Shown: in pieces, positions 1 through 64,000 of the stretch
Position numbering within the stretch: the stretch's first letter is position 1
How the letters are laid out: every line of letters starts with the position of its first letter
Assembly (NCBI GenBank): GCA_029936315.1
Contig: JAPYTD010000002.1
Coordinates: 30,459-94,458 of the forward strand
From: Planctomycetota bacterium
GTDB lineage: Bacteria; Planctomycetota; UBA1135; UBA2386
Length of the DNA stretch: 64,000 nucleotides
Direction of reading: 5' to 3'
Made by a program: the position numbers and the translations under genes
The notes under the pieces: generated by a model
Databases searched by the model: none
Seen by the model: only the letters and a program-made list of their open reading frames with translations
What the model was told of the DNA's origin: nothing

Positions 1-411
1 CCGCTCGACGGGCGTAGCCTGGTCGCTTTGTGGAAGGGCGAGACTCAGACGTTCGGGGATAGAGCACTGTTCTGGCACTTTCCCGCCTACCTGCAGAGCT
101 ACAAGCAGACCAACGAACAGCGCGACCTGCTGTTTCGCACACGGCCTTGCAGCATCATTCGGCGCGGTCGCTACAAGCTTCACGAGTACTTGGAGGATGG
201 CGCACTCGAACTCTACGACCTGCAAACTGACATCAGGGAACGCAACAACTTGGCGACGAGCATGCCGGACCAGCGCGACGCCATGCTTGCTGACCTGCGC
301 GAATGGCGGCAGAGCATCGGCGCGCCGATTCCCGAGCCGAGCAGTGTGTTCGACGCCGAGCGCCACCGACGGGCGCAAGCCAGGGCTCGGCAGAAGGCGG
401 TGCGAAAATGA
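1..411 (+). CDS. Sulfatase-family protein, C-terminal fragment (5' end upstream of window)
   Basis: Frame 1 is open from nt 1 (PLDGRSLVALWKGE...) and continues track ORF 28..411. The stretch ...RYKLHEYLEDGALELYDLQTDIRERNNLA...DLREWRQSIGAP matches the usual sulfatase C-terminal subdomain pattern. Confidence 0.75.
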   Translation, partial: PLDGRSLVALWKGETQTFGDRALFWHFPAYLQSYKQTNEQRDLLFRTRPCSIIRRGRYKLHEYLEDGALELYDLQTDIRERNNLATSMPDQRDAMLADLREWRQSIGAPIPEPSSVFDAERHRRAQARARQKAVRK

Positions 412-564
412 AGTTCCGCCACCGCCTGGCGATCTGCGAACGGCCCGCCAACTGCATGACCGAGCAGCAAGCTCTGCTCATAAACGCCGAACGGCGCACC
501 CCCGCAACGGGGATGCGCCGTTCTAGCTTCGGCAGCCTTGCGACCGCCGCATGTCATGCTCGCC

Positions 565-1701
565 TTAGTGGCCGAGCGTGCCGATCTGGCCGTTCGAGAT
601 GAACAGCATCCCGTTCGCAAGATTGATCGCCAGGCCCTGGGCCGTCAGGCTGTAGCCGGTAAGCGCGGTGTCCGCCGGAATCGTCAGCTGCATCGAAGCG
701 ACACCCGCGGCCGCGGGGCCGATGTCGACCAGGCCGAAGGCCAGGTCCATGTGGCCCGTGCAACCGACGGCAAACAGGCCCGGCAGGATGACGCCGAGAG
801 GGGTCGGCGGGGTCGCATTGCCAAACGCGAGGAAGTTCGGGACCGGAGCCGGAGCGGTGATGCCCGACAGATCGAGATCCCAACTACCGCCCAATACCGG
901 AGGGCTGCTGGCAGCCAAGCTCAGACCACCACAGCCGGTGCCGACCGAGGTGCTGTCCGCACAGGCCACTGGCGAGCTGGCAATCACGATCCATCCTGGA
1001 CTGGTCGGAATGAAGGTCAGCGTAGTATCGCCAAGGTCAAAGTTCGGATCCGGGGTGTTCACGGTCGTTGGGCCGGGGCCGATGAAGAGCTCGAAACACG
1101 TCGCGTCGGCTGTGACCGCGCCGGCGCTGAGGTCCGACGAAGCCGGCACCGGATTGCCGTCCTGGTGCACGCCAATGACGGTCTCAACTGCGCCATAGGT
1201 CGAGCTGGTGTTGTTGCAACGGTTGTCCAGGTTGATGCGGATCTCACCACTGGGGAACAGCGTCACCTGCGCGGTGAACGCGCCAGCCGTGAACCCTGCG
1301 TACGGCTCGCAGTCGAACCAAGTGATCGTGCAGTGAGAGCCACTGGTGTTGTCGATGTGTAGGGCGCCACCGCTAACCGTGTGGTCACCCCAGTACGCGC
1401 AGATGACATCGGCGGCAAAGGTCGCGAGCCCAGCCGCGCCCGGAGTCCATACTTGGGCACCACCACCCGGGACCGCCGGAACACCCGCGTTGTTCAGCGC
1501 GATCAGGCCGTGATCCGAGTGGTAGAAATGGGTGTAAGTGGCGCCGTTGAACGGGAACGCAAACCCGATGGGCAACGAGCCAGTCTGCCAGTTGTCGATC
1601 GGCGGCGCCGGGTCCGGAGCGCCGATTGGACTGATCACGCATTGCGCGATCGCCGTTTGAGCCAAGAGCAGTAACGCCAGCGATGGGAGAGTGAATTTCA
1701 T
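565..1701 (-). CDS. Secreted hypothetical protein; N-terminal NIDO-like region plus shared C-terminal beta-rich module
   Basis: Track ORF 565..1725. I place the start at the internal ATG at 1701, giving signal peptide MKFTLPSLALLLLAQTAIAQ. The C-terminal ~125 aa (VGTGCGG...LTIPADTALTGYSLTAQGLAINLANGMLFISNGQIGTLGH) resembles the C-termini of the proteins at 26617..27780, 29783..30271 and 56551..58407. Confidence 0.7.
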   Translation of the reverse strand: MKFTLPSLALLLLAQTAIAQCVISPIGAPDPAPPIDNWQTGSLPIGFAFPFNGATYTHFYHSDHGLIALNNAGVPAVPGGGAQVWTPGAAGLATFAADVICAYWGDHTVSGGALHIDNTSGSHCTITWFDCEPYAGFTAGAFTAQVTLFPSGEIRINLDNRCNNTSSTYGAVETVIGVHQDGNPVPASSDLSAGAVTADATCFELFIGPGPTTVNTPDPNFDLGDTTLTFIPTSPGWIVIASSPVACADSTSVGTGCGGLSLAASSPPVLGGSWDLDLSGITAPAPVPNFLAFGNATPPTPLGVILPGLFAVGCTGHMDLAFGLVDIGPAAAGVASMQLTIPADTALTGYSLTAQGLAINLANGMLFISNGQIGTLGH

Positions 1702-2042
1702 GAGAGACGTGGAGGGATTCGCCAAAGGGTTAGCAGGAATGTCGCGCGCTACATTGCATGGCGCAGAGACAGACTACCTCGCCGGTTATAGTCCGATGAG
1801 ACAATCTGAGGGGGCACAACCACTGACAGAGTGGCAAATGACCTCTTTCGTGCAACCACCCTCCCCCGCTCATTCGCTTGAGCGCACTGACCGAGCAACA
1901 GTGTGCGGTGAATGGACGTGATAGCAGAGCAAGCCTCCTCCCGAACGTGTCCTCGCGATACGCTCGAATTGTGCCCAACGACCCGCCGCCGAAGCGACCC
2001 CGTGCTTCGTGTGTGAGAGGGCGTGCACCCAACGCCCCGCTC

Positions 2043-2942
2043 CTAGCGGGATCCTAGCTTCAAGGTGCGACTCGGCTGCTTCCCTACCCCGTTGACCACC
2101 AGCCGGGACTCGTAGACATCGACAGTGGCGTACGCGTTGCGCTTGGGCGCCTCGACCATGCCCATGAAGGTGATGTGATGCACACCGTTGACCAGCGCAT
2201 AGCCGCCAGCGTGGTGATGACCGTTGAACCAACCCGCGACACAAGGGTAGCGGTCCATCAGCTTCGTCATCTCCTGATGATTCCACAGCAGCAGGGAGGC
2301 GCCACCTGCCTCGGAATGCACAGGGAAGTGGCAGAACAGCACCACCCGCTGTTGCTTCTCGACCGCATCCTTCAGCACCGCCTCGATCCACGCCATCTGC
2401 TGCTTGCCGACGCCACCGTTCCACCTCACCGCATTGGGTGCCTTGCGAGCCTTCAGAGCCTTCAGCATCTCAATGGCCTGCTTGCGCTTGGCATGGTCCT
2501 TCGTGTAGCCGTGAAGGCTGATATCCATCCCGTCGACCACCACGAACCGCCAACGCTCGCCCACCGTGAAGTCGTAGTAACTCCGCTCCAACCCGAGCTT
2601 CTTCATCGTTTGGGCACGCAGGAACGGTAGGTCGTGATTGCCGATAACGTGGAACTTGCGGGCACGTAGACGCTGCCACAGTGGTAGCACGGCATCGAAG
2701 CTGGTCTTGCCCTTGTCGATGAAGTCACCGAGCTGCACGACGAACTTCAAGTCCTGCTTGTTGAGCGCTGTGACGCAGGCATGCAAACTCTGGAGCGAGG
2801 AGCGGTAGTGCCGGGCCCCGACATTGGGCTGGTCCGCGTACTGCACGTCCGCGATCACCCCAAAGGTGTACAGCGGCATCGGTCCACGGTCCTGCGCGGA
2901 GACGTACCCCACGAACAACAACAAGCTCAGCAGCATTCTCAT
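2043..2942 (-). CDS. Secreted calcineurin-like metallophosphoesterase
   Basis: Signal peptide MRMLLSLLLFVGYVSAQ. Metallophosphoesterase motifs are present: GVIADVQY, GDFIDKG, GNHD, FCHFPVH, GHHH. Confidence 0.85.
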   Translation of the reverse strand: MRMLLSLLLFVGYVSAQDRGPMPLYTFGVIADVQYADQPNVGARHYRSSLQSLHACVTALNKQDLKFVVQLGDFIDKGKTSFDAVLPLWQRLRARKFHVIGNHDLPFLRAQTMKKLGLERSYYDFTVGERWRFVVVDGMDISLHGYTKDHAKRKQAIEMLKALKARKAPNAVRWNGGVGKQQMAWIEAVLKDAVEKQQRVVLFCHFPVHSEAGGASLLLWNHQEMTKLMDRYPCVAGWFNGHHHAGGYALVNGVHHITFMGMVEAPKRNAYATVDVYESRLVVNGVGKQPSRTLKLGSR

Positions 2943-2969
2943 GGGGTCACTTCTTCCGTCGTCGGTCCT

Positions 2970-5945
2970 CTACTTGGGGAATAGTGCTCGCAGTTCTTCC
3001 GCGGAAAAGACGGTGTGCCGGTTCACCAGGATCTTGCGAGTGGTGGCAAACAGCTCGGCCGAAACCGCGCCCTTCTTGTTCCCCCAGGCGTAGCGAACAA
3101 ACGTAGCGACGTCCGCGAGGTTGTTGTCGCGCATGTGACGGTTGAGTTTCAAACCCGGCATCGCGGCGGCGGGGATGTACTTCTTACCATCCACCACGAT
3201 CGGTCCCATCATTCCTTGCAGCAGGATCGCGGCGAGTCGCGACTTCGCACCCTTCGCCCATTCCGAGCCGACCAACGGCGGGCCGAGCATTGCCAGGCCC
3301 TTTCCGTCCAGTCCGTGGCACGAGATGCAGTGGCGGATAAACAACTGCTCCCCGCGTCGGAAGGACGCCAGGTGCGCCTTGTTCTGGGGCATCGGGTACG
3401 CGGCTGCGGTCGTCTTGATGCTCAGGCAGTGTTCTAGGTAGGCGCGGAACTTCTTGTCGGCGAAGTCACTGCCCAGCAAGTCCTCGAATTGCTTCTCCCG
3501 ACCGGCCAGACCGTGGATCGTTACCTCACGGAAGAACTTGCGATGGATGTTTGTGCCCAGGATCTCCTTCAGCAACACCAGGCTTTGTTCGCCGGGAAAG
3601 CGGCCGAGGCTGGCAGCGAGTTGTCGCAGCACCACCGTTTCTGTGCGCTTCGCCAATTTGGTGAACAGCGGCATCAACCGTTCGAGATCGCTCGGCTCGG
3701 TCAACGACTCAGCAAGCCGAATCGCCATTTCGAGGACGCGTGGGTTTTCCGACTGCAGTGCTGCAGTGATGGCGTGGATGTTGATCGCAGCCAGTCCTTC
3801 GAGTGTCCACAGCGCGTGGATCTGCCCGAGAGGTTGCTGGTGATTGCCCGCAAGTGCATTGAGTGCGGGCACGACGGACAGGTCTCCCTGGTCGACGATC
3901 AATTGCTGGGCCGTGTCGCGCCACCACCCGTTCGCATGCGCGAGAGACGCGACCAGGTCGCTTGCCCGCTTGCCCAACATGCGCGGCTGAGTGCCGCGCT
4001 TGTTGTGGCGATAGCTAATCCGGTAGACGCGTCCCAGTCGGGGGTGGCTCTCGAGGTTTCGGTGCTTGACGTGTTCGCGCAGGTATCGCGTCAGGTACGC
4101 CTTGTGCTGCACGATGCCGTGGTAGAGGTCGACCAAGAACAGGCTGCCATCAGGCGCATTGCAGAGGTTGACCGGCCGAAAGCGCTCGTCGGTCGAAGCG
4201 AGGAACTCTCGGTTCTTCAAGGCGTGCTTGCCGGTGGTCAGCCCGTCGGCTTCGGTCAAGCTGAGCATGCGCACGAAGTGCGCCGACGGTTCGCAGAAGA
4301 ACGCGGTGTTGCGATACTGCTCGGGAAACTGATCCCCTCGGTAGCACACCGGGCCACAGGCCGCCGTCACGGCGGTGAGGTAGCCCTGGTCGTCGATGGC
4401 TCCCTCGCCGCCACGATTGACTCCCGGTGTTGTGCGCGCCGGAAAGACCTTGTCCCGGTACGACAGCATGACCGTGTCGCCCATCTTCTTGAGGGAGTTC
4501 GGGTTTCGCATCAGGGCGTTGGGCAGCAGCTGGTCGGCCTTCATGCCAAACCAGTTCTGATTGTAGTACAGCCGGCCGTAGTCGTCTTGCGACATCCCCC
4601 ACTGGCCACGATAGGTGGTGCGGTCCTTGACCCACTTGCCGTCAACTTCGCGATAGCGCGCATCGGACTTGACGTTGTAGATCCAGTTGTCCAGGCCACG
4701 CAGCAGTGCGTTGCTGCGGTGCTCGACGTTTTCATTCTTGGTGTAGTGCTCGTCGACGACCGTCATCTTGCCGGCTCGGTCGTTGCGGTTCTCGACGAAG
4801 TACAGCTTGCGATGGCCGCCGTACAGGATGCCGTCCTTGTAGAACGCGATCGATCGCGGCAGGACCAGGCCATCCAGGAACACCTTGTAGTCGTCGAAGA
4901 CACCATCGTTGTCGGTATCGGTGAGGATCGAGATCCGTCCGATGGGTTGCTCTTCGCCATCGCCTAGGGCATTGAGCATGTAAGCGCGCATTTCGACGAC
5001 CCACATGCGACCGTCGCCATCGAATCGCATGGCGACTGGGCTTTGGATCATTGGATCGCTTGCCGCGAGCGAGATCTCGAAGTCCTCATGCAGCACGAAG
5101 GTCTTCAGCGCCTGCTCGGGGGTCAGTGCCGGAGCCGCGGGAATCTCGTCGAATGGGATGACGTAGGTGTAGCCCTTCTTCTTCGGCTTTGGCTTGGGCT
5201 TCGGCTTGCCATCGAGGTTCAGCGTCTGGATCCACACGTTGCGGAAACGCACCGGGTTGTGATGGCCCTGCAACTTGATGGGCCTGGCATCTGGCCCCTC
5301 CTTCTTGCCGGCACCGGTCTTGCGCGGAATTTCGAAGTCGTCGTGGATCAACTGCTGATTCTGATAGGCCGTGATCCGAGCCATCTCGACCTTCTTGCCG
5401 CCTTGGAAACGTGCCGCGCGAAACGCGATGTCGAAGCTCTGCCACTCTCCTGCTTGCTTGCTGACGAAGCGGTCGGGCTTCTTCAACCGATAGAGGCTGC
5501 CGCAGTGGCTTGCCTTGTACTCTTTGGCGCCCACCCCGAACGAATCGTGAATCTGCAGCTCATAGCGCTGCTGGATGTAGACCCCGGAGTTGCCGCTCGC
5601 CTCCACGTTTGGGCCTGCGACTTCGTTGACGTTGAACTCAAGGTGCAGGCGGAAGTCGCGATACGACTCCTTGGTGATCACGCTGTCCCACTGGGGCGAC
5701 GCGGTGAGCACCCCGTCTTTGAAAAGCCACCGGCTCTTCTTGCCAGCTTCTTCGGGCACCAGCTTGGACCCCGCGTTGCCCACCAACACAACCGCATCTT
5801 TGGGACGCTCCTTGGCACCGATGTCGATGATGCCCGCGGTGGTACCAGGCACACGCTTTGGCACCCGGGGTGATTGAGCAGGTACGGACAGTGACGCCAG
5901 ACACACGGAGGCCGCGGCGAACCAGAGAACTCGGGGATACATCAT
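2970..5945 (-). CDS. DUF1080 + membrane-bound-dehydrogenase-type beta-propeller + HEAT-like repeats + C-terminal cytochrome c fusion (PVC-type)
   Basis: Track ORF 2970..5954 begins with TTG. An ATG at 5945 gives MMYPRVLWFAAASVCLASLSVPAQS. The N-terminal region (GNSGVYIQQRYELQIHDS...LQGHHNPVRFRNVWI) is DUF1080-like. The central region looks like a sorbosone/glucose dehydrogenase propeller. The C-terminus carries the heme motif CISCHG. Confidence 0.85.
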   Translation of the reverse strand: MMYPRVLWFAAASVCLASLSVPAQSPRVPKRVPGTTAGIIDIGAKERPKDAVVLVGNAGSKLVPEEAGKKSRWLFKDGVLTASPQWDSVITKESYRDFRLHLEFNVNEVAGPNVEASGNSGVYIQQRYELQIHDSFGVGAKEYKASHCGSLYRLKKPDRFVSKQAGEWQSFDIAFRAARFQGGKKVEMARITAYQNQQLIHDDFEIPRKTGAGKKEGPDARPIKLQGHHNPVRFRNVWIQTLNLDGKPKPKPKPKKKGYTYVIPFDEIPAAPALTPEQALKTFVLHEDFEISLAASDPMIQSPVAMRFDGDGRMWVVEMRAYMLNALGDGEEQPIGRISILTDTDNDGVFDDYKVFLDGLVLPRSIAFYKDGILYGGHRKLYFVENRNDRAGKMTVVDEHYTKNENVEHRSNALLRGLDNWIYNVKSDARYREVDGKWVKDRTTYRGQWGMSQDDYGRLYYNQNWFGMKADQLLPNALMRNPNSLKKMGDTVMLSYRDKVFPARTTPGVNRGGEGAIDDQGYLTAVTAACGPVCYRGDQFPEQYRNTAFFCEPSAHFVRMLSLTEADGLTTGKHALKNREFLASTDERFRPVNLCNAPDGSLFLVDLYHGIVQHKAYLTRYLREHVKHRNLESHPRLGRVYRISYRHNKRGTQPRMLGKRASDLVASLAHANGWWRDTAQQLIVDQGDLSVVPALNALAGNHQQPLGQIHALWTLEGLAAINIHAITAALQSENPRVLEMAIRLAESLTEPSDLERLMPLFTKLAKRTETVVLRQLAASLGRFPGEQSLVLLKEILGTNIHRKFFREVTIHGLAGREKQFEDLLGSDFADKKFRAYLEHCLSIKTTAAAYPMPQNKAHLASFRRGEQLFIRHCISCHGLDGKGLAMLGPPLVGSEWAKGAKSRLAAILLQGMMGPIVVDGKKYIPAAAMPGLKLNRHMRDNNLADVATFVRYAWGNKKGAVSAELFATTRKILVNRHTVFSAEELRALFPK

Positions 5946-5969
5946 CACGAACAAAGGGCTGCAGCGCGG

Positions 5970-6932
5970 TTAGCGATTCGCCGGGGAACCCGTGCGCGCG
6001 ATGCGATCCGTCGCAGCCACCAGCTCACGGGTGATTCCTAGCTCGTGCGATGAGTGACCGGCGTCGGGAACAATATGCGAATCGAGTTCTGGCCAGACCC
6101 GGCACAGATCGGTCAGGCTGCGCACCGGACAGACGATGTCATAACGACCATGCACAGCGAATGCGGGGATGTGGCGGATGCGTTCGATGCGATCCAACAG
6201 TGCGTTTTCTGGCGCGATGCCGGCACGGAAGAAGTGCGCTTCGAGGCGTGCGAGGTTCCAGGCCATCTCGTCTTCCCCAAAGGCATCGCTGAACTCTGGA
6301 TTCGGCAGCAGGGTGCAACACGAGCCCTCGTAGATGCTCCAGTGTCGAGCCGCGTCGAGAGCGACCGCACGGTCATCGCCGGTTAGCCGGCGCCAGTAAC
6401 CCTCAAGCAAATCGTCGCGCTCGTTCTCTGGTAGGTGATGCGCAAACTCGCGCCAGAGTTCCGGCTGGATCCAACCGATGTCGTAGAGCCACCACTGCAA
6501 CTCGGCTTTGGTCAGTAGCCAGACGCCGCGAAGCACGAGACTGAGGATTCTGTCGGGGTGTGCCTCTGCGTAGTAGAGGCTGAGCGTGCTGCCCCAGGAA
6601 CCGCCGAAGACGTGCCATTTCTCGATGCCGAGTTTCTCGCGCAACTGTTCGATGTCGCGGACCATGTGGTCGATCGTGTTCTCACGGATTTCGCCAAGCG
6701 GCTTGGAACGTCCACAGCCACGCTGGTCGAACAGGGTCACATGGAACTTCTCGGCATCGAAGAAGCACCGGTCCGTCGTCGAGCAACCGGCACCGGGACC
6801 GCCGTGCAGGAATAGCATCGGGATCCCGTCGGGATTGCCACACTGTTCGTAGTACAGCGTGTGCAAGTCATCGACGGCGAGCATGCCGGTCGCGAACGGC
6901 TCGCGCGGCGGAAGGAAGTGTTCGTTTACCAT
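5970..6932 (-). CDS. pip: Proline iminopeptidase (S33 alpha/beta hydrolase)
   Basis: LYYEQCGNPDGIPMLFLHGGPGAG...DQRGCGRS...HVFGGSWGSTLSLYYA is the canonical prolyl aminopeptidase pattern. The gene lies 3 nt downstream of the DPP-IV gene. Confidence 0.92.
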   Translation of the reverse strand: MVNEHFLPPREPFATGMLAVDDLHTLYYEQCGNPDGIPMLFLHGGPGAGCSTTDRCFFDAEKFHVTLFDQRGCGRSKPLGEIRENTIDHMVRDIEQLREKLGIEKWHVFGGSWGSTLSLYYAEAHPDRILSLVLRGVWLLTKAELQWWLYDIGWIQPELWREFAHHLPENERDDLLEGYWRRLTGDDRAVALDAARHWSIYEGSCCTLLPNPEFSDAFGEDEMAWNLARLEAHFFRAGIAPENALLDRIERIRHIPAFAVHGRYDIVCPVRSLTDLCRVWPELDSHIVPDAGHSSHELGITRELVAATDRIARTGSPANR

Positions 6933-6935
6933 GCT

Positions 6936-9248
6936 TCAACGTGCTCCAGCTGGCAGATGCTCTTCAAGATAGCGCGTCAGGCGAGTGAATAGGTGACGAC
7001 GCGTGTTGGCCCCCTGACTAATCGAGTGGGTCCGGTTGGGGTAGATCTGCATATCAAACTGCTTGTCGTGGCGAACCAACTCATCAACTAACACTTCGCA
7101 GTTCTGGTAGTGGCAATTGTCATCACCGGTGCCGTAGACCAGCAGGAGGTTGCCGCGTAACCGGTGGGCATGGGTGATCGGTGAACCATCTCGGAAGCCC
7201 TCCGGATTGTCCTTCGGCAGCCCCATGTAGCGCTCCTGGTAGATCGTGTCGTAGTTCCGTTGGTCGGCGATGAACGCAATTGCCATCGCAGTGTGGTAGA
7301 GATCGGGATAGCGGAAGATCGCGTTGAGGCTCATCGAACCACCGCCACTCCACCCCCAAATCCCGACCCGCGTGGCATCGAGGTATGGCCAGCGCTTCTG
7401 CAACGCGCGCAGCGCAGCGGCCTGATCCTTTGGTGCGACGATGCCGATCTTGCCGTAGACGGACTTGCGCCAGGCTCGGCCGCGCGGCCCCGGAGTCCCT
7501 CGGTTATCGATGCTGAGAACGACGTAGCCCTTCTGGGCCAGCATCAAGTGCCAGAGATAGTTGGATCCACCAAAGCGGTCGAGCACCGTCTGCGCAGCGG
7601 GTTCGCCATACACGTAGACCAACACCGGGTAGCGCTTGCTCGCATCGAAGTCGGGCGGACGGATCACCCAGCCGTCGAGCTCGACCTTCCCGAAGCCGTC
7701 GTCCGGCTCGATTTCGACTCGGAAGAACTCGGACGGACCCTTCGCAACCTCGGCGAGCTTGCCTTTGAGCGCCGCGTTGTCGGTCATCGTTCGCAGCACT
7801 CGGTGACTCGGCAGCGCGACCATTTCGACCGTCGAGGGTGATGCAAACGTTGAGTAGCGATGGATCGCCCACTGGCCGTTCGGAGAGATCTGGTAGCCGT
7901 GAGTGCCACGAAGCTGCGGCGTGATGCGGACCGGCTGCTCACCGTCACTACCATCCAGCCGTGCCCGGTAGAGGAAGCGTTGCGTCGGATCGTCTGGCGA
8001 CGCGATGAAGTACACCCAGCCACGCTCGGAGTCGATGTGCTGAATGCTGACGACATCGTAGTTACCTGGTGTCACCAGAGTCGTGGAGCCATCGTCGCGG
8101 GACACGAAGTAGAGATGGCGCCACCCATCTCGCTCGCTAACCCACGTGAAGCGCTTGCCATCATCGAACCACTTGACGTCATCACACTCTTCGACCCACG
8201 CCGTGCCGCGGTCGGTGAACACGGTGCGAACCGCACCAGTCGACGCATCCGCGAACATGACTCGACACTCGTTCTGCAAACGGTTGAAGCGTTGCAGCAT
8301 CAACTCGCTCGAGTTGTCGGCCCACTCCATGCGCGCGACGTAGTCGTCACTGGGGTGTCCGCCGATGTCCATCCAACGGATCTCGCCGCCAGTAGCGGGT
8401 ATCGTACCAATCCGACAAGTTGGATTGGTCGTGCCGACCTTCGGATAGCGATAGCGCGTGACTCTCGAGTAGAGATCCGACGTGTTGTCTACGAGGCTGA
8501 ACTGCCCCACCGCAGCCGCATCGATCTGCCAAAAGGCGATCCGCTGCCCGTCCGGACTCCACCGGAAGCCATCGCGCAGCCCCCACTCCTCTTCGTACAC
8601 CCAGTCGAAGGTACCGTTGGTCAGTGTGTCCGACCCGTCGTGTGTCAACCGCGTGACGACACCAGTAGCGAGGTCTTCGACGTAGATATCATGATAGTAC
8701 AGGTAGGCGACGCGTCGCCCCTCTGGGTCGAACTTGGCGAACTGCAGCCGTGCTTCGTCAAAGCCCTTGCCGAGTTGCTGCAGCTTGCCGGTGGCTCGAT
8801 CGAGCAGCCAGTAGTCACCGCGCGTGTGCCGTCGCCAAACGCGGCGCGTATTGGTGAAGATCAGCACGCGGGCACCATCCGCGGAGAACTGGTAGTCCGA
8901 GATCGTCAGAGGTCTGGACGCACCCGGTGGCACGAGCTGCTTCGCAGCGACGAGGATCTGACGCTTGCCGGTTAGCGGGTCGTAGCGCACGAGGTCGCGC
9001 GCGTTGCCATCCGCGGCGCGCTCCAGGGTGGCGAGCCCGCTGTCTTCCAACCACCATGCGGGACCAAAACCCTCGGCACCGAAGTGATTGCTGAACAACT
9101 GGTCCAGGGTGATGCCGTCATCACGGCCAGCCACCTGCTGGCTTTCTGCGCGCGGCGCTGGCCCCACGGAGCAGCCAACCGTGACGAGTAGCGCAAACAG
9201 CAGTGCCAAGGCCGGTGCGAGTTTGCGATCACTTCGTGCGGATCGCAC
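6936..9248 (-). CDS. Dipeptidyl-peptidase IV / S9B prolyl oligopeptidase-family lipoprotein
   Basis: DPP-IV N-terminal propeller plus S9 catalytic domain (GIWGWSGGGSMSL). The track start at 9644 overlaps the divergent aldehyde dehydrogenase region. A GTG at 9248 (plus-strand cac 9246-9248) gives (M)RSARSDRKLAPALALLFALLVTVGCS, which carries a lipobox. Confidence 0.88.
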   Translation of the reverse strand: MRSARSDRKLAPALALLFALLVTVGCSVGPAPRAESQQVAGRDDGITLDQLFSNHFGAEGFGPAWWLEDSGLATLERAADGNARDLVRYDPLTGKRQILVAAKQLVPPGASRPLTISDYQFSADGARVLIFTNTRRVWRRHTRGDYWLLDRATGKLQQLGKGFDEARLQFAKFDPEGRRVAYLYYHDIYVEDLATGVVTRLTHDGSDTLTNGTFDWVYEEEWGLRDGFRWSPDGQRIAFWQIDAAAVGQFSLVDNTSDLYSRVTRYRYPKVGTTNPTCRIGTIPATGGEIRWMDIGGHPSDDYVARMEWADNSSELMLQRFNRLQNECRVMFADASTGAVRTVFTDRGTAWVEECDDVKWFDDGKRFTWVSERDGWRHLYFVSRDDGSTTLVTPGNYDVVSIQHIDSERGWVYFIASPDDPTQRFLYRARLDGSDGEQPVRITPQLRGTHGYQISPNGQWAIHRYSTFASPSTVEMVALPSHRVLRTMTDNAALKGKLAEVAKGPSEFFRVEIEPDDGFGKVELDGWVIRPPDFDASKRYPVLVYVYGEPAAQTVLDRFGGSNYLWHLMLAQKGYVVLSIDNRGTPGPRGRAWRKSVYGKIGIVAPKDQAAALRALQKRWPYLDATRVGIWGWSGGGSMSLNAIFRYPDLYHTAMAIAFIADQRNYDTIYQERYMGLPKDNPEGFRDGSPITHAHRLRGNLLLVYGTGDDNCHYQNCEVLVDELVRHDKQFDMQIYPNRTHSISQGANTRRHLFTRLTRYLEEHLPAGAR

Positions 9249-9405
9249 AAACGAGAAGGGGCGGTGCTGGGAGGTCGGAGATGGCACGTAACGAATCCTG
9301 CGATGGCACGGGTCGATGGCATAGCTGGCACTTGCTCGTTCCCGCCGCGAGTAGACGACGAACAAAGTCAGGCAGGGCTGGAACCACCCGTAGGCAAAGT
9401 GTATT

Positions 9406-9415
9406 TTGTGCACAA
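9406..9415. promoter_or_regulatory. Candidate GntR-type operator palindrome TTGTGCACAA in the divergent promoter region
   Basis: A perfect 10-bp palindrome sits in a locally AT-rich patch about 50 nt upstream of the aldehyde dehydrogenase ATG (9465). It is flanked by ACAAAGTCA direct repeats at 9362 and 9412. Its GT-N2-AC core fits the general GntR/FadR operator form. Confidence 0.3.
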
Positions 9416-9464
9416 AGTCATAATCGCCCCCTCCGCCCCAGGCAACCAAAAGCTCATCCACACC

Positions 9465-11039
9465 ATGTCGACGCACAAGGTCCTCATCGCCGGCGCATGG
9501 CGCGCTGCCGATTCGAGCGGCTCCTTCCAGGCCCTCAATCCAGCCACCGGCGAGAGCCTGGCGGATCACTACCCCATCAGCAACTGGGCCGACTGCGACG
9601 CGGCCCTGAGCGCGGCGCAACAAGCCTTCGAAGGGCTTCGCCAACTAGCTCCGCAAGTGATGGCCGACTTCCTCGATGCCTATGCAGTCCGCATCGAGGC
9701 GCGGGCCGGTGAGATCACCGAACTCGCCAACCACGAAACGGCACTGGCCGTCGAACCGCGCCTGGCCTCGATTGAGCTGCCGCGCACCACCAGCCAGATG
9801 CGCCAAGCCGCCACGGCGTGTCGTGAGGGGCACTGGACGCACCCGGTCATCGACACTGCGGCGGGCATTCGCACCCAGTTTGGGCCGATCGGCCCGGTGT
9901 GCGTGTTCGGTCCCAATAACTTCCCGCTGGCCTTCGGCAGCGTCTCCGGCGGCGACTTTGTCGCAGCAATCGCGGCAGGCAACCCGGTGATCGCCAAGGC
10001 GCACCCACTGCACCCGGGCACCTCCCGCCTCTTGGCCGAAGAGGCGCAGGCCGCTGCTAAGTCCGTCGGCTTGCCCGCGGGCACGGTGCAACTGCTCTAC
10101 GACATGTCTCATGCGGATGGCGAGAGGTTGGCCCAAGACCATCGCTTGGCAGCCATCGCCTTCACGGGTTCACGCCATGGTGGACTCAAGCTCAAGGCTG
10201 CGGCAGATGCTGTTGGCAAGCCGATCTTCCTTGAACTCGGCTCCATCAACCCGGTGGTGATCCTGCCGGGAGCCCTGGCCGAAAAGGGCGAGGCCTTGGC
10301 CGACGAGTTCACAGGCAGCTGTCTGATGGGCACCGGCCAGTTCTGCACAAGCCCGGGCATGTTGGTGCTGCAGGCGGGTGAGCGCGCCGAAGCCTTCGTG
10401 AACAAGACCGTCAAGGGTTTCGCCGCCGCGCCAAGCGGCGTGCTGTTTTCTGAGTCAGGTCGTGAGAGCCTGGCGACCTCGGTGCAACGCTTGCATCAGG
10501 CCGGTGCGCAAATCCTCACTGGCGGGACGGCCGAAGCCGGCGATGCGCCGCGCTACACCAACACAGTGCTACGGGTCTCCGGCGCCGATTTCCTTGCGAG
10601 CAGTACGGCCTTGCAAGGTGAAGCGTTCGGCAATGCCACGCTGATCGTGATGACAGAGAACCAGGCGGAGACGTCGCAAGTGCTCAACACTCTTGAGGGC
10701 AACCTCACGGGCTGCATCTACTCCGCCACCGACGGCAGCGATGATCCAGCCTACGACGAATTGGCGCCAATCATGCGCCAGCGGGTTGGCCGACTGCTCA
10801 ACGACAAGATGCCCACTGGCGTCGCAGTGTCTCCGGCCATGAACCACGGCGGGCCGTTCCCGGCGACAGCCCAAGCCGGCTTCAGTGCCGTGGGCATCCC
10901 CGGAGCGCTGCTGCGCTTCGCCATGCTGCAGTGCTACGACAACGTGCGTCCGGAACGGTTGCCCCTTGGCTTGCGCGACCAAAACCCGGGCGAGCTTTGG
11001 CGGCAGGTCGATGGCCGCTGGACCCAGAGCAGCCTGTAG
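9465..11039 (+). CDS. NAD(P)-dependent aldehyde dehydrogenase, alpha-ketoglutarate-semialdehyde dehydrogenase-like
   Basis: I place the start at ATG 9465 (MSTHKVLIAGAWRAADSSGSFQALNPATGE). The ~524 aa length and the motifs FTGS..GG and ELGSINPVV are typical of the KGSADH-type subfamily. Genomic context is hydroxyproline genes. Confidence 0.85.
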   Translation: MSTHKVLIAGAWRAADSSGSFQALNPATGESLADHYPISNWADCDAALSAAQQAFEGLRQLAPQVMADFLDAYAVRIEARAGEITELANHETALAVEPRLASIELPRTTSQMRQAATACREGHWTHPVIDTAAGIRTQFGPIGPVCVFGPNNFPLAFGSVSGGDFVAAIAAGNPVIAKAHPLHPGTSRLLAEEAQAAAKSVGLPAGTVQLLYDMSHADGERLAQDHRLAAIAFTGSRHGGLKLKAAADAVGKPIFLELGSINPVVILPGALAEKGEALADEFTGSCLMGTGQFCTSPGMLVLQAGERAEAFVNKTVKGFAAAPSGVLFSESGRESLATSVQRLHQAGAQILTGGTAEAGDAPRYTNTVLRVSGADFLASSTALQGEAFGNATLIVMTENQAETSQVLNTLEGNLTGCIYSATDGSDDPAYDELAPIMRQRVGRLLNDKMPTGVAVSPAMNHGGPFPATAQAGFSAVGIPGALLRFAMLQCYDNVRPERLPLGLRDQNPGELWRQVDGRWTQSSL

Positions 11040-11061
11040 CCGGCCGCCAACCACCCGTGCA

Positions 11062-11943
11062 ATGCGCATCTCCGACTACGTCAAACGAGACCTCGAGTTC
11101 AGAATCCGTTCTGGGTCGGATCTTCCCGAAAAGCTGACCGTCGGGGCAATCGCGCAGGTCTACGGCGTCAGCGCGACCCCAGTGCGACAGGCACTGGATG
11201 AGTTGGTTGCAGATGACCTGATCATCAGGCAGGAGAACGGGCGTCTGAAGCTGCGTGCGCAGACCCGCCGGCTTCCGGTCGAACCACCGCCCGCGCGCCC
11301 GACCGACTGGGAAGCCGTGTTGGCGCGCGAAGTGATCCTGATGAGCCTGCGCGGCGAGGGCGGGTTCGTGCGCGAAGAAGCCATGGCGGAGAGTCACGGG
11401 ATCGGACGCACCATGTTGCGACGCATCTTCTCACGCCTGGCTGGTGGTGGGCTGTTGGAACACTTGCCGCGCCGCGGCTGGCTGATCCCGACCTTTCGCC
11501 CCGAAGAGATGGACGCCTATCTGGTCGTGCGCGAGTCGCTGGAGATCAAGGCCCTCGAGCTGGCGAGCACGCACCTTGATGACGCCGAGATCCAGACAAT
11601 GATCGAGGGCAACTCAGCGGTCGCGGTGGCAACAGCGAGCATCGACAACCGGCTGCATGCCTATTTCATCGAACAGTCAGGCAATCGCTACATCAGCTCG
11701 TTCTTCGAATCACACGGACGCTACTACAACGCACTCTTTGACTACGCCGGTCTCGGCCACGAGGTAGTTGCCGAGATGGCGGGACAGCACCTTGAGATCC
11801 TGACCAACGTTGCCAATGGGCGCTGGTCCCGCGCACGACGCGCACTCGCTCATCACATCCGATCCCAGAAACCGGTGATGGCAGCGATGATCGCCACGCT
11901 GGCAGCTCCTTCACTATCCGGCGCGACTGCGCGCGAAACCTAA
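11062..11943 (+). CDS. GntR/FadR-family transcriptional regulator
   Basis: ATG at 11062. The N-terminal winged helix-turn-helix is LTVGAIAQVYGVSATPVRQALDELVADDLI, followed by an FCD-like C-terminal domain. Confidence 0.85.
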   Translation: MRISDYVKRDLEFRIRSGSDLPEKLTVGAIAQVYGVSATPVRQALDELVADDLIIRQENGRLKLRAQTRRLPVEPPPARPTDWEAVLAREVILMSLRGEGGFVREEAMAESHGIGRTMLRRIFSRLAGGGLLEHLPRRGWLIPTFRPEEMDAYLVVRESLEIKALELASTHLDDAEIQTMIEGNSAVAVATASIDNRLHAYFIEQSGNRYISSFFESHGRYYNALFDYAGLGHEVVAEMAGQHLEILTNVANGRWSRARRALAHHIRSQKPVMAAMIATLAAPSLSGATARET

Positions 11944-11951
11944 CCCTCCCG

Positions 11952-12890
11952 ATGGACACGAGTATCTACCACGGCTGTATCCCAGCCCTCATGACCCCCT
12001 GCACCGTCGACCGCAGTCCTGACTTCCCCGCCTTGGTACGCAAGGCCCAAGAGTTGATGACGGCCGGCATGAGTGGCGTCGTCTACTGCGGGTCGATGGG
12101 TGACTGGCCACTGCTTACCGACGAACAACGTCAACTTGGCGTGGCGGACCTGTGCTCGGCTGGCGTTCCCACTATCGTTGGCACCGGTGCCATCAACACT
12201 CGCTCGGCCACGGCGCACGCCGCCCACGCTCAGGAAGTGGGAGCAAGTGGCTTGATGGTCATCCCTCGGGTGCTGTCGCGCGGCACCTCGCCGGCCGCCC
12301 AAAGGGCGCACTTCGCCGCGATCCTGGCCGCGGCGCCCGACGTGCCGGCAGTGATCTACAACAGTCCCTACTACGGCTTCGAGACCCGCGCCGAACTGTT
12401 CTTCGACTTGCGCCGCGACTTCAAGAACCTGATTGGCTTCAAGGAATTTGGCGGCGCCGCTGCGTTGAGCTACGCGGCCGAGAACATCACGTGCGCGGCC
12501 CCCGACCTGACCTTGATGGTGGGCGTAGACACGCAGGTCTTGCACGGCTACGTGAACTGCGGCGCTACAGGCGCCATCACGGGCATTGGCAACGCCCTGC
12601 CGCGCGAAGTGCTGCGCATGGTTGCGCTCTGCACCCGGGCGCAAACTGGCGACGTCGAAGCCCGTCGCCTCGCCAGCGAATTGGAACAAGCTCTCGGCGT
12701 GCTCTCGTCGTTCGACGAAGGACCCGACTTGGTGTTGTTCTACAAGTACCTGTTGGTCCTAAATGGCGAAGAGCAATACCGCGTGCACTTCAACGAGAGC
12801 GACGCACTCAGCCCCAGCCAACAGGCCTTCGTCGAAGATCAATACCGCTTGTTCAAGGACTGGTGGGCCAACTGGCCTGGCGCTGAGTAG
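11952..12890 (+). CDS. DHDPS/NAL-family lyase, probable 1-pyrroline-4-hydroxy-2-carboxylate deaminase
   Basis: YCGSMGDWPLLTDEQR...VIPRVLSRG...VIYNSPYYGF...GFKEFGG (Schiff-base Lys) matches my recollection of the hydroxyproline-cluster subfamily. It lies next to KGSADH and a proline-racemase-family gene. Confidence 0.8.
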   Translation: MDTSIYHGCIPALMTPCTVDRSPDFPALVRKAQELMTAGMSGVVYCGSMGDWPLLTDEQRQLGVADLCSAGVPTIVGTGAINTRSATAHAAHAQEVGASGLMVIPRVLSRGTSPAAQRAHFAAILAAAPDVPAVIYNSPYYGFETRAELFFDLRRDFKNLIGFKEFGGAAALSYAAENITCAAPDLTLMVGVDTQVLHGYVNCGATGAITGIGNALPREVLRMVALCTRAQTGDVEARRLASELEQALGVLSSFDEGPDLVLFYKYLLVLNGEEQYRVHFNESDALSPSQQAFVEDQYRLFKDWWANWPGAE

Positions 12891-12914
12891 GTACGGCGAC
12901 GAAGCACCGCGCTG

Positions 12915-13970
12915 CTATGCCCACAGATCCCCAACCGTGAACCCGTTCGGGAACGGGTCCTCGGGATCGACCACGTATTGCGCAAACCCGGTGATCCACG
13001 CTGTGCCTCGCAGGGTCGGCACGACTGCTGCGTATTCACCAACCCGCGTTTCGCGCAGCAGTCGCCCGGTAAATACCGTGCCGAGGATGCCTTCGTGGCG
13101 AAAGTCCTGTCCGAGGCCGAGCTGCCCCTTTCGGTGCATCACCGCCATCTTGGCGCAGGTGCCAGTACCGCAGGGCGAACGATCGAGGCAGCCCTTCCAA
13201 GTCGAAGGTCGCGCCCAGTCCAGCTCTCCAGTCGATACGATCACCGTGTTGCGGCGGTCGGCGTGATCACCGGAGGGTGGAGCCGAGAGCTGAGCGATCG
13301 AAACGCCACGAATCTCCGGATTGTCGGGATGCACGCAGTCGAGTTGCTGCTGCGTCGCCGCCTTGATCATCTCGCCGATGCGCACTGCATCACCGGCTTC
13401 GTCCGGGGTCAGGCGCAGGCCCAGCTTCTCGGCATCAGCGATGACGTAGAACATGCCGCCCCACGCGACGTCGACCGTGACGGTACCGAGTTCGGGAACT
13501 TCAACCGACGCATCTAAGTGAACCGCGAACGCCGGCACGTTCTCGAAGGTCACCGACTTGACCTTGCCATTCTCCACCTCCGCACGAATCCGGATCAACC
13601 CGGCCGGTGCCTCGAGCACAAGATTCGTAATCGGCTCCTGGGATGGCACCATGCCTGTCTCGATCAGGACCGTTGCGACGGCGATGGTGTTGGTGCCCGA
13701 CATCGGCACGTACTCGACCTGCTCCATGATCACGAACCCGGCAGCCGCTTCCGGACGGGTCGGCGGCAAGATCAGGTTGCAGTTGGCGGCCGGGTAGCCG
13801 CGTGGTTCGCGCAGCATGCGCTGGCGAAGTTCATCGCCATGCTGTTCGAGGTACCTCATCTTCTCGAACATCGTCGTCCCGGGCACGTCGAGCACCCCTC
13901 CGACGATCACGCGGGCGGGCTCGCCAGCGGCGTGGGTGTCGACGGCTTGGATCATCTTGCTGACGCGCAT
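12915..13970 (-). CDS. Proline racemase-family enzyme (4-hydroxyproline epimerase-like) with a Ser/Cys catalytic pair
   Basis: MRVSKMIQAVDTHAAGEPARVIVGG...PMSGTNTIAV...DRSPCGTGTCAKMA. The start could be ATG 13970 or 13955. The first catalytic position is Ser (codon 13698..13700) where canonical members have MCGH. Confidence 0.88.
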   Translation of the reverse strand: MRVSKMIQAVDTHAAGEPARVIVGGVLDVPGTTMFEKMRYLEQHGDELRQRMLREPRGYPAANCNLILPPTRPEAAAGFVIMEQVEYVPMSGTNTIAVATVLIETGMVPSQEPITNLVLEAPAGLIRIRAEVENGKVKSVTFENVPAFAVHLDASVEVPELGTVTVDVAWGGMFYVIADAEKLGLRLTPDEAGDAVRIGEMIKAATQQQLDCVHPDNPEIRGVSIAQLSAPPSGDHADRRNTVIVSTGELDWARPSTWKGCLDRSPCGTGTCAKMAVMHRKGQLGLGQDFRHEGILGTVFTGRLLRETRVGEYAAVVPTLRGTAWITGFAQYVVDPEDPFPNGFTVGDLWA

Positions 13971-14210
13971 GCGATTCCTGGTTTGGCCTAGGCATGGCAC
14001 AAACAAGCAGCGCTTCAGCCAACCCGAACGCCACTACGACACGATCCTGCCCTTGCGAGAGCGCGTCAACCCGCAAGTTCAGGGAGCCGACCGAGCCCAA
14101 GACGCATGCTTGCAAGCACTGGACAAACCGCCGCTCGAGGGCGAGAGCAAGCGGGCCTGGTTCGGCCGTGTGCTCCAGAACCTGAGCCGCCAGAAACATC
14201 GCGGTGACCG

Positions 14211-14241
14211 CCGTCGGCGCACGCGCGCAGTGCGCCGACGG
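14211..14241. repeat. Perfect 12-bp inverted repeat (CCGTCGGCGCAC-GCGCGCA-GTGCGCCGACGG) in a 0.55-kb divergent intergenic region
   Basis: Read directly from the sequence: arms 14211-14222 and 14230-14241 with a 7-nt loop. No convincing ORF covers it. Confidence 0.6.
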
Positions 14242-14562
14242 CAGCTTCTACTACCAGCCCAATCGCGACAACGCCGGCTACGGTTCTGATTCGCGAATCT
14301 CAGCAAGCGCGGTGACGGCGGTCATCCTGACGATTCCAAAGAAGAGCCTGCACATCACAAGCAAGCCCCTCCGCCGCTGAACAATGTGCAACCTGCCACT
14401 CGACCATGCCAGCTCTGGCGCGTGGTACGACGGGTGCAAGAACAACCGCCGTAGGATCTTCTGGTATTCCGGTGGTCGATCGAGAAGGTTGCCGTTAGGC
14501 GTCCTGCGACGTCGCCGAGATACCGTCTCACCCAGCGAGTTGGCCATCCACCAGGAAGCGAG

Positions 14563-15582
14563 ATGAAGTCGATCACACTGCATTGTCACGCCAAGTTCGC
14601 CGCGGCAGCCGCCCTGGCCGTCGCGATCCTTGCGAGCCCCACGGCCAGTCAGACCTCGTCTACCGAAGGTCGCAGCACCTCCAGCAAGACGGAACTCCGA
14701 GCCGGCATCGCCTGGTACGGCGTGCTACAGGACGGCATGGCCGAAGCCCAGCGCACGGGCCGCCCGATCATGTACCTGACGGCCGCGCCGCAGTGCAGCG
14801 GCGTCCCGGGGATGTGGTGACCCGGTAAGCAAGACATGGACAGGGGTCTCCTGTCCGACCAAGCTGTCATCGAAGCATCCCGTGCGTTCGTCTGTATCCG
14901 AACCGCGACCTACGAGGATGCAGCCGAAGCCAAGTTCCAACGAGCCACCCTGTCCGGCGGTCGCGGGGACCTGCGCAACTTTGGCTACTGCCTGCTGTCA
15001 CCCAACGGCAAGAGGGCAATCCGTCGCAGTTCGCGCGGACCCAATTACATCTACGCCAACGCCGGCGCGATGGCCGCGGAGCTTCGCAAGGTCGCTGGCA
15101 GGTACCCGGCAAAGGCGAGTGCCAACAAGAGTCCGAAGACTCTGCCGCAGTTGAAGAACGTGCGCCTCGCACTCAACGTGGCGAGCTGTGACGGGCTTCC
15201 CCTGGTCGTCGTCGTGGGCAAGGATGCCAAGAAGGTCGCCGCCATGAGCAAACGACTCAGTGCGGTCGCCTGGCGTGACGACCTGCTCGGCAAGTTCATC
15301 TACGCGGCAACGGCCGAGGCGGCGGATCTCAGTGGCATCGACATCGCATCGAAGGGTCATGGCTTCTACGTGATCGAACCCGACGACTACGGGCTCGCAG
15401 GCGAACTGATCCGAAAGCTCAGCGCAACGTCGTCCGAGCGTGACTTGACGAACGCGCTGCAATCCATCGCCAAGGAGTTCGATAAACCCACCAAGGTCCA
15501 CCGCCAACACGTGCGCCAGGGACGGCGCGCCGGCAAGACCTGGAAGACCGAAGTGCCGGTCCCGAAGCGTCGGCGACGGTAG
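14563..15582 (+). CDS. Secreted thioredoxin-fold-like protein with in-frame TGA (14818..14820); candidate selenoprotein
   Basis: Track ORFs 14563..14820 and 14836..15582 share one frame and are separated only by a TGA and 5 sense codons. The first ORF has signal peptide MKSITLHCHAKFAAAAALAVAILASPTASQ. The read-through sequence is ...GRPIMYLTAAPQCSGVPGMW-TGA-PGKQDMDRGLLSDQAVIEASRAFVCIRT. AGGAAG lies 4 nt upstream of the ATG. Confidence 0.55.
14838..14856 (+). promoter_or_regulatory. SECIS-like hairpin GGACAGG-GGUCU-CCUGUCC downstream of the in-frame UGA
   Basis: A perfect 7-bp stem starts 17 nt after the UGA, and the apical loop begins 24 nt after it. The GGUCU loop resembles the GGUC(U) apical loop of the E. 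coli fdhF SECIS, recalled from memory. Confidence 0.45.
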
Positions 15583-15744
15583 AGCAGGCGTCGCTAGCTT
15601 TGGTGTTGCGTGAGCATGATGGTTGCTGCGGCATCGATCCGCAGAGTCAGGCGACCAGTCACATTCGCTTGACCCGCATTCCAGTCTCACCACCGCTACC
15701 CAGCGACGCTCCGTTGTGCAGGTGCGCGGGGGCGGCGCCGTCGC

Positions 15745-18018
15745 CTACTTCATCGGCGGGATCTTCTGCTCTTCAAACCAAAGCGAGAGATGGCCGCGCG
15801 GCGGCATCAGCCCGCGCCGCGGGTGGTTGTAGCGCAGGAAGCTGGTGACGGCGACGGTCGCCTTGCCGCCTTCGAACTCGTCGCGGAAGTCGTTGTAGAT
15901 GTATGCGCCCCGAGGCTGTCCACCCTGCCGTTTGCCGACCCCGACATTCGACTGGGCCAGCAACTTGCCGTTGACCCAGATGGCATAGCCCTCGCCGGCA
16001 TTGACGTGAGCGCTACCCCCGACCAGGATCCGATACCGGTGGCCCTCTTTGAGCGGCGGAAACTCGAACGTGCCGCGGAGCAGCAGCACTTCCTTCTCCC
16101 ACATGGTTTTCGGCGCCTCGCCGCACCGGCAGAACAATGCCGTACAGCTTTCCGAAAGCGGCAGTAGCTTGCCTTCGAGCTGGCCGAAGGGCTGCAGCCC
16201 TTTCTTCCAACCGGCCTTGGCCGGGTCGAAATCGGGCGCGAACCAACTCGCCATGCCATCGGGATACGTTACCTCGCGGTAGCGGCTCCCCTTCTCCTTG
16301 GGCCGCGTCTCTGCTGGGTCGAAGCTGAAGTAATCCCACTGTGCGTGGTCTAGAGCGGGACCGAAGGAGTGCCAATCGTAATCGTCTACTCCGGCAGCGC
16401 GGTAGCAGTTGGCCAGCCCGAACATCGCACCCCGCACGAACTGGTTCGCGCGCTGTGGTCGTTCGCCGAGCACCTCCTGCAAGAGCGCCTTGTTGTAGCG
16501 TGGGTTGACGGCGTAGGACGCCGCAATGCCAGCGAGGATGATCGGCGCCAGCGCCTTTTGCGCGGCGGCCAACTCCACCTCCGACGGCTCCGCGGTCTCA
16601 TGTCGGGCGACGGGTTTCGGCCGGGAGGACCGCAGCAGCGGTGCCGCTTGGCCGCCAAGCAACCCAACCATCGCCCGGCCGAGGGCATCGCCAACCAACA
16701 TGTAGGTCTCGGCGTTACGGTTGTAGTGGTAGTCCTGGCTCCGCGGCGACTCGTCGACCTCGCGCCAGAAGTCGCGAATGTCGACCGAGGTCACGGTGCC
16801 AGCGAACTCGGGGTGTTGCGTTGCATCACCGACGGCCATCTGTGCCTTGAGGATCCTCAGGAACTTGTCCGACATGTTGTGTCCACCGAACCCGACGGTC
16901 GCAACCACAACGGGCAGCTTCGGCACCTGGAACTCCTTGCGCACGTCGAGGATCAGATTGACGAGGTTCTGCTCGTACTGCGCGATGGATTCCTCGGTGC
17001 CACTGTCCTTGTGGCCCTGAAACCAGGCGAAGCCAGCGATCTCGTATCCCTGCCCCTGGTAACCAGGAACGACGCTCTCGATGTTGGCGAGGGTCTTGTG
17101 CACACCCTCGATCATCAGCTTGTATTCGAGTGACTCCCACTCGCTGTCAGGGTCCGTGCGTCCGCTAGACGGCGGGCGAAAATCGAATCCCAGCGAGCGA
17201 TTGCCCATCGCTGTCTTGATGAGCAGAACCTGCTCGTCGTGGAACGTGCCCATCACGTGCCCGAAGCCGAGCTCCGGCCCGATAGACTTGCCGTTCGAGG
17301 TGGCACTCAGCGGCGAGCCCTTGCCATCCTTCGCGAGCCGGGCTTCCTGAACGTAGACATCTCGGCGCACGGTCCAGTTGCCCTCCCCGTCGACCAGCCA
17401 GGGGAACTTCCCCTCGCGCTTGGCCACGGCCTCGAGGTCGCCATTGCCGAGCAGGTCGACCTTCTCAAGCCAGAACCTCGGCGGGTCACCCTTGAAAGCT
17501 GTGATCTCGAATGCGTACCTCGTGCCTGGCTCGAGAGTCACATGGACCGGCTCGTCGAGCACTGGACGGCGGTAGACTTCCTTGCCATCGAGCTCCATCA
17601 CGCAATGAGAGTTCTCACGGAAACCGCAGTGCAACTGATAGACACCTCGCTGCAGAACCTCTAGCTGCCCCTTCGCGATCGGCTTGTCGGCCTCTGTGCC
17701 GTCCGGCAGGTAAACGAGTAGCTTCGAGACCTTGAAGTTGCCGACGCGATAGATCTGCAACGGCCCGTCGGGTACGGCGGGATCGGAGCTGAGGTAGACC
17801 CCGGTGTAGACGTTTCGCGCCCCACCGAGATCCCCCATCCCGACCATGTTGGACTGGCCGGCGAGGATGTAGACCTTGACCGGCTTACCGGCGTTGCCCG
17901 GCTCGGCATTCGGGTCGGACAATCGGGCCGGAACCTGCGCCTCGGCGCAAAGGGCGAACAAGGCCAGGAAGACAGCTACCGCCACACGGCTGCATACACG
18001 CGATGGGTTGTTGGACAT
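15745..18018 (-). CDS. Secreted sialate-O-acetylesterase-like (DUF303/SGNH) protein with PA14-like insertion and C-terminal beta-sandwich-like domain
   Basis: I place the start at ATG 18018 (MSNNPSRVCSRVAVAVFLALFALCAEAQ). VKVYILAGQSNMVGMG ... SIGPELGFGHVMG...VLLIKTAMGNRSL...RPPSS is paralogous to 23370..24380. Confidence 0.85.
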   Translation of the reverse strand: MSNNPSRVCSRVAVAVFLALFALCAEAQVPARLSDPNAEPGNAGKPVKVYILAGQSNMVGMGDLGGARNVYTGVYLSSDPAVPDGPLQIYRVGNFKVSKLLVYLPDGTEADKPIAKGQLEVLQRGVYQLHCGFRENSHCVMELDGKEVYRRPVLDEPVHVTLEPGTRYAFEITAFKGDPPRFWLEKVDLLGNGDLEAVAKREGKFPWLVDGEGNWTVRRDVYVQEARLAKDGKGSPLSATSNGKSIGPELGFGHVMGTFHDEQVLLIKTAMGNRSLGFDFRPPSSGRTDPDSEWESLEYKLMIEGVHKTLANIESVVPGYQGQGYEIAGFAWFQGHKDSGTEESIAQYEQNLVNLILDVRKEFQVPKLPVVVATVGFGGHNMSDKFLRILKAQMAVGDATQHPEFAGTVTSVDIRDFWREVDESPRSQDYHYNRNAETYMLVGDALGRAMVGLLGGQAAPLLRSSRPKPVARHETAEPSEVELAAAQKALAPIILAGIAASYAVNPRYNKALLQEVLGERPQRANQFVRGAMFGLANCYRAAGVDDYDWHSFGPALDHAQWDYFSFDPAETRPKEKGSRYREVTYPDGMASWFAPDFDPAKAGWKKGLQPFGQLEGKLLPLSESCTALFCRCGEAPKTMWEKEVLLLRGTFEFPPLKEGHRYRILVGGSAHVNAGEGYAIWVNGKLLAQSNVGVGKRQGGQPRGAYIYNDFRDEFEGGKATVAVTSFLRYNHPRRGLMPPRGHLSLWFEEQKIPPMK

Positions 18019-18214
18019 CTTGTTGAGGTGTTCCAAAGTAAACACGGCCGCTTTCTCCTCACGGCACGGAATCCCCACACAACGTTCCAAACGGCTCCTA
18101 GACACCCTAGGACGGTCGAGCAATCGCATAGGCACTGCAGAACTAAACTCCAGCGACCGTCGCAAAGAGCAATCCCCCACCGATCGCCACTGCTGCACGG
18201 TGATCCAAGCGACT

Positions 18215-19432
18215 TCAGAGCAGTTCGGCAAGCGCAGTGATCAGCCGCTCAACTTCCGCCGGCGAGTTGTAGTGCACGAGGCTGGCGCGGATCACTCCGT
18301 CCCGGTCCATGAGACCCATGTCGCGAATCGCGCGATAGGCGTAGAAGTGGCCCCAGCGCAGGGCGAGTCGGCGCTCGTCGAGCCGCGGCGGAAGCTCACT
18401 GGAACGCATCCCGTCGACGCTGAAGGCGACGGTCGGAACGCGACGCGCGGGGTCAGCCGCTGGCACGCCGTGCAGCGTCACGCGCGGATGTTCGACGAGG
18501 AAGTCGATCAGCGGTGCGATCAGCTGCGACTCCCATGCGGCGACATCGGCGAAGATCCCTGCCAACCGCTCCGCACTTGGCTCCGGACTCTGTGCCCCCT
18601 CGTCGAGGCTCGTCAGGTATTCGCAGATACCGGGCAACGAGGCCACCAACTCGTGATTCACGCCCCCCGGCTCAAGCTTGCCCGGGACGTCGTGCTCGCC
18701 GAAGAAGAAGTGGCACTGACCCTTCGCATGCTCAAGAAGCTCACGCCTGCCGAAGAGCACCGCTTGGTGCGGACCGTAGACCTTGTAGAGGCTAGCGACG
18801 TAGAAATCGACGCCGAGCGAACGCACGTCGACAGCACGATGCGGGGCAAACGCCACCCCATCGACAAAGCTCCACGCACCCGCCTCGCGGATGCGTGCGG
18901 CGATGCTCGCCACGTCGTGAATCGTGCCCGTGACGTTCGGGCAATGCGTGAAGGCGACGAGTCGCGTGCGGTCGGATAGCAGCGGCTCCAGGTCCTCAAG
19001 TTCGAGCGCGAGAGTCTCTGGCCGGAAGCGCCACTCCTTGACGACGACACCGCGCTCTTCGAGCCCCCGCCACGGACCAATGTTTGCCTCGTGATCGAGA
19101 TTGGTGACGATCACCTCATCGCCGGGCGCGAACCGCGCGCCAAGAGCGCACGCCATGCGCTGCACCAGCACCGTCGTCGAGGCACCATGCACGATCTCTC
19201 CCGGGTCCGCATTGAATAGGCACGCCGCCGCGCGGCGTCCTGCGTCGACGGCTGCAACCGCGTCCCGGGACAGCGCGTAGGTTGCCCCATGTTGCACGGC
19301 ATGGCGTTCCATATAGCCCGTGAGACGCTCGATCACGGGGCGGGCGGGCACCGTTCCGCCCGCGTTGTCGAATAGCGCCCAGTCGGATCGCAGGGCAGGA
19401 AACGAGGCGCGGGCGGCATTCAGGTCGAGCAT
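18215..19432 (-). CDS. Class-V aminotransferase, cysteine-desulfurase-like family
   Basis: FPALRSDWALFDNAGG...THCPNVTG...ASLYKVYGP (PLP Lys)...LRWGHFYAYR...VIRASLVHYNSPAEVERL. The position equivalent to the SufS GHHCA cysteine reads GHFYA. Confidence 0.85.
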   Translation of the reverse strand: MLDLNAARASFPALRSDWALFDNAGGTVPARPVIERLTGYMERHAVQHGATYALSRDAVAAVDAGRRAAACLFNADPGEIVHGASTTVLVQRMACALGARFAPGDEVIVTNLDHEANIGPWRGLEERGVVVKEWRFRPETLALELEDLEPLLSDRTRLVAFTHCPNVTGTIHDVASIAARIREAGAWSFVDGVAFAPHRAVDVRSLGVDFYVASLYKVYGPHQAVLFGRRELLEHAKGQCHFFFGEHDVPGKLEPGGVNHELVASLPGICEYLTSLDEGAQSPEPSAERLAGIFADVAAWESQLIAPLIDFLVEHPRVTLHGVPAADPARRVPTVAFSVDGMRSSELPPRLDERRLALRWGHFYAYRAIRDMGLMDRDGVIRASLVHYNSPAEVERLITALAELL

Positions 19433-19500
19433 GGCGCAGAGAGCGTAACGTCACCGAGCCGGCGGCACCCCTTCTGCGCTGCCCCACCAATCTGGCAGGA

Positions 19501-21228
19501 CTACTTGTTCGGAGTCATGTACTCGAACCGGGCCAGATACCTGTCCACTTCTAGAAACCAAGCCAGCGGATGCGAGGCCTTGCCGTCTTTGGTCGAAGCC
19601 AGGCGTTGCTGCGCGGCGCTAGCGTAGACGGTGTCCGGATGGTCCCTGAGGATCGCCTCGATCGCCGAACGATCCTTGGTCGCGCATGCGGCCATGTAAG
19701 CGCGTCCCGCCGCCAGAACCCGCACTCCAGACCTCGTCGCCATGCGTTTCGTATAGGGCCGGAAGCGCCCATCGAGGGAGTTGCCGAACTTCCCTCGAGC
19801 CTTCTCGATCAACCGCGCAACACCGACCAGATCGCCAGTCGCGCCAACATGCGAGATGCACTCGAGCAGCCAGTCCGCCTCGACTTCGATCACGACCTTG
19901 AAGTAATGGCGTAGGAACCGGTCCACCTTGGTCTTGGCGGTCGCCGTCTTCAGGACTTGTGCCGCGCCAACATAGTTCTCGAACGACAACGCGTGGTAGA
20001 CGTCGATCAAGCTCGGGTCTTGGATGTCGCTGAGGCCAAAGCCAGGCGGCATGAACAGCTCTCCCGTGCTCGCTTGGCAAGGGTGCATGAACTTGTTGTC
20101 GCGCGCGTAGGTGCTGGTGTAGCAGTTGCCAAAGCGCCCAACGCCAACCTTGTTTCGCTTCATCGAGTAGAGCGGGCCGGTGTGGCCTCCGCCGTAGCTC
20201 AGGGCGTACAGGTATCGCCGGCCATTGGCACCACCGCCTGCCCCCTCACCGGACCCGTTGGTGCCGAAACGACGCAGACGGTCCGTGAACCCCCTCTTGC
20301 CCGGCAGGGTTGACATGTGGCCCGAAGCGTTGCCGTCGACCCGATCCTTGGAGTGGTCGCGCGTTGCCGCGCAGGCCAACATATCCGTCGACCAAGAGAT
20401 GATGCCCATCAGCATGCGGATCTCGTTGGCATAGAGAACGAACTCGGCCTCTTCGTAATCGATCAGGCGCGCCTTCGCCGCATTACCAAGCAGAACGGCC
20501 CCGGCACCAGCCGGTGCGACGGAACTCGCGAGCGCCATTGTGCGGTGGAGGTGGTCAACGTGCTGTTCGTAGCTCCGCGCCTTGGAAAGTGGCGGCATTG
20601 CGATTCCAGTCGGCGCAAACTTATCCGTCGTAGGATCCTCTCCCAGTTCGAGCGCTTCCCGCACATCGTTCCGATAGCCGTTGAACTCCCACATGCGCCG
20701 CGACATAGCCTTCGATGCCTTGGTCTGGATGGCGCCAACGTCTGGCAATATCAGCTCGCCGACCTTCGTTGCCGGCATCAGGAAGTGCTGCTGAAAGTGG
20801 AGCTGGGTCGACGGATTGAGGATGTAGTTGCGCCAGACTCGGCGCGTCATTGCCACCTCACGAAGTTCCGCGTCGGAGAGCGAAGCCAAGTGGCGGTGGT
20901 ACACAGCACGAATTGGCTCGTCGAGTATCACCGCGTAGCTTCGCTCGAGCGCGGCCAGTTTGTGATCGATGACCTTCTCAAGGCTCAGCCATGCCACCGG
21001 AGCGTCGAGCACCAGCCGAAACTGCTTGCGTCGCGTCGCAGCATCCTCGTCTTCAGCTGGCGGCTTCGCCAAGTACTTCAGAGCTTCCTGAATCTCGGGT
21101 GCGAGGTCACGAACCATCGCAGGCGCGGCCTTAGGAACACGTTGGCCGGAGCGGTCCTGATCGGATCTTTGCCCGGTCAGTGAAGAGGCAGCAATGCAAC
21201 AGGTGAGGATGACTAAGGGGCAACGCAT
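19501..21228 (-). CDS. Secreted CAP/SCP (YkwD-like) domain protein with long helical flanks; paralog B
   Basis: Signal peptide MRCPLVILTCCIAASSLTG. CAP-like core: ANEIRMLMGI..W...LACAATRDHSKD....GHMS..PGKRGFTDRLRRFG...GEGAGGG...YGGGHTGPLYS...KVGVG. It is paralogous to 24447..26165. Confidence 0.72.
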   Translation of the reverse strand: MRCPLVILTCCIAASSLTGQRSDQDRSGQRVPKAAPAMVRDLAPEIQEALKYLAKPPAEDEDAATRRKQFRLVLDAPVAWLSLEKVIDHKLAALERSYAVILDEPIRAVYHRHLASLSDAELREVAMTRRVWRNYILNPSTQLHFQQHFLMPATKVGELILPDVGAIQTKASKAMSRRMWEFNGYRNDVREALELGEDPTTDKFAPTGIAMPPLSKARSYEQHVDHLHRTMALASSVAPAGAGAVLLGNAAKARLIDYEEAEFVLYANEIRMLMGIISWSTDMLACAATRDHSKDRVDGNASGHMSTLPGKRGFTDRLRRFGTNGSGEGAGGGANGRRYLYALSYGGGHTGPLYSMKRNKVGVGRFGNCYTSTYARDNKFMHPCQASTGELFMPPGFGLSDIQDPSLIDVYHALSFENYVGAAQVLKTATAKTKVDRFLRHYFKVVIEVEADWLLECISHVGATGDLVGVARLIEKARGKFGNSLDGRFRPYTKRMATRSGVRVLAAGRAYMAACATKDRSAIEAILRDHPDTVYASAAQQRLASTKDGKASHPLAWFLEVDRYLARFEYMTPNK

Positions 21229-21264
21229 GGTGATGGTCTGGAGAGTCAGTGGGTCACTGCACGG

Positions 21265-23163
21265 TCACCTGCGCTTGCTGCTCTTGCCGAGCACGATTTC
21301 TGCGAACCCCAACGGTAGGCCGGCCTTGCCGCCTCGGGTGATCACTTTCAGAGTCATCTTGCGGACAGTGCGTATCCTCATGAACTCATACACAGTAGGT
21401 GCCAGTGGATTCGGATTCATATCGATGATGACCGACCGCTTTTCCTTGTTCCAAGTCACCTCGACTTGGCGAATCAGGCCGATGCGCTTGATGTCCTCAC
21501 GCCGCTTGAATGGCTGCGTCAAGATCAACCGCCGGGCCTTGACTTTATCGTCAAACTCGAATGTCAACGTCGGTGCCTGATCCGCCGCGGCACAAAGCCA
21601 CTCCGTGTGAATCAATCCATCCGCAGCACGCGCAGCCGTCTTTTGGTTGCTGCTGGCTGCGATCGCCACCTTGAGGCCTTTCAACTGGTTGCCTTCCTGA
21701 ATCGTCGCGAGGCCTTGCATCCACGGTTCGATCACGTCACGGATCTTCACTTGCATGGGCAGCGACTTGATCGTCACCGTGCGATCCGTTCCGCCCGGCG
21801 GAACATCCGGCGCGATGGCGATGACGCGTGCCTCGATGGTGTGCGTTCCGTGCGACAGTTGCACGCTGCGGTGGATGAACGTGGTGACGTTGTTCCAGGC
21901 CTTCGTTGGGTCGGCGGGTAGCTGGCCAAGGATGCGATCGCCTTCCAGATACTCCACCCTCAGGATGCGCAATCCGTATGCGGCGTGCTCGCTCAATAGG
22001 CGCTTGCCGAACCCTTGGATGTAGAGCATCAGGGGTTGCTGGCCAGCGCCGCGCAGTTCGATGTCGTCACCTTCACGGCCGGAGGCGAACAGGTGTCGCG
22101 ACTTACCTCCGGCGCCCGAGCCGGTTTGCGGCCCGCCCTTGGTCGCCCGCCGCAAGAAGAGCAGCGCGAAGCAGGTGTTGTAGTGTTCACCCCAACCACC
22201 GTTCTTCTGTCGATTAAGAATGACGCGGGCTCCGTCGACGTACCACCAGTGGTCGCCGAACTGCTCACGCTGGGCCAGGCCGCCAACCCGCTCCATGCCA
22301 TAGAGGTAGTACAGCAACCACCGGCCGCCCTGCCCTGGCTTTTGATCATGCGTCACGCTGAAGTACACATCGAGCCAGCTCAAGCCCGCGACGAGTGCGC
22401 GGTTGAGGTTCCGGCGCGCTTGCTTCTTCATCCTCTTGCCGAGGCCGATCTCACAGATCTTCAGGATCGAGACTCCAGCCGTTGTCATCGTGCCCGTCGC
22501 CTGGTGCGGGGCACCGTCCCTTCTCGCCCGGTATTCGAAACCCGCCACCTCACGTTGGCCAACGCCCGTTCTGCCGGTGATGGCGACGTCAACCATGTGT
22601 AGATCTTCTTGGTGCCTGAGCGTGCCCTCGATGAGGTTGAGCCAAGCATCGCGCGGAACTTTCAGCCCGGCCTTGTTCGCAGTCCACAGTCCCAGCGCGG
22701 CGTATTGCGAGTTGGATAGGTCTTGCCCCCCCTGCGGATAGGCCCAGGTACCGTTATTGCTCTGATTCCGGAGCATCATCTCCAGCAACTCCCTGAGCCG
22801 ACTGAGATGTGCCCGATCATTGGTCACGCTGTACGCGAGCATCATGCAGGCGATCGCGTAGGTCCTCGGCGGCGTCACGCTGTCGAGAAAACCAAAGGCC
22901 CGCTTGATAGCCGGATGCTGCATCGACACACCGCAGTTGAGCAACGCATAGACGCAGAGCCCGGTCTGCCCACCGACGTCATTGCCAACGACGCCAAACG
23001 AGCCGTCACGAAGCTGAGCATCCAGGAGGCGCTCGACGCCATCCGCAATCGCGGCATCGATTCGCGGCTTGAGCTTGAACTCATCTGGATGAACTTTCTG
23101 AGCACTGAGTGGTGCCGCAGCGAGTGCGCCAATGAGTGTTGCAATGAAAACGACGTGACGCAT
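21265..23163 (-). CDS. Secreted prenyltransferase/squalene-oxidase-repeat (alpha/alpha toroid) protein with C-terminal galactose-binding-like domain
   Basis: ATG at 23163 gives MRHVVFIATLIGALAAAPLSAQ. Repeats such as QLRDGSFG, NNGTWAYPQGG..SNSQYAALGLW and GGWGEHYNTCFALLFL are typical of this repeat family. The C-terminal region ...AADGLIHTEWLCAAADQAPTLTFEFD... is discoidin-like. Confidence 0.8.
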   Translation of the reverse strand: MRHVVFIATLIGALAAAPLSAQKVHPDEFKLKPRIDAAIADGVERLLDAQLRDGSFGVVGNDVGGQTGLCVYALLNCGVSMQHPAIKRAFGFLDSVTPPRTYAIACMMLAYSVTNDRAHLSRLRELLEMMLRNQSNNGTWAYPQGGQDLSNSQYAALGLWTANKAGLKVPRDAWLNLIEGTLRHQEDLHMVDVAITGRTGVGQREVAGFEYRARRDGAPHQATGTMTTAGVSILKICEIGLGKRMKKQARRNLNRALVAGLSWLDVYFSVTHDQKPGQGGRWLLYYLYGMERVGGLAQREQFGDHWWYVDGARVILNRQKNGGWGEHYNTCFALLFLRRATKGGPQTGSGAGGKSRHLFASGREGDDIELRGAGQQPLMLYIQGFGKRLLSEHAAYGLRILRVEYLEGDRILGQLPADPTKAWNNVTTFIHRSVQLSHGTHTIEARVIAIAPDVPPGGTDRTVTIKSLPMQVKIRDVIEPWMQGLATIQEGNQLKGLKVAIAASSNQKTAARAADGLIHTEWLCAAADQAPTLTFEFDDKVKARRLILTQPFKRREDIKRIGLIRQVEVTWNKEKRSVIIDMNPNPLAPTVYEFMRIRTVRKMTLKVITRGGKAGLPLGFAEIVLGKSSKRR

Positions 23164-23369
23164 GGATGCGGACAATACCAAAGATGCCGCGGACCGGTGA
23201 ATCGGGACGTGTGATTCTGCTCTAAAACGTGGCCCCGCAGCCAGCAAGGGGCGCTGCCAAACCCCATAGCATGGTGATGCGCGATCCGACCAAACTACCA
23301 GTGGCCTGATTTCGACCCAGCGAACCATCAGCAGGCGCCGAGCAGCGTTTTTGGCTCGGAGCTAGGAGC

Positions 23370-24380
23370 CTACTTCTTGCCGACGAGGATCTTGATCATC
23401 GCTTGTGCCGAGGCATCGCCGACCAGGCAATAGCTCTCCGCGCTGTTGTGCCAGTGGCTCTTTTGCCGGCCAGGTTTGTGTATTTGGAAGTGTCGGGTCG
23501 GGACCGCGGTGCATCGATTGTGCCTGGCCGCGGCAGCGATTTGCTGTGGCTCGATACTCTTGCCGAGGAAGCCGGCAACGCCCGAAGCCTTCGGACCACC
23601 CATCCCGCTTGTCGCAATGACGAAGGGCAGGTTCTTGACGCCGAGGTCTTTGCGTAGGTCGACAATGAAGTTGCTCATGTTGGCCTCATACTCCTTCGCG
23701 AAGTTCTTGGAGCAGGCGTCGTTCCAACCCTGATGCCAGAGGAAGCCAACGATTTCGTAGCCTTGGCCGCGATAGCTTGGGAAGTGCTTCTTCAAGTTGC
23801 CGAGCACCATCTGCACTTCTTCGAGCATGCTCCGGTAGCGCAAGCCGAATTGCTGCTTGATGTCATCGAGTGAGGCGTTGGGGTTCTTCTTCTTCTTCTT
23901 TGCCAGCATCGCTTGCAGGGTGGCGTGCTCTGGCAGCTTCGAACTCGGTGGGCGGAAGGTTGCGGCAAGCGCCTGACCACCCCAGGCAGTCTTGATGAGC
24001 AGCACCTGCGACTTGTAGTGCTCGCCGAGGAGGTGACCAAAGGTGAGTTCGGGGCCGATGCTCTTGGCGTTGGCTCCGAGTCCGACCCTCAGGTTGCACT
24101 TGATGACGGATCCTCTCCCTGGCTTGTGAAAGTACCAGACATCCTTGCGCTCAACCCATTCTCCATCCCTCTTCAGATAGGCAAACTGCTGTTGCGCGGC
24201 GGCGTAGTCGAGATCGCCGTCCTTGTTCATGCTGATCCTGCCGTGGCCTTGCATGTTGGATTGGCCGGCGAGGATGAACACCTTGATCTTCGCCTTGGAG
24301 CCAGTGTCCTGGGCCAGGATCGAGTGCGGTGTGCACAGGGCAGCCAGAGTCGCCGTGATGTAGAAGAATACGCGCGTCAT
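23370..24380 (-). CDS. Secreted sialate-O-acetylesterase-like (DUF303/SGNH) protein
   Basis: Signal peptide MTRVFFYITATLAALCTPHSILAQ. IKVFILAGQSNMQGHG...SIGPELTFGHLLG...VLLIKTAWGGQAL..RPPSS...GFLWHQGWND. Confidence 0.85.
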   Translation of the reverse strand: MTRVFFYITATLAALCTPHSILAQDTGSKAKIKVFILAGQSNMQGHGRISMNKDGDLDYAAAQQQFAYLKRDGEWVERKDVWYFHKPGRGSVIKCNLRVGLGANAKSIGPELTFGHLLGEHYKSQVLLIKTAWGGQALAATFRPPSSKLPEHATLQAMLAKKKKKNPNASLDDIKQQFGLRYRSMLEEVQMVLGNLKKHFPSYRGQGYEIVGFLWHQGWNDACSKNFAKEYEANMSNFIVDLRKDLGVKNLPFVIATSGMGGPKASGVAGFLGKSIEPQQIAAAARHNRCTAVPTRHFQIHKPGRQKSHWHNSAESYCLVGDASAQAMIKILVGKK

Positions 24381-24446
24381 GGGAGTGGTTCGCTGAGAGG
24401 GTTTCGGTTGGCGGTGGCCTGATCAGTAAAAGGTCGCCTGAAACGG

Positions 24447-26165
24447 CTAGCGCTTTGCCGTCGGGGGGTATTCGTACTTCTCGACGGTTGCCTGCTTGCC
24501 GACAAAGTAGGCGAACGCTGCGCCCGGTTCGTCAGCAGCTTTGGCGGCCTCTGCGTAGGCGGTGCCGCCATACCTTCTGATGAGTGCCCTGCTGGCCTTG
24601 GCTCGCCCCGCGCCGTCAAGATCGCCTAGCACCATGCGATGGAAGGCCTCGCCGGCCTTCAACGCTTGCGCGAGTGCGGGATCGGCCAACATGGCGAGAC
24701 GGAGTATGCCCTCCTCCTCGAATGCCGGGTTGCCCTTGAACATCTTGGCGCCAGCCAGCAGTCGACGGCGAGCCTCGTAGACGTCCCCGGCGTCTTCGAT
24801 CGCAGCTGATGAATCTAGGATCCAGTCGATCTCGGTCTGCACCGCCGCGCGGAAGAAACGCAACAGCATGCTCGTCTTCTCGTTTGAGGGACGAGCCTTC
24901 GCCAAGGCCCGAGCGGCATGACCAAACTCACCTGACTGCAGCTTTGAGAAGATCGAGCGGGCTGATCCGCGCAATCGGGTGTTGCTCCAACCGGGAGGCA
25001 GCACGAGTTCGTTGGCCACCGCCTGACAGTCGTGCACGATGCTGCGATCGGTGCCGTAGATGCTGGTGTAGGCGTTCTTCCGCCGACCGACGCCGACGCA
25101 GTTCCTCCTCAGGGAGTAGAGCGGCCCGGTATGACCACCGCCATAGCTCAAGCCGTTGATGTAGCCGCGGCCGCTGGCGCCGCCACCGACACCCTCACTG
25201 CCAAAGCGCCTGGCGCCCATGCGACGGGATCGATCGGTGAAGCCGCGCTTCTCCTTGATCGACGACATGTGCCCCGTGGCCAGTCCTTTGGTTCGGTCAT
25301 TGGAATGGTCGCGAGCAACTGCGTTGCCGAGAGGGTCCACGCGCCAGACGATGGTGCCGGAGAGCATTCGCATCTCATTGCCGAAGAGCACGTACTCCGC
25401 TTCCTGCACATCGATCTCTTGCGCCGCCTCGTCGTTGTACATCAGAACCGCCTGGGCTCCAGGCGGCGCGACGGTGTGTGCCAAGACCATACTGCGTTCG
25501 GTATGATGCAGACTATCGAGGAAGGTTGGTGGTTGGTCGAGAGGCGCGTACGCGATCTGCGTGGGAGAGAGCTTGCCGACCGTTGGATCCGTTTGCATGC
25601 CGAGGGCTGTGTGGGCCATCGCTTGGTACTCGCCAAGTTCCATCAGGGTCTTGCGTTGGCTGCACACTGGCTCGTCCTTCACGTCTTCCGCACGCAGTAG
25701 CAAGGCTTCGCCGGCAGCCTTCATCGGCGCCAGAAACTCGGCTTGAAAGTTGCTCCGGTGCCCGCCATGGAGCACGTAGCTCCGCCACAAACGTCGAGCG
25801 CGCTGCACGATCATGATCTGTTCGTCGCTGAGACTGATCAGGTGCCTCATGTAGGCGTCCTCAAGCCAGGCTTGCAACGCAACGGTGTACTTGCCGCGCA
25901 AGGACGCCAGTTGTTTGTCGATGTGCTGCAACGCCAATCGCGCACCACCAGGACCGAGGCCGATCACCTGCTCGATCAGGTATCGACGTTCGCTGCGGTC
26001 GATCGACTTGGCGAACGTATCGAGGCCCTCGACAATCTGTCTCTTCTGTTCGCTGCTGAGCTTCGCATCGGTGGCCGGACTCGGCGCGGCCTTCTTTGCC
26101 ACCTGACCTGGGCAAGCGGAGACCAAGAGCACGAACACAGCCAGCGATGAGATGCACGTTATCAT
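24447..26165 (-). CDS. Secreted CAP/SCP (YkwD-like) domain protein with long helical flanks; paralog A
   Basis: ATG at 26165 gives MITCISSLAVFVLLVSACPGQ. The core GNEMRMLSG..W....GNAVARDHSND...GHMS..KEKRGFTDRSRRMG...SEGVGGG...YGGGHTGPLYS...CVGVG is colinear with 19501..21228. Confidence 0.72.
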   Translation of the reverse strand: MITCISSLAVFVLLVSACPGQVAKKAAPSPATDAKLSSEQKRQIVEGLDTFAKSIDRSERRYLIEQVIGLGPGGARLALQHIDKQLASLRGKYTVALQAWLEDAYMRHLISLSDEQIMIVQRARRLWRSYVLHGGHRSNFQAEFLAPMKAAGEALLLRAEDVKDEPVCSQRKTLMELGEYQAMAHTALGMQTDPTVGKLSPTQIAYAPLDQPPTFLDSLHHTERSMVLAHTVAPPGAQAVLMYNDEAAQEIDVQEAEYVLFGNEMRMLSGTIVWRVDPLGNAVARDHSNDRTKGLATGHMSSIKEKRGFTDRSRRMGARRFGSEGVGGGASGRGYINGLSYGGGHTGPLYSLRRNCVGVGRRKNAYTSIYGTDRSIVHDCQAVANELVLPPGWSNTRLRGSARSIFSKLQSGEFGHAARALAKARPSNEKTSMLLRFFRAAVQTEIDWILDSSAAIEDAGDVYEARRRLLAGAKMFKGNPAFEEEGILRLAMLADPALAQALKAGEAFHRMVLGDLDGAGRAKASRALIRRYGGTAYAEAAKAADEPGAAFAYFVGKQATVEKYEYPPTAKR

Positions 26166-26616
26166 CGTGCGTAAGCCTATCAGACGTGCGCGGGCGCCGA
26201 CCGTCTGCGATGGGCTCCCATTCTGGTTCTGGCTATTCGTGCGCGACGTCTTGCTTGGCAAGCGACGAAAGCCACCTCAGCGTGCACGCGTGAGCACTTC
26301 GATCAAGTGCACGCACAGCAGCAACTCAGAACACGAATACCAAAGTCCCCTACCGCGATGCCGCTTGCCAGGAAGATGCGGCACGACCGATTGCATGATC
26401 TCGGTCAACGCGCGACCGCTGCGGTGCGTGCGTGGCCCGCCACATGTGCGCAGCGTAACTCCACTGCAACGAGATCCGGTTTGCGGGCCGGGCGGCTGAC
26501 GATGGAGTATGATCGCATTCTCAGGTTGGCTTACCAGCGGCCCGGCCTCGCGCGTTAGCTATTCGTCTCGCCGGAAGCTGCCTGCCATACGCTCCACCCT
26601 TGCGCGCGACCGGACC

Positions 26617-27780
26617 ATGAAGACTCCCCCATCTCGTTCGTTCTTCGCCCACGCAATCACGGTCGCGGCACTCACGTGTGCTGTGTCGGCACCTTTGTCC
26701 GCACAATGGACCGGTGAATGGTCCATGGACATGAGCAGCGGCGCAATCGCGGTCGACATCTCCGGCAGCGGCAACGACGGCACGCTCGCAAACTTCAACG
26801 GAACCCCGTGGGTTCCCGGCATGGTAGTCAACGCTCTCTCGTTCGACGGTGTGGACGACTACGTATCGCTTAACGCGCAGGCTTCGATCTATGAAGGGCT
26901 GGGCGCACCGTATTCCGTTGCGTACTGGGTCAAGGCGCCGGCACAACCGAACGTGTTCGTCTACGCAGAGGGCGCGACGTCCAGCACCGCCATCTTGATC
27001 TTTGGCAGCGGCCAGTACCCAGCCCAATCGGACAAGTTCCGCGTCTACTGTCGCAACGATCAGGGCAATGCTCCGTTCAGCGGCCTGTCGAACGCCGTCG
27101 TCTATGACGACACCTGGCACCACATCGCTTTTGTCGATGTGTCGGGCCAGATCACCCTCTACGTGGATGGTGTGGTCGACAGCGGCAACATCTCCTACGA
27201 CCCTGCGCGCCTACCCGGCATGCCGGGTCATGGAACGTTTTCGATGACCACGACGGCGATTGGGGCCCTCGTGCGCGGTTCCGTCTGTTGCCACACGAAC
27301 GGGCTGGTGGACGACCTCCGCCTCTACAAGTTCGCGATGTCGCCCACGGACGTACTGCAGGCGATGGTCGGCATCCCGGTGCTGCCAACGTCGGCGAGCA
27401 TCGGCGAGTACGGAGTGGGTTGCGGAGCAGGTCCACTCGACCTTGCGCCCAGTGGCAGCGCCGTGATCGGTGGCTCTGGTCTGCAATTGCAGTTGCAGTC
27501 CGGCACCCCGAATGCATTCGGTTTCTTGGTTTGTGGCTTGGGCGCGATTGCTCCGATTGATCTGGGTCCGGCCGGTTTCAGCGGGTGCACGCTCTACCCG
27601 AACAACTTCGTTTCTGCATTCCTTGGCGTGCTCGATGCTGCTGGAACCGCACCGGCGTTCCTGTTCGCGATCCCGAACAACCCGGCCCTGGCCTTTACGC
27701 AACTCAACTGCCAAGCGGTAGCCCTGGATGCGGTCGGGCTTGAGTTCTCCGACGTAGTCGAGGCGACGCTCGGGAACTGA
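26617..27780 (+). CDS. Secreted LamG (concanavalin-A-like lectin) domain protein with shared C-terminal module
   Basis: ATG at 26617 gives MKTPPSRSFFAHAITVAALTCAVSAPLSAQ. LamG-like region: GNDGTLANFNG..W.PG...ALSFDGVDDYVSL...WHHIAFV...LYVDGV...DDLRLY. C-terminus: YGVGCGAGPLDL...FAIPNNPALAFTQLNCQAVALDAVGLEFSDVVEATLGN. Confidence 0.8.
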   Translation: MKTPPSRSFFAHAITVAALTCAVSAPLSAQWTGEWSMDMSSGAIAVDISGSGNDGTLANFNGTPWVPGMVVNALSFDGVDDYVSLNAQASIYEGLGAPYSVAYWVKAPAQPNVFVYAEGATSSTAILIFGSGQYPAQSDKFRVYCRNDQGNAPFSGLSNAVVYDDTWHHIAFVDVSGQITLYVDGVVDSGNISYDPARLPGMPGHGTFSMTTTAIGALVRGSVCCHTNGLVDDLRLYKFAMSPTDVLQAMVGIPVLPTSASIGEYGVGCGAGPLDLAPSGSAVIGGSGLQLQLQSGTPNAFGFLVCGLGAIAPIDLGPAGFSGCTLYPNNFVSAFLGVLDAAGTAPAFLFAIPNNPALAFTQLNCQAVALDAVGLEFSDVVEATLGN

Positions 27781-28040
27781 ACCCCCAGCGGCGACATCGC
27801 GGCTGGCGGCGTCAAACAAACAGCTGAACGTCTGCGCCGTTCGCGCGCAACGCCAAGCAGTTTGGCAATTCGAGCGCCTGTCCGGCTGACGAGCGAGGCG
27901 ATAGCCAATTGCGTGTGCTCACTGGCAGCACACTACGGAGTTGTCACCGGGCGCCATGCGGTTCTCGCCGAACGCAGCAACGCCCTCTAGGATTCTCGGC
28001 AGATCGAACTGCAACGTTCCGAGACACCGACAGAATCCGC

Positions 28041-29693
28041 ATGAAACATCTCCCCATCGCTCTCTCACTGGCCTTTGCACTCTGCACGGAGGCATCGGCG
28101 CAGCTGCACCTCGCCAACTCGTTTGGCGATCACATGGTCTTGCAACGTGACATCGGCGCCAGGGTCTGGGGCACCGCAACACCTGGCGAAACCGTTGCGA
28201 TCGCTTTCGCCGGCAAGTCGGCAACGGCAACAGCAGCGAAGCACGGTCGCTGGATCGCCACCCTACCTCCCATGCCGGCTAACGCAGAAGGTCGAGAGCT
28301 CGTCGTGACCGGCTCTAGCGACAGCGTGCGAATCAGAGATGTACTCGTCGGGGATGTCTGGGTCTGTGGCGGGCAGAGCAACATGGCATGGACCATGAGC
28401 GGATCGCGCGATGCAGACATCGAGATCGATTCCGCCGATACGCCCCAAGTCCGCTACCTGCGTATGCCACAGATCGCGATCGCCGAGCCACAGACCGACT
28501 TTCCCGTCGCGAGCCCGACGCACAAGGTTGGCAACTGGCGACTCTGCACTCCAGAGCAAGTCGAAGCCTGCACCGCCGTGGGTTACTACTTCGCCCGCCG
28601 CCTACATCGTCGACTACGGATTCCGATCGGAATCATCGACACCTCCTGGGGCGGCACGATGGCGCAACACTGGTGCTCCAAGGCAACGCTTCGAACGTTC
28701 GCCACGATGAACTCCTACTTCGCCACCTACGAAGCCAAACGCAAGGAATGGATCGACGGCGGCAAGGAAGAGGGAGCCAATCGACGCTACGAGGCCGACG
28801 TCGCAACTTGGCAGAAAGCTCGGGATGCCGCCAAGGCTTCCGGAGAGCGCGAGCCACGTCGCCCCAACAAGCGCAACTACGAGAACCCGGGTGACCAAGG
28901 ACACCCAGGGGCGATGTTCAACGGCATGATCGAGCCAATCAAGAACACGGCACTGCGCGGAGTCGTGTTCTACCAAGGCGAAAACAATTCATTCGGAGAG
29001 ACCTGGAAGCCCTTCTCGAGCACATTCCCCGCCGTCATCCGTGACTGGCGGAGAGCATTCGGAGTCTCCGATTTGCCGTTCTGCAACATCCAGATTGCCG
29101 GCTGGAGCACGCGTCGCACGATGACCTACGACATGAACCACCACACCAACATCATTCGTGAGGTGCAGCTGGATACCTGGCAAGACACCGAGAACACCGG
29201 ACTCATCGTCACCTACGACTGCAACAGCAATGGCAGCATCCACCCGGGACGCAAACTGCCCGTCGGGGAACGCACGGCGCGGTGGGCGCTAGCCGAGGTC
29301 TACGGGACAACGGACCGTCGCAACAAGCGGCCAATCGAATGGCGCGGCCCGCTCTACGAGGGAATGCGGATCGTCGACAACAAGATCTTCGTCTCGTTCG
29401 TCAAGGAGACTGCGCGAGGACTGCGACTCAACAAGGATGTCGCGTTCGGCTTCTATGTGGCCGGCGAGGACAAGACCTTCCACCACGCATCGGCACGCAT
29501 TCACGGCAAGACGAGCGAGGTCGAGATCTGGTGTGATGCTGTCAAGCAACCGGTGGCGGCACGCTACGGCTGGTCCAATCTTCCGGCAGGTACACTTCTG
29601 AACGGTCGCGAGCTACCGGCCTACCCGTTCCGCACGGACAACTGGCCGATGGAGCCCCATCAGTCGACCGGATCCTACGTTCGCGGGAAGTAG
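28041..29693 (+). CDS. Sialate O-acetylesterase-family protein (classical long form)
   Basis: ATG at 28041 gives MKHLPIALSLAFALCTEASAQ. LANSFGDHMVLQRD...VWVCGGQSNMAW...GIIDTSWGGT...VVFYQGENN. Confidence 0.88.
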   Translation: MKHLPIALSLAFALCTEASAQLHLANSFGDHMVLQRDIGARVWGTATPGETVAIAFAGKSATATAAKHGRWIATLPPMPANAEGRELVVTGSSDSVRIRDVLVGDVWVCGGQSNMAWTMSGSRDADIEIDSADTPQVRYLRMPQIAIAEPQTDFPVASPTHKVGNWRLCTPEQVEACTAVGYYFARRLHRRLRIPIGIIDTSWGGTMAQHWCSKATLRTFATMNSYFATYEAKRKEWIDGGKEEGANRRYEADVATWQKARDAAKASGEREPRRPNKRNYENPGDQGHPGAMFNGMIEPIKNTALRGVVFYQGENNSFGETWKPFSSTFPAVIRDWRRAFGVSDLPFCNIQIAGWSTRRTMTYDMNHHTNIIREVQLDTWQDTENTGLIVTYDCNSNGSIHPGRKLPVGERTARWALAEVYGTTDRRNKRPIEWRGPLYEGMRIVDNKIFVSFVKETARGLRLNKDVAFGFYVAGEDKTFHHASARIHGKTSEVEIWCDAVKQPVAARYGWSNLPAGTLLNGRELPAYPFRTDNWPMEPHQSTGSYVRGK

Positions 29694-29782
29694 CACAAAC
29701 AAGCAGCGGTGCGCGCGCGAGTTGTCGAAGGGAGTTGCTCCGACCTGCGACGAACCGTGTCGAGCGCGTGCACAGCGGCTAC

Positions 29783-30271
29783 TCAGATCGTGGTCGCTTC
29801 GATCGCCGGGCCAAACGCGAATGCGCCAGTCGACGGCGAGACGCCCATGGACTGTAGGCGGAATACGAAACCGGTCGGTGCGTTCGCCGGGATCGTCAGC
29901 GTCGTTCCGGCAGAACCTTGTTGGCAAGGCAGCGGCACGAAAGGCGGCGCCGACGTGAGCCCCACGTCGAGTACGAACACGTTGCTCAGCAGCAGGGAGT
30001 TACCGAAGCCAGGCACGCTCACGCAGGGGCCAGGCGTACCGAAGGCGATGACATACAGCGTCGACGGCGCACTAAAGTGCATGATGTTTCGCGAGGTGCC
30101 AACGCCGACCACGCTGCCGACCATCGGCTGACATGACACGGGACCGCAGTCCTGGCCATAGAGGACGGTCAGAAAGCCGCCGCCTGCCATGGTCAAACCA
30201 ATGTCCTGTTGCGCCGTGGCAGGCACGACTAGCGCGAGGAAGAGAATGAGGCTGGGCAGGGTCTTCTTCAT
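29783..30271 (-). CDS. Small secreted protein consisting of a signal peptide plus a stand-alone copy of the shared C-terminal-type module
   Basis: ATG at 30271 gives MKKTLPSLILFLALVVPATAQ. The remainder (...SAGTTLTIPANAPTGFVFRLQSMGVSPSTGAFAFGPAIEATTI) follows the same pattern as the C-termini at 565.., 27400.. and 56551... Confidence 0.65.
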   Translation of the reverse strand: MKKTLPSLILFLALVVPATAQQDIGLTMAGGGFLTVLYGQDCGPVSCQPMVGSVVGVGTSRNIMHFSAPSTLYVIAFGTPGPCVSVPGFGNSLLLSNVFVLDVGLTSAPPFVPLPCQQGSAGTTLTIPANAPTGFVFRLQSMGVSPSTGAFAFGPAIEATTI

Positions 30272-30399
30272 GGTGTGGTCCAGATAGCCGGAGGTCGGAT
30301 GATATGTAACACTACTTCCGTGCATGATCTAGAATCACCGGTCTACTGGTAGAGACCTGCTTCGGCTGCCTGATCCGATAGAATCTCCTCTGCCACTCC

Positions 30400-33300
30400 A
30401 TGCGCCTCGCGACCCTTGTCCCTCTATGGCTGACCGTTGCAGCGGCATTGCCCGGCAGTGCAACCGCGTCGCCACAATCACCCCAGCTTTCGTTCTTCGA
30501 GACCCGCATCCGTCCGGTGCTCGCCGAACACTGCTACCGATGTCACAATAGTTCCGACAGCCAGAAGGCGCGCCTCGCCCTCGACTATCGCGCCGGGCTG
30601 CGCCGCGGTGGCAAGTCAGGTCCGGCCATCGTGGTCGGGGGCGCCGCCGAGAGCCTGCTGATGCGCGCAATCCGGCACCAGCACCCGAAGTTGCGCATGC
30701 CGAAGGAGGGTGCGAAGCTCAGCGATGCCGTTATCAGGGACTTCGAGCAGTGGATCGATAGCGGCGCCGAGGACCCGCGCGACGACCCGCCAGCCGCGAC
30801 CAAACTCGCCGAGACGATCAGTTGGGACACCATCCGCCGCCGCCGCATGCAGTGGTGGAGCTTTCAACCAATCGCAAGCAACAGGCCGCCAACGCTCGCC
30901 GGCGCCGGGCAGTCGCCACACCCCGTTGACCGCTTTGTCTTCGACCGCCTGCGCCGTGCGGGGCTCGAACTGGCGCCGCGTGCTGATCGTCGCACACTGC
31001 TGCGCCGGGTAACCTTCGCACTTACCGGCTTGCCGCCGACAGAAGCAGAGGTCATGGCGTTTGTCGCCGATGACTCGGCCAACGCCTACGAGGCCGTTGT
31101 CGATCGACTGCTGGCCCAGCCGGCGTTCGGCGAGCGCTGGGCGCGCCATTGGATGGACTGGCTGCGCTACGCCGATTCGCACGGCAGTGAAGGCGACCCC
31201 AACATCCCCCACGCGTGGCGATACCGCGACTACCTGATCCGGGCGCTGAACGCCGACGTGCCATTCGACCAACTCGTCAAGGAGCACATCGCAGGCGACC
31301 TACTGGACGAGCCTCGCATCGACTATGAGCAAGGTATCAACCAGTCGCGCATCGGCACCGCCCAGTTTCGCATGGTGCAACACGGCTTCGCGCCAACCGA
31401 TGCCCTCGAAGAGCAGGTGCTATTCACGGACAACCAGATCGACGTGGTGTTCAAGGCATTCATGGGACTGACCGTGTCCTGCGCGCGCTGCCACGATCAC
31501 AAGTTCGACGCCATCGGCCAAGACGACTTCTATGCCGTCTACGGCATCTTCGCGAGTTGCCGACCCGCGACGGTCACGACGGACACGCCCGCACGATTGG
31601 CAACCAACAAGACCGAGCTTGTAGCCAGCAAAGCCCGCATCAAACATGGCCTCGCAGCGAACTGGTTGTCGACGGTCGAAGACGTGACCAAGAGCCTGCT
31701 CGCGGCCGACCCAACAGTGCAAGACCTGCTCGCCAAGGCTAGCAAGGACGACAAGAACCCGCTGCACGCGTGGGCCCGCCTGGCGCCCGTCGAGCCCGCA
31801 AAGTTCGAAAACAACTGGCGGGCGCTGCTGCACGCTTGGCGCGACAGTCGCGTACGTCTGACCCGGCAGCAAGCAAACGCCGTCGGCTGGGATCTTGCCG
31901 GAGACGACTGCGCAAAGTGGCATTCCTACGGTGCCGGACTCACCGGTCAACCATCGCCGGCCGGCGGGTTTCGCGTTCTTCCCGACGGGGACCTCATCGT
32001 CGACTCACTGTTGCCAGCCGGCGTCTACTCGCACCTGCTATCAAGCAAGCACAACGGCGTATTGACCTCGCCGCGATTCTCGTTCGACATGAATGCGATC
32101 TACGTCCGCGTTCTCGGCGACGGCCGCGCCCGCGCGCGCTACGTCGTGCAAAACTATCCGCGTAAAGGGACGGTGTACCCAATCCACCACATGTCAGGTG
32201 GCAAATCGCGATGGGTGCGCTGGGACACAGCCTACTGGCAAGGCGACCACGGCTACCTCGAGCTATCGACGGCTGCCGACCAAGCGGTCGAAGCCGACAC
32301 CCGTGCGACGCGCTCGTGGTTCGGAATCACGCAAGCGATCCTGGTCTCGGCCGAGCAACAGCAACGCGGGGAAAGGCCGGTCGACGAGGCTGCCGAGTTT
32401 GTGACGCCGTTGTTCCTGGCGCTGGCCAAAGCCCCCCCCACGAGCATGGCAATGCTCGAACGTGGCTACGCGAAGGCACTGCGCACCTGCATCCGCGCCT
32501 GGCAGGGGGCCACGCTCTCAAACGAACAGGCGCGATTCTTGGGGTTCTTCGTCCGCCACGGTCTGCTGCCAGTGAAGTTGAGCGAACTCGGATCACTCGC
32601 CAACGAAGTCACCCACTACCGCCGCCTCGAAGAGCAGGTCCCGATTCCCCGCCGCGTGCCGGGCATCCTCGAAGCCGAGCCGTTCGATCAACCGCTGTTC
32701 CACAAGGGCGATCACAAGCAGCCGGGCAAGCCCGTGCGTCGACGGTTCCTGGCGGCAATCGATGCCACCCCATACGAAACCGCAACCAGCGGTCGCCTCG
32801 AACTCGCCAACGACTTTGTGCGCAGGGACAACCCACTCACGGCCCGCGTCGCGGTCAACCGACTCTGGCACCACGTGTTCGGCCGAGGCATCGTCGCGAC
32901 AACCGACAACTTCGGGCGCCTCGGCGACGAACCGACGCATCCGAAGCTGCTCGACTACCTGGCACAGTCTTTCGTCGACTCCGGCTGGTCGAGCAAGCAG
33001 ATGATCCGGTTGCTCGTCACCTCCCAGACGTTCCAGGCGAGCAGCAGCGCGTCAACGCACGCTGCCGAAGTCGATGCTTCCAATCGACTGAGATCGCATT
33101 TCCGCGTGCAGCGCTTGCAGGCCGAAGCGATACGCGACGCGATGATCGCCGTCAGCGGGCAGCTCGACCGCAGCATGTACGGCCCGGCCGTCGCCGGCGG
33201 TTCCCGTCGCCGCAGCGTCTACGTGCGCGTCAAACGCAACAGCCTCGACCCGTTCTTGTCGACCTTCGACGCACCCGCACCGCACACCACCCACGGCCGC

Positions 33301-34479
33301 CGGGAATCGACCAACGTGCCGGCGCAATCGCTGACCTTGCTCAATGACCCATTTGTGATCGCCCAGGCCAGAAGCTGGGCAAACGCAATCTTGTCGGATC
33401 GCTCGATCGACAGCGACACGGCCAAGATCCAGCGCATGTTTCTGGCCGCGTTCGGGCGCGAGGCCAGCGCAGACGAGCTGCAACGCTCCGCCGACTTCCT
33501 AACCGCAATCACGGCCCAAGCCGCGACCACGGCGCGCGACATCACCAGATTGCAGACCGCAGTTGCCGAGGCCCGAACTCAAAAAGCCGCGCTCATGGCA
33601 CCAACTCGCAAGCGCCTGCTGGCATCGATCGACCAGAACGCAGAAGCGGCTCCCACCGGTCTGAAGCCGATTGCAAACTGGGAATTCGATGGCGACCTGA
33701 ACGACTCCGTTGGCTCTCTGCATGGATCGATGCGCGGCACGGTACAGCTCCAGGACGGCGCGCTCGTGCTGACTGGGCACGGACACGTCGAGACGGTCCG
33801 GCTGACCAGAGACTTGCGCGAGAAGACCCTGGAGGCATGGGTCGTTCTCGACAACCTTGGACAACGCGGTGGTGGCGTGATCAGCGTCGAGTCGGTTGGC
33901 GGCAAGGTATTCGATGCGATCGTCTTCGGCGAACGCGATCCGATGCAGTGGCTGCCCGGCAGCGACAACTTCCGCCGCACCCAGTCGCTCGGTGGACCAG
34001 TCGAGTCCGAGGCCAAGAGCCGGCCGGTGCACGTAGCGATCAGTTACCGCCGCGATGGTACGATCACCGGCTATCGCGATGGCCGCCCCTATGGCAAGCC
34101 CTACCAGTCCTCGCCGGCCACCTTCGCCGCGGGCCAAAGCGTGGTGCTGTTCGGGTTGCGGCACTCCCCCACCAATGGCAGCAAGTACCTTCGCGGTCGC
34201 GTGCTGCGCGCCCGCCTCTACGACCGCGCACTCACGCCGGCTGAGGTCGACGCGAGTTTTCACATGGAGCGCCAGTGGATCGGGGATGCGCAGATTCTCG
34301 CCGCAATGACGACCAGCCAGCGCAACCAGCACGCACGCATCAGCGCCCGCATCGAAGAACTCGCGCGCCAACTCGCGGAGATCGAAGAACCTCGCCAGCG
34401 CCGCACGGGGCCACAGCAAGCCTGGCAAGACCTCGCGCAAAGCCTGTTCAACTTCAAAGAGTTCTTGTACTTGCGATGA
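30400..34479 (+). CDS. PSCyt1 (planctomycete cytochrome c) + DUF1549 (PSCyt2) + DUF1553 (PSD1) + LamG giant protein
   Basis: Heme-like motif CYRCH near the N-terminus. DUF1549 block: [10 protein letters not shown]...[19 protein letters not shown]...[18 protein letters not shown]. Then [13 protein letters not shown]1553 block: [23 protein letters not shown] LamG-like region follows near the C-terminus. Confidence 0.92.
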
Positions 34480-35921
34480 GACCAGACATGCCCGACGGCC
34501 TCCCGATCTCACGACGCAGCATGCTGCGCAACTGTTCGACCGGCTTCGGCCTGGTCGCGCTGAACAGCCTGCTGGGTCAAACCGTCAACGCCCAGTCACC
34601 GCTTTCGAACGACGGGGTAAGGCGGCCGCACTTCACACCGAAGGCCAAACACGTAATCTTCTGCTACATGTCGGGCGGCGTTTCGCACGTCGATTCGTTC
34701 GACCCCAAGCCACGCCTTGAGAAGGAAGCCGGGCAGCCGATGCCGATGCCCATCGAGCGCACGCAGTTCAACAAGAACGGCAAGATCCAACCGAGTCATT
34801 GGCCGTTTCATCGACACGGTGAAAGCGGCATTGCGGTCAGCGAGCTGTTCCCACACATGGCATCGGTGGTCGACGAGTTGGCGATCGTGCGCTCGATGAC
34901 GGCGGACTTCAGCGAACACGCGCAAGGCAACTACTTCATGCACACGGGGTTTCCGTTCATGGGGCACCCCAGTGCCGGGGCTTGGGCTAGCTACGGACTC
35001 GGCAGCGACGCCAAGGATCTGCCAAGCTTCGTCGTGCTACGGAGCGGCAACGCGGCGATCCCGCACGGTGGTGTTGGGCTGTTCAGCAGTGGCTTCCTGC
35101 CAGCCAACCACCAGGCATCGATCATCCGCGCCGACCGCGGCGATGCGCTGCGCAACTTGGTGCCCACCGAGTCAGACCGTTTACAGCGCGCACGGATCGA
35201 TTTCATCCAACGCATGGATCGTAATTTCGCGGCATCGCTCGATTCGAATCCGCACATCGAATCCGCGATCGAGAACTACGAACTCGCGTATCGCATGCAA
35301 ACCGCCGTGCCGGAGTTCACGGACTTGACTGGCGAGACCAAGGCCACCAAGAAACTGTACGGCATGCTCGATGCGGACCGTCGCAAGGCCGACTACGGTC
35401 GGCAGTGCCTGTTGGCGCGACGGCTGGTCGAGCGCGGCGTTCGCTTCATCGAACTCAGCACACTGTCGGCGAACATCGGCGGCGGCAATGGCGCCAACCC
35501 TTGGGACCAACACAGCCAGCTGAAGCGGGGCCACGGCCAAATGGCTCACCAGGTCGACCAACCGATTGCGGCACTGATCATGGACTTGAAGCGGCGCGGC
35601 CTGCTCGACGACACTCTCGTCATCTGGGCCGGCGAGTTCGGGCGCACGCCGTTCGCACAGGGTAGCGATGGTCGTGACCACAATCCGTTCGGCTTCACGA
35701 TCTGGCTCGCGGGTGGCGGCATCAAGCCAGGAGTGATCTACGGCGCGACCGACGAATACGGCTACCACGCCGTGCAAGACAAGTGCACCGTCTACGACCT
35801 ATGGGCAACGGTGCTGCACCAACTCGGCATCCGCCACATGGACCTGACCTATCGCTACGGCGGCCGCGACTTGCGATTGACCGATGTCCATGGCCACGTG
35901 TTGCACAAGATTCTGCAGTAG
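34476..35921 (+). CDS. DUF1501 (sulfatase/alkaline-phosphatase-superfamily) protein with Tat-type signal
   Basis: ATG 34476 overlaps the upstream TGA (ATGA). [24 protein letters not shown] is a twin-arginine-like leader. [18 protein letters not shown]...[17 protein letters not shown] is typical DUF1501. Confidence 0.92.
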
Positions 35922-36050
35922 CCATGCCCGACACCCAGACGCCGTGTGCAGTCACAGCTTCTGAGTCGTCGCCGACCACGCGTTTGTCAGCAAGGCTTCA
36001 CCCGTTGAGGATGGTTGCACGGCCGTTGTAGAGATCGTGCTGCGCTGAAG

Positions 36051-36068
36051 TCGGGCACGGCTGCCCGA
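36051..36068. terminator. GC-rich hairpin between convergent DUF1501 genes (possible bidirectional terminator)
   Basis: TCGGGCA-CGGC-TGCCCGA, a 7-bp perfect stem read from the sequence. There is no U-tract, so this call is weak. Confidence 0.25.
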
Positions 36069-36089
36069 GACTGCCGAACAACCTCGACC

Positions 36090-37496
36090 TCAGGCCATCA
36101 GTTGCCGCACCAACTTGCCGTGCACATCCGTCAACCGATAGTCACGGCCCTGGAATCGGAACGTCAGTCGTTCGTGGTTGATGCCCAGCAAGTGCAACAC
36201 CGTTGCGTGCATGTCATGCAAGTGCACCGGATCCTCGACAACGGTGTAGCCGAGGTCATCGGTCTTGCCGATCGTCTGACCAGGCTGGATGCCGCCACCC
36301 GCAAACCACATCGTGAACGCGCGCGGGTTGTGGTCGCGACCAAGAACAGTCTTGCTGCGCACTTCCCGCATCGGTGTGCGACCGAACTCCCCGCCCCAAA
36401 CAACCAACGTGTCCTCGAGCATGCCGCGCTGCGCCAAATCGAGCACGAGCGCCGCTGCCGCCTGATCGGTCTGTCGGCACATATTGGGCAAGCCGTGCAA
36501 CAGGTCGTCACTTTTATTGGAACCGTGATGATCCCAGCCGCGATGGATGACTTGCACGTGGCGCACGCCGCGTTCCAACAGGCGCCGCGCCAACAGGCAG
36601 TTGTTCGCGAACGAACGCTTGCCAGGTTTGCTGCCATACAGGCGGTGCACATGGTCCGGTTCGCTACCAAGGTCCCCCAACTCCGGCACGCTATCCTGCA
36701 TGCGGTAGGCCAACTGGTAGGCCTCGCTGCGCGCGACGATCTCGGGGTCTTGAATCTGCTCGTGGCGCTGCGCGTTCAGTTCCCTAAGCAGGTCGATGCC
36801 ACGCTTTCGCGCGACGCGATCCATCGTCCTGGGATCACTGATACACGGCACGAGATCACCGCGCGTGCGCAGTTCGACACCCTGTAACGTCGAAGGCAAG
36901 AAGCCATTGGCCCAGCAGGCCGAGCCAGCGCCCGGATCAATCTTGCCAGACACGAGCACACAGAAGCCGGGCAAGTTGCGACTCTCAGCGCCGAGACCAA
37001 ACAACAGCCAACTGCCTAGGCTCGGCCGACCAACGAGGTGATGCCCGGTGTTGGCGAAGACCTGCGCCGGGCCGTGGTTGAACGGATTGGTGTAGACCGA
37101 TTTGACGAACGCCAGGCGGTCCGCAATCCCCGCCGTGTGTGGCAACAACTCGCTAATCTCGGCCTTGGATTCGCCGTAGTTGCGAAACGAGTACGGCGAG
37201 CCAAGCAGGTTTGGGATGCCCTTCAAGAACGCGAACCGCTGCCCCTTGAGCAACTCCTTGGGCACGGGCTCGCCGTCGTGCTTGCGCAGCACCGGCTTGT
37301 CGTCGAACAGATCGAGCGACGAGGGCGCACCCGCCATGAACAACTGCACGATGCGTTTTGCGCGGGGCACATGATGCGGGCCTCCACCCGACTCGCCGAG
37401 GCGAGGCACCGCCATAGCAGGTAGCACACTCGCACCAAGGGCAGCACTCGCCGCAGCAATCACCTGACGGCGATTGGGTTCAAAGGCAATGCTCAT
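36090..37496 (-). CDS. DUF1501 protein with Tat-type signal
   Basis: MSIAFEPNRRQVIAAASAALGASVLPAMA. LFMAGAPSSLDLFDDKP...RDHNPRAFTMWFAGGGIQ. The start overlaps the stop of 37493..39268 (ATGA). Confidence 0.92.
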   Translation of the reverse strand: MSIAFEPNRRQVIAAASAALGASVLPAMAVPRLGESGGGPHHVPRAKRIVQLFMAGAPSSLDLFDDKPVLRKHDGEPVPKELLKGQRFAFLKGIPNLLGSPYSFRNYGESKAEISELLPHTAGIADRLAFVKSVYTNPFNHGPAQVFANTGHHLVGRPSLGSWLLFGLGAESRNLPGFCVLVSGKIDPGAGSACWANGFLPSTLQGVELRTRGDLVPCISDPRTMDRVARKRGIDLLRELNAQRHEQIQDPEIVARSEAYQLAYRMQDSVPELGDLGSEPDHVHRLYGSKPGKRSFANNCLLARRLLERGVRHVQVIHRGWDHHGSNKSDDLLHGLPNMCRQTDQAAAALVLDLAQRGMLEDTLVVWGGEFGRTPMREVRSKTVLGRDHNPRAFTMWFAGGGIQPGQTIGKTDDLGYTVVEDPVHLHDMHATVLHLLGINHERLTFRFQGRDYRLTDVHGKLVRQLMA

Positions 37497-39268
37497 CCGC
37501 GGTTCAACGTCTCATCGAGGTTTAGGAGGATAATCGCGATGCGCTGCCAGGCACGCGCTTGTGGTTCGGCCGCCAGAGCCTTCTGCAACGAATCAAGTTC
37601 GCTTCTGGTTGGCGTTCGCGAGGTGCAGGCCACGAAGCCGAGCTGAAGTTGGTCACGCACATCTCCGCTGGCAGACGACATGCGGACAGCCAACGCATTC
37701 GCAGCCGCCAACGCCGTCGGGTCGTTGAGTCCGACCAACGCCTGCATCGGTGTATTGCTGCGTTCGCGTTGCACCTGGCAGACCTCGCGCGACGGCGCAT
37801 CATATGCCTTGAACGCGACGAACGGCGCCGTTCGGCGCCAATACGTGTAGAGCCCACGTCGCCACCGGTCTTCGCCCTTGCTGGTCGGCCACCTCATGCT
37901 GACCTTGTTCATCGGCACGACGCCACTGGTGTCCGCTTGCATTGGATAGACGCTGGGCCCACCCACCTTGCGCGACAACAAACCGGCCGCGACCAACCAC
38001 GTGTCGCGAATGCGCTCGGCATCGAGGCGAAATCGCGTGCCACGAGCATAGAAGCGGTTGTCCGGATCCCGTTTGCGCAGTTCGGCACTGACAACGGTGC
38101 TGCGTTGGTAGACATCCGACTGCACGATCGTGCGAATCAACCGCTTCTGACTCCACCCCACCCGCACAAACTCGGTGGCAAGCCAGTCAAGCAAGTCGAC
38201 ATGCAGAGGCTTCGGCGCCTGCACACCAAAGTCCTCGGGCGTATCGATCAACGACTGGCCGAGCAGTTCCATCCAGATGCGATTGGCGGCAACGCGCGGG
38301 GTCAACGGGTTGTCGGGCGACACCAACCAGCGCGCCAACGAGAGTCGGTCCCTCGGCGCATCCCCAACCACTTCTTCGAGCGTCGGCGAGAACGCGGCGG
38401 GCAAGTGCGCTGGCACAGCTTCTCCCGGGCTGTCGAAGGCGCCGCGCAGACGAAGCCGCGTCACCGCCTTGGCGCCGCGCTTCTCGCGCAACGCCAGCGT
38501 CTTGCTGCCATCCTGCCGCTTGATTACGACCTCGTCTTGGGTCTCGAAGAACGCGACCAAACCATAGAACTCGCGCTGCGAAACGGGGTCGTACTTGTGG
38601 TCGTGACACTGCGCGCAATGCAATGTGCTTCCAAGCCAAGTCGTGCCGGTTGTGCTGGCACGATCGAGCAAACGCTCCCACCGCGCCTCCTTCGGATCCA
38701 CACCGCCTTCGTTGTTCAACATCGTGTGACGATGAAACCCCGTAGCGATACGCGTGCTTTCGTCGGCATCGGGCAGCATGTCGCCGGCCAACTGCTCGAT
38801 CGTGAAGCGATCAAACGGCAAATCACGATTGAGGGCATCGATCAGCCAATCGCGGTACGGCCATACACTGCGGCCACCGTCAAAGTTGTAGCCGTTGGTG
38901 TCGCCGTAGCGCGCCAGGTCGAGCCATGGTACCGCCCATCGTTCGCCGTAGTGGGGCGAGGCGAGCAACTGATCGACCAGCCGCCCATAAGCACCGTCTT
39001 TCTGATCCGCGAGAAACGCCTCAAGCTCTGCAAGCGTCGGCGGCAAACCGACCAAATCGAGATAGAGGCGACGCGCCAACGTCGCGCGGTCGGCGCGAGC
39101 AGTGGCGGCCAGGTTTGCTGCGGGCAACTTGGCCTCGACGAATGCATCGAGGATTGTGCGCGCCGCAATCGGTGGCTCTCGACGCACCGGTTTGCGATAG
39201 GCCCAATGCTCCTGGGGTTGCTGCGGCAGCAGCGCGGCTACTAGCGCGAGCGAAGCAAGCAAGGGCAT
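37493..39268 (-). CDS. DUF1549 + DUF1553 protein (no cytochrome or lectin module)
   Basis: HWAYRKP...ILDAFVEAKL...LARRLYLDLVGLPPTLAELEAF...YGERWAVPWLDLARYGDTNGY...CAQCHDHKYDP...NPLTPRVAANRIWMELLG. Confidence 0.92.
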   Translation of the reverse strand: MPLLASLALVAALLPQQPQEHWAYRKPVRREPPIAARTILDAFVEAKLPAANLAATARADRATLARRLYLDLVGLPPTLAELEAFLADQKDGAYGRLVDQLLASPHYGERWAVPWLDLARYGDTNGYNFDGGRSVWPYRDWLIDALNRDLPFDRFTIEQLAGDMLPDADESTRIATGFHRHTMLNNEGGVDPKEARWERLLDRASTTGTTWLGSTLHCAQCHDHKYDPVSQREFYGLVAFFETQDEVVIKRQDGSKTLALREKRGAKAVTRLRLRGAFDSPGEAVPAHLPAAFSPTLEEVVGDAPRDRLSLARWLVSPDNPLTPRVAANRIWMELLGQSLIDTPEDFGVQAPKPLHVDLLDWLATEFVRVGWSQKRLIRTIVQSDVYQRSTVVSAELRKRDPDNRFYARGTRFRLDAERIRDTWLVAAGLLSRKVGGPSVYPMQADTSGVVPMNKVSMRWPTSKGEDRWRRGLYTYWRRTAPFVAFKAYDAPSREVCQVQRERSNTPMQALVGLNDPTALAAANALAVRMSSASGDVRDQLQLGFVACTSRTPTRSELDSLQKALAAEPQARAWQRIAIILLNLDETLNRG

Positions 39269-39501
39269 ACGTTGATCGTCGCTGCGCGCGCGCCTGGATC
39301 AACCCCCATCACGAACGACCTAACGGTGCGCAGGTGAAGCCCAAGTTTCCGGACACCACGGCAGTTCTTCCCGTGGCAGCCTGCAGTCCAGACCTACGAC
39401 GCAATCAGTAACCGGCCAGGCACCTACTCCTCAGGTCCACGCGTTCCATCCTCGCTGCATTCGCGGCCACCGTCACCATCGCGCTCCAGGTCGGCGCAGA
39501 G

Positions 39502-40086
39502 CTATGCTTCGATCGCGCGCCTGCATGCTTCAACAAGCTCGCTGGCAGAGAACGGCTTGAGAACGATCTCGTCTACTTTCGACCAGTTGGTTAGCTCGCC
39601 AGTGGCCATACTGCCACTGCCGGTAATGACAACTACCGGTGGTGGCGGAGAACATTGCGCGGCGGCCATGGCCACCTCAAGCCCGGTCCCCGTGCTCGTA
39701 AGGTGAAGATCGGTTAGGATGAGATCGAACACCCCGTCTTGCATCGCGGCACAGGCACCCGGGCCAGTGTCGACAGCCGTCACTTCAAACCCGGCCGCTC
39801 TCAAAACTTTCGCCACCAATTTCAGCACAGCTGGCTCATCCTCCACGACAAGCGCGCGAGTTCGCGAAGGAACTCGCTTCGCGCGGTAGCTCCGCTTGGC
39901 CTGCGGAACTCCGAGTGACCCGCCCCCCAGTCCCATAGTCGACATCTTGATTCCCATAGTTGACATCTTGCCGCTTGTGGAATCGCTCGACCGGTCTGTC
40001 AACATGTTGACTTCACATGGCAATGGGGACCATTCTTTTGATGCTTCGGGAGGGGGCTGTATCGTTGCTGAGAACATGCCACTCAA
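39502..40086 (-). CDS. Single-domain (CheY-like) response regulator; start codon uncertain
   Basis: Receiver domain: RALVVEDEPAVLKLVAKVLRAAGFEV....FDLILTDLHL...VVVITG...VLKPFSASEL. Candidate starts fall at 40086, 40005, 39966 and 39945. No histidine kinase is adjacent. Confidence 0.78.
   Translation of the reverse strand: MSGMFSATIQPPPEASKEWSPLPCEVNMLTDRSSDSTSGKMSTMGIKMSTMGLGGGSLGVPQAKRSYRAKRVPSRTRALVVEDEPAVLKLVAKVLRAAGFEVTAVDTGPGACAAMQDGVFDLILTDLHLTSTGTGLEVAMAAAQCSPPPPVVVITGSGSMATGELTNWSKVDEIVLKPFSASELVEACRRAIEA
39931..39970. repeat. 21-bp tandem duplication (2 copies, 1 mismatch) at the response-regulator 5' end
   Basis: tcccatagtcgacatcttg (39931-39949) and tcccatagttgacatcttg (39952-39970). 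If translated they encode KMSTMG-IKMSTMG. Confidence 0.8.
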
Positions 40087-40265
40087 CTAGCAATACTCGT
40101 GCCATTTGCGTCGAAAGCGTACCAGTGGCACGACCCAATCAACGAACCGGGTCGACGTGGCAGGAACCAAACGTAGTTGCTGGCAACGCTCGCACGCGCG
40201 ATCCCAACTCGATTGCGCAACAGCGCATCATCCGCGTCCACCTGCGTGCTCTGACAAGCCCGCGC

Positions 40266-41885
40266 CTACTTGCCGAGGTCAAGCACCTGCCCCTGGGCGA
40301 TGAGCCTCTCGCGCAAGCTGGCGTAGTCCAGGCCTTGCACCGCCACGCCTTCCCTCGCTGAGAGTGCCGCAGCGACACCGGCGGCCTGACCGATGATCAT
40401 CCACGTTCCCTCAATTCGTAGGGACGAAATCCCGACGTGCGTGCAGGAGAGCGCGACCGGCACGAGCAAGTTGTCGCACTGCTCAGGCCTTGGCAAAATT
40501 GACCGGTAGGGCACGTGGTAGGCGTAGCCCTGCTTTGTCGTCTTCTTCCGAACTGGAAAGATCGTGCCCTCGTTGATCACTCCGCCGCCCTTCAACGCGA
40601 CGCGCTGACAGTCGTGCGAGTCGATAGGGAATGAAGAGATCGCGATCGGATCGTGCTTGATCGCCTCAGCGAGGATGTCCTTCTCGCTGAGCACGTACAT
40701 GCCCTTCATGCGGCGCGACTCCCTGACGTAGAGAGCTGGCGAGAAGTGGGAATGCGCGGCGAACTCATCCTTGCACAGACCCAATCGCCCGTACTTCGCG
40801 CGGATCGCATCGGGCACGGCCGGGTCGGTGGTCAGGAAGTGGAAGAGTTCGAGTGTGTACTGCTTGTGCGCCTCCCAGAGTTCGTTCCGTGCCGCCTGGC
40901 CGGCCGCATGCCAACCCTTCCCACCGCCAACCAATCCCAATGAGAACTGACCGCCGATGGAGTTGTTGCCGTCGAGCTTGCCGCCCGGGAGAGGGTAAAG
41001 GTCGAAGCCCGGGCGCACGCCGGCCTGCAACGCGCGTCGAACGACCTCGAACCGAGCCGGGTCGTAGTCGTCTGGTTCGGGCATCGGCACGCGGTTGCCC
41101 GGTTCGGCAGTCAGGCACAGCCGAAAGCTATAGACCATCACGTTGTCGTCACCGGCCTTCTTGGGCCCGGCGTGCAACGCAGTCATCAGGGGCAACAGGT
41201 TGCCGTGCTCATCCAATCCGTCGATGGCCATCGTCGGTTTGGGGTATTGCTTGCCCGCCAAGGACTCGTCGTAGTGCTCTCGGCCCTCGCGGCCGACCGT
41301 CCACTCCACGTCTGCAGCTGCCATGAGGTCACCCTCGTAGGAGCCGTCCACGAAGACCTTGGCCTGAAAGGTGCCGTTCGTCGTTTGAAGCGACGTGATC
41401 CGCGGCCCTCGCCTGGTGACCGACTGCAGGTACCGCTCGGTCACTACCACGACCCCGGCCTCTTCTAGCATCCGCATCGTCACCCTTTGGGCCACGTGCG
41501 GCTCAAACGTCCATCGAGCCTGATCCTTCACCGAGGGGTCATACGGCGCTTCGAGTCCGCGATCGGTGTAGTCCCTGACGATGCGTGTATGCCACTCGTC
41601 AAACAGGCCCATCACCGTCCGGCGATCCATCTGGTTCGAGTCGCAATGGCTCAGACCGCCCGTGCTCATCCCGCCAACGTGGTTGCTCGGCTCCAAAAGG
41701 AGAACGCTCGCGCCCTCTCGTGCCGCAGCGATGGCCGCGCAGAAACCGCCGGGCGTCGAGCCGTAGACGAGAACATCGGCTTGCCACACTTTGTGCGTGG
41801 CAACTGCCTCCCGGCCGGCCGGGGAAGTGCACGCCTGCATTGCGAGCAGGCAGACGATCAAGAACGCGGCAAGGTGCAAGCGCAT
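40266..41885 (-). CDS. FAD-dependent oxidoreductase (PF12831-like) lipoprotein
   Basis: MRLHLAAFLIVCLLAMQACTS (lipobox). Dinucleotide-binding motif: DVLVYGSTPGGFCAAIAAAREGASVLLLEPSNHVGGM. Confidence 0.85.
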   Translation of the reverse strand: MRLHLAAFLIVCLLAMQACTSPAGREAVATHKVWQADVLVYGSTPGGFCAAIAAAREGASVLLLEPSNHVGGMSTGGLSHCDSNQMDRRTVMGLFDEWHTRIVRDYTDRGLEAPYDPSVKDQARWTFEPHVAQRVTMRMLEEAGVVVVTERYLQSVTRRGPRITSLQTTNGTFQAKVFVDGSYEGDLMAAADVEWTVGREGREHYDESLAGKQYPKPTMAIDGLDEHGNLLPLMTALHAGPKKAGDDNVMVYSFRLCLTAEPGNRVPMPEPDDYDPARFEVVRRALQAGVRPGFDLYPLPGGKLDGNNSIGGQFSLGLVGGGKGWHAAGQAARNELWEAHKQYTLELFHFLTTDPAVPDAIRAKYGRLGLCKDEFAAHSHFSPALYVRESRRMKGMYVLSEKDILAEAIKHDPIAISSFPIDSHDCQRVALKGGGVINEGTIFPVRKKTTKQGYAYHVPYRSILPRPEQCDNLLVPVALSCTHVGISSLRIEGTWMIIGQAAGVAAALSAREGVAVQGLDYASLRERLIAQGQVLDLGK

Positions 41886-41962
41886 GGTGAGTTGGGTTGC
41901 GGACTCGACGCCCAGCGCGAAGCCCGTGGCATCTCTAACTTGCGCCGACGTGATGGCGCAGG

Positions 41963-43453
41963 CTACACGACCTGCTTGATGATTCCGGCTCCCTCAACGC
42001 CGACAATCTTGCGTTTCAAGCCGCTGTAGAAGTAGGTCAGATGGTTCGGATCCAACCCCATCTGGTGCAGGATCGTTGCGTGTAGGTGCTTCACCTGAAA
42101 CTTGTCGACGCCGAGAGTGCCCTGCGCCTTGTGACCAAAGTCGTCGGTCTCGCCAACGCTGATGCCACCCTTGATGCCACCGCCGGCCATCCACATCGTG
42201 AAGCCCTTGGCGTTGTGGTCGCGACCGCTTCCCTTCGCGTACTCCGCGGTTGGCTGGCGACCGAACTCGCCACCCCACACGACGATTGTCTCGTCGAGCA
42301 AGCCACGACGCTTCAGGTCCGTCAACAGGCCGGTGATCGGCTTGTCGGTTTCCCGACAATGCAACCCGTGGTTTCGCTCCATGTCCGTGTGCGCGTCCCA
42401 ATTGTCGTCATTGTGGCCACCGCCGGAGTAGACCTGCACGAAACGAACGCCGCGCTCGACCATGCGCCGCGCGAGCAGGCAGCGACGGCCGTACTCCTTG
42501 GCAACGGGGTCGTTCATGCCGTAGAGCTCCTTGGTCTCTTCGCTCTCATCATTGAGGTCGATGGCCTCGGGCGCATGCTTTTGCATCCGGAACGCCAACT
42601 CGTAGCTGGCAATGCGCGCCGCCAGGTCGGAGTTGTCGACGTGGTCGGACAGGTGCTGAGAGTTGTATTGCCGCAACGTGTCGAGCATGTGCCGTTGCTG
42701 CGACTTCGACAACTTGCCAAAGCGACCGAGGTGCAGGATGGGGTCGCCGGTCGGCCGCATGGTCGTCGCCTGGTAGACAGCAGGCATGTAGCCACTGCTC
42801 CAGTTCTTGGCGCCGCTGATCGGGCCACCGCGCGGATCGACCATGACGACGAAGCCTGGCAGGTTGGCGTTTACCGAACCAAGGCCGTAGTTGACCCATG
42901 AACCAAGCGATGGACTGCCGCTGATGATCTCACCGGAATTCATCTGCAGCAGCGCAGAACCGTGAATCGGTGAGATTGCCGTCATCGACTTGATGAAGGC
43001 GATGTCGTCGACGCAGGTTGCCAGGTTTGGGAACAGATCCGATACCCATTGGCCTGATTCGCCGTACTGCTTGAAGCCCCACTTCGGTCCGACGACCCGA
43101 CCGCCATCGCGGTGGCCGCCGCGGCCGTGGGTCTCGAAGCCACGCACGATCTTGCCATCCAGCGGGTAGAGCTTCGGCTTGTAGTCGAACGTCTCCATCT
43201 GGCTCGGACCGCCATACATGAACAGGAAGATCACGCTCTTCGCCTTTGGCGCGAAGTGCGGTGGCTTTGGCGCCAGTGGGTTGTGGCCGCCCAGAGACTC
43301 ACCGCCATGGTCGGCGGTATCGAAGCCTCGGCCTTTGAAGAACCCTTCCGACGACAGCATTCCCGTCAGGGCGAGCGTCGTGAAGCCGCTGCCGAGCTGG
43401 TTGATGAACTTCCGGCGCGTTGGATCGAGGGGACTGTCGAATGTAGAGCTCAT
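41963..43453 (-). CDS. DUF1501 protein with Tat-type signal
   Basis: The track start at 43465 is GTG. ATG at 43453 gives MSSTFDSPLDPTRRKFINQLGSGFTTLALTGML. FLFMYGGPSQMETFDYKP...RDHNAKGFTMWMAGGGIK. Confidence 0.92.
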   Translation of the reverse strand: MSSTFDSPLDPTRRKFINQLGSGFTTLALTGMLSSEGFFKGRGFDTADHGGESLGGHNPLAPKPPHFAPKAKSVIFLFMYGGPSQMETFDYKPKLYPLDGKIVRGFETHGRGGHRDGGRVVGPKWGFKQYGESGQWVSDLFPNLATCVDDIAFIKSMTAISPIHGSALLQMNSGEIISGSPSLGSWVNYGLGSVNANLPGFVVMVDPRGGPISGAKNWSSGYMPAVYQATTMRPTGDPILHLGRFGKLSKSQQRHMLDTLRQYNSQHLSDHVDNSDLAARIASYELAFRMQKHAPEAIDLNDESEETKELYGMNDPVAKEYGRRCLLARRMVERGVRFVQVYSGGGHNDDNWDAHTDMERNHGLHCRETDKPITGLLTDLKRRGLLDETIVVWGGEFGRQPTAEYAKGSGRDHNAKGFTMWMAGGGIKGGISVGETDDFGHKAQGTLGVDKFQVKHLHATILHQMGLDPNHLTYFYSGLKRKIVGVEGAGIIKQVV

Positions 43454-43464
43454 GGACAATGTCA

Positions 43465-46400
43465 CTATTCGATGAAGACGAATGCGTTGAGGTTCAAGGC
43501 GATCAGGCAGAATTGTTCGACCGCCTGACTTGTGTCGGTGGGGTCGGGGAACGAAGCCAGGAAATCGACTCCCTGTTGCACTTGTTCGCGGCTCGGCTTG
43601 CGACCCGTGGTGAGTGCGAGGGCCAGGGCGACTTGTTGGTTGACGTCGCTGCCGACCTCTCGCTGGAGGCGAACCGCAAAGCGCTTGGCGGCGTCATTGA
43701 CGAAACCGCTATTGAGCATGGTCAGTGCTTGCGTCGGTTGCGTCGTTTGGAATCGAACCGCGCAACTCGTGTCGGTCGTAGCCGCGTCGAATGTCTCCAC
43801 GAACGGATCGACGAGCGACCGCATGACAAACGTGTAGACGGTGCGGCGCGTATTGTGTTCTGCGGCCTTGTTCACCTTCCACTTGTTGGCTGACTGCCCC
43901 TTCAACACTGCTGGTGGAATGGACGGAAACACGCTCGGACCACCAAACGTCTCAAGGTCCAGGCTGCCGGTGACCAGCAGGATGGAATCGCGTAGCTCCT
44001 CGGCAGTGAGGCGGCGCATGTCAAAACGCCAGAACAGGTCGTTCGTCGGGTCCTTTTTGCGGGCGCTGGCGTTCGGTTGCGAGGACATGCGATACGTGGC
44101 CGACAGCATGATCGTCTTGTGCAGCTTCTTCATGTCCCAGCCGCTCTCGACGAAGGTGCGGGCGAGCCAGTCGAGCAGAGCAGGGTGCGTGGGTTTGCTG
44201 CCGGTCATGCCGAAGTCGCTACTCGTGCGCACGATGCCGCGACCGAAGTGGAACTGCCAGATGCGGTTGACGATGACGCGCGACGTGGTTCGGTGTTCGG
44301 GCGATACGAGCCAGCTGGCGAAGGCCAGGCGGCGACCGGTAGTCTTTTGCCGCTGCTCGATGATCGGCTTGTCGTCCGTCAGGATCTGCAGGAACGACGG
44401 TTCGACCTTGGCTCCAGGCGAGTGCGCGTTGCCGCGGGCCAACACCCGTGTCTCCGGTGCCTTCGGGCCGTGCTCGGTGATGCTGAGTGCATAGACACCG
44501 GTGTCAATGTTCGCCAAGGTTCCAATGCTGCGTTCCGCTTGCCGAAGCTCTTGGAACTTCTCGCGACCGAGCAGCTTGTTGCCGTTCTGATTGATCAAAC
44601 GCTCGAACTCACGCTTTGGGTCGTCCGCGGCCGAGAGTCGTTTGCGGCCAAACCCGGCGCCGGCCCAGTGCAGATGCAGGCCTTTGCCCCCTGAGCCCTG
44701 GAAGTAGTCGACGCGCACCTCGTGCTCGCCCTTGGTCAGGTGCACCTGCTTTTTCTTGACGCTACCGAGGCCGTGCACGCCGTCGTAGAGGATGACCTGA
44801 GTGCCGTCGATACGCAGGCGCACGCCATCGTCCGCGTCGAGGAAGAACCGATAGTCGCCGGTCTTTGCGACGTGCAACTTGCCGCGGAACACGAACCCGA
44901 ACGAATCGCCGCGAGTCGCCAGACCAATGTCGAAGAAGTTGCTGGGTATCTTGCCGATGGTTTCCGGCTTCAACATGTCGAAGTCCGGCAGCTTGTCCCA
45001 GCGCGACCGGAAGAACTTGTAGGTGACATCGGTCAAGTCCGATGCCTGGGCGCCATCGCCCTGCTGCTTGGCCCACAATTCGGAAAACTCAGCGCGCAGT
45101 GCGTTGCGTCGTGCGGTCAGCACGCCGCGCTGCTGCGTTCGCTTCTTGTTCTCACGTTCGGTTTCGGCTCGCTGCGCGTCCGTCGAGATGTCCGTGAGGA
45201 TATGGGTCTTGTTATTCGAGTAGGGCCTGACGTTGTGGAAGAACGCCAGCATCCCGTAGTAGTCCTTTTGCGGAATCGGGTCGAGCTTGTGGTCGTGGCA
45301 GCGCGCGCACCCGACGGTCAAGCCGAGAAAGACATCCCCCGTCGTACGCACGATGTCGTCGAGGTCGTCGAACTTGGCCTGCTTGCGATCAGCTGGCTCG
45401 TCGTCCCAAAGTCCGAGGCGCAAGTAGCCGGTTGCGGTGATGGACTCGGAGGTTCTGTCCGGCAGTTCGTCGCCGGCGAGCTGTTCCATGACGAAGCGGT
45501 CGTACGGCTTGTTGTTATGGAACGAGTCGATGACGTATTGGCGATACCGCCACGCTTCGGGCTTCTTGCTGTCACGCTCGTAGCCGTTGGTCTCTGCGTA
45601 GCGTACGAGATCGAGCCAGTGACGAGCCCACTGCTCACCGTACTGGCGTGATGCCAGTAAGCGGTCGATGAGCTGCTCATGGGCGGTCGCGGAGTCGTCA
45701 TTTTTGAACGCTTCGATGGCCTCCGGCGAAGGTGGCAGGCCCGTCAGGTCGATCGTTGCACGGCGGATGAACGAGACGCGATCGGCTTCCGGATTGGGGC
45801 GCATGCTCGCGGATTGCAGGCGCGCGCGGATGAAGCGATCGATGTCGTTCCGGCACCAATCTGCGTCTTGCGGCGTCGGCGGTTCGGCGGAGCTGATGGG
45901 CTGAAACGCCCAGTGACTCCGTGCCTCTGCCGTCAACAACGATGGCTCTTCAAAGGTCCACTCGCTTTCGACAACTGGCATCGGCACGCCGCGATGCACC
46001 CAGTCGGTCAGTGCCGTGATGTCCGCCGCCGCCAGCTTCTGCTTCGGCGGCATCTGGTGATCCGTGTCCTCGTGATGGATGAAGCGCAGGATCCGGCTCT
46101 TCTCCGGATTGGCAAGGTCGACGATGGCGCCGGCTTCGCCACCTCGAATCACATTGCGACGCGCGCGCAGCCATAACTGCCCCCGGACTTCCTTGTCGCG
46201 GCTGCCGTGGCACTTGTAGCAGTTCTTCGCGAGGATGGGTTCGATCGTCTCCCGGTAGAAGGCGACGTCCTCAGCTGGGTCGATGAGGGTACTGTTCGAC
46301 ATCGAGTTGCCGAGCTTGTCGAAGTCCTTGAAGGTCCAAACGACCTGCTTCTCGCGCGTGATCTCGATGATCTGCGGGTTCTTCGGGCCGGCGTGACAAT

Positions 46401-47235
46401 TGCCGATCACGAAGTTGCCGTTCGGTAGCATTTCGAGCGTCGTGACCCACGCGAGACGAATGCCGGGCAGTTCATTCTGCTTCAGGTGCCAAACGATCTC
46501 CTTGTCCTCAGTGACTTCGATGACCGAGTGGCCGTTGCCCGTAGAGATCAGGGTGTTGCCATTGGGCAGGCGGATCGCAGCGAAAACCTGGTTGCCCCAG
46601 GCCTCAAGGCCGTGGCCGCCTTTGCGAGGCCGTTCGAACAAGGGCACGGCAAACTCCCACACCACCTTGCCGTGCACGTCGTACTCACGGACGACGCCGT
46701 CGCCTTCGTGGGCGACGAGGTAGTTGCCGTTTTGTAGTTTGCGGACGAGCCGGGTGTCGCGATGTGGGCTCGACTTCTTGACCTTCAGTTTGATCGAACG
46801 CAGCAACGTGCCGCTCGGGTCAACCTCGATGATCCGGCTCGGCCCACTCTCGGCGATCATCGTCACGCCATCGGCAAGCCGGCGGAATGCGTGGACCTCG
46901 ACGCGCTTGCCCTGGTTGCCGTTTTGGGTCGCCGAGTCGTACGACCAAACCGTCTTGTTGTCCTTGGTGACCTCGACGAGTTTGGTCCAGCTGGTTTGGA
47001 ACAGCACGTTGCCGTTTGGCAGGTACTGCAGGTCGTGAATCGACCGGGTCTTGGCTTCCCAGAGAATCTTGCCGTCTCGGTCGAACAGCGCGATGCGTTG
47101 CTTGGATGCGTCCGCAGCGAGCACCTTGTGACCGGCCTCGTCGCGTGTGCGTTCCGTAATCGCGCCATCGTTCGACACCGACGGCGCAAACGAACTGAGA
47201 CAGAGGGCAGGAATCAGCAGGAAGGAGGTGCGCAT
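43465..47235 (-). CDS. Beta-propeller + PSCyt1 + DUF1549 + PA14-like + DUF1553 giant protein
   Basis: I place the start at ATG 47235 (MRTSFLLIPALCLSSFAPSVS). The 143-codon upstream extension in the track has GC3 of about 50%, against about 75-85% in the genes. Motifs: [53 protein letters not shown], a PA14-like block (GDYRFFLDADDGVRLRIDG) and VIVNRIWQFHFGRGIV. Confidence 0.9.
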   Translation of the reverse strand: MRTSFLLIPALCLSSFAPSVSNDGAITERTRDEAGHKVLAADASKQRIALFDRDGKILWEAKTRSIHDLQYLPNGNVLFQTSWTKLVEVTKDNKTVWSYDSATQNGNQGKRVEVHAFRRLADGVTMIAESGPSRIIEVDPSGTLLRSIKLKVKKSSPHRDTRLVRKLQNGNYLVAHEGDGVVREYDVHGKVVWEFAVPLFERPRKGGHGLEAWGNQVFAAIRLPNGNTLISTGNGHSVIEVTEDKEIVWHLKQNELPGIRLAWVTTLEMLPNGNFVIGNCHAGPKNPQIIEITREKQVVWTFKDFDKLGNSMSNSTLIDPAEDVAFYRETIEPILAKNCYKCHGSRDKEVRGQLWLRARRNVIRGGEAGAIVDLANPEKSRILRFIHHEDTDHQMPPKQKLAAADITALTDWVHRGVPMPVVESEWTFEEPSLLTAEARSHWAFQPISSAEPPTPQDADWCRNDIDRFIRARLQSASMRPNPEADRVSFIRRATIDLTGLPPSPEAIEAFKNDDSATAHEQLIDRLLASRQYGEQWARHWLDLVRYAETNGYERDSKKPEAWRYRQYVIDSFHNNKPYDRFVMEQLAGDELPDRTSESITATGYLRLGLWDDEPADRKQAKFDDLDDIVRTTGDVFLGLTVGCARCHDHKLDPIPQKDYYGMLAFFHNVRPYSNNKTHILTDISTDAQRAETERENKKRTQQRGVLTARRNALRAEFSELWAKQQGDGAQASDLTDVTYKFFRSRWDKLPDFDMLKPETIGKIPSNFFDIGLATRGDSFGFVFRGKLHVAKTGDYRFFLDADDGVRLRIDGTQVILYDGVHGLGSVKKKQVHLTKGEHEVRVDYFQGSGGKGLHLHWAGAGFGRKRLSAADDPKREFERLINQNGNKLLGREKFQELRQAERSIGTLANIDTGVYALSITEHGPKAPETRVLARGNAHSPGAKVEPSFLQILTDDKPIIEQRQKTTGRRLAFASWLVSPEHRTTSRVIVNRIWQFHFGRGIVRTSSDFGMTGSKPTHPALLDWLARTFVESGWDMKKLHKTIMLSATYRMSSQPNASARKKDPTNDLFWRFDMRRLTAEELRDSILLVTGSLDLETFGGPSVFPSIPPAVLKGQSANKWKVNKAAEHNTRRTVYTFVMRSLVDPFVETFDAATTDTSCAVRFQTTQPTQALTMLNSGFVNDAAKRFAVRLQREVGSDVNQQVALALALTTGRKPSREQVQQGVDFLASFPDPTDTSQAVEQFCLIALNLNAFVFIE

Positions 47236-47700
47236 GAAATGAACCGCTAGTGGCGGCAGCATATGCGGTCCGTGGAGCAGTGTTAGCCCCCGTACTGGCG
47301 CTGATTTCGGTGTGGCGGCTGATGGCGCTACACGGGAAGGGCAGGGCAACGAAGGTGCGCGCGTGCCAACGGGTCCACTGGTTTCGATACCACTGAGTGG
47401 CTCTTCATCACGACAGCCGCCAAGGCATAGGCAGACCATCGCGACCGCGGCATATGGCAAGATCAGCAGCGACTGAAGACTGCGCATAGTGGGATTCGTC
47501 ATTGGTCGTCGCGCCATGGCATTATGCAACCGGAGAGGCACCCCGTCGCGCTTGTAGCATTTGTACACGGATGTGTATGATTCCGCCTTCTGCCGAATCC
47601 ATGCCAGATCCGGGCTCAAGCATCCCAAGGCGCTGTAAAACCACATTCCCGCTCTCATGGGCATGGCAAGAGCGCACCTTCAGTGTGTAGATTTTCGTCA

Positions 47701-47724
47701 TGCCTGTTCGCAAGGCACTTTTTT
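47701..47724 (+). terminator. Weak intrinsic-terminator-like hairpin plus T6 run on the plus strand in a low-GC intergenic region
   Basis: TGCCT-GTTCGCA-AGGCA followed by CTTTTTT. A T6 run is unusual at this G+C content. No annotated plus-strand gene lies upstream. Confidence 0.25.
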
Positions 47725-47786
47725 GGTAATCGCGTGCGTCAGTCCCTGGTGCGCTCCGGGATGTGATCACTTCGATTGCTTGGCTC

Positions 47787-48680
47787 TCATGGCTGCGATT
47801 CTTGCTCGTAGGCGCGGCGCGCGAGAACCAGGGCCCCGAGTACACCTGCTTGATTGCCAAGACTTGGGGGCACGACATAGTCTTCAAGACTGTCGGTGAT
47901 TTCTGGGCTGTTGACGTAGCCAGCGAGCAGGTCGAGCAACCGGCAACGCAAGGCCGTGAACAGTTCTGCTCGCATGACGCCACCGCCGAGCACGATGCGA
48001 TGGGGAGACAGCATCAGGATGATGTTGGCGAGGCCGAGCGCCAGGTAGCTGGCCTGCAACTGCCACGCTGGATGATCCGTCGTCAGGGTTTCGGGATCCT
48101 GGCCCCAGCGCTTGCGGATGGCGGGACCGGAAGCCATGCCTTCGAAGCAATCACCATGAAAAGGGCAGCTGCCAGCGAAGGAGTCGCCAGCAACCCTCGG
48201 AATCAGCATGTGCCCCATTTCGGCGTGGACCAGACCACGCAACGATCGACCCGCAGACAACGCGGCTCCTCCGATGCCCGTGCCAACCGTCAGGTACACC
48301 AGGTTGTCGATGCCTTGGCCGGCACCCCAGGTGTATTCGCCCAGAGCGGCAGCTGCGACGTCCGTATCGAAACCGATCGGTACCTTGAGGGCGTCGCCAA
48401 CCAATCCAACCAGGTCTTGGTGCTGCCAGCCCGTCTTGGGGGTAGTCGTGATGTGCCCGTAGGTTGCGGAGTTGCGATCCAGGTCAATCGGTCCGAAGGC
48501 ACCGATGCCGATGGCGTCGATCGGGTGCTTGATCGCCTGCGCCGTGAAGAACCGGATGACCTCCGCCAGCGTCTCCTGTGGTGCCGTGGTTGTGATTCTG
48601 ACCTCATCGGCGATCGCTGTAGGGCCATCGCCAACCATGCACCGGAACTTCGTTCCGCCAGCTTCGATTGCTCCGAACAT
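47787..48680 (-). CDS. ROK-family fructokinase (GmuE/ScrK-like)
   Basis: MFGAIEAGGTKFRCMVG...GIGAFGPIDLD..S.TYGHITTTPKTGW...GHM....D.F.GSCPFHGDCFEGMASGPAIRKRWG closely parallels the Bacillus GmuE-type fructokinases as I recall them. Confidence 0.9.
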   Translation of the reverse strand: MFGAIEAGGTKFRCMVGDGPTAIADEVRITTTAPQETLAEVIRFFTAQAIKHPIDAIGIGAFGPIDLDRNSATYGHITTTPKTGWQHQDLVGLVGDALKVPIGFDTDVAAAALGEYTWGAGQGIDNLVYLTVGTGIGGAALSAGRSLRGLVHAEMGHMLIPRVAGDSFAGSCPFHGDCFEGMASGPAIRKRWGQDPETLTTDHPAWQLQASYLALGLANIILMLSPHRIVLGGGVMRAELFTALRCRLLDLLAGYVNSPEITDSLEDYVVPPSLGNQAGVLGALVLARRAYEQESQP

Positions 48681-48892
48681 CTCGTCTTGGTTTTCCTGGG
48701 TGGGTGCGTCGTTCTCGCTTCTTCAGGCGGTCCAACACAACGGTGAGGCCATCATCATGCCCAGTGTAACGATGGAGGGCGCCACCCCCAACGTAGGCGA
48801 ACGGGATGTCGATCTCGGGCCACTCCTTTCCCTATTGGCAACGGCCGCAACGTACGAGCCTGGAGCATTGCTTGCTCTACGCTGTGAGTTCC

Positions 48893-49822
48893 ATGCGTGT
48901 CGTCGACTTCCATAGCCACTTGTTCGCCCGCCCGTTCTTCGAGGCGCTGGCTGCACAGAGTCCTCTCGCGGGGACTGTCGACGAAAAACTCGCGTCCGTC
49001 GTCGAGAGAACCGGTATCGAGTTGCCGTCGGCGGACATCGCAAGCCACACGAGGCGCTGGCTGGCGGAGCTTGACGCGAAGGGTGTCGACCACCTGGTGA
49101 CGTTCGCCAGCGCGCCGGAGGAGATTGCCGCGATCGCCCAGGCAACCGTGCTCGCCAACGGCCGCATCACCCCAATGGCCGTCTGCAACCCGCTCATCGA
49201 TGGTGCCGCGGCGAAGATCGATGTGCTGCTCACCGAGAAGGGCTTTCGTGGCGTGCTGCTGTTCCCAGCCATGCATCGCTATTCGCCCTCGGATGCCGCG
49301 TGCACGCCGCTATGGCAAGTGCTCGAACGCCACCGCGCGGTTGCGTATGTGCACTGTGGATTGCTGGTGGTGAAGCTGCGCGACCTGCTCGGGCTGCCGC
49401 GTGATTATGACTTGTGCCTGGCAAACCCACTGGCAGTCGTCCCGGCTGCCGGAGCGCATCCGGGCGTGACGTTCTGTATTCCCCACTTCGGCGCCGGGTT
49501 CCTGCGCGAGGTGCTTCTGGCGGGAGCACAGTGCGACAACATCGTGACGGACACGTCGTCCAGCCACTCGTGGCTCCGTACTCAGCCGAGCCCTATCAGC
49601 CTTCGCGACGTCTTCGCGCGCGCGCTCGACGTGTTTGGTCCGTCTCGCATCCTGTTCGGCACGGACTCGACCGTGTTTCCCGCGGGTTGGCGCGCCGAAC
49701 GCCTTGCCCAACAGCGCGAGATCCTGACCGAACTCGCGGTCACCGCGGACGACCAACAACGGATCTTCGCAGGCAACGCGGAAGTACTGGTGCGCGCGCC
49801 GCTCGGCCACGTGGGCGCGTGA
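48893..49822 (+). CDS. Amidohydrolase_2-family (TIM-barrel metal-dependent hydrolase)
   Basis: ATG at 48893 gives MRVVDFHSHLF..., the metal-binding HxH. ...HCG...IPHFGAG...LFGTDS. Confidence 0.8.
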   Translation: MRVVDFHSHLFARPFFEALAAQSPLAGTVDEKLASVVERTGIELPSADIASHTRRWLAELDAKGVDHLVTFASAPEEIAAIAQATVLANGRITPMAVCNPLIDGAAAKIDVLLTEKGFRGVLLFPAMHRYSPSDAACTPLWQVLERHRAVAYVHCGLLVVKLRDLLGLPRDYDLCLANPLAVVPAAGAHPGVTFCIPHFGAGFLREVLLAGAQCDNIVTDTSSSHSWLRTQPSPISLRDVFARALDVFGPSRILFGTDSTVFPAGWRAERLAQQREILTELAVTADDQQRIFAGNAEVLVRAPLGHVGA

Positions 49823-49962
49823 TTGGCGCAACGGGTCGCTGTGGATCGCGGCACTCGACCACACGACGTTTGCTACCAACGCCGCACTCGGCCGCGCCTT
49901 CTTCGGCGCAACGCCAGCGCACGTGCCGGTGCCGGGCTCTGCTGCAGTAGAATACCGGCATG

Positions 49963-49981
49963 TCCGGAAACAGGATCGCGC
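49963..49981 (+). repeat. Intercistronic hairpin motif, copy 1 (TCCGGAAACAGGATCGCGC)
   Basis: Lies 49 nt upstream of the yheU-like ATG. It can fold as UCCG-GAAA-C(A)GGA. Confidence 0.6.
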
Positions 49982-50029
49982 TTCGGCAGCGGCAGAATCC
50001 CGTCGACGGAACTCTCGTCGCCCGCCGCC

Positions 50030-50251
50030 ATGGAACCTGAATTGACGCCCGAATCCGGAATCAGAATTCCCTACGAGCAACTCCCTAGCGCCACTCTGCG
50101 TTCGATCATTGAGGAGTACGTCACCAGGGATGGAACCGAGATGACAGATTCAGCAGTCAAGATCGAATCCGTGCTTCGCCTGCTTGGCGAAGGCGAAGTA
50201 GAGGTGTGGTTCGACCCGGTGACGCAGACCTGCAACATCCTGCGGTGCTGA
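50030..50251 (+). CDS. YheU/UPF0270-family small protein
   Basis: MEPELTPESGIRIPYEQLPSATLRSIIEEYVTRDGTEMTD...VEVWFDPVTQTCNI follows the E. coli YheU layout ([27 protein letters not shown]...), recalled from memory. Confidence 0.7.
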   Translation: MEPELTPESGIRIPYEQLPSATLRSIIEEYVTRDGTEMTDSAVKIESVLRLLGEGEVEVWFDPVTQTCNILRC

Positions 50252-50281
50252 GGCCGTACTATCCGGAAACGGAATCGCGCC
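50252..50281 (+). repeat. Intercistronic hairpin motif, copy 2 (GGCCGTACTATCCGGAAACGGAATCGCGCC)
   Basis: Lies immediately after the yheU-like stop codon. It is 26/30 identical to copy 3 and can fold as UCCG-GAAA-CGGA. Confidence 0.6.
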
Positions 50282-50419
50282 TGCAACCGGCGATACGTTG
50301 CTTGGTGGCGCGCCCGACGAATCCGAAGTTCGATGGCGGCAGCAGCTTCCGGAGCCCAGATCGTGCGTCAGGTTCGCGCAGCGAAACACTAAGGTGCGTC
50401 GGTAGGCCGCACAAACGCA

Positions 50420-52078
50420 ATGCCGATCACGCCCATACACCGCATTCAGGGTCCCGGACTCTTCTCTCCCCTCGACGGTCAGACGGTGACAACACGTGGT
50501 GTGGTCATCGGAGTCTCGCGTAAGGGCTTCTTCATTCAGGATCCCGACGGCGACCCGAAGGAACCCGCGTCCCACGGGCTGTTCGTCTTCGAGCGCCGAC
50601 GCCGACCGCCCATTGGTAGCCTGGTCGAGGTCGGCGGCAAGGTCATCGACTACCAGTTGCACGCGAGTGCACGTCCGACGACGCAACTGGCCGAACGTTC
50701 GACGCGTGTGTTGTCCGAGCAGGGGCCACCCATCGAGCCCGTCTGGTTGACCGCCGAACGCGTGCTGATCGCGCCGGCGGCGCTCGCGCAACTGCTGAAC
50801 AATCTCGAGGGAATGTTGGTAGGGGTCCCCACCGGATCGACATTCGTCGCACCGAGCAATGCGTTTGGCGACTACGTAGTGTTGCCGCCGGATGCTGACC
50901 TGGTGCGCACCCAGCAAGGCGGTGTGCTGATCGATCCGCAGCACCCAGAACGGTGGCTGCCTGGTTTCCGCGTGCTCGACTACGGCGATGCGCCGATCGT
51001 CAACGTCGGTGCGCAGTTGCTCGAGCCCGTCGTGGGACCGCTCAATTTTCGCGTCGCCTCCTACCAGATTGCGGCAGCGGGTGCCGTGCGAGCCAACTCG
51101 ACGCCGGTCGCGACCGGCGCCACGAGTTTGCGTGACGAAGGTTCTCACGTCACCGTGCTGACGCTCAACGGCTTCAATCTCGATGTACAGAAGGAGCGTC
51201 CCGATCGCGTCAACGACCCGCGTCGAGACGTGGATGACGATGTCGGGGACCAGCGCTTTCTATCGCTCGGCAAGGCGATCGTGGCGGATGCACTGTGTCC
51301 ATCGATCGTGGCACTGCAGGAGATGCAGGATGATGACGGCGCGGAGTTGTCCGAGACGGTGTCGGCGAAGCGCACCTACGAGCGCTTGATTGCCGCGGTC
51401 CGGCGAGCGGGCGGCCCGACGTACAAGTGGGCCGACATCCCTCCCGTGGCCGGCGCGGATGGTGGCCAGCCGGGCGGCAACATTCGCAACGCGTTTTTGT
51501 ATAACCCTACCCGCGTGAAGTTGGTCGAGGGATCGCTGCGACTGCTCGGCGCCGATTCGCCGGCGTTCGAGGGATCGCGCAAGCCGCTGACGGCACGCTT
51601 CCGCTTGCTCGAGGGCAAAGGCGAGTTGGCATTGGTCAACGTGCACTTGGCGTCGAAGCGCCACCAGAACGGACTGTTCGCGCCGGAGCAACCTGGCTTT
51701 GATCCGCGCCTCGACATGCGCGTGCAGCAGGCCGAGGTCATCGGCGAACACCTCTTGCAGTTGCGTAACCAAGGCATCGACTACTACGTCACCGGTGACT
51801 TCAACGACTTCGAGTTCAGTGAGACTCTGCAAGCGCTGGTCGGTGACCACAGCCTCAACCTGGTCGAGGCTGTGCCTGAAGCGTTGCGTTTCGACTACAA
51901 CCACCGTGGCATGTCGCAAGCGTTGATGCACGGGGTGGTAGCCCGGCGGCAGGTCGTTGGTCGAACAGCGGAATACGAGATCCTGCACGCCAATGCACTG
52001 ACCGGCACGCGCCCAGGTCGCCAGAGTCGCAAGCCCAGCGACCACGGCTACGGCATCGCTCGGCTCGAACTCGACTAG
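50420..52078 (+). CDS. Endonuclease/exonuclease/phosphatase (EEP)-family protein with N-terminal OB-like domain
   Basis: IHRIQGPG..SPL.GQTVTTRGVV...GFFIQDP is typical of the N-terminal region of predicted extracellular nucleases. The C-terminal EEP pattern is LNGFNL...ALQEMQDD....NVHLASK...GDFND...SDHG. Confidence 0.83.
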   Translation: MPITPIHRIQGPGLFSPLDGQTVTTRGVVIGVSRKGFFIQDPDGDPKEPASHGLFVFERRRRPPIGSLVEVGGKVIDYQLHASARPTTQLAERSTRVLSEQGPPIEPVWLTAERVLIAPAALAQLLNNLEGMLVGVPTGSTFVAPSNAFGDYVVLPPDADLVRTQQGGVLIDPQHPERWLPGFRVLDYGDAPIVNVGAQLLEPVVGPLNFRVASYQIAAAGAVRANSTPVATGATSLRDEGSHVTVLTLNGFNLDVQKERPDRVNDPRRDVDDDVGDQRFLSLGKAIVADALCPSIVALQEMQDDDGAELSETVSAKRTYERLIAAVRRAGGPTYKWADIPPVAGADGGQPGGNIRNAFLYNPTRVKLVEGSLRLLGADSPAFEGSRKPLTARFRLLEGKGELALVNVHLASKRHQNGLFAPEQPGFDPRLDMRVQQAEVIGEHLLQLRNQGIDYYVTGDFNDFEFSETLQALVGDHSLNLVEAVPEALRFDYNHRGMSQALMHGVVARRQVVGRTAEYEILHANALTGTRPGRQSRKPSDHGYGIARLELD

Positions 52079-52260
52079 CAGTGCGTTTGAAAATCCCAGT
52101 TGCTACGCAACTCGGTAGCCGCAGCTCTTTGGTCAACAACGAGGTCGAAATGGCCAATTCGCGATCGAATCGCTTCGGCGAAATCTCGGCTACTGTGGGG
52201 CTCGCGTTCGAGTGCGATCAAAACAGCACAATCACACTCAAGAACGACTCAGGATCACAC

Positions 52261-52878
52261 ATGCACACACGCGCTGAAGCCATCATCGACTTCTGGTTCG
52301 GGCACCGCGACGACCTCGCCGGCCTACGCGATGGCGACAACAAGCTGGTCCTCTGGTGGAAGAAGGACCCTGTCGTCGACACCGAAATCCGCAACACGTT
52401 CGAAGCGGACCACCATGCCGCCGCACGCGGTGAGTTTGCAGACTGGGAGACGGAGCCCATCGCGGTCACCGGGCTCATCGTCTTGCTCGACCAAGTGCCT
52501 CGCAACATCTACCGCGAGACACCGCACTCATGGGCGACGGATGGCTTGGCACGTGGCGTCTGCCACCGGGCAATCGCGTCGGGTGTGCTGAGCACGATCC
52601 CCCTGAGCCTCAGGGTGTTCGCGGCCATGCCCCTTATGCACTCGGAGGACCTCGCGGATCACGAGGTTGGCGCCAAGGTTTTTGCAGACCTCCACGCCGA
52701 GGCCACAGAGAACCTCGGGGAGCTCGGCGGGAAGTTCGCGGGCAACGTCGACTTCATGGCGAAGCACACCGCGATCATCGAGCGGTTCGGGCGATACCCA
52801 CACCGCAACGCGGTGCTCGGACGCACGACGACAGACGAGGAGGCTATCTTCCTCGCCCAGCCCGGGTCATCGTTCTAG
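52261..52878 (+). CDS. DUF924-family protein
   Basis: ATG at 52261. IIDFWFG...LVLWWKKDP..D.EIR..F...LIVLLDQVPRNIYR...MPLMHSEDL...HTAIIERFGRYPHRNAVLGRTTTDEE. Confidence 0.85.
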   Translation: MHTRAEAIIDFWFGHRDDLAGLRDGDNKLVLWWKKDPVVDTEIRNTFEADHHAAARGEFADWETEPIAVTGLIVLLDQVPRNIYRETPHSWATDGLARGVCHRAIASGVLSTIPLSLRVFAAMPLMHSEDLADHEVGAKVFADLHAEATENLGELGGKFAGNVDFMAKHTAIIERFGRYPHRNAVLGRTTTDEEAIFLAQPGSSF

Positions 52879-52903
52879 GTCGTGTTGCATCGGCCGCGGT
52901 CGC

Positions 52904-52933
52904 GGCCGTGCTATCCGGAAACTGGATCGCGCT
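52904..52933 (+). repeat. Intercistronic hairpin motif, copy 3 (GGCCGTGCTATCCGGAAACTGGATCGCGCT)
   Basis: Lies 26 nt after the DUF924 stop and is preceded by the palindrome CGGCCGCGGTCGCGGCCG (52891-52908). Confidence 0.6.
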
Positions 52934-52977
52934 GGGTAGCGAGACCGCTCCGCATTGCCTCGAACGGGCTTCCGGTC

Positions 52978-53178
52978 TTAGTCGACCGGCTTCACTTCTT
53001 CAGCGCGCGGACCCTTCGGGCCCTCACCGAGCGTGAAGGTGACCTTCTGGCCTTCGCGCAAATCGTCGTAGCTAACGTCTACGACATTCGACATGTGGAA
53101 GAACATGTCTTCGCCCTTGCCGGTGTCGATGAATCCAAATCCTTTGTCCGTGAGTTTCTTGATCGTGCCTTCAGCCAT
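52978..53178 (-). CDS. csp: Cold-shock protein (CSD)
   Basis: ATG at 53178. MAEGTIKKLTDKGFGFIDTGKGEDMFFHMSNV carries the RNP1/RNP2 motifs (KGFGFI, FFH). Confidence 0.93.
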   Translation of the reverse strand: MAEGTIKKLTDKGFGFIDTGKGEDMFFHMSNVVDVSYDDLREGQKVTFTLGEGPKGPRAEEVKPVD

Positions 53179-53271
53179 AGTGGAGTCTCTTCTGTTTGGG
53201 GGTGTCCGGAAGTGGGGAACCGTAATCCGATCGCGCCGCAAACACGAGGATTCTGAAACTCTGCGGTGCGA

Positions 53272-53307
53272 TCCGAGACCTCCGAGAGCTCCGAGAGCAC
53301 CGAGAGG
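53272..53307. repeat. Four tandem 9-bp repeats ([T/A]CCGAGA[C/G][C/G]) upstream of csp
   Basis: tccgagacc tccgagagc tccgagagc accgagagg, lying 94-129 nt upstream of the csp ATG on the opposite strand reading. Confidence 0.75.
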
Positions 53308-53416
53308 AGCCCGCTCTGCGTGCGTCACAGCCTCGGGAGCCTAAGGACCAGGGCAAACGCCTCGCCATGGAGCTGCACCCCGGGGAGCAGCCGATCTTGC
53401 GATCGCTGACTCGGAA

Positions 53417-54496
53417 CTACGTCGCCGGGAGCCCTTCGATCGGGAAGCCTTGCTCCTGCCAACCGAGGATGCCGCCGCCGATATTCACCGGATGCGACGC
53501 GACGCCGAGGCGTTGCAGGGTCTTGGCGGCGGTCATCGAGCGCACCCCGGAGCGGCAGCTCAAGTAAAGTGGGTCGTGCCCGCGCAAGCGCGGCAAGTGG
53601 AATCCCAACTCGGACAGGGGGATGCTGGTCGTGCCAGGGATGCGGCCCGATTCGTACTCGTAGGGATCGCGCACATCGACCCACTGCTCGGGACCGCTAA
53701 GCCCCGCGTGGATCGTTTTGGCCTCGAACGGACCAATCTCCTCGATGGTGACTGCTGTGCTGCCGCCCGGGCTCGCGCAGCAAGCGGCGGCGTTGCCCGG
53801 AGACTCAGGCAGTTCCGGGGAGGCGTGCAAGTTCAGGACCAGGTTGGCGTCGACGGCCGGGGAGTTGCCCGCGCCGGGGCTGCAGTCGAGGCTCGCCGCG
53901 TAGGCGGCGCCATCCACGAAGCGCAAGCACGGGTTGAGTTCGCGCTCGCAGTCGATCGTGCTGAAGAGCAGGTCGTTGTAGCCGTGACCGGGCAGCACGA
54001 GGGTGTCCCCTGGCAAGTTCAGAAGCCGCGCGCGCACCGAGTTGTAGAGCAACTCCGCGTCACTGCCGACGAAGTCCGCGCGGGCCAAGCCGCCAATGAA
54101 GAGGCTGTCCCCGGTCACCACCAGCCCGTGGCCGAAGAGCGCGATGGAGTCCGGCGTGTGTCCGGGCACCTCGAGCACCTGAAAGCGCAGCTCGCCGACC
54201 GCGAGTTCTTGCCCGTGCTCGAGTCCCTTGAGCTCGCGTTTGACCTGGGTGCTCCCCGACATCCACAGTGGCACTCCGGCGCCCATGAACTTCGTCGCGG
54301 CCGAGAGATGGTCCGCATGGGTATGCGTATCGAGCACGGCGGCGAGCTCAAGCCCGTAGTGCTGCATCATCGACGTATAGATGCTCTCCCGGCCGACTTT
54401 GGGGTCGACGAGCAAGCAGGCGCGGGTCGCGGGGCAGCCAACCAGATAGGACTGGCAGCCGTCGCTCGAGATGATCTTGAGGATCGGGTGGGACAT
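53417..54496 (-). CDS. Metallo-beta-lactamase-fold persulfide dioxygenase (ETHE1-like) fused to a rhodanese domain
   Basis: DTHTHADH motif, ...VPGHTPDS... The C-terminal rhodanese has active-site loop YLSCRSGVRS. Confidence 0.9.
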   Translation of the reverse strand: MSHPILKIISSDGCQSYLVGCPATRACLLVDPKVGRESIYTSMMQHYGLELAAVLDTHTHADHLSAATKFMGAGVPLWMSGSTQVKRELKGLEHGQELAVGELRFQVLEVPGHTPDSIALFGHGLVVTGDSLFIGGLARADFVGSDAELLYNSVRARLLNLPGDTLVLPGHGYNDLLFSTIDCERELNPCLRFVDGAAYAASLDCSPGAGNSPAVDANLVLNLHASPELPESPGNAAACCASPGGSTAVTIEEIGPFEAKTIHAGLSGPEQWVDVRDPYEYESGRIPGTTSIPLSELGFHLPRLRGHDPLYLSCRSGVRSMTAAKTLQRLGVASHPVNIGGGILGWQEQGFPIEGLPAT

Positions 54497-54640
54497 CGTT
54501 GGCGGGATGCGCGAACGCGGAATGTGCAGTGGCGACGATAGCGATTCACGAACGCACGGCCCAGATGCGGTCGTTCTACCGCGCCCGGGCCCTTGTCGCT
54601 GGCGGATTGAGCAGGATCAGGCTTAGCGCTTGACCGGGAT

Positions 54641-55273
54641 CTAGACCGGCTGCGGCGTGACGCGCAGGTAGGGCTTGATCGTCTTGAAGCCCGCGGGGAA
54701 CTTCTTGCGCGCCTCCTCGTCAGTGACGGTGGGCACGATGATGACATCGCCCCCGGACTTCCAGTTGACCGGCGTCGCGACCTGGTGCACGGCGGTGAGT
54801 TGCAGGGAGTCGATGACCCGCAGGATCTCATCGAAGTTGCGGCCCGTAGATGCTGGGTAGGTGATCGTCAACTTGACCGTCTTGTCCGGCGCGATCAGGA
54901 AGACCGAGCGCACCGTGAAGGTGTTGTCGGCCTTCGGGTGGATCATGTCGTACATGTTGGCGACCTTCGAGTCGGGGTCAGCGATCAGGGGAAAGTTGAG
55001 CGCAACGCCCTGGGTCTCCTCGATGTCCTTGGACCAGCCCTCGTGGTCCTTGAGTGGATCGACCGAGAGGCCGATGATCTTCACGTTGCGCGCCTCGAAC
55101 TCGGGCTTCATGCGCGCCGCCATACCGAGTTCGGTGGTGCAGACGGGGGTGTAGTCTTTGGGATGGCTGAACAGGATGCCCCAGGAGTCACCCAACCACT
55201 TGTGGAATTGGATGGTGCCGTCGGTGGTTTCTGCGGTGAAGTCGGGAGCGATGTCTCCAAGTCGAATGGCCAT
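54641..55273 (-). CDS. 1-Cys peroxiredoxin (Prx6-type)
   Basis: ATG at 55273. MAIRLGDIAPDF...WGILFSHPKDYTPVCTTELG. The 221-codon upstream extension in the track is Arg/Pro-rich and not coding-like. Confidence 0.93.
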   Translation of the reverse strand: MAIRLGDIAPDFTAETTDGTIQFHKWLGDSWGILFSHPKDYTPVCTTELGMAARMKPEFEARNVKIIGLSVDPLKDHEGWSKDIEETQGVALNFPLIADPDSKVANMYDMIHPKADNTFTVRSVFLIAPDKTVKLTITYPASTGRNFDEILRVIDSLQLTAVHQVATPVNWKSGGDVIIVPTVTDEEARKKFPAGFKTIKPYLRVTPQPV

Positions 55274-55551
55274 TGCGATGTTCGTCGGTTCGTTGGTGAA
55301 GGGGTGCACGGGGTCCGGCACGTCCGGGGTCCGCAAGGGTGAGAAGGCGGACCCGTGGATTCTACTGCACAGGCCGCTGGAACCCAAAGCTGCTGCCTGC
55401 CGCGGTGGCGCGCGCTCACCCCCTCGACCACGCAGCTTGACGCCATGTGCAAATCGTGCCGGCGGGCCACATACCGGGGTCAACACCCCCAACGCGCCTT
55501 GCATGTCGAGGAGGATGGAATCTCGGCTACCCGACGCCAGACTGGGAACCA

Positions 55552-56391
55552 ATGATCCAGCTGGGACGATGCCAGGAACTCGATGTGATGCGACTTGTCG
55601 CAATCGGTGCAATTCTCGGTGATGAGACCGAGGAAGTGCTGCTGCCGCGCAAATACGTGCCGATGGACTTAGATGTCGGCGACTCCGTGCGTGTGTTCGT
55701 GCATACCGATTCCGATGATCGCCTGGTCGCAACCACACGGATGCCCAGCGCCACCTTGGGCAACGTCGCCGTAATGGAGGCCATCGACCGCACTCGTCAC
55801 GGCGCTTTCGTCGACTGGAATCTTGAGAAGGACCTCTTCGTGCCCGAGATCGAGCAGCATCAGGCGATGCAGGTCGGGTCGCGGTATGTCGTCGAAGTTC
55901 GGTGCGACAAACGCACGGATCGGCTGATTGGCTCAACGCGACTTGGCAGGTTCTTCGATCTCGAGATCGAGCACCTGCGCCCGGGACGAGAAGTGAAGCT
56001 GCTGGTGTGGTCGTTCAACGACCTTGGCGCCCAGGTCGTGGTCGACGATCACCACTCAGGCCTGATCTACTCCGCTGAGGTGCCACGCAACCTGCGAGTC
56101 GGCGACGCGCTGCAAGGCTACGTGCAACGCCTTCGCGACGACGGCAAGATCGACATCTCGCTGCGCAAGCTCGGCATGGCTGCCGGATTCGACGCCCAAA
56201 CGATGATCCTCGAAGCGCTTCGCGCGCGCGACGACGGCTTTCTGCCGTTGCACGACAAGAGTCCGCCGGCGGACATCGCCCACCACTTCGACCTGAGCAA
56301 GCGCGTGTTCAAAGCGGCGATCGGCGGGCTGTTCAGACGGGAACTCATCGAACTCCGGCGCGACGGCATTCGCCTGCGAACGTCTGATTGA
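55552..56391 (+). CDS. CvfB/YitL-family S1-domain RNA-binding protein
   Basis: ATG at 55552. Repeated S1-like units, ...HGAFVDWNLEKDLFVP..., and a C-terminal winged-helix-like end. Confidence 0.83.
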   Translation: MIQLGRCQELDVMRLVAIGAILGDETEEVLLPRKYVPMDLDVGDSVRVFVHTDSDDRLVATTRMPSATLGNVAVMEAIDRTRHGAFVDWNLEKDLFVPEIEQHQAMQVGSRYVVEVRCDKRTDRLIGSTRLGRFFDLEIEHLRPGREVKLLVWSFNDLGAQVVVDDHHSGLIYSAEVPRNLRVGDALQGYVQRLRDDGKIDISLRKLGMAAGFDAQTMILEALRARDDGFLPLHDKSPPADIAHHFDLSKRVFKAAIGGLFRRELIELRRDGIRLRTSD

Positions 56392-56550
56392 GACTGGCCG
56401 CGCGGATGTAGATGTGACCAGAACCGAATCTACCTAAGCGATGGCACTCCTGGCGACACCGTGCATGGGGCCTCCCGACCAGCGACTCAGCGCACTGCTA
56501 CGCAGCTACCGTCGTTCGGCCTGACGGCCTGGTTCCTCTCTGAGATCTGC

Positions 56551-58407
56551 CTACTGGATCATGATCGTGACGGCGCGCGCAAGAACGGTACGCGCACCGT
56601 TGAATGGAGCCGCAGAATCGAGGGTGAGGCCGCTGGAGAATACTTGAATGCCGCTGAGGAACGGTAACGGCGGTACGTTAAGCGTGGCGCTTGCGTTGCC
56701 AGCCGCGTCGACGATGCCGACCGACCCGACGAAGATGGGGTTGGCTGGATCGAGTGTGATCTGCGTGAGCCCATCGAAGTCGATTGGCAGAATGTTCCCG
56801 TTGCCGAGAGGAAGGCCGTTGTTGGCGGACAGGGACAACACGAGCAGGTAGGGCCAGCCCTCGTCGCCTGGAATCGAAGCGGTCACGGTCGATGTGCCGC
56901 CGACTGGGGCCGGGCCGGTGGATGTGATGATGGGCTCAACCAAGTCGATGATCTGGTTGGCGGGCACGTTCGTCAGGTGTTGGAGCTGACCACTAGGCCA
57001 GGTGACCTTGACGAGGTCTGCCACGGCCGCGGTGTTGAGACCGAAGTGCGGCCTGGGATCCGAACCGCCGAGGAAGCCGCAGCCACTGCGCACGTACTGG
57101 CACTGAACCATGGATCCAATGTGGACCTCAATGCGGGCGCCGATGCCATCGCGGTTGCTGACGCGGCCTGTGGTGCGGAACTTTAGCCAGTTCTTAGGCG
57201 GGCATTCGTTGCGATAGAGGATGAGGCCGTTCGGGGCTTGGTAGCCGGTGTGAAATCGCTGCAGGAGATCTAGGCGACCGTCATCGTCGAAGTCACCAAT
57301 GGAGACCATGAACTGTGAGTAAGGCTGCGCGCAGGCCATCGCAGCGGCTTTGTCCTGCCATGGGGTTACGGCATTGGCCGGTGTGCCCGGATTCTCGAAT
57401 AGCTGGTTGGGGGCAGCCTCGTGTATGACGTAGAGGTCTTGCCAGCCATCGTTGTTGTAGTCGAAGAAGTTGCAGCCCCACCCGAGCTCGCCACCCTGAA
57501 CACCATAGGTTGCCGTTGCGACCGTGTAGGAAAGCTGTGCGGCATCCCACACCTGGAACAGGTGATCTGGGGGCGCGTCCGTGCAGTAGAAATCGAGACC
57601 GCCGTCATTGAACACGTCGGCGAAGTCAACGCCCATGCCGTTAACGGCGATGCTGGCACCGATCGTCGCAGCTACTGGCGTGAAGGTGCCGTCGCCATTG
57701 TTGCGGTAGATCTCGTTTGGAGTATTAACGCCCTTCTCTGAAACCTCCATAAGGTCAGGCCAGCCGTCTTCGTTGTAGTCGAAGAACGCGCAAGCCAGGG
57801 TCAGGCTATTGCCGGCGCAGCCAGCTGTCGCCGTGACATCGACGAAGTTGCCATTGCCCGTGTTCCGGTAGAGGCGGTTTGGCGCAGGCAGGGGGCCTGA
57901 GAGTCGATTGCCGAGATAGAGATCCAACCAACCGTCGCGGTCAAAGTCGCCAAAGGAAGCCGAGTAGTTGTCATCCGAATGAACGAGGCCGCGCGCTACC
58001 GCTTCCTCCGTGAATACTCCGGCGCCGTTGTTGATGTAGAGGCGACCCGGAAGACCAGCCCCGCCCATGTAGATGTCGGGATCGCCGTCGTTGTCAACAT
58101 CAGCCGCTTCCACCGCGTGCGGCATCCAGTGCGATCCGAGTCCCGACCCTGCAGAGATGTCGGTGAAAGACATGCCGCCATCGTTGCGGAACAGACGAAT
58201 TGGGAAGCCCGCAGTCGGAGCGACGACTACGTCCATGTCGCCGTCACTGTCCAAGTCAAGAATCGCCTGGCCACTGCCGTACCACGCGTTCGACCAGAGC
58301 ACCATCGGCATGCCTTGTGGCGCGTTCATGACCGTAAACTGAGCCTGTGCGGAACCTGCCAAACAGAAAGTCACTAGAAGGGCTATCCACTCATTCACGG
58401 CACGCAT
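56551..58407 (-). CDS. Secreted FG-GAP/VCBS-repeat (ASPIC/UnbV, CRTAC1-like) protein with shared C-terminal module
   Basis: Signal peptide MRAVNEWIALLVTFCLAGSAQAQ. Repeated D.D.DGD..D motifs plus an UnbV-like segment (GIGARIEV...). C-terminus: ...ATLNVPPLPFLSGIQVFSSGLTLDSAAPFNGARTVLARAVTIMIQ. Confidence 0.88.
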   Translation of the reverse strand: MRAVNEWIALLVTFCLAGSAQAQFTVMNAPQGMPMVLWSNAWYGSGQAILDLDSDGDMDVVVAPTAGFPIRLFRNDGGMSFTDISAGSGLGSHWMPHAVEAADVDNDGDPDIYMGGAGLPGRLYINNGAGVFTEEAVARGLVHSDDNYSASFGDFDRDGWLDLYLGNRLSGPLPAPNRLYRNTGNGNFVDVTATAGCAGNSLTLACAFFDYNEDGWPDLMEVSEKGVNTPNEIYRNNGDGTFTPVAATIGASIAVNGMGVDFADVFNDGGLDFYCTDAPPDHLFQVWDAAQLSYTVATATYGVQGGELGWGCNFFDYNNDGWQDLYVIHEAAPNQLFENPGTPANAVTPWQDKAAAMACAQPYSQFMVSIGDFDDDGRLDLLQRFHTGYQAPNGLILYRNECPPKNWLKFRTTGRVSNRDGIGARIEVHIGSMVQCQYVRSGCGFLGGSDPRPHFGLNTAAVADLVKVTWPSGQLQHLTNVPANQIIDLVEPIITSTGPAPVGGTSTVTASIPGDEGWPYLLVLSLSANNGLPLGNGNILPIDFDGLTQITLDPANPIFVGSVGIVDAAGNASATLNVPPLPFLSGIQVFSSGLTLDSAAPFNGARTVLARAVTIMIQ

Positions 58408-58416
58408 GATCTCATC

Positions 58417-58887
58417 CTAGTTGTGAAGGTCCGTCTCGGCCAACAAGTCTACCCGACAAACACTTACGGTCGGCAGGTTCTGGGACGGGTATCTTGGCGA
58501 GCACCGCGAATCGTCGAGGCGACCGAAGCGGAAGCTTGCACTCAAGCGCGAATCAGTTCCCAGGATGTCGCCCTTCACAACGACTGCTCCGGCCACTGCC
58601 GCCGGGATGCTGCTCGACCCCCGTGGTGTTCGGGACCTGGGCCGACCCCTTCTTGTCTCGAAGTGGCCCGTTCCGAATCGTCGACGACCAACAGACTGGT
58701 GGCCGAGTTGATTGCTTGAGCGAATCTCGCACTTCACGGTTTGCACCCAAGTCCTTGAGAATGCGCACGAACTGCTTGGTGAACAACGCATCGTTATCGA
58801 GGATCCGGCACTTCTTGTCGCGAAGGAAGCCGCCACCTGTTTCGGTCAGGTTGCGTGCGACCTGCGCCACACCAGAATCGCACTCGA
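58417..58887 (-). pseudogene. Possible remnant of an rve (DDE integrase-core) transposase gene
   Basis: On the minus strand, (V)AQVARNLTETGGGFLRDKKCRILDNDALFTKQFVRILKDLGA resembles the region around the second catalytic Asp of integrase-core transposases. GC3 is about 77% over these 43 codons. There is a stop directly upstream, the downstream part is recognisable only weakly and in a shifted frame, and I identified no inverted repeats. Confidence 0.35.
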
Positions 58888-58960
58888 TGTGTCAAGCACG
58901 CCGAGAGACACCATAGAGACTACTGCGGTGGTTTGCCCCGCGCGTGCGCACGCGTATCGT

Positions 58961-60766
58961 ATGTGCATGGCTGGTCGCGGTAATAAGCACGGCAAACGCA
59001 AGGGCGAGGATTCCGGCGACAAGCCGAGCTTCGGTAGTTTCAAGGACCTGCTGCGTTCTCAAGGCGGCAAGCCCGAACCCGACTACCCCGCCGATGACCG
59101 CGGCTGGACACTCGAATCAGCGGACGGGCGCAGCATCGACGAAGTCGGCATGGATTCGAACCGGGGGCGCATCCAGTCGCGGCCTGCAGCCTTCGGGCCG
59201 ATGGAGCACGGCCCACCTTGTTACGCCGACGAGGACTCGGAGGAACTGCGATTGCTCGGCACCTTCCGCGTGCGGACGGTGTTTCCCGATGACGTCAAGC
59301 AGGAGGTCGACCAGCTGCCCGACGATCCGGACCCCAGCGACTTCGAAGGCCGACTCGACCTGCGCAAGGAGACGATCTTCACGATCGACGGCGATGACGC
59401 GCAGGACTACGACGATGCGATCGGCATCAAGGACCTGGACAACGGCAACACCGAGATCAGTGTGCACATCGCCGACGTCAGCCACTACGTGCGGCCAGGC
59501 ACCAAGCTCGACGACGAAGCGCTGACCCGCGGCACCAGCGTCTACCTGCCCGACCAGGTCGTGCCGATGCTGCCGGAGAAGCTGTCCAACAATCTCTGCT
59601 CGCTAGTTCCCAACCGTGACCGACTGGCTCATTCGGTGTACATGGAGTTCACGCCCGCAGGCCAGCGTGTGGCTTCGCGCGTGCACAAGAGCGTGATTCG
59701 AAGCGTGCATCGTTGCACCTATCGCATCGTTCAAGAACTACTCGACGGGGTCGATAGCGAAGAGACGCGCGCCATCAAGCTCCTCGAACCAGACCTGTTG
59801 CGGTTTCGCGACTGGACCAGAGGCCAGCAGAAGATCCGCGACGAGCGCGGCTCGCTGCGCATGGACTCGAGCGAACGCAAATTCGTCTTCAACGACAAGC
59901 ACGAGGTGCAGGCGATCGTCGAGTCGGACAAGTACTTCTCCCAGACGCTGATCGAAGAGACGGCGCTGGCAGCCAACCAGGCCGTCGGCGATCTGTTTCG
60001 CAAACGTGGGCTGCCGACGATCTATCGGGTGCACCCCGAAAAGGACCTCGAGGAGATCGCAGGCGTTGCCAAGATGCTGCTCCAGCATGGACTGCGCGTG
60101 CCCGACAAGGAGCGACTGACTGGCCGCGACATCGGCCGTTTGATCACAATCGCGCGGCGCAAGTCGAACAGCGAGGCGTTGGTCGCGCGCATCATGGGGT
60201 TGATCGACCGGGCGGTCTACGAGGTCAAGGACCACGAGAACGTCGCCAAGCACTTCGGTCTCGTGCGCGAAGCCTACCTGCACTTCACGTCACCGATTCG
60301 GCGCTATCCCGACCTGGTCGTGCACCGTTGGCTGCACGAAATCGAGAGTCGTGGCAGAAGCGCCGAGAACGAACTGCGCACGCTCGACTTGCTCAACGAC
60401 CTCAACGAAAAGGCGCAGCACAGCACACTGCAGGCCGACATTGCCGAGATGGCCGAAAAGGCCGTCGGCGACCTGAAGGTCTGTCAGTTCGTCGAGCCAC
60501 ACATCGGCGAAGTGCACGACGCCAAGGTCGTGCGCGTGGCGCTCAATGGCATCGAAGTGCGATTGCCGCGCTTCAACATCACAGGGTTCCTGCCGACGCG
60601 CGACATTGGCGATCGCCCGAAGCTCAATGGGCCAACGCTGCAAATAAGTTCAGGCAGGAAACTGTTCTCATTCACCGAGGGCTATTCGATTCGCGTGAAG
60701 ATCAAGGAAGTGGACTTCCTCAAGCTCCAAGTGTTCTTAGAGTTGAACTCGCAACGATCGGTCTAG
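58961..60766 (+). CDS. RNase II/R-family 3'-5' exoribonuclease (RNB + C-terminal S1), short N-terminus
   Basis: Start is ATG 58961 or 58967. RNB motifs: IDGDDAQDYDDAI, VHIADVSHYV, VYLPD.V.PMLPE.LSN.LCSL, HFGL....YLHFTSPIRRYPDLVVHR. The C-terminus has an S1-like fold. Confidence 0.88.
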   Translation: MCMAGRGNKHGKRKGEDSGDKPSFGSFKDLLRSQGGKPEPDYPADDRGWTLESADGRSIDEVGMDSNRGRIQSRPAAFGPMEHGPPCYADEDSEELRLLGTFRVRTVFPDDVKQEVDQLPDDPDPSDFEGRLDLRKETIFTIDGDDAQDYDDAIGIKDLDNGNTEISVHIADVSHYVRPGTKLDDEALTRGTSVYLPDQVVPMLPEKLSNNLCSLVPNRDRLAHSVYMEFTPAGQRVASRVHKSVIRSVHRCTYRIVQELLDGVDSEETRAIKLLEPDLLRFRDWTRGQQKIRDERGSLRMDSSERKFVFNDKHEVQAIVESDKYFSQTLIEETALAANQAVGDLFRKRGLPTIYRVHPEKDLEEIAGVAKMLLQHGLRVPDKERLTGRDIGRLITIARRKSNSEALVARIMGLIDRAVYEVKDHENVAKHFGLVREAYLHFTSPIRRYPDLVVHRWLHEIESRGRSAENELRTLDLLNDLNEKAQHSTLQADIAEMAEKAVGDLKVCQFVEPHIGEVHDAKVVRVALNGIEVRLPRFNITGFLPTRDIGDRPKLNGPTLQISSGRKLFSFTEGYSIRVKIKEVDFLKLQVFLELNSQRSV

Positions 60767-61143
60767 CGCCGCCAGCAATCGTCCGCGCTGTCCACTCGCT
60801 GTGAGATCTGCCCGAGGGCAACTTGATCGAAGAATACCTGGAGCCGATCCGCGGGTGAACGTCGTCGCGCGCAAGAAAGGGCAGGCGACCACGAAGCCGA
60901 CCCGACTGTTTGCACTCGATTCGAAGCAGCCCGGGCTACCGGCGCACGCGCAGCGCGTTCGTTGATCACGCACAATCCGGGATTGCTAACGTCTGGGTGA
61001 GAGCAAACGGCACCCGCGACCCGCCCACGTCGCGCTTGGGCACCCGATGACGCACGGCCCTGGCCAATCGCGACAGCAGCCTCGCGACCAGCAACTCCCT
61101 CGTAACCCATGGATCCGCCCTTTGCGGCGGCTAAGCTGCCCGC

Positions 61144-61770
61144 GTGCAACTAGTGCCGCTGCAGATCGCGATCGAACCCGCTCCGCTGCCGCCGCGCGTC
61201 GTCACCACCCTGGCCAGCGCCCGAGCCCGCATCGACCGTTGGTTCGCGCAACCGGGACACCAGACCGGCATCGGCTTCATTCCCAGTGACTACGAGCAGG
61301 TCTGGCATGCACTCGCCGCGATCAGGCGCGAGCACCCGGACGCACGCCGCCTGCTCGAATGGGGCAGCGGCTTCGGCGTCGTTGCCGGGCTCGGCGCACT
61401 GCTCGGGCTGGATGCTCACGGCATCGAGATCGATGGCGACCTGGTTACCAGTGCGAACGAACTGCTGGCCGAACACGACCTGCGCGCGACCATCGTGCAG
61501 GGCAGCTTCGTGCCAATGGACTTCGTCGACGCGGGCCTCGACGACCTCGAGACCCGCACCGTGCTCGGCCAGCCCGATGCCTACGACAAACTCGGGCGCG
61601 ACCTCGACGACTTCGATCTGGTGTTCGCATATCCGTGGCCGACCGAAGAGGAGCTCTACCGCGAGATCTTCCGTCGCGGCGCCGATTACGGCGCGATCCT
61701 GCTGACCTGGTCGTGCCAGGAGGGTATGCGGGCCCATCGCAAGGTCGCCGGGGCCGAACGACCGCGATAG
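61144..61770 (+). CDS. Putative class-I SAM-dependent methyltransferase-like protein
   Basis: RLLEWGSGFGVVAGLGALLGLDAHGIEID resembles SAM-binding motif I plus the acidic loop. The start is GTG and uncertain. Confidence 0.5.
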   Translation: MQLVPLQIAIEPAPLPPRVVTTLASARARIDRWFAQPGHQTGIGFIPSDYEQVWHALAAIRREHPDARRLLEWGSGFGVVAGLGALLGLDAHGIEIDGDLVTSANELLAEHDLRATIVQGSFVPMDFVDAGLDDLETRTVLGQPDAYDKLGRDLDDFDLVFAYPWPTEEELYREIFRRGADYGAILLTWSCQEGMRAHRKVAGAERPR

Positions 61771-61973
61771 TGAGCAGCTCCTCGTTCTCGATCCCCAACA
61801 ACCAGCCTTCGCAGGCTTGCGGCTGTCGCACCAGTTTCTGCAGATCGAACGCACTCGGCCGCCAACCTGGTCTCGCTCGGCACTTCGAATGCGTGCGAAG
61901 CACGGCCTGGAATCCGGATTCGCCGACGGTGGGGACTCGTGCAGCTGGCTGACGCGCTTAGCATTGCCGTACC

Positions 61974-64000
61974 ATGTCCACCCGCCCAGCGACGCACCGG
62001 TTCGTGAGAGCCATCGCCTGCCTCGTGCTCGCAACGGCAGCAACCGCGCAGTCATCGGGCCACGGGTCCGACCAGAAGCACTGGGCCTACCGGAAGCCGA
62101 CCCGCCCATCGACACCGCACGTCAATGCAGCTCACTGGCCGCAGAACCCGATCGACGCCTTCGTATTAGAGAAGCTCGAAGCGAACGGCATGGCCCCATC
62201 GGCCCGGGCAGAACGCGCGCGCCTGCTGCGCCGCGTACACCTCGACCTGACCGGGTTGCCGCCGTCGATCGAAGACGTCGACGCGTTCCTTCGCGATGAC
62301 TCCGAAGGTGCATGGCAAAAGGTCGCCGACGGCCTGCTCGCCTCCCCTCGCTTCGGCGAACACTGGGCGCGGCAGTGGCTCGACCTGGCGCGCTACGCCG
62401 ACTCCAACGGATTCCAGGCGGACCAGCTGCGCGACAGCTGGGCATACCGCGACTGGGTGATCGACGCCTTGAACGCGGACATGCCGTTCGACCGCTTCAC
62501 GATCGAACAGATCGCCGGGGACCTGCTGCCTGACGCAACGCTCGCCCAGAGGATCGCGACGGGTTTCCATCGCAACGTGACGTGCAACGTCGAGGCCGGG
62601 GTGGATCCCGAGGCGAATCGTGTCAACCAAGTCTTCGACCGCGTCAACACGACGGCAACGGTCTGGCTCGGCACCACGATGGAGTGCGCACAGTGCCACG
62701 ACCACAAGTACGACCCGTTCTCCCAGAGCGACTACTTCCGCCTCTTCGCGTTCCTCAACAACACACCTATCGAGGTCAAGAACGGCCAGGGTGTGCGCTT
62801 CGACTTCTACGGCCCCAAGCTCGAGTTGCCGCTGGCGTCCGCCGAGCGTGAGCAATTGGCCGCCCTGCACACGGAACTCGCCGAGGTCGAAGCGCGGCAG
62901 AAGTCCGAACTCACCAACGTCGCCGAGGAACAACTGCGGTGGGAACACAAGATGCTCGCGCTGCTGGCGGCCGAGAACCCATGGCACGCGCTCGACGTGG
63001 CCGCGTTCGCATCGACCGGCGATGAAAACCACACCGTGCTGCCGGACAAGTCGGTGTTGATCGGTGGGCGCCTACCGGGAACGGCAACCTACACAGTGGA
63101 GACGATCGCGCCCTTCGAAGGCATCACCGCGTTCCGCATCGAGACGCTCACCCACCCTTCGCTGCCGGGGACCGGGCCCGGCCGCGGCGACGACAAGCGA
63201 CCGAACTTCATCCTGAGCGAGTTCACGGTTCACGCGCATGATGGCAACGGCCAAGAAGCTACGCGCGTCGACCTGCATTCGGCGCAGGCCGACTACTCGC
63301 AGCGGGGCTGGCACGTCAAGAACGCCATCGACGGCAAACAGAACAAGGGCTGGGCGATCGGCGGCGGCTTCTTCAAGGACCACTACGCGACCTTCCAAAC
63401 GCGCACCACCATCGGCAACAAGAGCGACACCCGCCTCACGTTCACGATCGACCAGAACTACGGTCGCGGTCGCACCATCGGCCGCTTCCGGCTGTCGGCC
63501 TACACGGGCGATCCGGCCCTGCTCGCGCTGCCCAAACAGATCGCGCGCATCCTCCAGCAAGAAAAGCGCGGCGCGAAAGCCGAAGATCGTCTGCGCGAAT
63601 ACTTCCGGAACAACCATCCAGCCGCGGTGCGGTTGACACGACAGGTCGCCGATCTCAAGCAGCGCGTCCAGGCCATACAACCCGCGACGGCGCTAGTCAT
63701 GGTCGAAGAGCAGCAACCGCGCGCAACGCACGTGATGCAGCGCGGAGACTACCTGCAGCCCGGCGCGCGCGTCACCGCGGGCACTCCGACGACCCTGCAT
63801 GCGTTCCGCGAGGATTGGCCGAAGAACCGCCTCGGCCTCGCGCGCTGGATCGCGAGCCCCGACAACCCGCTGATCGCGCGGGTCACCGCCAATCGCTGGT
63901 GGTCGCACATCTTCGGCCGCGGCCTGGTCACGACCGAAGAGGACTTCGGTCTGCGTTCCGAGGCACCGAGTCATGCGCGGCTGCTCGACTGGCTCGCCGT
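61974..64000 (+). CDS. DUF1549 + discoidin-like + DUF1553 protein, 3'-truncated by the window edge (absent from the ORF track)
   Basis: My own translation of frame 3 from ATG 61974 is open to nt 64000. Signal peptide: MSTRPATHRFVRAIACLVLATAATAQS. Motifs: HWAYRKP...PIDAFVLEKLEANGMAP...LLRRVHLDLTGLPPS...FGEHWARQWLDLARYADSNGF...CAQCHDHKYDP...NPLIARVTANRWWSHIFGRGLV. Confidence 0.9.
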   Translation, partial: MSTRPATHRFVRAIACLVLATAATAQSSGHGSDQKHWAYRKPTRPSTPHVNAAHWPQNPIDAFVLEKLEANGMAPSARAERARLLRRVHLDLTGLPPSIEDVDAFLRDDSEGAWQKVADGLLASPRFGEHWARQWLDLARYADSNGFQADQLRDSWAYRDWVIDALNADMPFDRFTIEQIAGDLLPDATLAQRIATGFHRNVTCNVEAGVDPEANRVNQVFDRVNTTATVWLGTTMECAQCHDHKYDPFSQSDYFRLFAFLNNTPIEVKNGQGVRFDFYGPKLELPLASAEREQLAALHTELAEVEARQKSELTNVAEEQLRWEHKMLALLAAENPWHALDVAAFASTGDENHTVLPDKSVLIGGRLPGTATYTVETIAPFEGITAFRIETLTHPSLPGTGPGRGDDKRPNFILSEFTVHAHDGNGQEATRVDLHSAQADYSQRGWHVKNAIDGKQNKGWAIGGGFFKDHYATFQTRTTIGNKSDTRLTFTIDQNYGRGRTIGRFRLSAYTGDPALLALPKQIARILQQEKRGAKAEDRLREYFRNNHPAAVRLTRQVADLKQRVQAIQPATALVMVEEQQPRATHVMQRGDYLQPGARVTAGTPTTLHAFREDWPKNRLGLARWIASPDNPLIARVTANRWWSHIFGRGLVTTEEDFGLRSEAPSHARLLDWLA

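Follow-up and report, generated by a model that had tools for sequence, protein, structure and literature searches.

A conserved in-frame UGA and a SECIS-like hairpin predict an exported thioredoxin-like selenoprotein in Planctomycetota and other bacteria

The segment 14563–15582 of the DNA analysed here, a 64,000-nucleotide stretch of a Planctomycetota contig (JAPYTD010000002.1) referred to below as the window, very probably forms one gene for an exported thioredoxin-like selenoprotein in which a UGA codon is read as selenocysteine (Sec), a reading that draws on sequence comparison throughout. Two open reading frames lie in the same frame, 14563..14820 (85 codons plus TGA) and 14836..15582 (248 amino acids), and are separated by the TGA at 14818–14820 and the five sense codons CCC GGT AAG CAA GAC (P G K Q D), as the preliminary description of the region had stated. 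The conceptual read-through product is 339 amino acids long, with Sec at codon 86 and TAG 15580–15582 as terminator; the read-through text and length quoted earlier agree with the sequence, and Cys78 does sit 8 residues ahead of the TGA. The GC fraction at third codon positions is 0.85 before the TGA and 0.77 after it, and 0.76–0.77 in the confirmed genes of the window. The N-terminus reads MKSITLHCHAK-FAAAAALAVAILA-SPTASQ and resembles a Sec-type signal peptide, by which the product would be exported; a hydrophobic N-terminal segment precedes the conserved domain in 66 of 67 homologous loci. The proposed gene has the following parts.

14563..15582, + strand: read-through coding sequence, 339 codons including the proposed UGA-Sec codon 86, with TAG stop (one-frame tblastn matches in 68 loci; conservation on both sides of the UGA)
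14563..14649, + strand: predicted signal peptide, approximately residues 1–29 (basic N-region, hydrophobic FAAAAALAVAILA, then SPTAS-Q)
14701..15102, + strand: thioredoxin-like domain 1, approximately residues 47–180, with Sec at the start of helix 1 (approximate boundaries from the P0071 model)
14794..14796, + strand: Cys78 of C-x7-U, candidate resolving or partner cysteine (Cys in 69/69, both Cys codons used)
14818..14820, + strand: in-frame UGA, proposed Sec residue 86, in the motif G-x-W-U-P-G-K (TGA in 69/69; aligned to the first Cys of TXNDC12 WCGAC)
14838..14856, + strand: SECIS-like hairpin, stem 14838–14844 / 14850–14856 and apical loop GGUCU 14845–14849 (fold, covariation, bSECIS rules)
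15145..15477, + strand: thioredoxin-like domain 2 without CxxC, approximately residues 195–305, with the conserved RLALNVASCDGLP inside (model pLDDT >90; boundaries approximate)
15499..15567, + strand: conserved C-terminal motif H-x-x-H-V-R-x-G-R-R-x-G-x-x-W-x-T-E-V-P-V-P (H316, R318 and W327 invariant in alignment A1)

The comparison set consisted of 68 related loci from GTDB species-representative genomes, giving 69 sequences with the window. The loci are mostly from Planctomycetota, with others from Obscuribacterales, which are relatives of Cyanobacteria that do not photosynthesize, and from Vulcanimicrobiota, Armatimonadota and further groups. One is from the complete Rohdeia mirabilis Pla163 genome, and two lie on long contigs, of 3.9 Mb in Vulcanimicrobiota and of 853 kb in Obscuribacterales. 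In these 68 loci the tblastn matches cross the junction in a single frame, and the aligned codon is TGA in every case (68/68; 69/69 with the window) and never TAA or TAG. Around it, A(-24), C(-8), G(-3) and W(-1) are conserved in 69/69 sequences, P(+1) in 68/69 and G(+2) in 67/69, the last two with all four codons in use, and from -37 to +32 there are invariant residues for which more than one synonymous codon is used. Judged from these alignments, the protein sequence is under selection before the TGA as well as after it. Elsewhere in the window TGA is the ordinary stop of 6 of the 17 Pfam-supported genes, so the genetic code has not been reassigned. No other credible gene with an in-frame TGA and coding signal on both sides was found within the window; a candidate at 46394 was rejected as lying on the strand opposite to the long ORF 43465–47664, and one at 56058 as not being a gene, the upstream FG-GAP/ASPIC gene terminating in TAG.

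Whether homologues carry Sec or Cys at the aligned column had been raised as bearing on the proposal, and beside the 68 TGA loci there are rare relatives with Cys, which read WCPGK: P0071 (TGC), P0280 (TGC) and P0252 (TGT). These Cys forms are single continuous ORFs. The hairpin is gone in P0280 and P0252 (L075, L076; -2.9 kcal/mol) and its loop G has been lost in P0071 (L069). The C-terminal H-x-x-H motif is kept in the Sec forms and replaced in the Cys clade P0252/P0280. Against these 3 junction-spanning Cys forms stand hundreds of TGA-cut fragments, counted over 221 retrieved proteins and the best 150 of another search. Among the 221 database proteins, 101 stop precisely at ...C....G.W and only 2 span the junction; C-terminal fragments, of which there are at least 99, begin just past the TGA, most with M-D-R. 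Gene callers split the family in two, the N-terminal piece having about 60–90 amino acids and the remainder, called a 'hypothetical protein', about 250, and in three NCBI metagenome assemblies the public calls give separate genes of 85 and 248 amino acids. Two apparent homologues with a residue other than Cys at the Sec column were rejected: P0102, with Arg (CGA), is a truncated 141-amino-acid remnant, and P0103 is a frameshift artefact as inferred from its protein sequence and not from DNA.

The hairpin described earlier, GGACAGG-GGUCU-CCUGUCC at 14838–14856, is present in the sequence, with 17 nt from the UGA to the stem and 24 nt to the loop. The loop resembles that of the E. coli fdhF SECIS. 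Like that element and the bSECISearch consensus, this is a hairpin within the coding sequence soon after the UGA, with a loop that opens with G and has G or U next, and a spacing, 24 nt, inside the consensus range of 16–37 nt; unlike them, the family has the consensus loop (A)GUU(U) and an 8-bp stem, and the bulged U is absent. Binding of SelB to it is predicted. The 19-nt core of the window folds at -11.2 kcal/mol, and a 71-nt window fold is modestly unusual for a single sequence (z = -1.9); it is the comparison with 68 other genomes, not the single-sequence fold, that places the feature far beyond chance. Its register is constant across the loci, with 94.1% of cells paired as against 38–62% in slid controls, and two-sided (compensatory) changes occur in 7 of 8 pairs, values that were reached by 0 of 500 shuffles. 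In L020 and L056 a double change is fully synonymous, Asp GAC to GAT being paired with Leu CTG to CTA. The hairpin also codes for the conserved residues D-R-S-F-L-S, and part of its conservation is therefore shared with protein constraint. Published rules for bSECIS elements specify a loop of 3–9 nt, a stem of 4–16 bp, a G in the first two loop positions, a distance of 16–37 nt from the UGA and a minimum free energy of -7.5 kcal/mol or lower (PMC13188914). All of these constraints are satisfied by the window hairpin (7 bp, GGUCU, 24 nt, -11.2 kcal/mol); the structural rules are satisfied by 65/69 sequences, and the energy rule as well by 46/69 when the 19-nt core alone is folded. Conservation of the hairpin in orthologous loci, on which the original proposal had been made to depend, is thus borne out by position, compensatory substitution and fit to the consensus. 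Rfam returned noise only, both at gathering thresholds over the whole window and at permissive thresholds over 14760–14920, and appears to be without a usable bacterial SECIS model.

The fold was assessed with an AlphaFold2 model of the Cys-form relative P0071 (pLDDT 81.7, pTM 0.76; active-site loop pLDDT <50). Residues 13–125 of the model run E-H-E-H-E-E-H in secondary structure, and Foldseek gave probabilities of 0.9–1.0 to thioredoxins, AGR3, DsbD-gamma and PDI. The model shows two tandem thioredoxin-like domains followed by the conserved C-terminal motif. When the family profile was compared with the PDB, TXNDC12 was matched at E 0.02, below significance, with W-U-P-G-K placed on W-C-G-A-C so that U faces the first Cys. 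Strand 1 with the helix ahead of it, the W-C/U position, helix 1 and strand 2 are all part of the matched stretch. Cys78 lies in an 8-residue family-specific insert that TXNDC12 is without. The profile alignment on TXNDC12/ERp18 agrees with the earlier placing of the UGA at the first Cys of WCxxC, and of the thioredoxin active-site reading the nucleophile position is probable, with one refinement: the motif is U-x-x-K and not U-x-x-C. Its second position is Lys in 55/69 sequences, Tyr or Phe in the others and Cys in none. A partner Cys must therefore lie elsewhere, and the invariant Cys 8 residues upstream of Sec is the obvious candidate. Neither Pfam nor NCBIfam 20.0 gave the read-through protein a match at threshold: PF13899 (Thioredoxin_7) stayed below its Pfam gathering cutoff (12.1 bits against 27, residues 50–79 only), and the single NCBIfam hit was NF041199, with 11.2 bits against 300. 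DUF7155, matched weakly in Pfam (E 0.017), was set aside as a family for the N-terminal fragments, since a genuine relationship would give a much better score.

Every public gene call splits the region in two, which would make the TGA at 14818 the true stop of an 85-amino-acid secreted peptide and the ATG at 14836 the start of a separate 248-amino-acid protein, and the hundreds of separate database fragments, together with an ATG 6 codons past the TGA in 47/69 loci, are in keeping with this. A real stop would, however, drift to TAA or TAG, whereas this one is TGA in 69/69, and the five codons that separate the TGA from the ATG vary synonymously while the amino acids they encode are kept. In 19/69 loci there is no ATG for 38 codons or more past the TGA, and the residues right after it are still conserved; about 17 loci have no ATG, GTG or TTG in the first 10 codons. 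An independent family downstream would have told against the earlier proposal, but with around a quarter of the loci lacking a start codon close to the junction the downstream ORF is no such family. The continuous ORFs of the Cys forms also oppose the division, as does the thioredoxin fold, which requires strand 1 from before the TGA and helix 1 from after it, and we regard two independent genes as extremely unlikely. Damage does occur in a few relatives (L063, with a frameshift; L026, with an extra TAG; L074, truncated), which lends something to the idea of a pseudogene or of an assembly or sequencing error in the window. Independent genomes of 68 species nevertheless show the same arrangement, over 100 independent fragments from metagenomes terminate at the same Trp, and three independent NCBI assemblies carry an identical downstream ORF behind an 85-amino-acid ORF; this repetition tells strongly against the assembly error at the TGA that the preliminary description had allowed for, and the probability of this explanation is negligible.

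If the gene is whole, the UGA might still be read as a standard amino acid, by near-cognate decoding as Trp, Cys or Arg, with the hairpin as a generic stimulator of read-through. Consistent with this, no Sec machinery was seen within the 64-kb window, where there is no tRNA and no selA, selB or selD among the 20 ORFs scanned with Pfam, and in one relative the UGA is replaced by CGA, for Arg. That relative is the truncated remnant, whereas the sole functional-looking substitution at the column is Cys, which is isosteric with Sec. Neither Trp nor Arg would work as the catalytic nucleophile of a thioredoxin fold, and the hairpin fits a SelB-type bSECIS in loop size, in its start with G then U or G, and in spacing. 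Planctomycetes are, moreover, documented users of Sec, with complete selA/B/C/D sets (PMC4807772). We consider decoding as a standard amino acid very unlikely. The invariant TGA, the Cys relatives, the covarying hairpin and the TXNDC12 alignment together strongly favour Sec, as originally suggested, as the meaning of this UGA.

We propose that translation would start at ATG 14563 and that the hairpin at 14838–14856, inside the coding sequence, would recruit SelB and Sec-tRNA(Sec), so that Sec is inserted at UGA 14818–14820, as the comparative evidence indicates, and translation continues to TAG 15580–15582 to give a 339-amino-acid precursor. This precursor would be exported by means of its N-terminal signal peptide. 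Sec86 would take the place of the nucleophilic first Cys in WCxxC and Lys that of the second. In what we consider the most likely mechanism, the selenolate would attack an oxidized periplasmic substrate, which may be a peroxide, a sulfenate or a disulfide; the resulting selenenic acid or selenenylsulfide could be resolved by Cys78 as an intramolecular Se–S bond, and an external electron donor would then re-reduce the protein. No gene was common beyond close relatives in the neighbourhoods of the 69 loci, so a substrate or redox partner can be proposed only from a clade-specific fusion: in L028 (E 4e-16) and L033 (E 7e-15) a haem-c PSCyt1 domain is fused N-terminally, which suggests a c-type cytochrome as partner. 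A periplasmic redox function, possibly tied to cytochrome c or metals, is what we infer.

The role of the selenoprotein could also be a different one, in which Sec86, Cys78 and the C-terminal His bind a metal or metalloid, in a Sco1- or chaperone-like manner, and do not carry out redox catalysis. The second Cys of CxxC is missing (U-P-G-K), the Sec forms, unlike the Cys clade, have a conserved C-terminal H-x-x-H, and about 70% of predicted Sec–ligand interactions involve metals (PMC13188914). The haem-c fusions are compatible with metallochaperone systems too, and in L076 the Cys-form gene is followed on the same strand by genes of the metal-related Pfam families YHYH and HupE/UreJ_2, an arrangement that fits a catalytic role equally. 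Against this, the genes near the Sec forms show no conserved set related to metals, and both the place of the active site and its Trp-Sec-Pro surroundings are of the redox-active thioredoxin-fold type. Metal binding in place of catalysis is therefore a possibility that we take seriously and still think rather unlikely.

Among known systems, the closest in kind are the bSECIS-decoded bacterial thioredoxin-fold selenoproteins: Sec-thioredoxin (PF00085, UxxC), the thiol:disulfide interchange protein (PF13098) and Prx-like proteins (PMC13188914, Table 1). With these the family shares Sec as the nucleophile where helix 1 begins, a presumed redox role, and a small hairpin within the coding sequence, 16–37 nt past the UGA, with a loop that starts G-U/G. 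It differs in having U-x-x-K, its one nearby Cys being placed 8 residues upstream within an insert, and in adding a second thioredoxin-like domain and a C-terminal motif. Its Cys homologues are also very rare, whereas in nearly all selenoproteins they are far more abundant than the Sec forms (PMC13188914). NF041199 (Trx7/PDZ domain-containing (seleno)protein) is likewise a Thioredoxin_7-type selenoprotein family, matched over residues 50–119, but its Sec motif is CxxU, not UxxK, and by Pfam there is no PDZ domain here. TXNDC12/ERp18, AGR2/AGR3 and DsbD-gamma gave the best profile matches among solved structures and were also among the Foldseek matches, with similarity below significance thresholds; each has one domain, uses Cys (CxxC or CxxS) and belongs to the eukaryotic ER or the bacterial inner membrane, and in comparison with them the Cys-bearing 8-residue insert is unique to the new family. 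The top Foldseek matches were the b'-a' and a-b modules of PDI (PDB 3wt2, 2b5e and 9wzl; about 260 aligned columns), which similarly have tandem thioredoxin-like domains, one catalytic and one not. Identity to these modules is 9–13% and TM-scores are 0.22–0.31, low because domain orientation differs, and homology beyond the shared fold is without support.

None of the 119 prokaryotic selenoprotein families catalogued in a 2026 review (PMC13188914, Table 1) is a W-U-P-G-K or C-x7-U family, as judged by Pfam/NCBIfam scans and the Table 1 motifs, by which families with generic domains only are less separable. Nothing relevant turned up when the full text of the literature was searched for the motif. 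With more than 400 sequence clusters and at least 68 species, this seems to be a widespread bacterial selenoprotein family that has been missed by current catalogues and gene callers. We lean, with some reserve, towards the fuller joint reading: an uncatalogued exported C-x7-U-P-G-K family with two thioredoxin domains that almost always uses Sec, that has been missed by pipelines needing abundant Cys homologues, and that may act as a periplasmic selenol working with c-type cytochromes or metals. The prediction is directly testable, because the cultured Rohdeia mirabilis Pla163 has the gene. If it is confirmed, hundreds of 'hypothetical protein' pairs in Planctomycetota and other phyla would each become one selenoprotein, and the bacterial selenoproteome would gain a widespread family. 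The U-x-x-K active site with its upstream Cys, the export and the near absence of Cys replacement are unusual traits, and they make the family useful for asking when Sec is irreplaceable; it would also mark the use of Sec in little-documented lineages such as Obscuribacterales and Vulcanimicrobiota.

The gene at 14563-15582 is laid out as the preliminary description had it, with two ORFs in one frame split by TGA 14818-14820 and five sense codons, and a perfect hairpin beginning shortly after the UGA:

14563 (ATG) to 14818-14820 (TGA): upstream ORF, 85 codons
Directly after the TGA: junction codons CCC GGT AAG CAA GAC (P G K Q D), then ATG 14836, in the same frame
14836 (ATG) to 15580-15582 (TAG): downstream ORF, in the frame of the upstream ORF and open throughout
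14838-14856: hairpin GGACAGG-GGUCU-CCUGUCC, starting 17 nt past the UGA, with its loop starting at 24 nt

The conceptual read-through product has the 339 aa and the Cys 8 residues upstream of the UGA that had been described, and its junction reads ...AAPQCSGVPGMW-[UGA]-PGKQDMDRGLLSDQAVIEASRAFVCIRTATYED.... GC3 is 0.85 before the TGA and 0.77 after it, matching confirmed genes of the window. Of 17 genes in the window with Pfam support, 6 end in TGA, which shows the genetic code to be standard.

When the read-through protein was searched with U replaced by C, 101 proteins were found, nearly all of 248-261 aa and starting at the Met five codons past the TGA (MDRSFLS...); one database protein, P0071, crossed the junction, reading ...HCAGVSGTWCPGKQEMDRNFLS.... 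A junction-region profile matched 388 proteins, and the 120 of these that were listed included 101 short ORFs ending exactly at ...C....G.W, 16 C-terminal fragments and 1 junction-spanning protein. The window's own downstream ORF is present, split likewise, in three NCBI metagenome assemblies. With the break at one shared point in the homologues, gene callers thus divide the gene into two wherever it is annotated. When one genome per GTDB species was scanned, 68 homologous loci were obtained in which tblastn alignments pass through the junction in a single frame, and the aligned codon is TGA in all 68; a true terminator would drift to TAA or TAG, neither of which occurs, and this speaks against a real stop. 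Across the window and these loci (69 sequences), Ala(-24), Cys(-8), Gly(-3) and Trp(-1), numbered from the UGA, are invariant, while Pro(+1) is found in 68/69 and Gly(+2) in 67/69, with all four codons used for each. The alignment indicates that both sides of the TGA are under protein-level selection, with synonymous change free. There is no ATG for 38 codons past the TGA in 19/69 loci and no ATG, GTG or TTG within 10 codons in about 17, yet the sequence directly after the TGA is still conserved; the downstream part is thus not an independently initiated gene, and its standing as an independent family is ruled out. Judged from these sequences, the family is widespread and almost always carries Sec.

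The 19-nt hairpin core by itself has a folding energy of -11.2 kcal/mol, but on the single sequence the window hairpin is not statistically striking (71-nt fold, z = -1.9), and the case therefore rests on cross-genome comparison. The conservation of the hairpin that had been set as a check was borne out: in an ungapped alignment of the 69 sequences the stem occupies identical columns, with standard pairs in 94.1% of stem cells, compared with 38-62% after shifting the 3' arm by 1-3 nt, and both-side changes in 7 of 8 stem pairs (47 cells). These pairing and covariation values were reached by 0/500 shuffles. GGACAGG/CCUGUCC becomes GGAGAGG/CCUCUCC in locus L016, a related form in Rohdeia (L064) is AGAGGGG/CCUCUCU, and the Obscuribacterales have GACAUG/CAUGUC. 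In L056 the stem is GGAUAGG/CCUAUCC through two synonymous changes, GAC to GAT for Asp and CTG to CTA for Leu, and L020 has both of them within GGAUAGA/UCUAUC. Compensatory changes, including these doubly synonymous ones, argue for selection on the structure apart from that on the protein, although the region codes for the conserved D-R-S-F-L-S. Bacterial SECIS elements have a loop of 3-9 nt, a stem of 4-16 bp, a distance of 16-37 nt from the UGA, a G among the first two nucleotides of the loop (typically N1-G-[G/U]-N-N2) and a folding energy no higher than -7.5 kcal/mol (PMC13188914). The window hairpin satisfies all of these constraints, the structural rules hold in 65/69 sequences, and the family consensus loop, A-G-U-U-U, fits the loop pattern exactly. 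On this comparative evidence the conserved hairpin behaves like a SECIS element.

Cys forms are rare. An exhaustive HMMER search with P0071 gave 516 cluster representatives (401 at E <= 1e-10), and among the best 150 of the 516 only P0252 and P0280 span the junction, both with GMWCPGKG. Their DNA has TGT/TGC at the Sec column, and only a structure of -2.9 kcal/mol, with no G-initiated loop, is left at the hairpin position; P0071 has TGC, a weakened stem and a loop G changed to A. The hairpin thus tracks the UGA. P0102 (L074:1501-1926) has CGA (Arg) with the hairpin intact, and its ORF ends after 141 aa, which marks it as a decayed copy. Among intact genes, Cys, the isostere of Sec, appears as the sole substitution. 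Two further decayed copies are L026, with an additional in-frame TAG 34 codons past the TGA (around 3214), and L063, with a frameshift about 16 codons past it (after 3160). At L069:9468-10003, P0071 is directly preceded by an ORF in another frame with repeated LTxxQ-like motifs (Spy/CpxP-like by eye), and the IQWFASL segment conserved in the family is found upstream of the start called for P0071; this contig may contain a frameshift, its name suggesting a long-read assembly, or P0071 may have a different N-terminus.

In Pfam the read-through protein matched Thioredoxin_7 at 12 bits, below the cutoff of 27, and its only NCBIfam match was NF041199, 'Trx7/PDZ (seleno)protein', at 11 bits against a cutoff of 300; no homologue from the two protein searches had a precomputed Pfam domain. 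The junction-region profile matched AGR2/AGR3 and TXNDC12/ERp18 (E 0.02), aligning W-U-P-G-K onto the W-C-G-A-C of the latter, so that the UGA falls at its first Cys, in keeping with the thioredoxin-family layout proposed earlier; the 8 residues bearing the invariant Cys are an insert specific to the new family. An AlphaFold2 model of P0071 (pLDDT 81.7, pTM 0.76) shows a classic thioredoxin fold followed by another thioredoxin-like domain and, after that, C-terminal helices, with low confidence in the active-site loop because those residues are absent from the alignment. Foldseek ranked two-domain PDI modules first (E 1.5e-4), with thioredoxins, AGR3 and DsbD-gamma also among the matches. Sub-threshold sequence matches and predicted structure together point to a thioredoxin fold. 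A hydrophobic N-terminal segment is present in 66/67 loci, and in one clade (L028, L033, L036, L037) PSCyt1, a Planctomycete cytochrome c with CxxCH, follows the signal peptide and precedes the Sec-thioredoxin module, the fusion in L036 and L037 being judged from similar N-termini:

L028:2581-3120: PSCyt1, Pfam E 4e-16
L033:2512-3120: PSCyt1, Pfam E 7e-15

This fusion speaks for a protein that resides in the periplasm and exchanges electrons with haem c. At L047:1357-2463, a Sec form is extended at its C-terminus by about 100 residues that carry EF-hand calcium-binding motifs (EF-hand_5, E 5e-12).

No tRNA was found within the 64-kb window, and no sel genes among the 20 window ORFs scanned with Pfam; full selA/B/C/D sets are documented in Planctomycetes (PMC4807772). 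No conserved gene neighbourhood was found around the family. The surroundings in the window include:

9264-14006: likely hydroxyproline/proline utilisation cluster (aldehyde dehydrogenase, GntR/FCD regulator, DHDPS-family enzyme, proline racemase/epimerase), upstream of the selenoprotein gene, unrelated to it and not conserved beside homologues
15745-18231, 23370-24380 and 27909-29693: three paralogous SASA (sialate O-acetylesterase-like) genes, typical Planctomycete content
18215-19432 (-): class-V aminotransferase (Aminotran_5), a Pfam-level assignment to the cysteine desulfurase/selenocysteine lyase type of fold, 2.6 kb downstream with one gene between
36090-39268 (-): DUF1501 and PSD1/PSCyt2 gene pair, also typical Planctomycete content
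54641-55936 (-): longest ORF (431 aa) with an AhpC/TSA 1-Cys peroxiredoxin domain, from residue 227; the 226 residues ahead of it have no match, so translation probably begins inside this ORF

The comparisons show that UGA 14818 is a sense codon and that its decoding is linked with the conserved bSECIS-type hairpin. We propose that SelB and Sec-tRNA(Sec) insert Sec at residue 86, and that in the exported protein the selenolate would act at the nucleophile position of the thioredoxin fold. As the second Cys of the motif is replaced by Lys, the invariant Cys78 probably resolves oxidised selenium as an Se-S bond, and a cytochrome or thiol partner would supply reducing equivalents. A serious alternative for the role is metal or metalloid binding through Sec86, Cys78 and a C-terminal HxxH, which Sec forms conserve and the Cys clade lacks. 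Also in its favour, one Cys-form gene is followed 3' by YHYH and HupE/UreJ_2 genes: at L076:1036-5020, P0252 (TGT, without the hairpin and with an EF-hand-like N-terminus) precedes them in the same orientation, the genes overlapping or separated by short gaps, and these neighbours hint that the Cys clade has a role related to metals.

Sec decoding of the UGA, as first suggested, and with it the standing of 14563-15582 as a real selenoprotein gene, is supported by the TGA in 68/68 loci, the covarying SECIS-type hairpin and the Cys in intact relatives with a degraded hairpin. As a recoding mechanism this is ordinary bacterial Sec insertion, and no other fold is as common among selenoproteins. 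No counterpart was found among the 119 prokaryotic selenoprotein families tabulated in the 2026 review PMC13188914 and, by comparison with Pfam, NCBIfam 20.0 and the open literature, the family is apparently uncatalogued and undescribed. BSepDB and deep-Sep begin from known families or need Cys homologues among the top hits, and Cys homologues were needed in the GOS survey too. This dependence accounts for how a family could escape notice that has about three Cys forms among several hundred clusters. As Cys homologues far outnumber nearly all selenoproteins (PMC13188914), the family is atypical in this respect.

Follow-up and report, generated by a model that had tools for sequence, protein, structure and literature searches.

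The window analysed here, a 64,000-nucleotide stretch of DNA from a Planctomycetota bacterium, contains six consecutive genes on the minus strand, all co-oriented. Their open reading frames were present at the coordinates claimed in an earlier note, which had been made from the sequence alone. In transcription order, with the start codons adopted in that note, the intergenic gaps were 66, 206, 36, 68, and 196 nt. The six genes, their domains, and two adjacent genes were as follows:

24447..26165, minus strand: CAP-A, 572 aa, a secreted CAP protein of the long form (open reading frame, AF2, Foldseek, and hhalign)
25050..25418, minus strand: CAP (SCP/PR-1-like) core of CAP-A, residues ~250-372 (invariant columns, secondary structure, and alignment)
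24450..24983, minus strand: C-terminal helical domain of CAP-A, residues ~395-572 (profile matches)
23370..24380, minus strand: short secreted SASA/DUF303 carbohydrate esterase of the SGNH type, 336 aa (Pfam PF03629, 4.9e-29)
21265..23163, minus strand: secreted α/α-toroid + β-sandwich + CBM32-like protein of 632 aa (profile, AF2, and Foldseek)
22141..23088, minus strand: single α/α toroid of this protein, residues ~26-341, with QxxDGSWG-type repeats (PDB profile and AF2)
21286..21711, minus strand: C-terminal CBM32 / F5-F8 type C-like module of this protein, residues ~485-626 (PDB profile and Foldseek)
19501..21228, minus strand: CAP-B, 575 aa, an ancient CAP-A paralog starting 36 nt after the end of the toroid gene
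18215..19432, minus strand: class-V aminotransferase / cysteine-desulfurase-like protein (Aminotran_5; passes the NCBIfam TIGR01976 cut-off)
15745..18018, minus strand: long secreted SASA esterase of 757 aa (Pfam SASA PF03629, 1.1e-19)
26509..27780, plus strand: divergently transcribed LamG (Laminin_G_3) protein (Pfam 2.4e-16; true start probably the Met at ~26614)
27909..29693, plus strand: third SASA-domain protein (Pfam SASA 8.5e-15; true start probably the Met at ~28041)

Judged by the hydrophobicity of the N-termini, the earlier claim of signal peptides was borne out, as five of the six proteins had a hydrophobic N-terminal segment and the aminotransferase had none. The domain types were also in agreement, namely a divergent YkwD-type CAP core, SASA esterases, and a toroid protein with a discoidin/CBM32 module. 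The wider window carried the LamG gene, the three SASA genes, and DUF1501/PSCyt genes.

CAP-A and CAP-B were colinear paralogs, as had been observed before, with 37% identity over ~560 residues (E 4e-93). They belonged to separate deep clades, and each had its own orthologs with identities of 56-68% in other genomes. The AF2 model of CAP-A (pLDDT 91.9) had a YkwD-like CAP core with a helical domain on either side, the C-terminal one being TPR-like; the two helical regions (residues 38-250 and 400-564) were as previously described. In the family alignment, the columns of H287, H299, E324, and H345 of the core were invariant. The cores of CAP-A and CAP-B had no match in Pfam, NCBIfam, or PDB sequences, with the Pfam CAP model tried to E<=10, and no significant match was obtained with human GAPR-1 by hhalign. 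The assignment of a YkwD-like core was upheld by the fold and by profile searches that reached Pfam-CAP-positive proteins. The bacterial SCP/CAP structures 4IFA (E 7e-4, prob 1.0), 4H0A, and 4D53 (TM 0.71 on the target) were the only meaningful Foldseek matches of the CAP model. The profile of the CAP family (A1) retrieved 586 representatives, many of which were Planctomycete proteins of 340-400 aa with the N-terminal domain and a core above the Pfam CAP threshold; one match bears the name YkwD in its source record. Furthermore, hhalign matched CAP-A (A1) with the Pfam-CAP-positive protein P0238 (99.5%, E 5e-23), and the core was aligned to the HSxDM...AENI...SPGH motifs of the latter. The short canonical CAP relatives are encoded by solitary genes.

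Compared with bacterial YkwD-type CAP/SCP proteins (PR-1-like, PF00188; 4IFA, 4H0A, and 4D53/BB0689), CAP-A and CAP-B have the same α-β-α core fold and the same motif order (HSxD, xxH, (S/A)E(G/N), GGH, GVG), and both groups are secreted; the homology was shown through intermediate Planctomycete YkwD-like proteins. However, in CAP-A and CAP-B the core lies between an N-terminal helical domain of ~215 aa and a C-terminal one of ~170 aa, the Pfam CAP model is blind to both proteins, and glycine-rich loops (SEGxGGG and LSYGGGHTGPLY) and a conserved toroid partner are present. According to the source names of the matches, the full-length family appears mostly confined to Planctomycetota. The literature found gives no biochemical function for the matching bacterial structures.

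The AF2 model of the toroid protein (pLDDT 87.3) consisted of helices (residues 26-341), a β-sandwich (358-474), and a C-terminal jelly-roll, which resembled CBM32 structures in Foldseek (TM 0.72-0.74). The family profile matched CBM32/F5-8C modules in the PDB (2e-7), and the module superposes on the CBM32 of NanJ, GH89, and a GH29 fucosidase. Unlike CBM32-bearing glycoside hydrolases, the toroid protein has no recognised hydrolase or lyase catalytic domain of a known kind. F5_F8_type_C (PF00754) or CBM_AftD domains were found in its homologs, three of which (P0088, P0107, and P0186) have LamG fused.

The toroid gene lay directly upstream of the CAP-B ortholog on the same strand in the window and in eight other loci (L001, L002, L003, L019, L022, L056, L057, and L065). 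The same adjacency was seen in L072 and in the truncated loci L053 and L058. The spacing was usually 15-132 nt, with 5 nt in L072 and a 4-nt overlap of the called genes in L065. In L001, L003, and L055, CAP-A was upstream of the toroid gene with no SASA gene in between. The orthologous loci had the layout CAP-A, toroid, CAP-B or toroid, CAP-B, and lacked both SASA and aminotransferase genes. The link between the toroid gene and CAP-B was limited to one subclade. No toroid partner accompanied the CAP-B-type genes of L018/L054 and L023 (56-61% identity), and no CAP partner the toroid homologs of L027, L029, L070, and L071 (40-45% identity). Among the CAP-A orthologs on long contigs, the closest is that of L063, and the 10 kb examined downstream of it contained no toroid gene. 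Most of the distant CAP-like genes had mixed neighbours, such as PriA, LpxI, and TPP enzymes. The evolutionarily fixed part is the toroid/CAP pairing only, with CAP-A often just upstream.

A second connection leads to the Planctomycete DUF6288 proteins (PF19805), of which the window holds none. These proteins, which frequently carry a PDZ domain at the N-terminus, form a separate family that has its C-terminal helical domain in common with CAP-A and CAP-B. For this domain of CAP-A, profile matches reached the C-termini of P0224, P0246, and P0235, hhalign gave a probability of 97% (E 1e-10), and a local HMM matched the DUF6288 neighbour in L009 and L045. In addition, DUF6288 genes adjoin CAP-like genes in L007, L009/L045, L024, and L039. 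The relation of DUF6288 to the toroid repeats was weak (hhalign probability of 65%, E 6e-5) and is no more than suggestive.

Taken together, the stretch is best read as a mosaic around one conserved toroid and CAP-B core that would form a glycan-handling set, and a duplicated CAP and esterase module was not seen; we give this reading a probability of about 0.5. The likely role is to bind or process a glycan or glycoprotein outside the cell. A glycan is favoured by the CBM32 module of the toroid protein, by the F5_F8_type_C, CBM_AftD, or LamG domains of its homologs, and by the LamG, SASA, and DUF1501/PSCyt genes of the wider window. A joint extracellular glycan role of the stretch is plausible. 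In a few unrelated lineages (L007, L029, L039, and L071), SASA genes again adjoin toroid or DUF6288 genes. Such neighbourhood arguments are weak, since SASA, LamG, and sulfatase genes are abundant in Planctomycetes.

The toroid protein and CAP-B, with CAP-A, might instead form a conserved envelope or structural pair unrelated to nutrient glycans, with SASA, LamG, and the aminotransferase as chance neighbours in a genome rich in gene families, which we consider rather unlikely. The limitation of conservation to the toroid/CAP pair is consistent with this, and in L072 and L057 the neighbours of the pair are RNase R-like and DUF7133/cytochrome c genes, with esterases absent. The TPR-like C-terminal domain of the CAP proteins, with its weak BamD/YfiO-like signal, also suggests protein-protein scaffolding. 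Moreover, a YkwD mutant of R. sphaeroides came from the screen [quoted passage not shown] (PMC5442454). However, a CBM32 module is part of the toroid protein, SASA genes stand beside toroid or DUF6288 genes in the four other loci named above, the long SASA protein has its C-terminal module in common with the DUF6288 protein of L007, and a 62% ortholog of the window LamG protein directly follows CAP-B in L022.

The handling of a sterol, hopanoid, or other lipid, in which the CAP proteins would bind sterol or lipid as Pry1/CRISP do and the toroid would bind or modify a terpenoid, is improbable. Eukaryotic CAP proteins (Pry1/CRISP) bind sterols, hopanoids are made by many Planctomycetes, and the core indeed has the CAP fold. 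The toroid family profile matched squalene-hopene cyclase repeats in the PDB (2e-12) and, weakly, lanosterol synthase, a repeat-level similarity to terpenoid cyclase/prenyltransferase-like toroids (SQHop_cyclase_N/C, 2SQC). Against this, the toroid is a single barrel of ~320 aa, whereas the cyclases have two domains, and the protein itself gave only sub-threshold Pfam matches to SQHop_cyclase_C. It has neither the terpene-cyclase motif DxDD nor the thioester motif CGEQ, and it is secreted with a CBM32 module at its end and has relatives with LamG, CBM_AftD, and F5/8C domains. In the window, no lipid or terpenoid genes were found near the six genes, and to our knowledge the matching bacterial CAP structures have no demonstrated lipid ligand. 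The toroid protein is outside the cyclase enzyme family, and the idea of a sterol or terpenoid ligand found no support. Nevertheless, terpene-cyclase-type repeats are the only sequence similarity of the toroid, so its ligand could be something other than a carbohydrate.

The SASA proteins showed above-threshold Pfam matches and, like NanS-type SASA/DUF303 esterases (PF03629; the sialate O-acetylesterases of E. coli; 2APJ and 1ZMB), have the GQSNM nucleophile motif and the W(H/F)QG(x)xD block and are secreted. The GQSNM motif of the short SASA matched 2APJ and 1ZMB. The long SASA has an Asp two residues before the conserved His, where the short one has a Lys. The blocks GQSNM, SIGPEL.FGH, VLLIKTA, and RPPSS were confirmed in both proteins of the six-gene stretch (35% identity, E 5e-49). 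Compared with the short SASA and with known members, the long SASA contains an insertion of ~120 aa after GQSNM and a C-terminal extension of ~300 aa. The extension had no Pfam match; the insertion, previously called PA14-like, had none either, nor did it resemble a genuine PA14 domain of the window. The long SASA falls in a very large PVC family with strong conservation (70-83%), whose distribution is much wider than that of the CAP proteins; at least 3344 homologs were found, and the best 120 had 71-83% identity. SASA proteins encoded in other genomes (37-59%) were closer to it than the short SASA was (35%), and a 59% ortholog lies near a toroid homolog in L071. The short SASA is a lineage-specific insertion, with no such gene at this position in L001, L003, and L055. 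SASA genes stood in the examined flanks of 3 of the 58 CAP-family loci and of none of the orthologous CAP loci, so a conserved CAP-DUF303 pairing is refuted by the measure of co-occurrence that the earlier note itself had proposed. Its view, in which the toroid gene is surrounded by two copies of a CAP and SGNH-type pair that arose by duplication of the whole unit and may act jointly on one extracellular substrate, is therefore scarcely credible: a SASA gene does come after each CAP gene in the window, directly or one gene on, and a CAP-like gene in L007 has one SASA gene 235 nt downstream (a homolog of the third SASA) and another 3.8 kb upstream, but the CAP genes are deep paralogs with their own orthologs, the orthologous loci lack SASA, the two esterases differ in architecture (336 and 757 aa), the long one has closer relatives in other genomes, and an unrelated cytoplasmic gene breaks the second pair.

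That gene, the aminotransferase, had no homolog in any locus examined; its product is cytoplasmic, and it is probably an unrelated passenger. In the mosaic, the core comprises the secreted toroid + β-sandwich + CBM32 gene and, directly after it, CAP-B, with the old paralog CAP-A usually just upstream; in this genome, the insertion of the short SASA has separated CAP-A from the toroid gene, and CAP-B is followed by the desulfurase-like gene and the long SASA family member. The stretch resembles polysaccharide utilisation loci in grouping secreted carbohydrate-binding modules, esterases, and, in relatives, sulfatases, which adjoin distant CAP-like genes. It differs from them in that neither a SusC/D pair nor a recognisable glycoside hydrolase or lyase is among the six genes, and the gene content is not kept beyond the toroid/CAP pair. 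As in the earlier note, we know of no described system with this composition. The CBM32 module of the toroid protein, and possibly the toroid cavity, would bind an extracellular carbohydrate, and the CAP proteins would associate with this protein through their helical domains, while their conserved His/Glu/His cavity residues may hold a metal or ligand. The adjacent SASA esterases would act on the same glycan or glycoprotein by removing its O-acetyl groups. The set would be a Planctomycete-specific, periplasmic or surface system for handling glycans.

Six consecutive open reading frames on the minus strand of the window were found in the ORF listing where an earlier note, made from the sequence alone, had placed them. 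In transcription order they are:

24447..26165, minus strand, CAP-A
23370..24380, minus strand, short SASA (DUF303) esterase, 336 aa
21265..23163, minus strand, toroid protein (alpha/alpha-toroid, beta-sandwich and CBM32), 632 aa
19501..21228, minus strand, CAP-B
18215..19432, minus strand, aminotransferase
15745..18018, minus strand, long SASA esterase, 757 aa

With the start codons chosen in that note, the intergenic gaps were 66, 206, 36, 68 and 196 nt. Two of the frames could be extended upstream: the long SASA to 15745-18231, from a TTG at 18231 that overlaps the aminotransferase gene, and the toroid to 21265-23328, from an ATG at 23328. The N-termini originally chosen for both are typical signal peptides. 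For the long SASA, the identical entry at NCBI was 766 aa, 9 aa longer than with the chosen start. A Kyte-Doolittle scan detected an N-terminal hydrophobic segment in all five products other than the aminotransferase, in agreement with the signal peptides described before. The assignment of the aminotransferase to class V was also correct, as it matched Aminotran_5 and exceeded the cut-off of the NCBIfam model TIGR01976 ('cysteine desulfurase-like' family); as a cytoplasmic enzyme, it is most simply regarded as a passenger gene. A scan for promoters and terminators gave counts indistinguishable from those of shuffled sequences.

CAP-A and CAP-B were colinear paralogs from end to end (37% identity, E 4e-93). 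The Pfam CAP model (PF00188) did not match either full-length protein at E<=0.1, and a Pfam scan of eight isolated CAP core segments returned nothing even at E<=10. Moreover, neither protein had a relevant Pfam, NCBIfam or PDB-sequence match, a profile of 43 family sequences found nothing relevant in the PDB, and the hhalign comparison of the family with human GAPR-1 (sequence identical to 1SMB) was not significant. The AF2 model built on the family alignment (A1) had a pLDDT of 91.9 and formed an alpha-beta-alpha sandwich superposable on solved CAP domains. Its sole meaningful Foldseek matches in the PDB were the bacterial SCP/CAP structures 4IFA (E 7e-4, prob 1.0), 4H0A (prob 1.0) and 4D53/BB0689 (prob 1.0, TM 0.71 on the target). 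An exhaustive profile search covering 1.84 billion representatives found 586 proteins. Beyond the full-length family, many proteins of 340-400 aa matched the N-terminal helical domain and the core (E 1e-29 to 1e-16), and these passed the Pfam CAP threshold in exactly the aligned region, with 38-57 bits vs 21.1. For one cluster member, which comes from a Pirellulaceae genome, the source name was 'uncharacterized protein YkwD'. For P0238, one of the Pfam-CAP-positive proteins, hhalign with the family gave 99.5% probability (E 5e-23) over 337 columns. In addition, H287, H299, E324 and H345, invariant in the 43 family sequences, aligned with the HSxDM, xxH, AENI and SPGH motifs of P0238, the equivalent of the second Glu not being placed. 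Homology to accepted CAP members was thus present through intermediates, with the Pfam-model match itself absent. Because the fold match and the transitive homology are two independent lines, the earlier description of a YkwD-like core flanked by helical regions was right, and CAP-A and CAP-B belong to a divergent, long-form CAP family. By source names, its members were nearly all from Planctomycetota, annotated only as hypothetical.

The gene neighbourhoods were surveyed in 26 genome and 32 metagenome loci with CAP-family genes (58 in total), together with the contexts of selected homologs. The CAP-A and CAP-B types were distinct: orthologs shared 56-68% identity, scored about 560-710 bits against their own type and about 255 bits against the other, and fell into separate deep clades in an NJ tree. 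A toroid gene lay directly upstream of the CAP-B ortholog on the same strand in the window and in nine other loci (L001, L002, L003, L019, L022, L056, L057, L065 and L072), and the same order was seen on the truncated contigs L053 and L058. By tblastn, the gap between the two was 15-132 nt in eight of these (L001, L002, L003, L019, L022, L056, L057 and L065); between called genes, there was one 4-nt overlap (L065) and a 5-nt gap (L072). The adjacency was missing only from the CAP-B-type loci of 56-61% identity (L018/L054 and L023). In L001, L003 and L055, CAP-A preceded the toroid gene by 144-349 nt; it was divergent in L002 and absent in L019, L022, L056, L057, L065 and L072. The fixed unit is therefore toroid followed by CAP-B, often with CAP-A. 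For the short canonical CAP relatives, no conserved partner gene was observed in the contexts L066-L069.

The surroundings of the pair varied. In a relative represented by L072 and L057, its neighbours were an RNB ribonuclease and a DUF7133/cytochrome c protein. Their window counterparts, at 91% and 75% identity, are about 35 kb and about 15 kb away from the window pair (the two window genes, in coordinate order, being 2970-5954 and 58712-60766), an indication of extensive local rearrangement. At L010:5481-9115 (= L044), two CAP-family genes followed each other in direct tandem, without an intervening toroid gene; this contig is from a MAG binned as Anaerolineales, and a binning error is possible. 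A rival reading takes the toroid and CAP proteins as an envelope-structural pair whose other neighbours are there by chance. It would accommodate both the conserved adjacency and the changing flanks, and would leave aside the putative carbohydrate-binding module and the SASA genes near toroid homologs in other lineages, which are described below.

The toroid protein was studied with a 44-sequence profile and an AF2 model (pLDDT 87.3). In the PDB, the profile matched squalene-hopene cyclase at the level of the repeats (2e-12), and its C-terminus matched the CBM32 modules of a fucosidase (2e-7) and of GH89 (2.5e-4) and the CBM of NanJ (0.04). The model contained one helical barrel (26-341), a beta-sandwich (358-474) and a C-terminal jelly-roll, and the jelly-roll matched CBM32 structures in Foldseek with prob 1.0 and TM of 0.72-0.74 (4a42, 2v72). 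With the whole model as query, the best 50 among the matches listed were dominated by the CBM32 module. The toroid protein accordingly has a jelly-roll of the CBM32 / F5_F8_type_C kind by structure and profile, although the window protein itself gave no Pfam match to F5_F8_type_C at E<=0.1. Its homologs numbered more than 300 and often carried PF00754, CBM_AftD or an N-terminal LamG fusion.

A system for sterols or terpenoids was also considered, for which the repeat-level match to squalene-hopene cyclase would speak. A class II terpene cyclase was rejected, since the protein has a single barrel (26-341), not two, and the toroid region lacks DxDD; furthermore, SQHop_cyclase_C scored 20 bits vs 26.1, and the TIGR models were far under their cut-offs. 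A thioester domain of the alpha-2-macroglobulin (TED) type was rejected as well, as there was no CGEQ motif and the YfhM and TED_complement matches were marginal. Judged from profiles and the predicted model, the protein is a secreted toroid with carbohydrate-binding modules and not a terpene cyclase.

The two DUF303 calls were confirmed, as the Pfam SASA model (PF03629, cut-off 24.8) matched the short protein at 4.9e-29 (102 bits) and the long one at 1.1e-19 (71.4 bits). A third copy, outside the six genes, scored 55.4 bits. The sequence blocks quoted in the earlier note were present, the short and long proteins aligning at 35% identity (E 5e-49). Their GQSNM nucleophile motif aligned to 2apj and 1zmb, and in the sequence alignment the conserved His was found in both (QDYHYN / QKSHWHN) and the Asp in the long protein only. 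Compared with the short protein, the long one had an insertion of about 120 aa after GQSNM and a C-terminal extension of about 300 aa. The insertion had been called PA14-like, a label that found no support: residues 65-185 had no Pfam match at E<=0.05 and did not resemble the PA14 domain in the protein encoded at 43465-47664 of the window. The insertion and the C-terminal 300 aa were both free of Pfam matches. The long SASA family was very large and unusually conserved. At E<=1e-30 it had at least 3344 members, about 755-770 aa long; the best 120 of these were 71-83% identical over the full length and came from Planctomycetota and Verrucomicrobiota. Source names in the family conflict ('sialate O-acetylesterase' vs 'alpha-galactosidase'). 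The C-terminal part of about 225 aa (window 15748-16650, minus strand) was a separable module. A DUF6288 (PF19805) protein of 1240 aa (L007:812-4534), encoded 5 kb away from a CAP-like gene on a contig of a Phycisphaera MAG, also had this module in its C-terminal part (41% identity).

The fetched flanks of the CAP-A and CAP-B orthologous loci contained no SASA gene and no aminotransferase. SASA-like genes occurred in the flanks of 3 of the 58 CAP-family loci (L007, L024 and L039), with five SASA genes in 690 kb overall, so the conserved co-occurrence of CAP and DUF303 that the earlier note had set as its own test was not found. The identity of the long SASA to SASA genes of other loci was 37-59%, above its 35% to the short SASA. 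The proposal that a CAP and SGNH-like pair had been duplicated as a unit, for which the paralogous CAP proteins and the shared SASA blocks spoke, is not supported because of the separate deep CAP clades, the orthologous loci without SASA and these SASA relationships; attractive but wrong, it is corrected here. The esterase genes are lineage-specific additions, the short SASA standing between CAP-A and the toroid gene in the window genome.

Links between these families were seen in other lineages. Genes of the SASA and toroid types were neighbours again in lineages unrelated to one another: in L029, a SASA gene was divergent from a 40% toroid homolog, and in L071 an ortholog of the long SASA, full-length and 59% identical (849-3296), was two genes from a 42% toroid homolog. 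SASA genes adjoined DUF6288 genes in L007 and L039, and DUF6288 genes were near CAP-like genes in L007, L009/L045, L024 and L039. DUF6288 proteins and CAP-A/CAP-B had a C-terminal helical domain in common (hhalign 97%, E 1e-10; local HMM E 7e-17). Against the toroid profile, DUF6288 gave 18.6% probability in hhalign with one sequence and 65% (E 6e-5) with four, a weak repeat similarity that is suggestive only. A 62% ortholog of the LamG gene divergent from CAP-A in the window followed CAP-B in L022. The similarity of the LamG protein to P0107, a LamG-toroid fusion, was merely generic (22% identity), and therefore the argument from this fusion is weak. The observations, few and ascertainment-biased, give hints of a loose glycan-related network.

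Other genes of the window were also noted. The LamG protein and the third SASA protein are encoded at 26509-29693 on the plus strand, divergent from CAP-A; both frames as annotated have non-hydrophobic leaders, and internal Met codons at about 26614 and about 28041 are likelier starts. Three PSCyt1/PSCyt2/PSD1 (DUF1549/DUF1553) sets of the Planctomycete type are located at 30400-34479, 36090-39268 and 41963-47664. DUF1501 partners adjoin two of the three, and the protein 43465-47664 in one set also has PA14 and beta-propeller-like domains. An apparent cluster for X-Pro peptide and hydroxyproline catabolism spans 5970-14006:

5970-6932, S33 alpha/beta hydrolase
6936-9644, DPP-IV
10885-11943, GntR/FCD regulator
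11952-12890, DHDPS-family enzyme
12915-14006, proline-racemase-family enzyme

In L029, a 60% homolog of the S33 hydrolase overlapped the 3' end of the toroid homolog, with SASA and DPP-IV genes nearby. This arrangement may be remnant synteny.

The analysis showed the domain identities, secretion signals, paralogy and conserved toroid and CAP-B adjacency. On this basis, the toroid-CBM32 protein would bind a carbohydrate outside the cell. The CAP proteins, which have His/Glu/His cavity residues and helical scaffolds, would associate with this protein, and the SASA esterases might deacetylate the same substrate. In a further-reaching form of this reading, long-form CAP proteins would be dedicated partners of secreted alpha/alpha-toroid carbohydrate binders. 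The partner would be toroid-CBM32 in one lineage and a DUF6288 protein in another, and docking would occur via the TPR-like C-terminal domain that is shared. With the SASA esterases included, they would constitute an extracellular machine, specific to Planctomycetes, that handles O-acetylated glycans or Pro/Hyp-rich glycoproteins. This joint claim is speculative, and a probability of roughly 15% was assigned to it.

The proteins fall into known superfamilies (CAP, SASA, 6-hairpin toroid and CBM32). As far as literature searches show, the architecture of the long-form CAP proteins, the failure of Pfam to recognise it, the conserved toroid partner and the helical domain shared with DUF6288 have not been described, and nothing mechanistic was found in the literature on bacterial CAP function or on Planctomycete SASA/sulfatase clusters. 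Structures of the bacterial CAP/SCP proteins YkwD, BB0689 and SAV1118 have been solved. To our knowledge, there is no agreed biochemical function for such proteins. A Pfam-unrecognised CAP family, mostly from Planctomycetota, is thus seen with the toroid-CBM32 protein as its fixed gene partner and with a docking-like helical domain in common with DUF6288. The pair offers a testable handle on the function of bacterial CAP proteins: whether the two interact, what the CBM32 ligand is and what occupies the CAP cavity. If the proposed CAP, toroid and SASA machine is real, a bacterial CAP-domain protein would for the first time have a biochemical role.

Follow-up and report, generated by a model that had tools for sequence, protein, structure and literature searches.

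The locus

The stretch of DNA analysed here, 64 kb in length and referred to as the window, codes for three secreted proteins (A, B and C) which share a C-terminal domain, the module, and for a small secreted protein (D) which had been taken for a copy of this module standing on its own. The four ORFs on which the first-pass annotation had based its description are all present where it placed them, and each codes for a protein with a Sec-type signal peptide. Genes A, B and C span 565..1701 (minus strand), 26617..27780 (plus strand) and 56551..58407 (minus strand), respectively. The features of the locus, with the two sub-types of the module labelled type 1 and type 2, are:

568..942, minus strand: type 1 module copy of protein A, which includes the 'GxGC ... 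GC' cysteine pair and makes up the final ~125 residues encoded by gene 565..1701
943..1701, minus strand: signal peptide and ~230-residue N-terminal part of protein A, without assigned family
26617..27408, plus strand: signal peptide and LamG domain of protein B (Laminin_G_3, PF13385, about 26845..27354)
27409..27777, plus strand: type 1 module copy of protein B, followed by the stop codon at 27778..27780
28041..29693, plus strand: esterase gene of the SASA family (Pfam PF03629, E = 8.5e-15), located between B and D and listed as context only
29783..30271, minus strand: protein D, small and secreted, with four invariant cysteines and belonging to a conserved family of its own
56554..56940, minus strand: type 2 module copy of protein C, which lacks the cysteine pair and ends in ...IMIQ
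56947..58407, minus strand: signal peptide, five FG-GAP repeats and UnbV_ASPIC domain of protein C (Pfam)

The domains that had been assigned to B and C were confirmed by Pfam. Residues 77-246 of protein B represent a Laminin_G_3 domain (PF13385, E = 2e-16), and the N-terminal part of protein C matches FG-GAP_3 (E = 7.4e-47) and UnbV_ASPIC (E = 5.6e-20). The architecture of protein C is that of the family which NCBI calls CRTAC1-like, and P0194, which is closely related, carries the name 'CRTAC1 family protein'. Protein B has orthologues with 50-68% sequence identity (P0001-P0004 and P0037). The N-terminal part of protein A has no match in Pfam, in NCBIfam or among PDB sequences, which leaves its earlier label 'NIDO-like' without support. 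When a module HMM was applied to the six-frame ORFs, no carriers beyond A, B and C were found in the 64-kb window.

The window is rich in genes for the scavenging of glycans and peptides (three SASA esterases, DPP-IV, LamG proteins). Attention had been drawn to the two supposed carriers which flank the sialate O-acetylesterase gene. This arrangement is considered coincidental, as the adjacency of B and the SASA esterase is not kept in a locus that carries a B orthologue (L127). A search for conserved neighbours by ORF clustering over 110 loci yielded mainly the carriers themselves and spurious antisense ORFs of the kind found in GC-rich DNA.

Homology of the C-terminal module

Pairwise BLAST of the four proteins is too weak to decide if they are related: in a database made up of these four sequences, the alignment of A and B covers 117 aa with 32% identity and E~0.07, and E-values of 0.08-0.5 are obtained for the remaining pairs among A-D. 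A first module HMM was built from 130 module sequences, all from outside the window, and applied to the 642 six-frame ORFs of the window. It detects C (4.6e-39), B (5.5e-26) and A (3.2e-13), and the best score after these belongs to a spurious ORF at E = 0.02. A second HMM, restricted to type 1 and built solely from sequences picked by a DNA motif (see below), detects B at 5.6e-14, A at 1e-7 and C at 3e-4. All three proteins thus match profiles that were made without window sequences. When the profiles of type 1 (A/B-like, n=124) and type 2 (C-like, n=112) were compared by hhalign, a probability of 99.6% and E = 2.8e-24 over 124 columns were obtained, and the families of A and B are also connected (E = 9e-6, 108 columns). 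Types 1 and 2 can be regarded as two homologous sub-types of one domain.

It had been conceded from the outset that the similarity might be merely compositional, caused by Gly/Ala/Pro/Leu-rich tails in a high-GC genome in the absence of a true domain. While the weak BLAST pairs (0.07-0.5) and the frequent occurrence of spurious long ORFs in this GC-rich genome are in keeping with such a view, it is refuted by the profile-profile comparison which had been suggested as a check, by HMM E-values down to 5e-39 with noise from 0.02 upward, by 31 representatives at E <= 1e-10 among 1.84 billion proteins and by a confident AlphaFold2 fold, and we regard it as practically excluded. Based on the HMM scores with external sequences and on the score between the two sub-types, the similarity of A, B and C is attributed to homology. 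Of the proposal that four proteins share a C-terminal module, the part concerning A, B and C stands (HMM E-values from 4.6e-39 to 3e-4), while D does not reach a significant profile score. Judged by sequence, the module is common to three of the four proteins.

No match to the module was found in Pfam and NCBIfam at E <= 1, neither for the tails from the window nor for 55 diverse module sequences, and nothing below E = 0.6 was found among PDB sequences. Literature searches did not retrieve a description of the domain. The suspicion of the first-pass annotation that it is uncharacterised is borne out by these profile searches, and the module represents a new, undescribed domain family.

Protein D

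Protein D belongs to a well conserved family of secreted proteins of ~160 residues with four invariant cysteines, for which about 30 homologues with 54-65% identity were found. Its gene neighbourhood differs in other genomes. The description of D as a 'module-only' protein could not be upheld, as it represents a separate family with a similarity to the module that is never significant. Comparison of the D family (n=28) with the module profiles by hhalign resulted in E = 0.0077-0.36 and a probability of at most 5%. An HMM of the D family reaches at most 8 bits on modules, compared to 6 bits on shuffled controls, and among 7097 ORFs it recovered none of the 132 which bear a module. D also differs from the module in its cysteine pattern and by an additional N-terminal strand.

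However, there are also several points in favour of a relationship. Protein D is found by the module HMMs at E = 0.045-0.05 and is among the best non-member ORFs of the window with two different HMMs, ranking 4th with the motif-derived HMM and 5th, after one spurious ORF, with the 130-sequence HMM. Two segments are in consistent register with the module ('YGQDCGP' vs 'YGxGCG' and 'TLTIPANAPTGFVFRLQ' vs 'xLxIPNxPxLxGxxfyxQ'). The AlphaFold2 model of protein D (pLDDT 83.9) is a beta-sandwich with strands that are collinear with those of the module, the order of eight strands being identical, and both models have 8xgl and 6pal as PDB neighbours. Protein D is possibly a remote homolog of the module. 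The stronger reading that all four proteins share the module, and that D is a free-standing copy of it, is plausible but somewhat doubtful.

Distribution, carriers and position of the module

An exhaustive HMMER search of 1.84 billion proteins (E <= 1e-3) identified 381 cluster representatives that carry the module, with 31 representatives at E <= 1e-10. A word-indexed search gave mainly orthologues and members of the D family. The module is attached to very different N-terminal parts, with FG-GAP/ASPIC (15), LamG (14) and Kelch (7) accompanied by Peptidase_M14, S8, Beta-lactamase, FGE-sulfatase, Amidase_3, PKD, BNR and Golvesin_C. Short database matches that seem to consist only of the module are truncated fragments of larger proteins.

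In 139 of 154 database domains and in 118 of 129 domains from genome loci (~90%), the C-terminus of the protein is within 5 residues of the domain end. The question if the module is always C-terminal can thus be answered positively for the large majority of copies, but there are rare N-terminal, internal and tandem ones. In P0163 and P0164, the module directly follows the signal peptide and is N-terminal to an FGE-sulfatase or beta-lactamase domain. It is internal in P0137 and P0066, where a LamG domain is followed by the module and then by a Gly-rich region of ~575 residues. P0098 has a tandem of type 2 followed by type 1. The 4-5 partial matches inside the repeat protein P0146 are probably false positives.

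Genome contigs were scanned with a narrow, hand-made DNA motif which is present in only 8 of 130 representative modules. The scan resulted in 119 stretches, 110 with the module, from 65 assemblies. Nearly all of the carriers found in this way are labelled as Planctomycetota or as a lineage within this phylum, and a few are labelled only 'bacterium'. All carriers with an organism name originate from Planctomycetota MAGs, and the module seems to be specific to uncultured lineages of the Planctomycetota. Some of the module-bearing MAGs are from lakes. Up to 8 stretches come from a single assembly and, given that the motif is found in only 8 of 130 modules, it can be extrapolated that there are probably tens of carriers per genome.

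Fold and conserved residues

When modelled alone, the module of protein B is predicted by AlphaFold2 as a beta-sandwich with 8-9 strands (pLDDT 92.9, pTM 0.85). This confident fold, together with the attachment to many unrelated N-terminal parts, agrees with the earlier characterisation of the domain as autonomous, and the module is predicted to be a beta-sandwich of about 120-135 residues that folds independently. In a Foldseek comparison to PDB, the best E-value is 5.8e-3 and TM does not exceed 0.49. Among solved structures, generic Ig-like sandwiches come closest, with TM below 0.5, and the fold neighbours include 8xgl and 6pal, the latter being an Ig-like accessory domain of a glycoside hydrolase. 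As none of these is close enough, function cannot be transferred from a solved structure.

Type 1 modules have a conserved cysteine pair, which probably forms a disulfide, and end in ...[ILV]-G-x. Every type 1 member has at least 2 cysteines, which fits an oxidising compartment. Type 2 modules do not have the cysteine pair and often end in ...[IVL]-x-[IVL]-Q. The last element of the tails is a beta strand, and their terminal residues are conserved. Gly, Pro, Leu and Asp account for most of the conserved positions, which look structural, and no obvious aromatic binding platform could be identified in the module sequence.

Possible function of the module

We tentatively propose, on inferential grounds, that the module is a non-catalytic terminal tether of secreted proteins. 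The carriers would leave the cytoplasm by the Sec pathway, using their N-terminal signal peptides. The terminal module would then act as a tether, binding to a partner that is common to the carriers and which may be a component of the cell envelope or surface, or a common polymer. Soluble hydrolases as well as lectin-like and propeller proteins would thereby be held at the cell surface or on a substrate. As many carriers are non-catalytic binders (LamG, Kelch, FG-GAP), we infer that surface display fits better than the targeting of enzymes to their substrates. It speaks against a tether that the conserved positions look structural, with no obvious aromatic platform for binding, and that the module is almost invariably terminal and has conserved last residues, as is seen more typically in sorting tags than in ordinary binding modules.

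The module might accordingly be seen as a C-terminal sorting or secretion signal like the CTD of T9SS, depending on a lineage-specific outer-membrane machinery and possibly being cleaved, and we assign a limited but real chance to this reading. It would account for the location of ~90% of the copies at the very C-terminus, where no more than 5 residues follow and the last residues are conserved, for the diverse cargo with signal peptides, and for the restriction to one lineage with several copies per genome. The T9SS CTD is also a beta-sandwich (PMC4804311). However, the rare N-terminal, internal and tandem copies lead us to favour a tether or binding domain over an obligate C-terminal export signal. 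Pfam and NCBIfam contain no model that is matched at E <= 1 by any of the 55 members, and thus the T9SS sorting-domain models contained there are also unmatched. There is no T9SS CTD structure among the best 50 PDB fold matches, and secretion machinery (including PorV, Sov and PorU) is not encoded in the 64-kb window. With ~125 residues, the module is also larger than T9SS CTDs, which have roughly 70-100 residues.

We consider it unlikely that the module is a carbohydrate- or polymer-binding domain of the CBM type which directs enzymes and lectins to dissolved or particulate substrates and not to the cell. A beta-sandwich is typical of CBMs, Ig-like accessory domains of glycoside hydrolases (6pal) are among the PDB neighbours, genes for glycan and peptide scavenging are located nearby, and the position is flexible in rare cases, including tandem copies. 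On the other hand, no CBM family from Pfam is matched at E <= 1, a strict terminal position is unusual for CBMs, and the carriers, which include peptidases, amidases and propellers, do not have a common substrate.

A more speculative and rather improbable extension is that the module is the address tag of an unrecognised system for sorting or surface attachment, analogous but unrelated to the T9SS CTD, with a dedicated partner (a translocon, a sortase-like enzyme or a surface receptor) and hosted by uncultured Planctomycetota, largely from freshwater, groundwater and soil. In that case, protein D might be a distantly related, free-standing protein which either competes with the tag or serves as an adaptor.

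Planctomycetota play an important part in the degradation of complex organic matter. To our knowledge, it is poorly understood how enzymes are placed outside their cells, and the lineages concerned do not have cultured members. The module can serve as a practical marker when the surface and secreted proteome of these MAGs is to be predicted. It is also a candidate for a new family of the Pfam type and offers a starting point in the search for the partner by which the carriers are held or exported. Should it turn out to be a sorting tag, a new route of secretion or attachment would be defined by it; if it is a binding module, it would point to a common ligand that is important to these organisms.

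Comparison with known systems

We know of no T9SS in Planctomycetota. The T9SS CTD of Bacteroidota ('Por secretion tail') resembles the module in being a terminal beta-sandwich on unrelated proteins with signal peptides, which occurs in one lineage with many copies per genome and low identity between copies. The module differs from it by its length, by its occurrence in Planctomycetota, by the occasional N-terminal, internal and tandem copies and by not matching a curated model. In two publications (PMC4804311, PMC5445135), T9SS is reported only in Bacteroidetes.

The signals of the PEP-CTERM/exosortase and LPXTG/sortase systems are, like the module, C-terminal on diverse secreted proteins. 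They are made up of 25-35 residues, in which a motif is followed by a transmembrane helix and then by a basic tail, whereas the module is a soluble beta domain which ends in a beta strand and matches no sorting signal from NCBIfam. The first-pass annotation had correctly set the module apart from PEP-CTERM, LPXTG and Por/T9SS tails, with no match in Pfam or NCBIfam and no hydrophobic helix at the end of the tail.

The non-catalytic, Ig-like or CBM-type accessory domains found on secreted enzymes of bacteria, such as PKD, Big, FN3 and CBMs, are also autonomous all-beta sandwiches, with about 100-140 residues, that are shuffled among hydrolases and binders. These are commonly internal or repeated, while the module is terminal in ~90% of cases, is found only in Planctomycetota MAGs and does not match Pfam.

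A 'planctosome' with tethering of the dockerin/cohesin type has been proposed for freshwater Planctomycetes (PMC6461901). Dockerins are small, helical, Ca-binding modules, while the module described here is all-beta and has no match to cohesin or dockerin from Pfam. Nevertheless, the concept is the same, in that secreted enzymes, M14 and other peptidases included, are held at the cell surface via a terminal non-catalytic module, and the planctosome hosts share a similar lake habitat with some of the module-bearing MAGs.

The four proteins and their surroundings

The first-pass annotation had proposed that four secreted proteins of the window end in one shared module. All four ORFs are present:

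565..1701, minus strand: protein A, 378 aa
26617..27780, plus strand: protein B, 387 aa
56551..58407, minus strand: protein C, 618 aa
29783..30271, minus strand: protein D, 162 aa (180 aa in NCBI, P0005, with the start at 30325)

Each has an N-terminal Sec-type signal peptide ending in ...AQ. In Pfam searches, B matched Laminin_G_3 and C matched FG-GAP repeats together with UnbV_ASPIC; A and D gave no Pfam match over the full proteins, and the C-terminal tails of all four are free of Pfam and NCBIfam matches. The label 'NIDO-like', which had been attached to A, found no support in its N-terminal ~230 residues (943..1701, minus strand), for which there is no Pfam, NCBIfam or PDB sequence match.

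The surrounding DNA is typical of Planctomycetota and geared to the scavenging of glycoconjugates and peptides:

6936..9644: DPP-IV peptidase, adjoining the hydroxyproline-type set
9264..14006 and 40266..41885: hydroxyproline-type catabolic set (Pro_racemase family gene, DHDPS-like gene, aldehyde dehydrogenase, GntR/FCD regulator, FAD oxidoreductase)
15745..18231 (minus), 23370..24380 (minus), 27909..29693 (plus): three paralogous genes of the sialate O-acetylesterase-like (SASA) family within 14 kb
19501..21228 and 24447..26261 (both minus): two ORFs without Pfam match, 575 and 604 aa long
30400..35921 (plus), 36090..39268 (minus), 41963..47664 (minus): three PSCyt/DUF1549/DUF1553 + DUF1501 pairs

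One of the DUF1553 proteins carries LamG and another PA14 plus a Mal s 1-like propeller; the 604-aa ORF has a signal-anchor-like N-terminus. The module is absent from all three SASA esterases, and no secretion machinery is encoded in the 64-kb window.

Homology of the C-terminal module

Pairwise BLAST showed 32% identity over 117 aa for the tails of A and B (E about 0.07) and E-values of 0.08-0.5 for the remaining tail pairs among the four proteins. Single sequences and pairwise comparison do not settle whether the tails are homologous. The starting profile combined the C-terminal segments of A, B and C with those of their few orthologues; an exhaustive HMMER search of 1.84 billion cluster representatives matched 381 proteins with it at E <= 1e-3, of which 31 reached E <= 1e-10 and 4 reached E <= 1e-30.

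Three tests of homology relied on external sequences. An HMM of 130 matched modules, run on 642 six-frame ORFs of the window, retrieved C (4.6e-39), B (5.5e-26) and A (3.2e-13), with noise from 0.02. The second test was independent of the starting profile: one genome per GTDB species was scanned with a DNA pattern for LP[x]DLxxxGxPGCxL, and an HMM built exclusively from the tails of 104 motif-bearing ORFs scored B at 5.6e-14, A at 1e-7, C at 3e-4 and D at 0.045 in the window, with noise at 0.75 and above. In the third, profile-profile alignment of 124 sequences of type 1 (the A/B-like sub-type, 'YGxGC...LPLDLxxxGxPGCxLY...IPNxPxLxGxxfyxQ...SNa...iG') with 112 of type 2 (the C-like sub-type, '...PxDaGxxY...PGixLxDGRxiPLxxDxLf...GxLDaxGxA...IPxxPxLxG...itiQ') gave a probability of 99.6% and E = 2.8e-24 over 124 columns.

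The scores of HMMs from external sequences and the alignment of the two sub-type profiles establish that a homologous domain is common to A, B and C; the HMM and profile-profile E-values exclude a merely compositional similarity of their tails. The shared module thus stands for these three proteins but not for D, which never reached significance.

Fold and library matches

The AlphaFold2 model of the B module, computed from a 55-sequence alignment, is all-beta with 8-9 strands (pLDDT 92.9, pTM 0.85). Foldseek retrieved only generic Ig-like sandwiches from the PDB (best E 5.8e-3, TM <= 0.49), the neighbours being Spo0M, complement C3 domains, transglutaminase barrels, the NIS1 effector and a GH158 accessory domain. 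The module profile has no match to PDB sequences below E = 0.6, and 55 diverse members gave no match to any Pfam or NCBIfam model at E <= 1. The earlier suspicion of an uncharacterised domain is borne out by these results and likewise by a literature search, in which no description of the module was found. NCBI names of carriers (proteins bearing the module) reflect N-terminal domains only ('LamG domain-containing', 'CRTAC1 family', 'ASPIC/UnbV', 'hypothetical'), which fits a tail that has no model.

Protein D

D belongs to a family of well conserved secreted proteins of about 160 residues with four invariant cysteines; among about 30 homologues (54-65% identity), those with an organism name are Planctomycetota MAG proteins. 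D had been taken for a module-only copy, which is not upheld by comparisons in both directions, all below significance: hhalign against module profiles gave E = 0.0077-0.36 at a probability of at most 5%, module HMMs scored D at E = 0.045-0.05, and the D-family HMM gave real modules no more than 8 bits, against 6 bits for shuffled ones, and recovered none of 132 module-bearing ORFs (7097 ORFs searched). D ranks near the top of the non-member window ORFs (4th with the motif-tail HMM, 5th with the 130-module HMM), the register of its alignment with the module is sensible, and its AlphaFold2 model (pLDDT 83.9) has eight strands ordered as in the module model plus an extra N-terminal strand. The chances of a remote homology of D to the module are roughly even.

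Apparent module-only matches in the database are incomplete fragments of larger proteins. B and D do flank an esterase gene in the window, but this arrangement is not kept at the other loci compared: in two other genomes (L124, L126), D has a Bat/VWA operon on one side and a Sortilin-Vps10/BNR gene of ~1050-1080 residues on the other, with no esterase adjoining it.

Distribution and copy number

All named carriers are from Planctomycetota MAGs. The DNA-motif scan returned at least 119 stretches, at least 110 of them with the module, from at least 65 assemblies; among the matches listed, nearly all assemblies with the module are labelled Planctomycetota or a lineage within, and a few only 'bacterium'. 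One is a Lake Biwa MAG with 'CL500-15' in its record name. Two motif matches carry labels from outside the phylum (Methanofollis and Saprospiraceae); neither contains the module, and both are fortuitous.

A single assembly has up to 8 modules among the matches listed, and at least 20 loci have two or more modules inside 8 kb. By extrapolation, not by count, the carriers of one genome are likely to number in the tens: assemblies reach at least 8 modules, only 8 of 130 representative modules contain the scan motif, and the window has 3 carriers per 64 kb. At loci L005-L123, stop-to-stop ORFs longer than 1000 aa on the antisense strand, common in these GC-rich MAGs, swamped the clustering of neighbour genes, which calls for caution in ORF-based analyses.

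Position, ends and partner domains

The module ends within 5 residues of the C-terminus in 139 of 154 domains from the top matches and in 118 of 129 copies at genome loci. It is thus nearly always, but not invariably, C-terminal, with N-terminal, internal and tandem exceptions. In P0163 and P0164, a signal peptide is followed by the module and then by an FGE-sulfatase or beta-lactamase domain, while P0098 has tandem modules, one of type 2 and one of type 1. In P0137 and P0066, LamG and module precede a 575-residue Gly-rich region without similarity to the window SASA esterase; these are B-like proteins (LamG plus module) from another Planctomycetota lineage, in which the extension makes the module internal.

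Type-1 modules end in ...[ILV]G plus 1-2 residues and have at least two cysteines in every sequence (exactly two in 86 of 124). Most type-2 modules have none, and their C-termini frequently read ...[IVL]x[IVL]Q, with a terminal Q in 45 of 112.

Over 92 full-length carriers, the N-terminal partners are FG-GAP/ASPIC (15), Laminin_G_3 (14), Kelch propellers (7) and Peptidase_M14 (2); Golvesin_C, Beta-lactamase, PKD, Peptidase_S8, FGE-sulfatase, Amidase_3, BNR_4 and Reeler occur in one carrier each.

Possible function and comparison with known systems

The module is an autonomous, extracytoplasmic domain, which in a single bacterial lineage is promiscuously attached, almost always terminally, to numerous secreted proteins. 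We tentatively favour a tethering role. After Sec export of the carrier, enzymes and lectin-like proteins would be kept in place by binding of the module to a shared partner, located either on the cell envelope or on a polymer. Tethering is preferred because many carriers are binding proteins without a catalytic domain and because the fold class is the one found in accessory binding modules. A sorting tag resembling the C-terminal domain (CTD) of T9SS cargo, the main rival, is doubtful: it would account for strictly terminal position, conserved last residues and the spectrum of cargo, but N-terminal, internal and tandem copies are unexpected for an export signal read at the C-terminus, which again argues for tethering, and there is neither a sequence match, nor a close fold match, nor a known machinery. 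That the module marks a new sorting system is improbable. CBM-like substrate targeting, which overlaps with tethering and differs only in the ligand, is unlikely.

The closest functional analogues of the module would be the T9SS CTD and terminal tethering modules, for example dockerins and carbohydrate-binding modules (CBMs), yet it fails the sequence-membership tests for every family tested. Judged against Pfam, NCBIfam, the PDB and the literature, it constitutes a new family of terminal beta-sandwich accessory domains.
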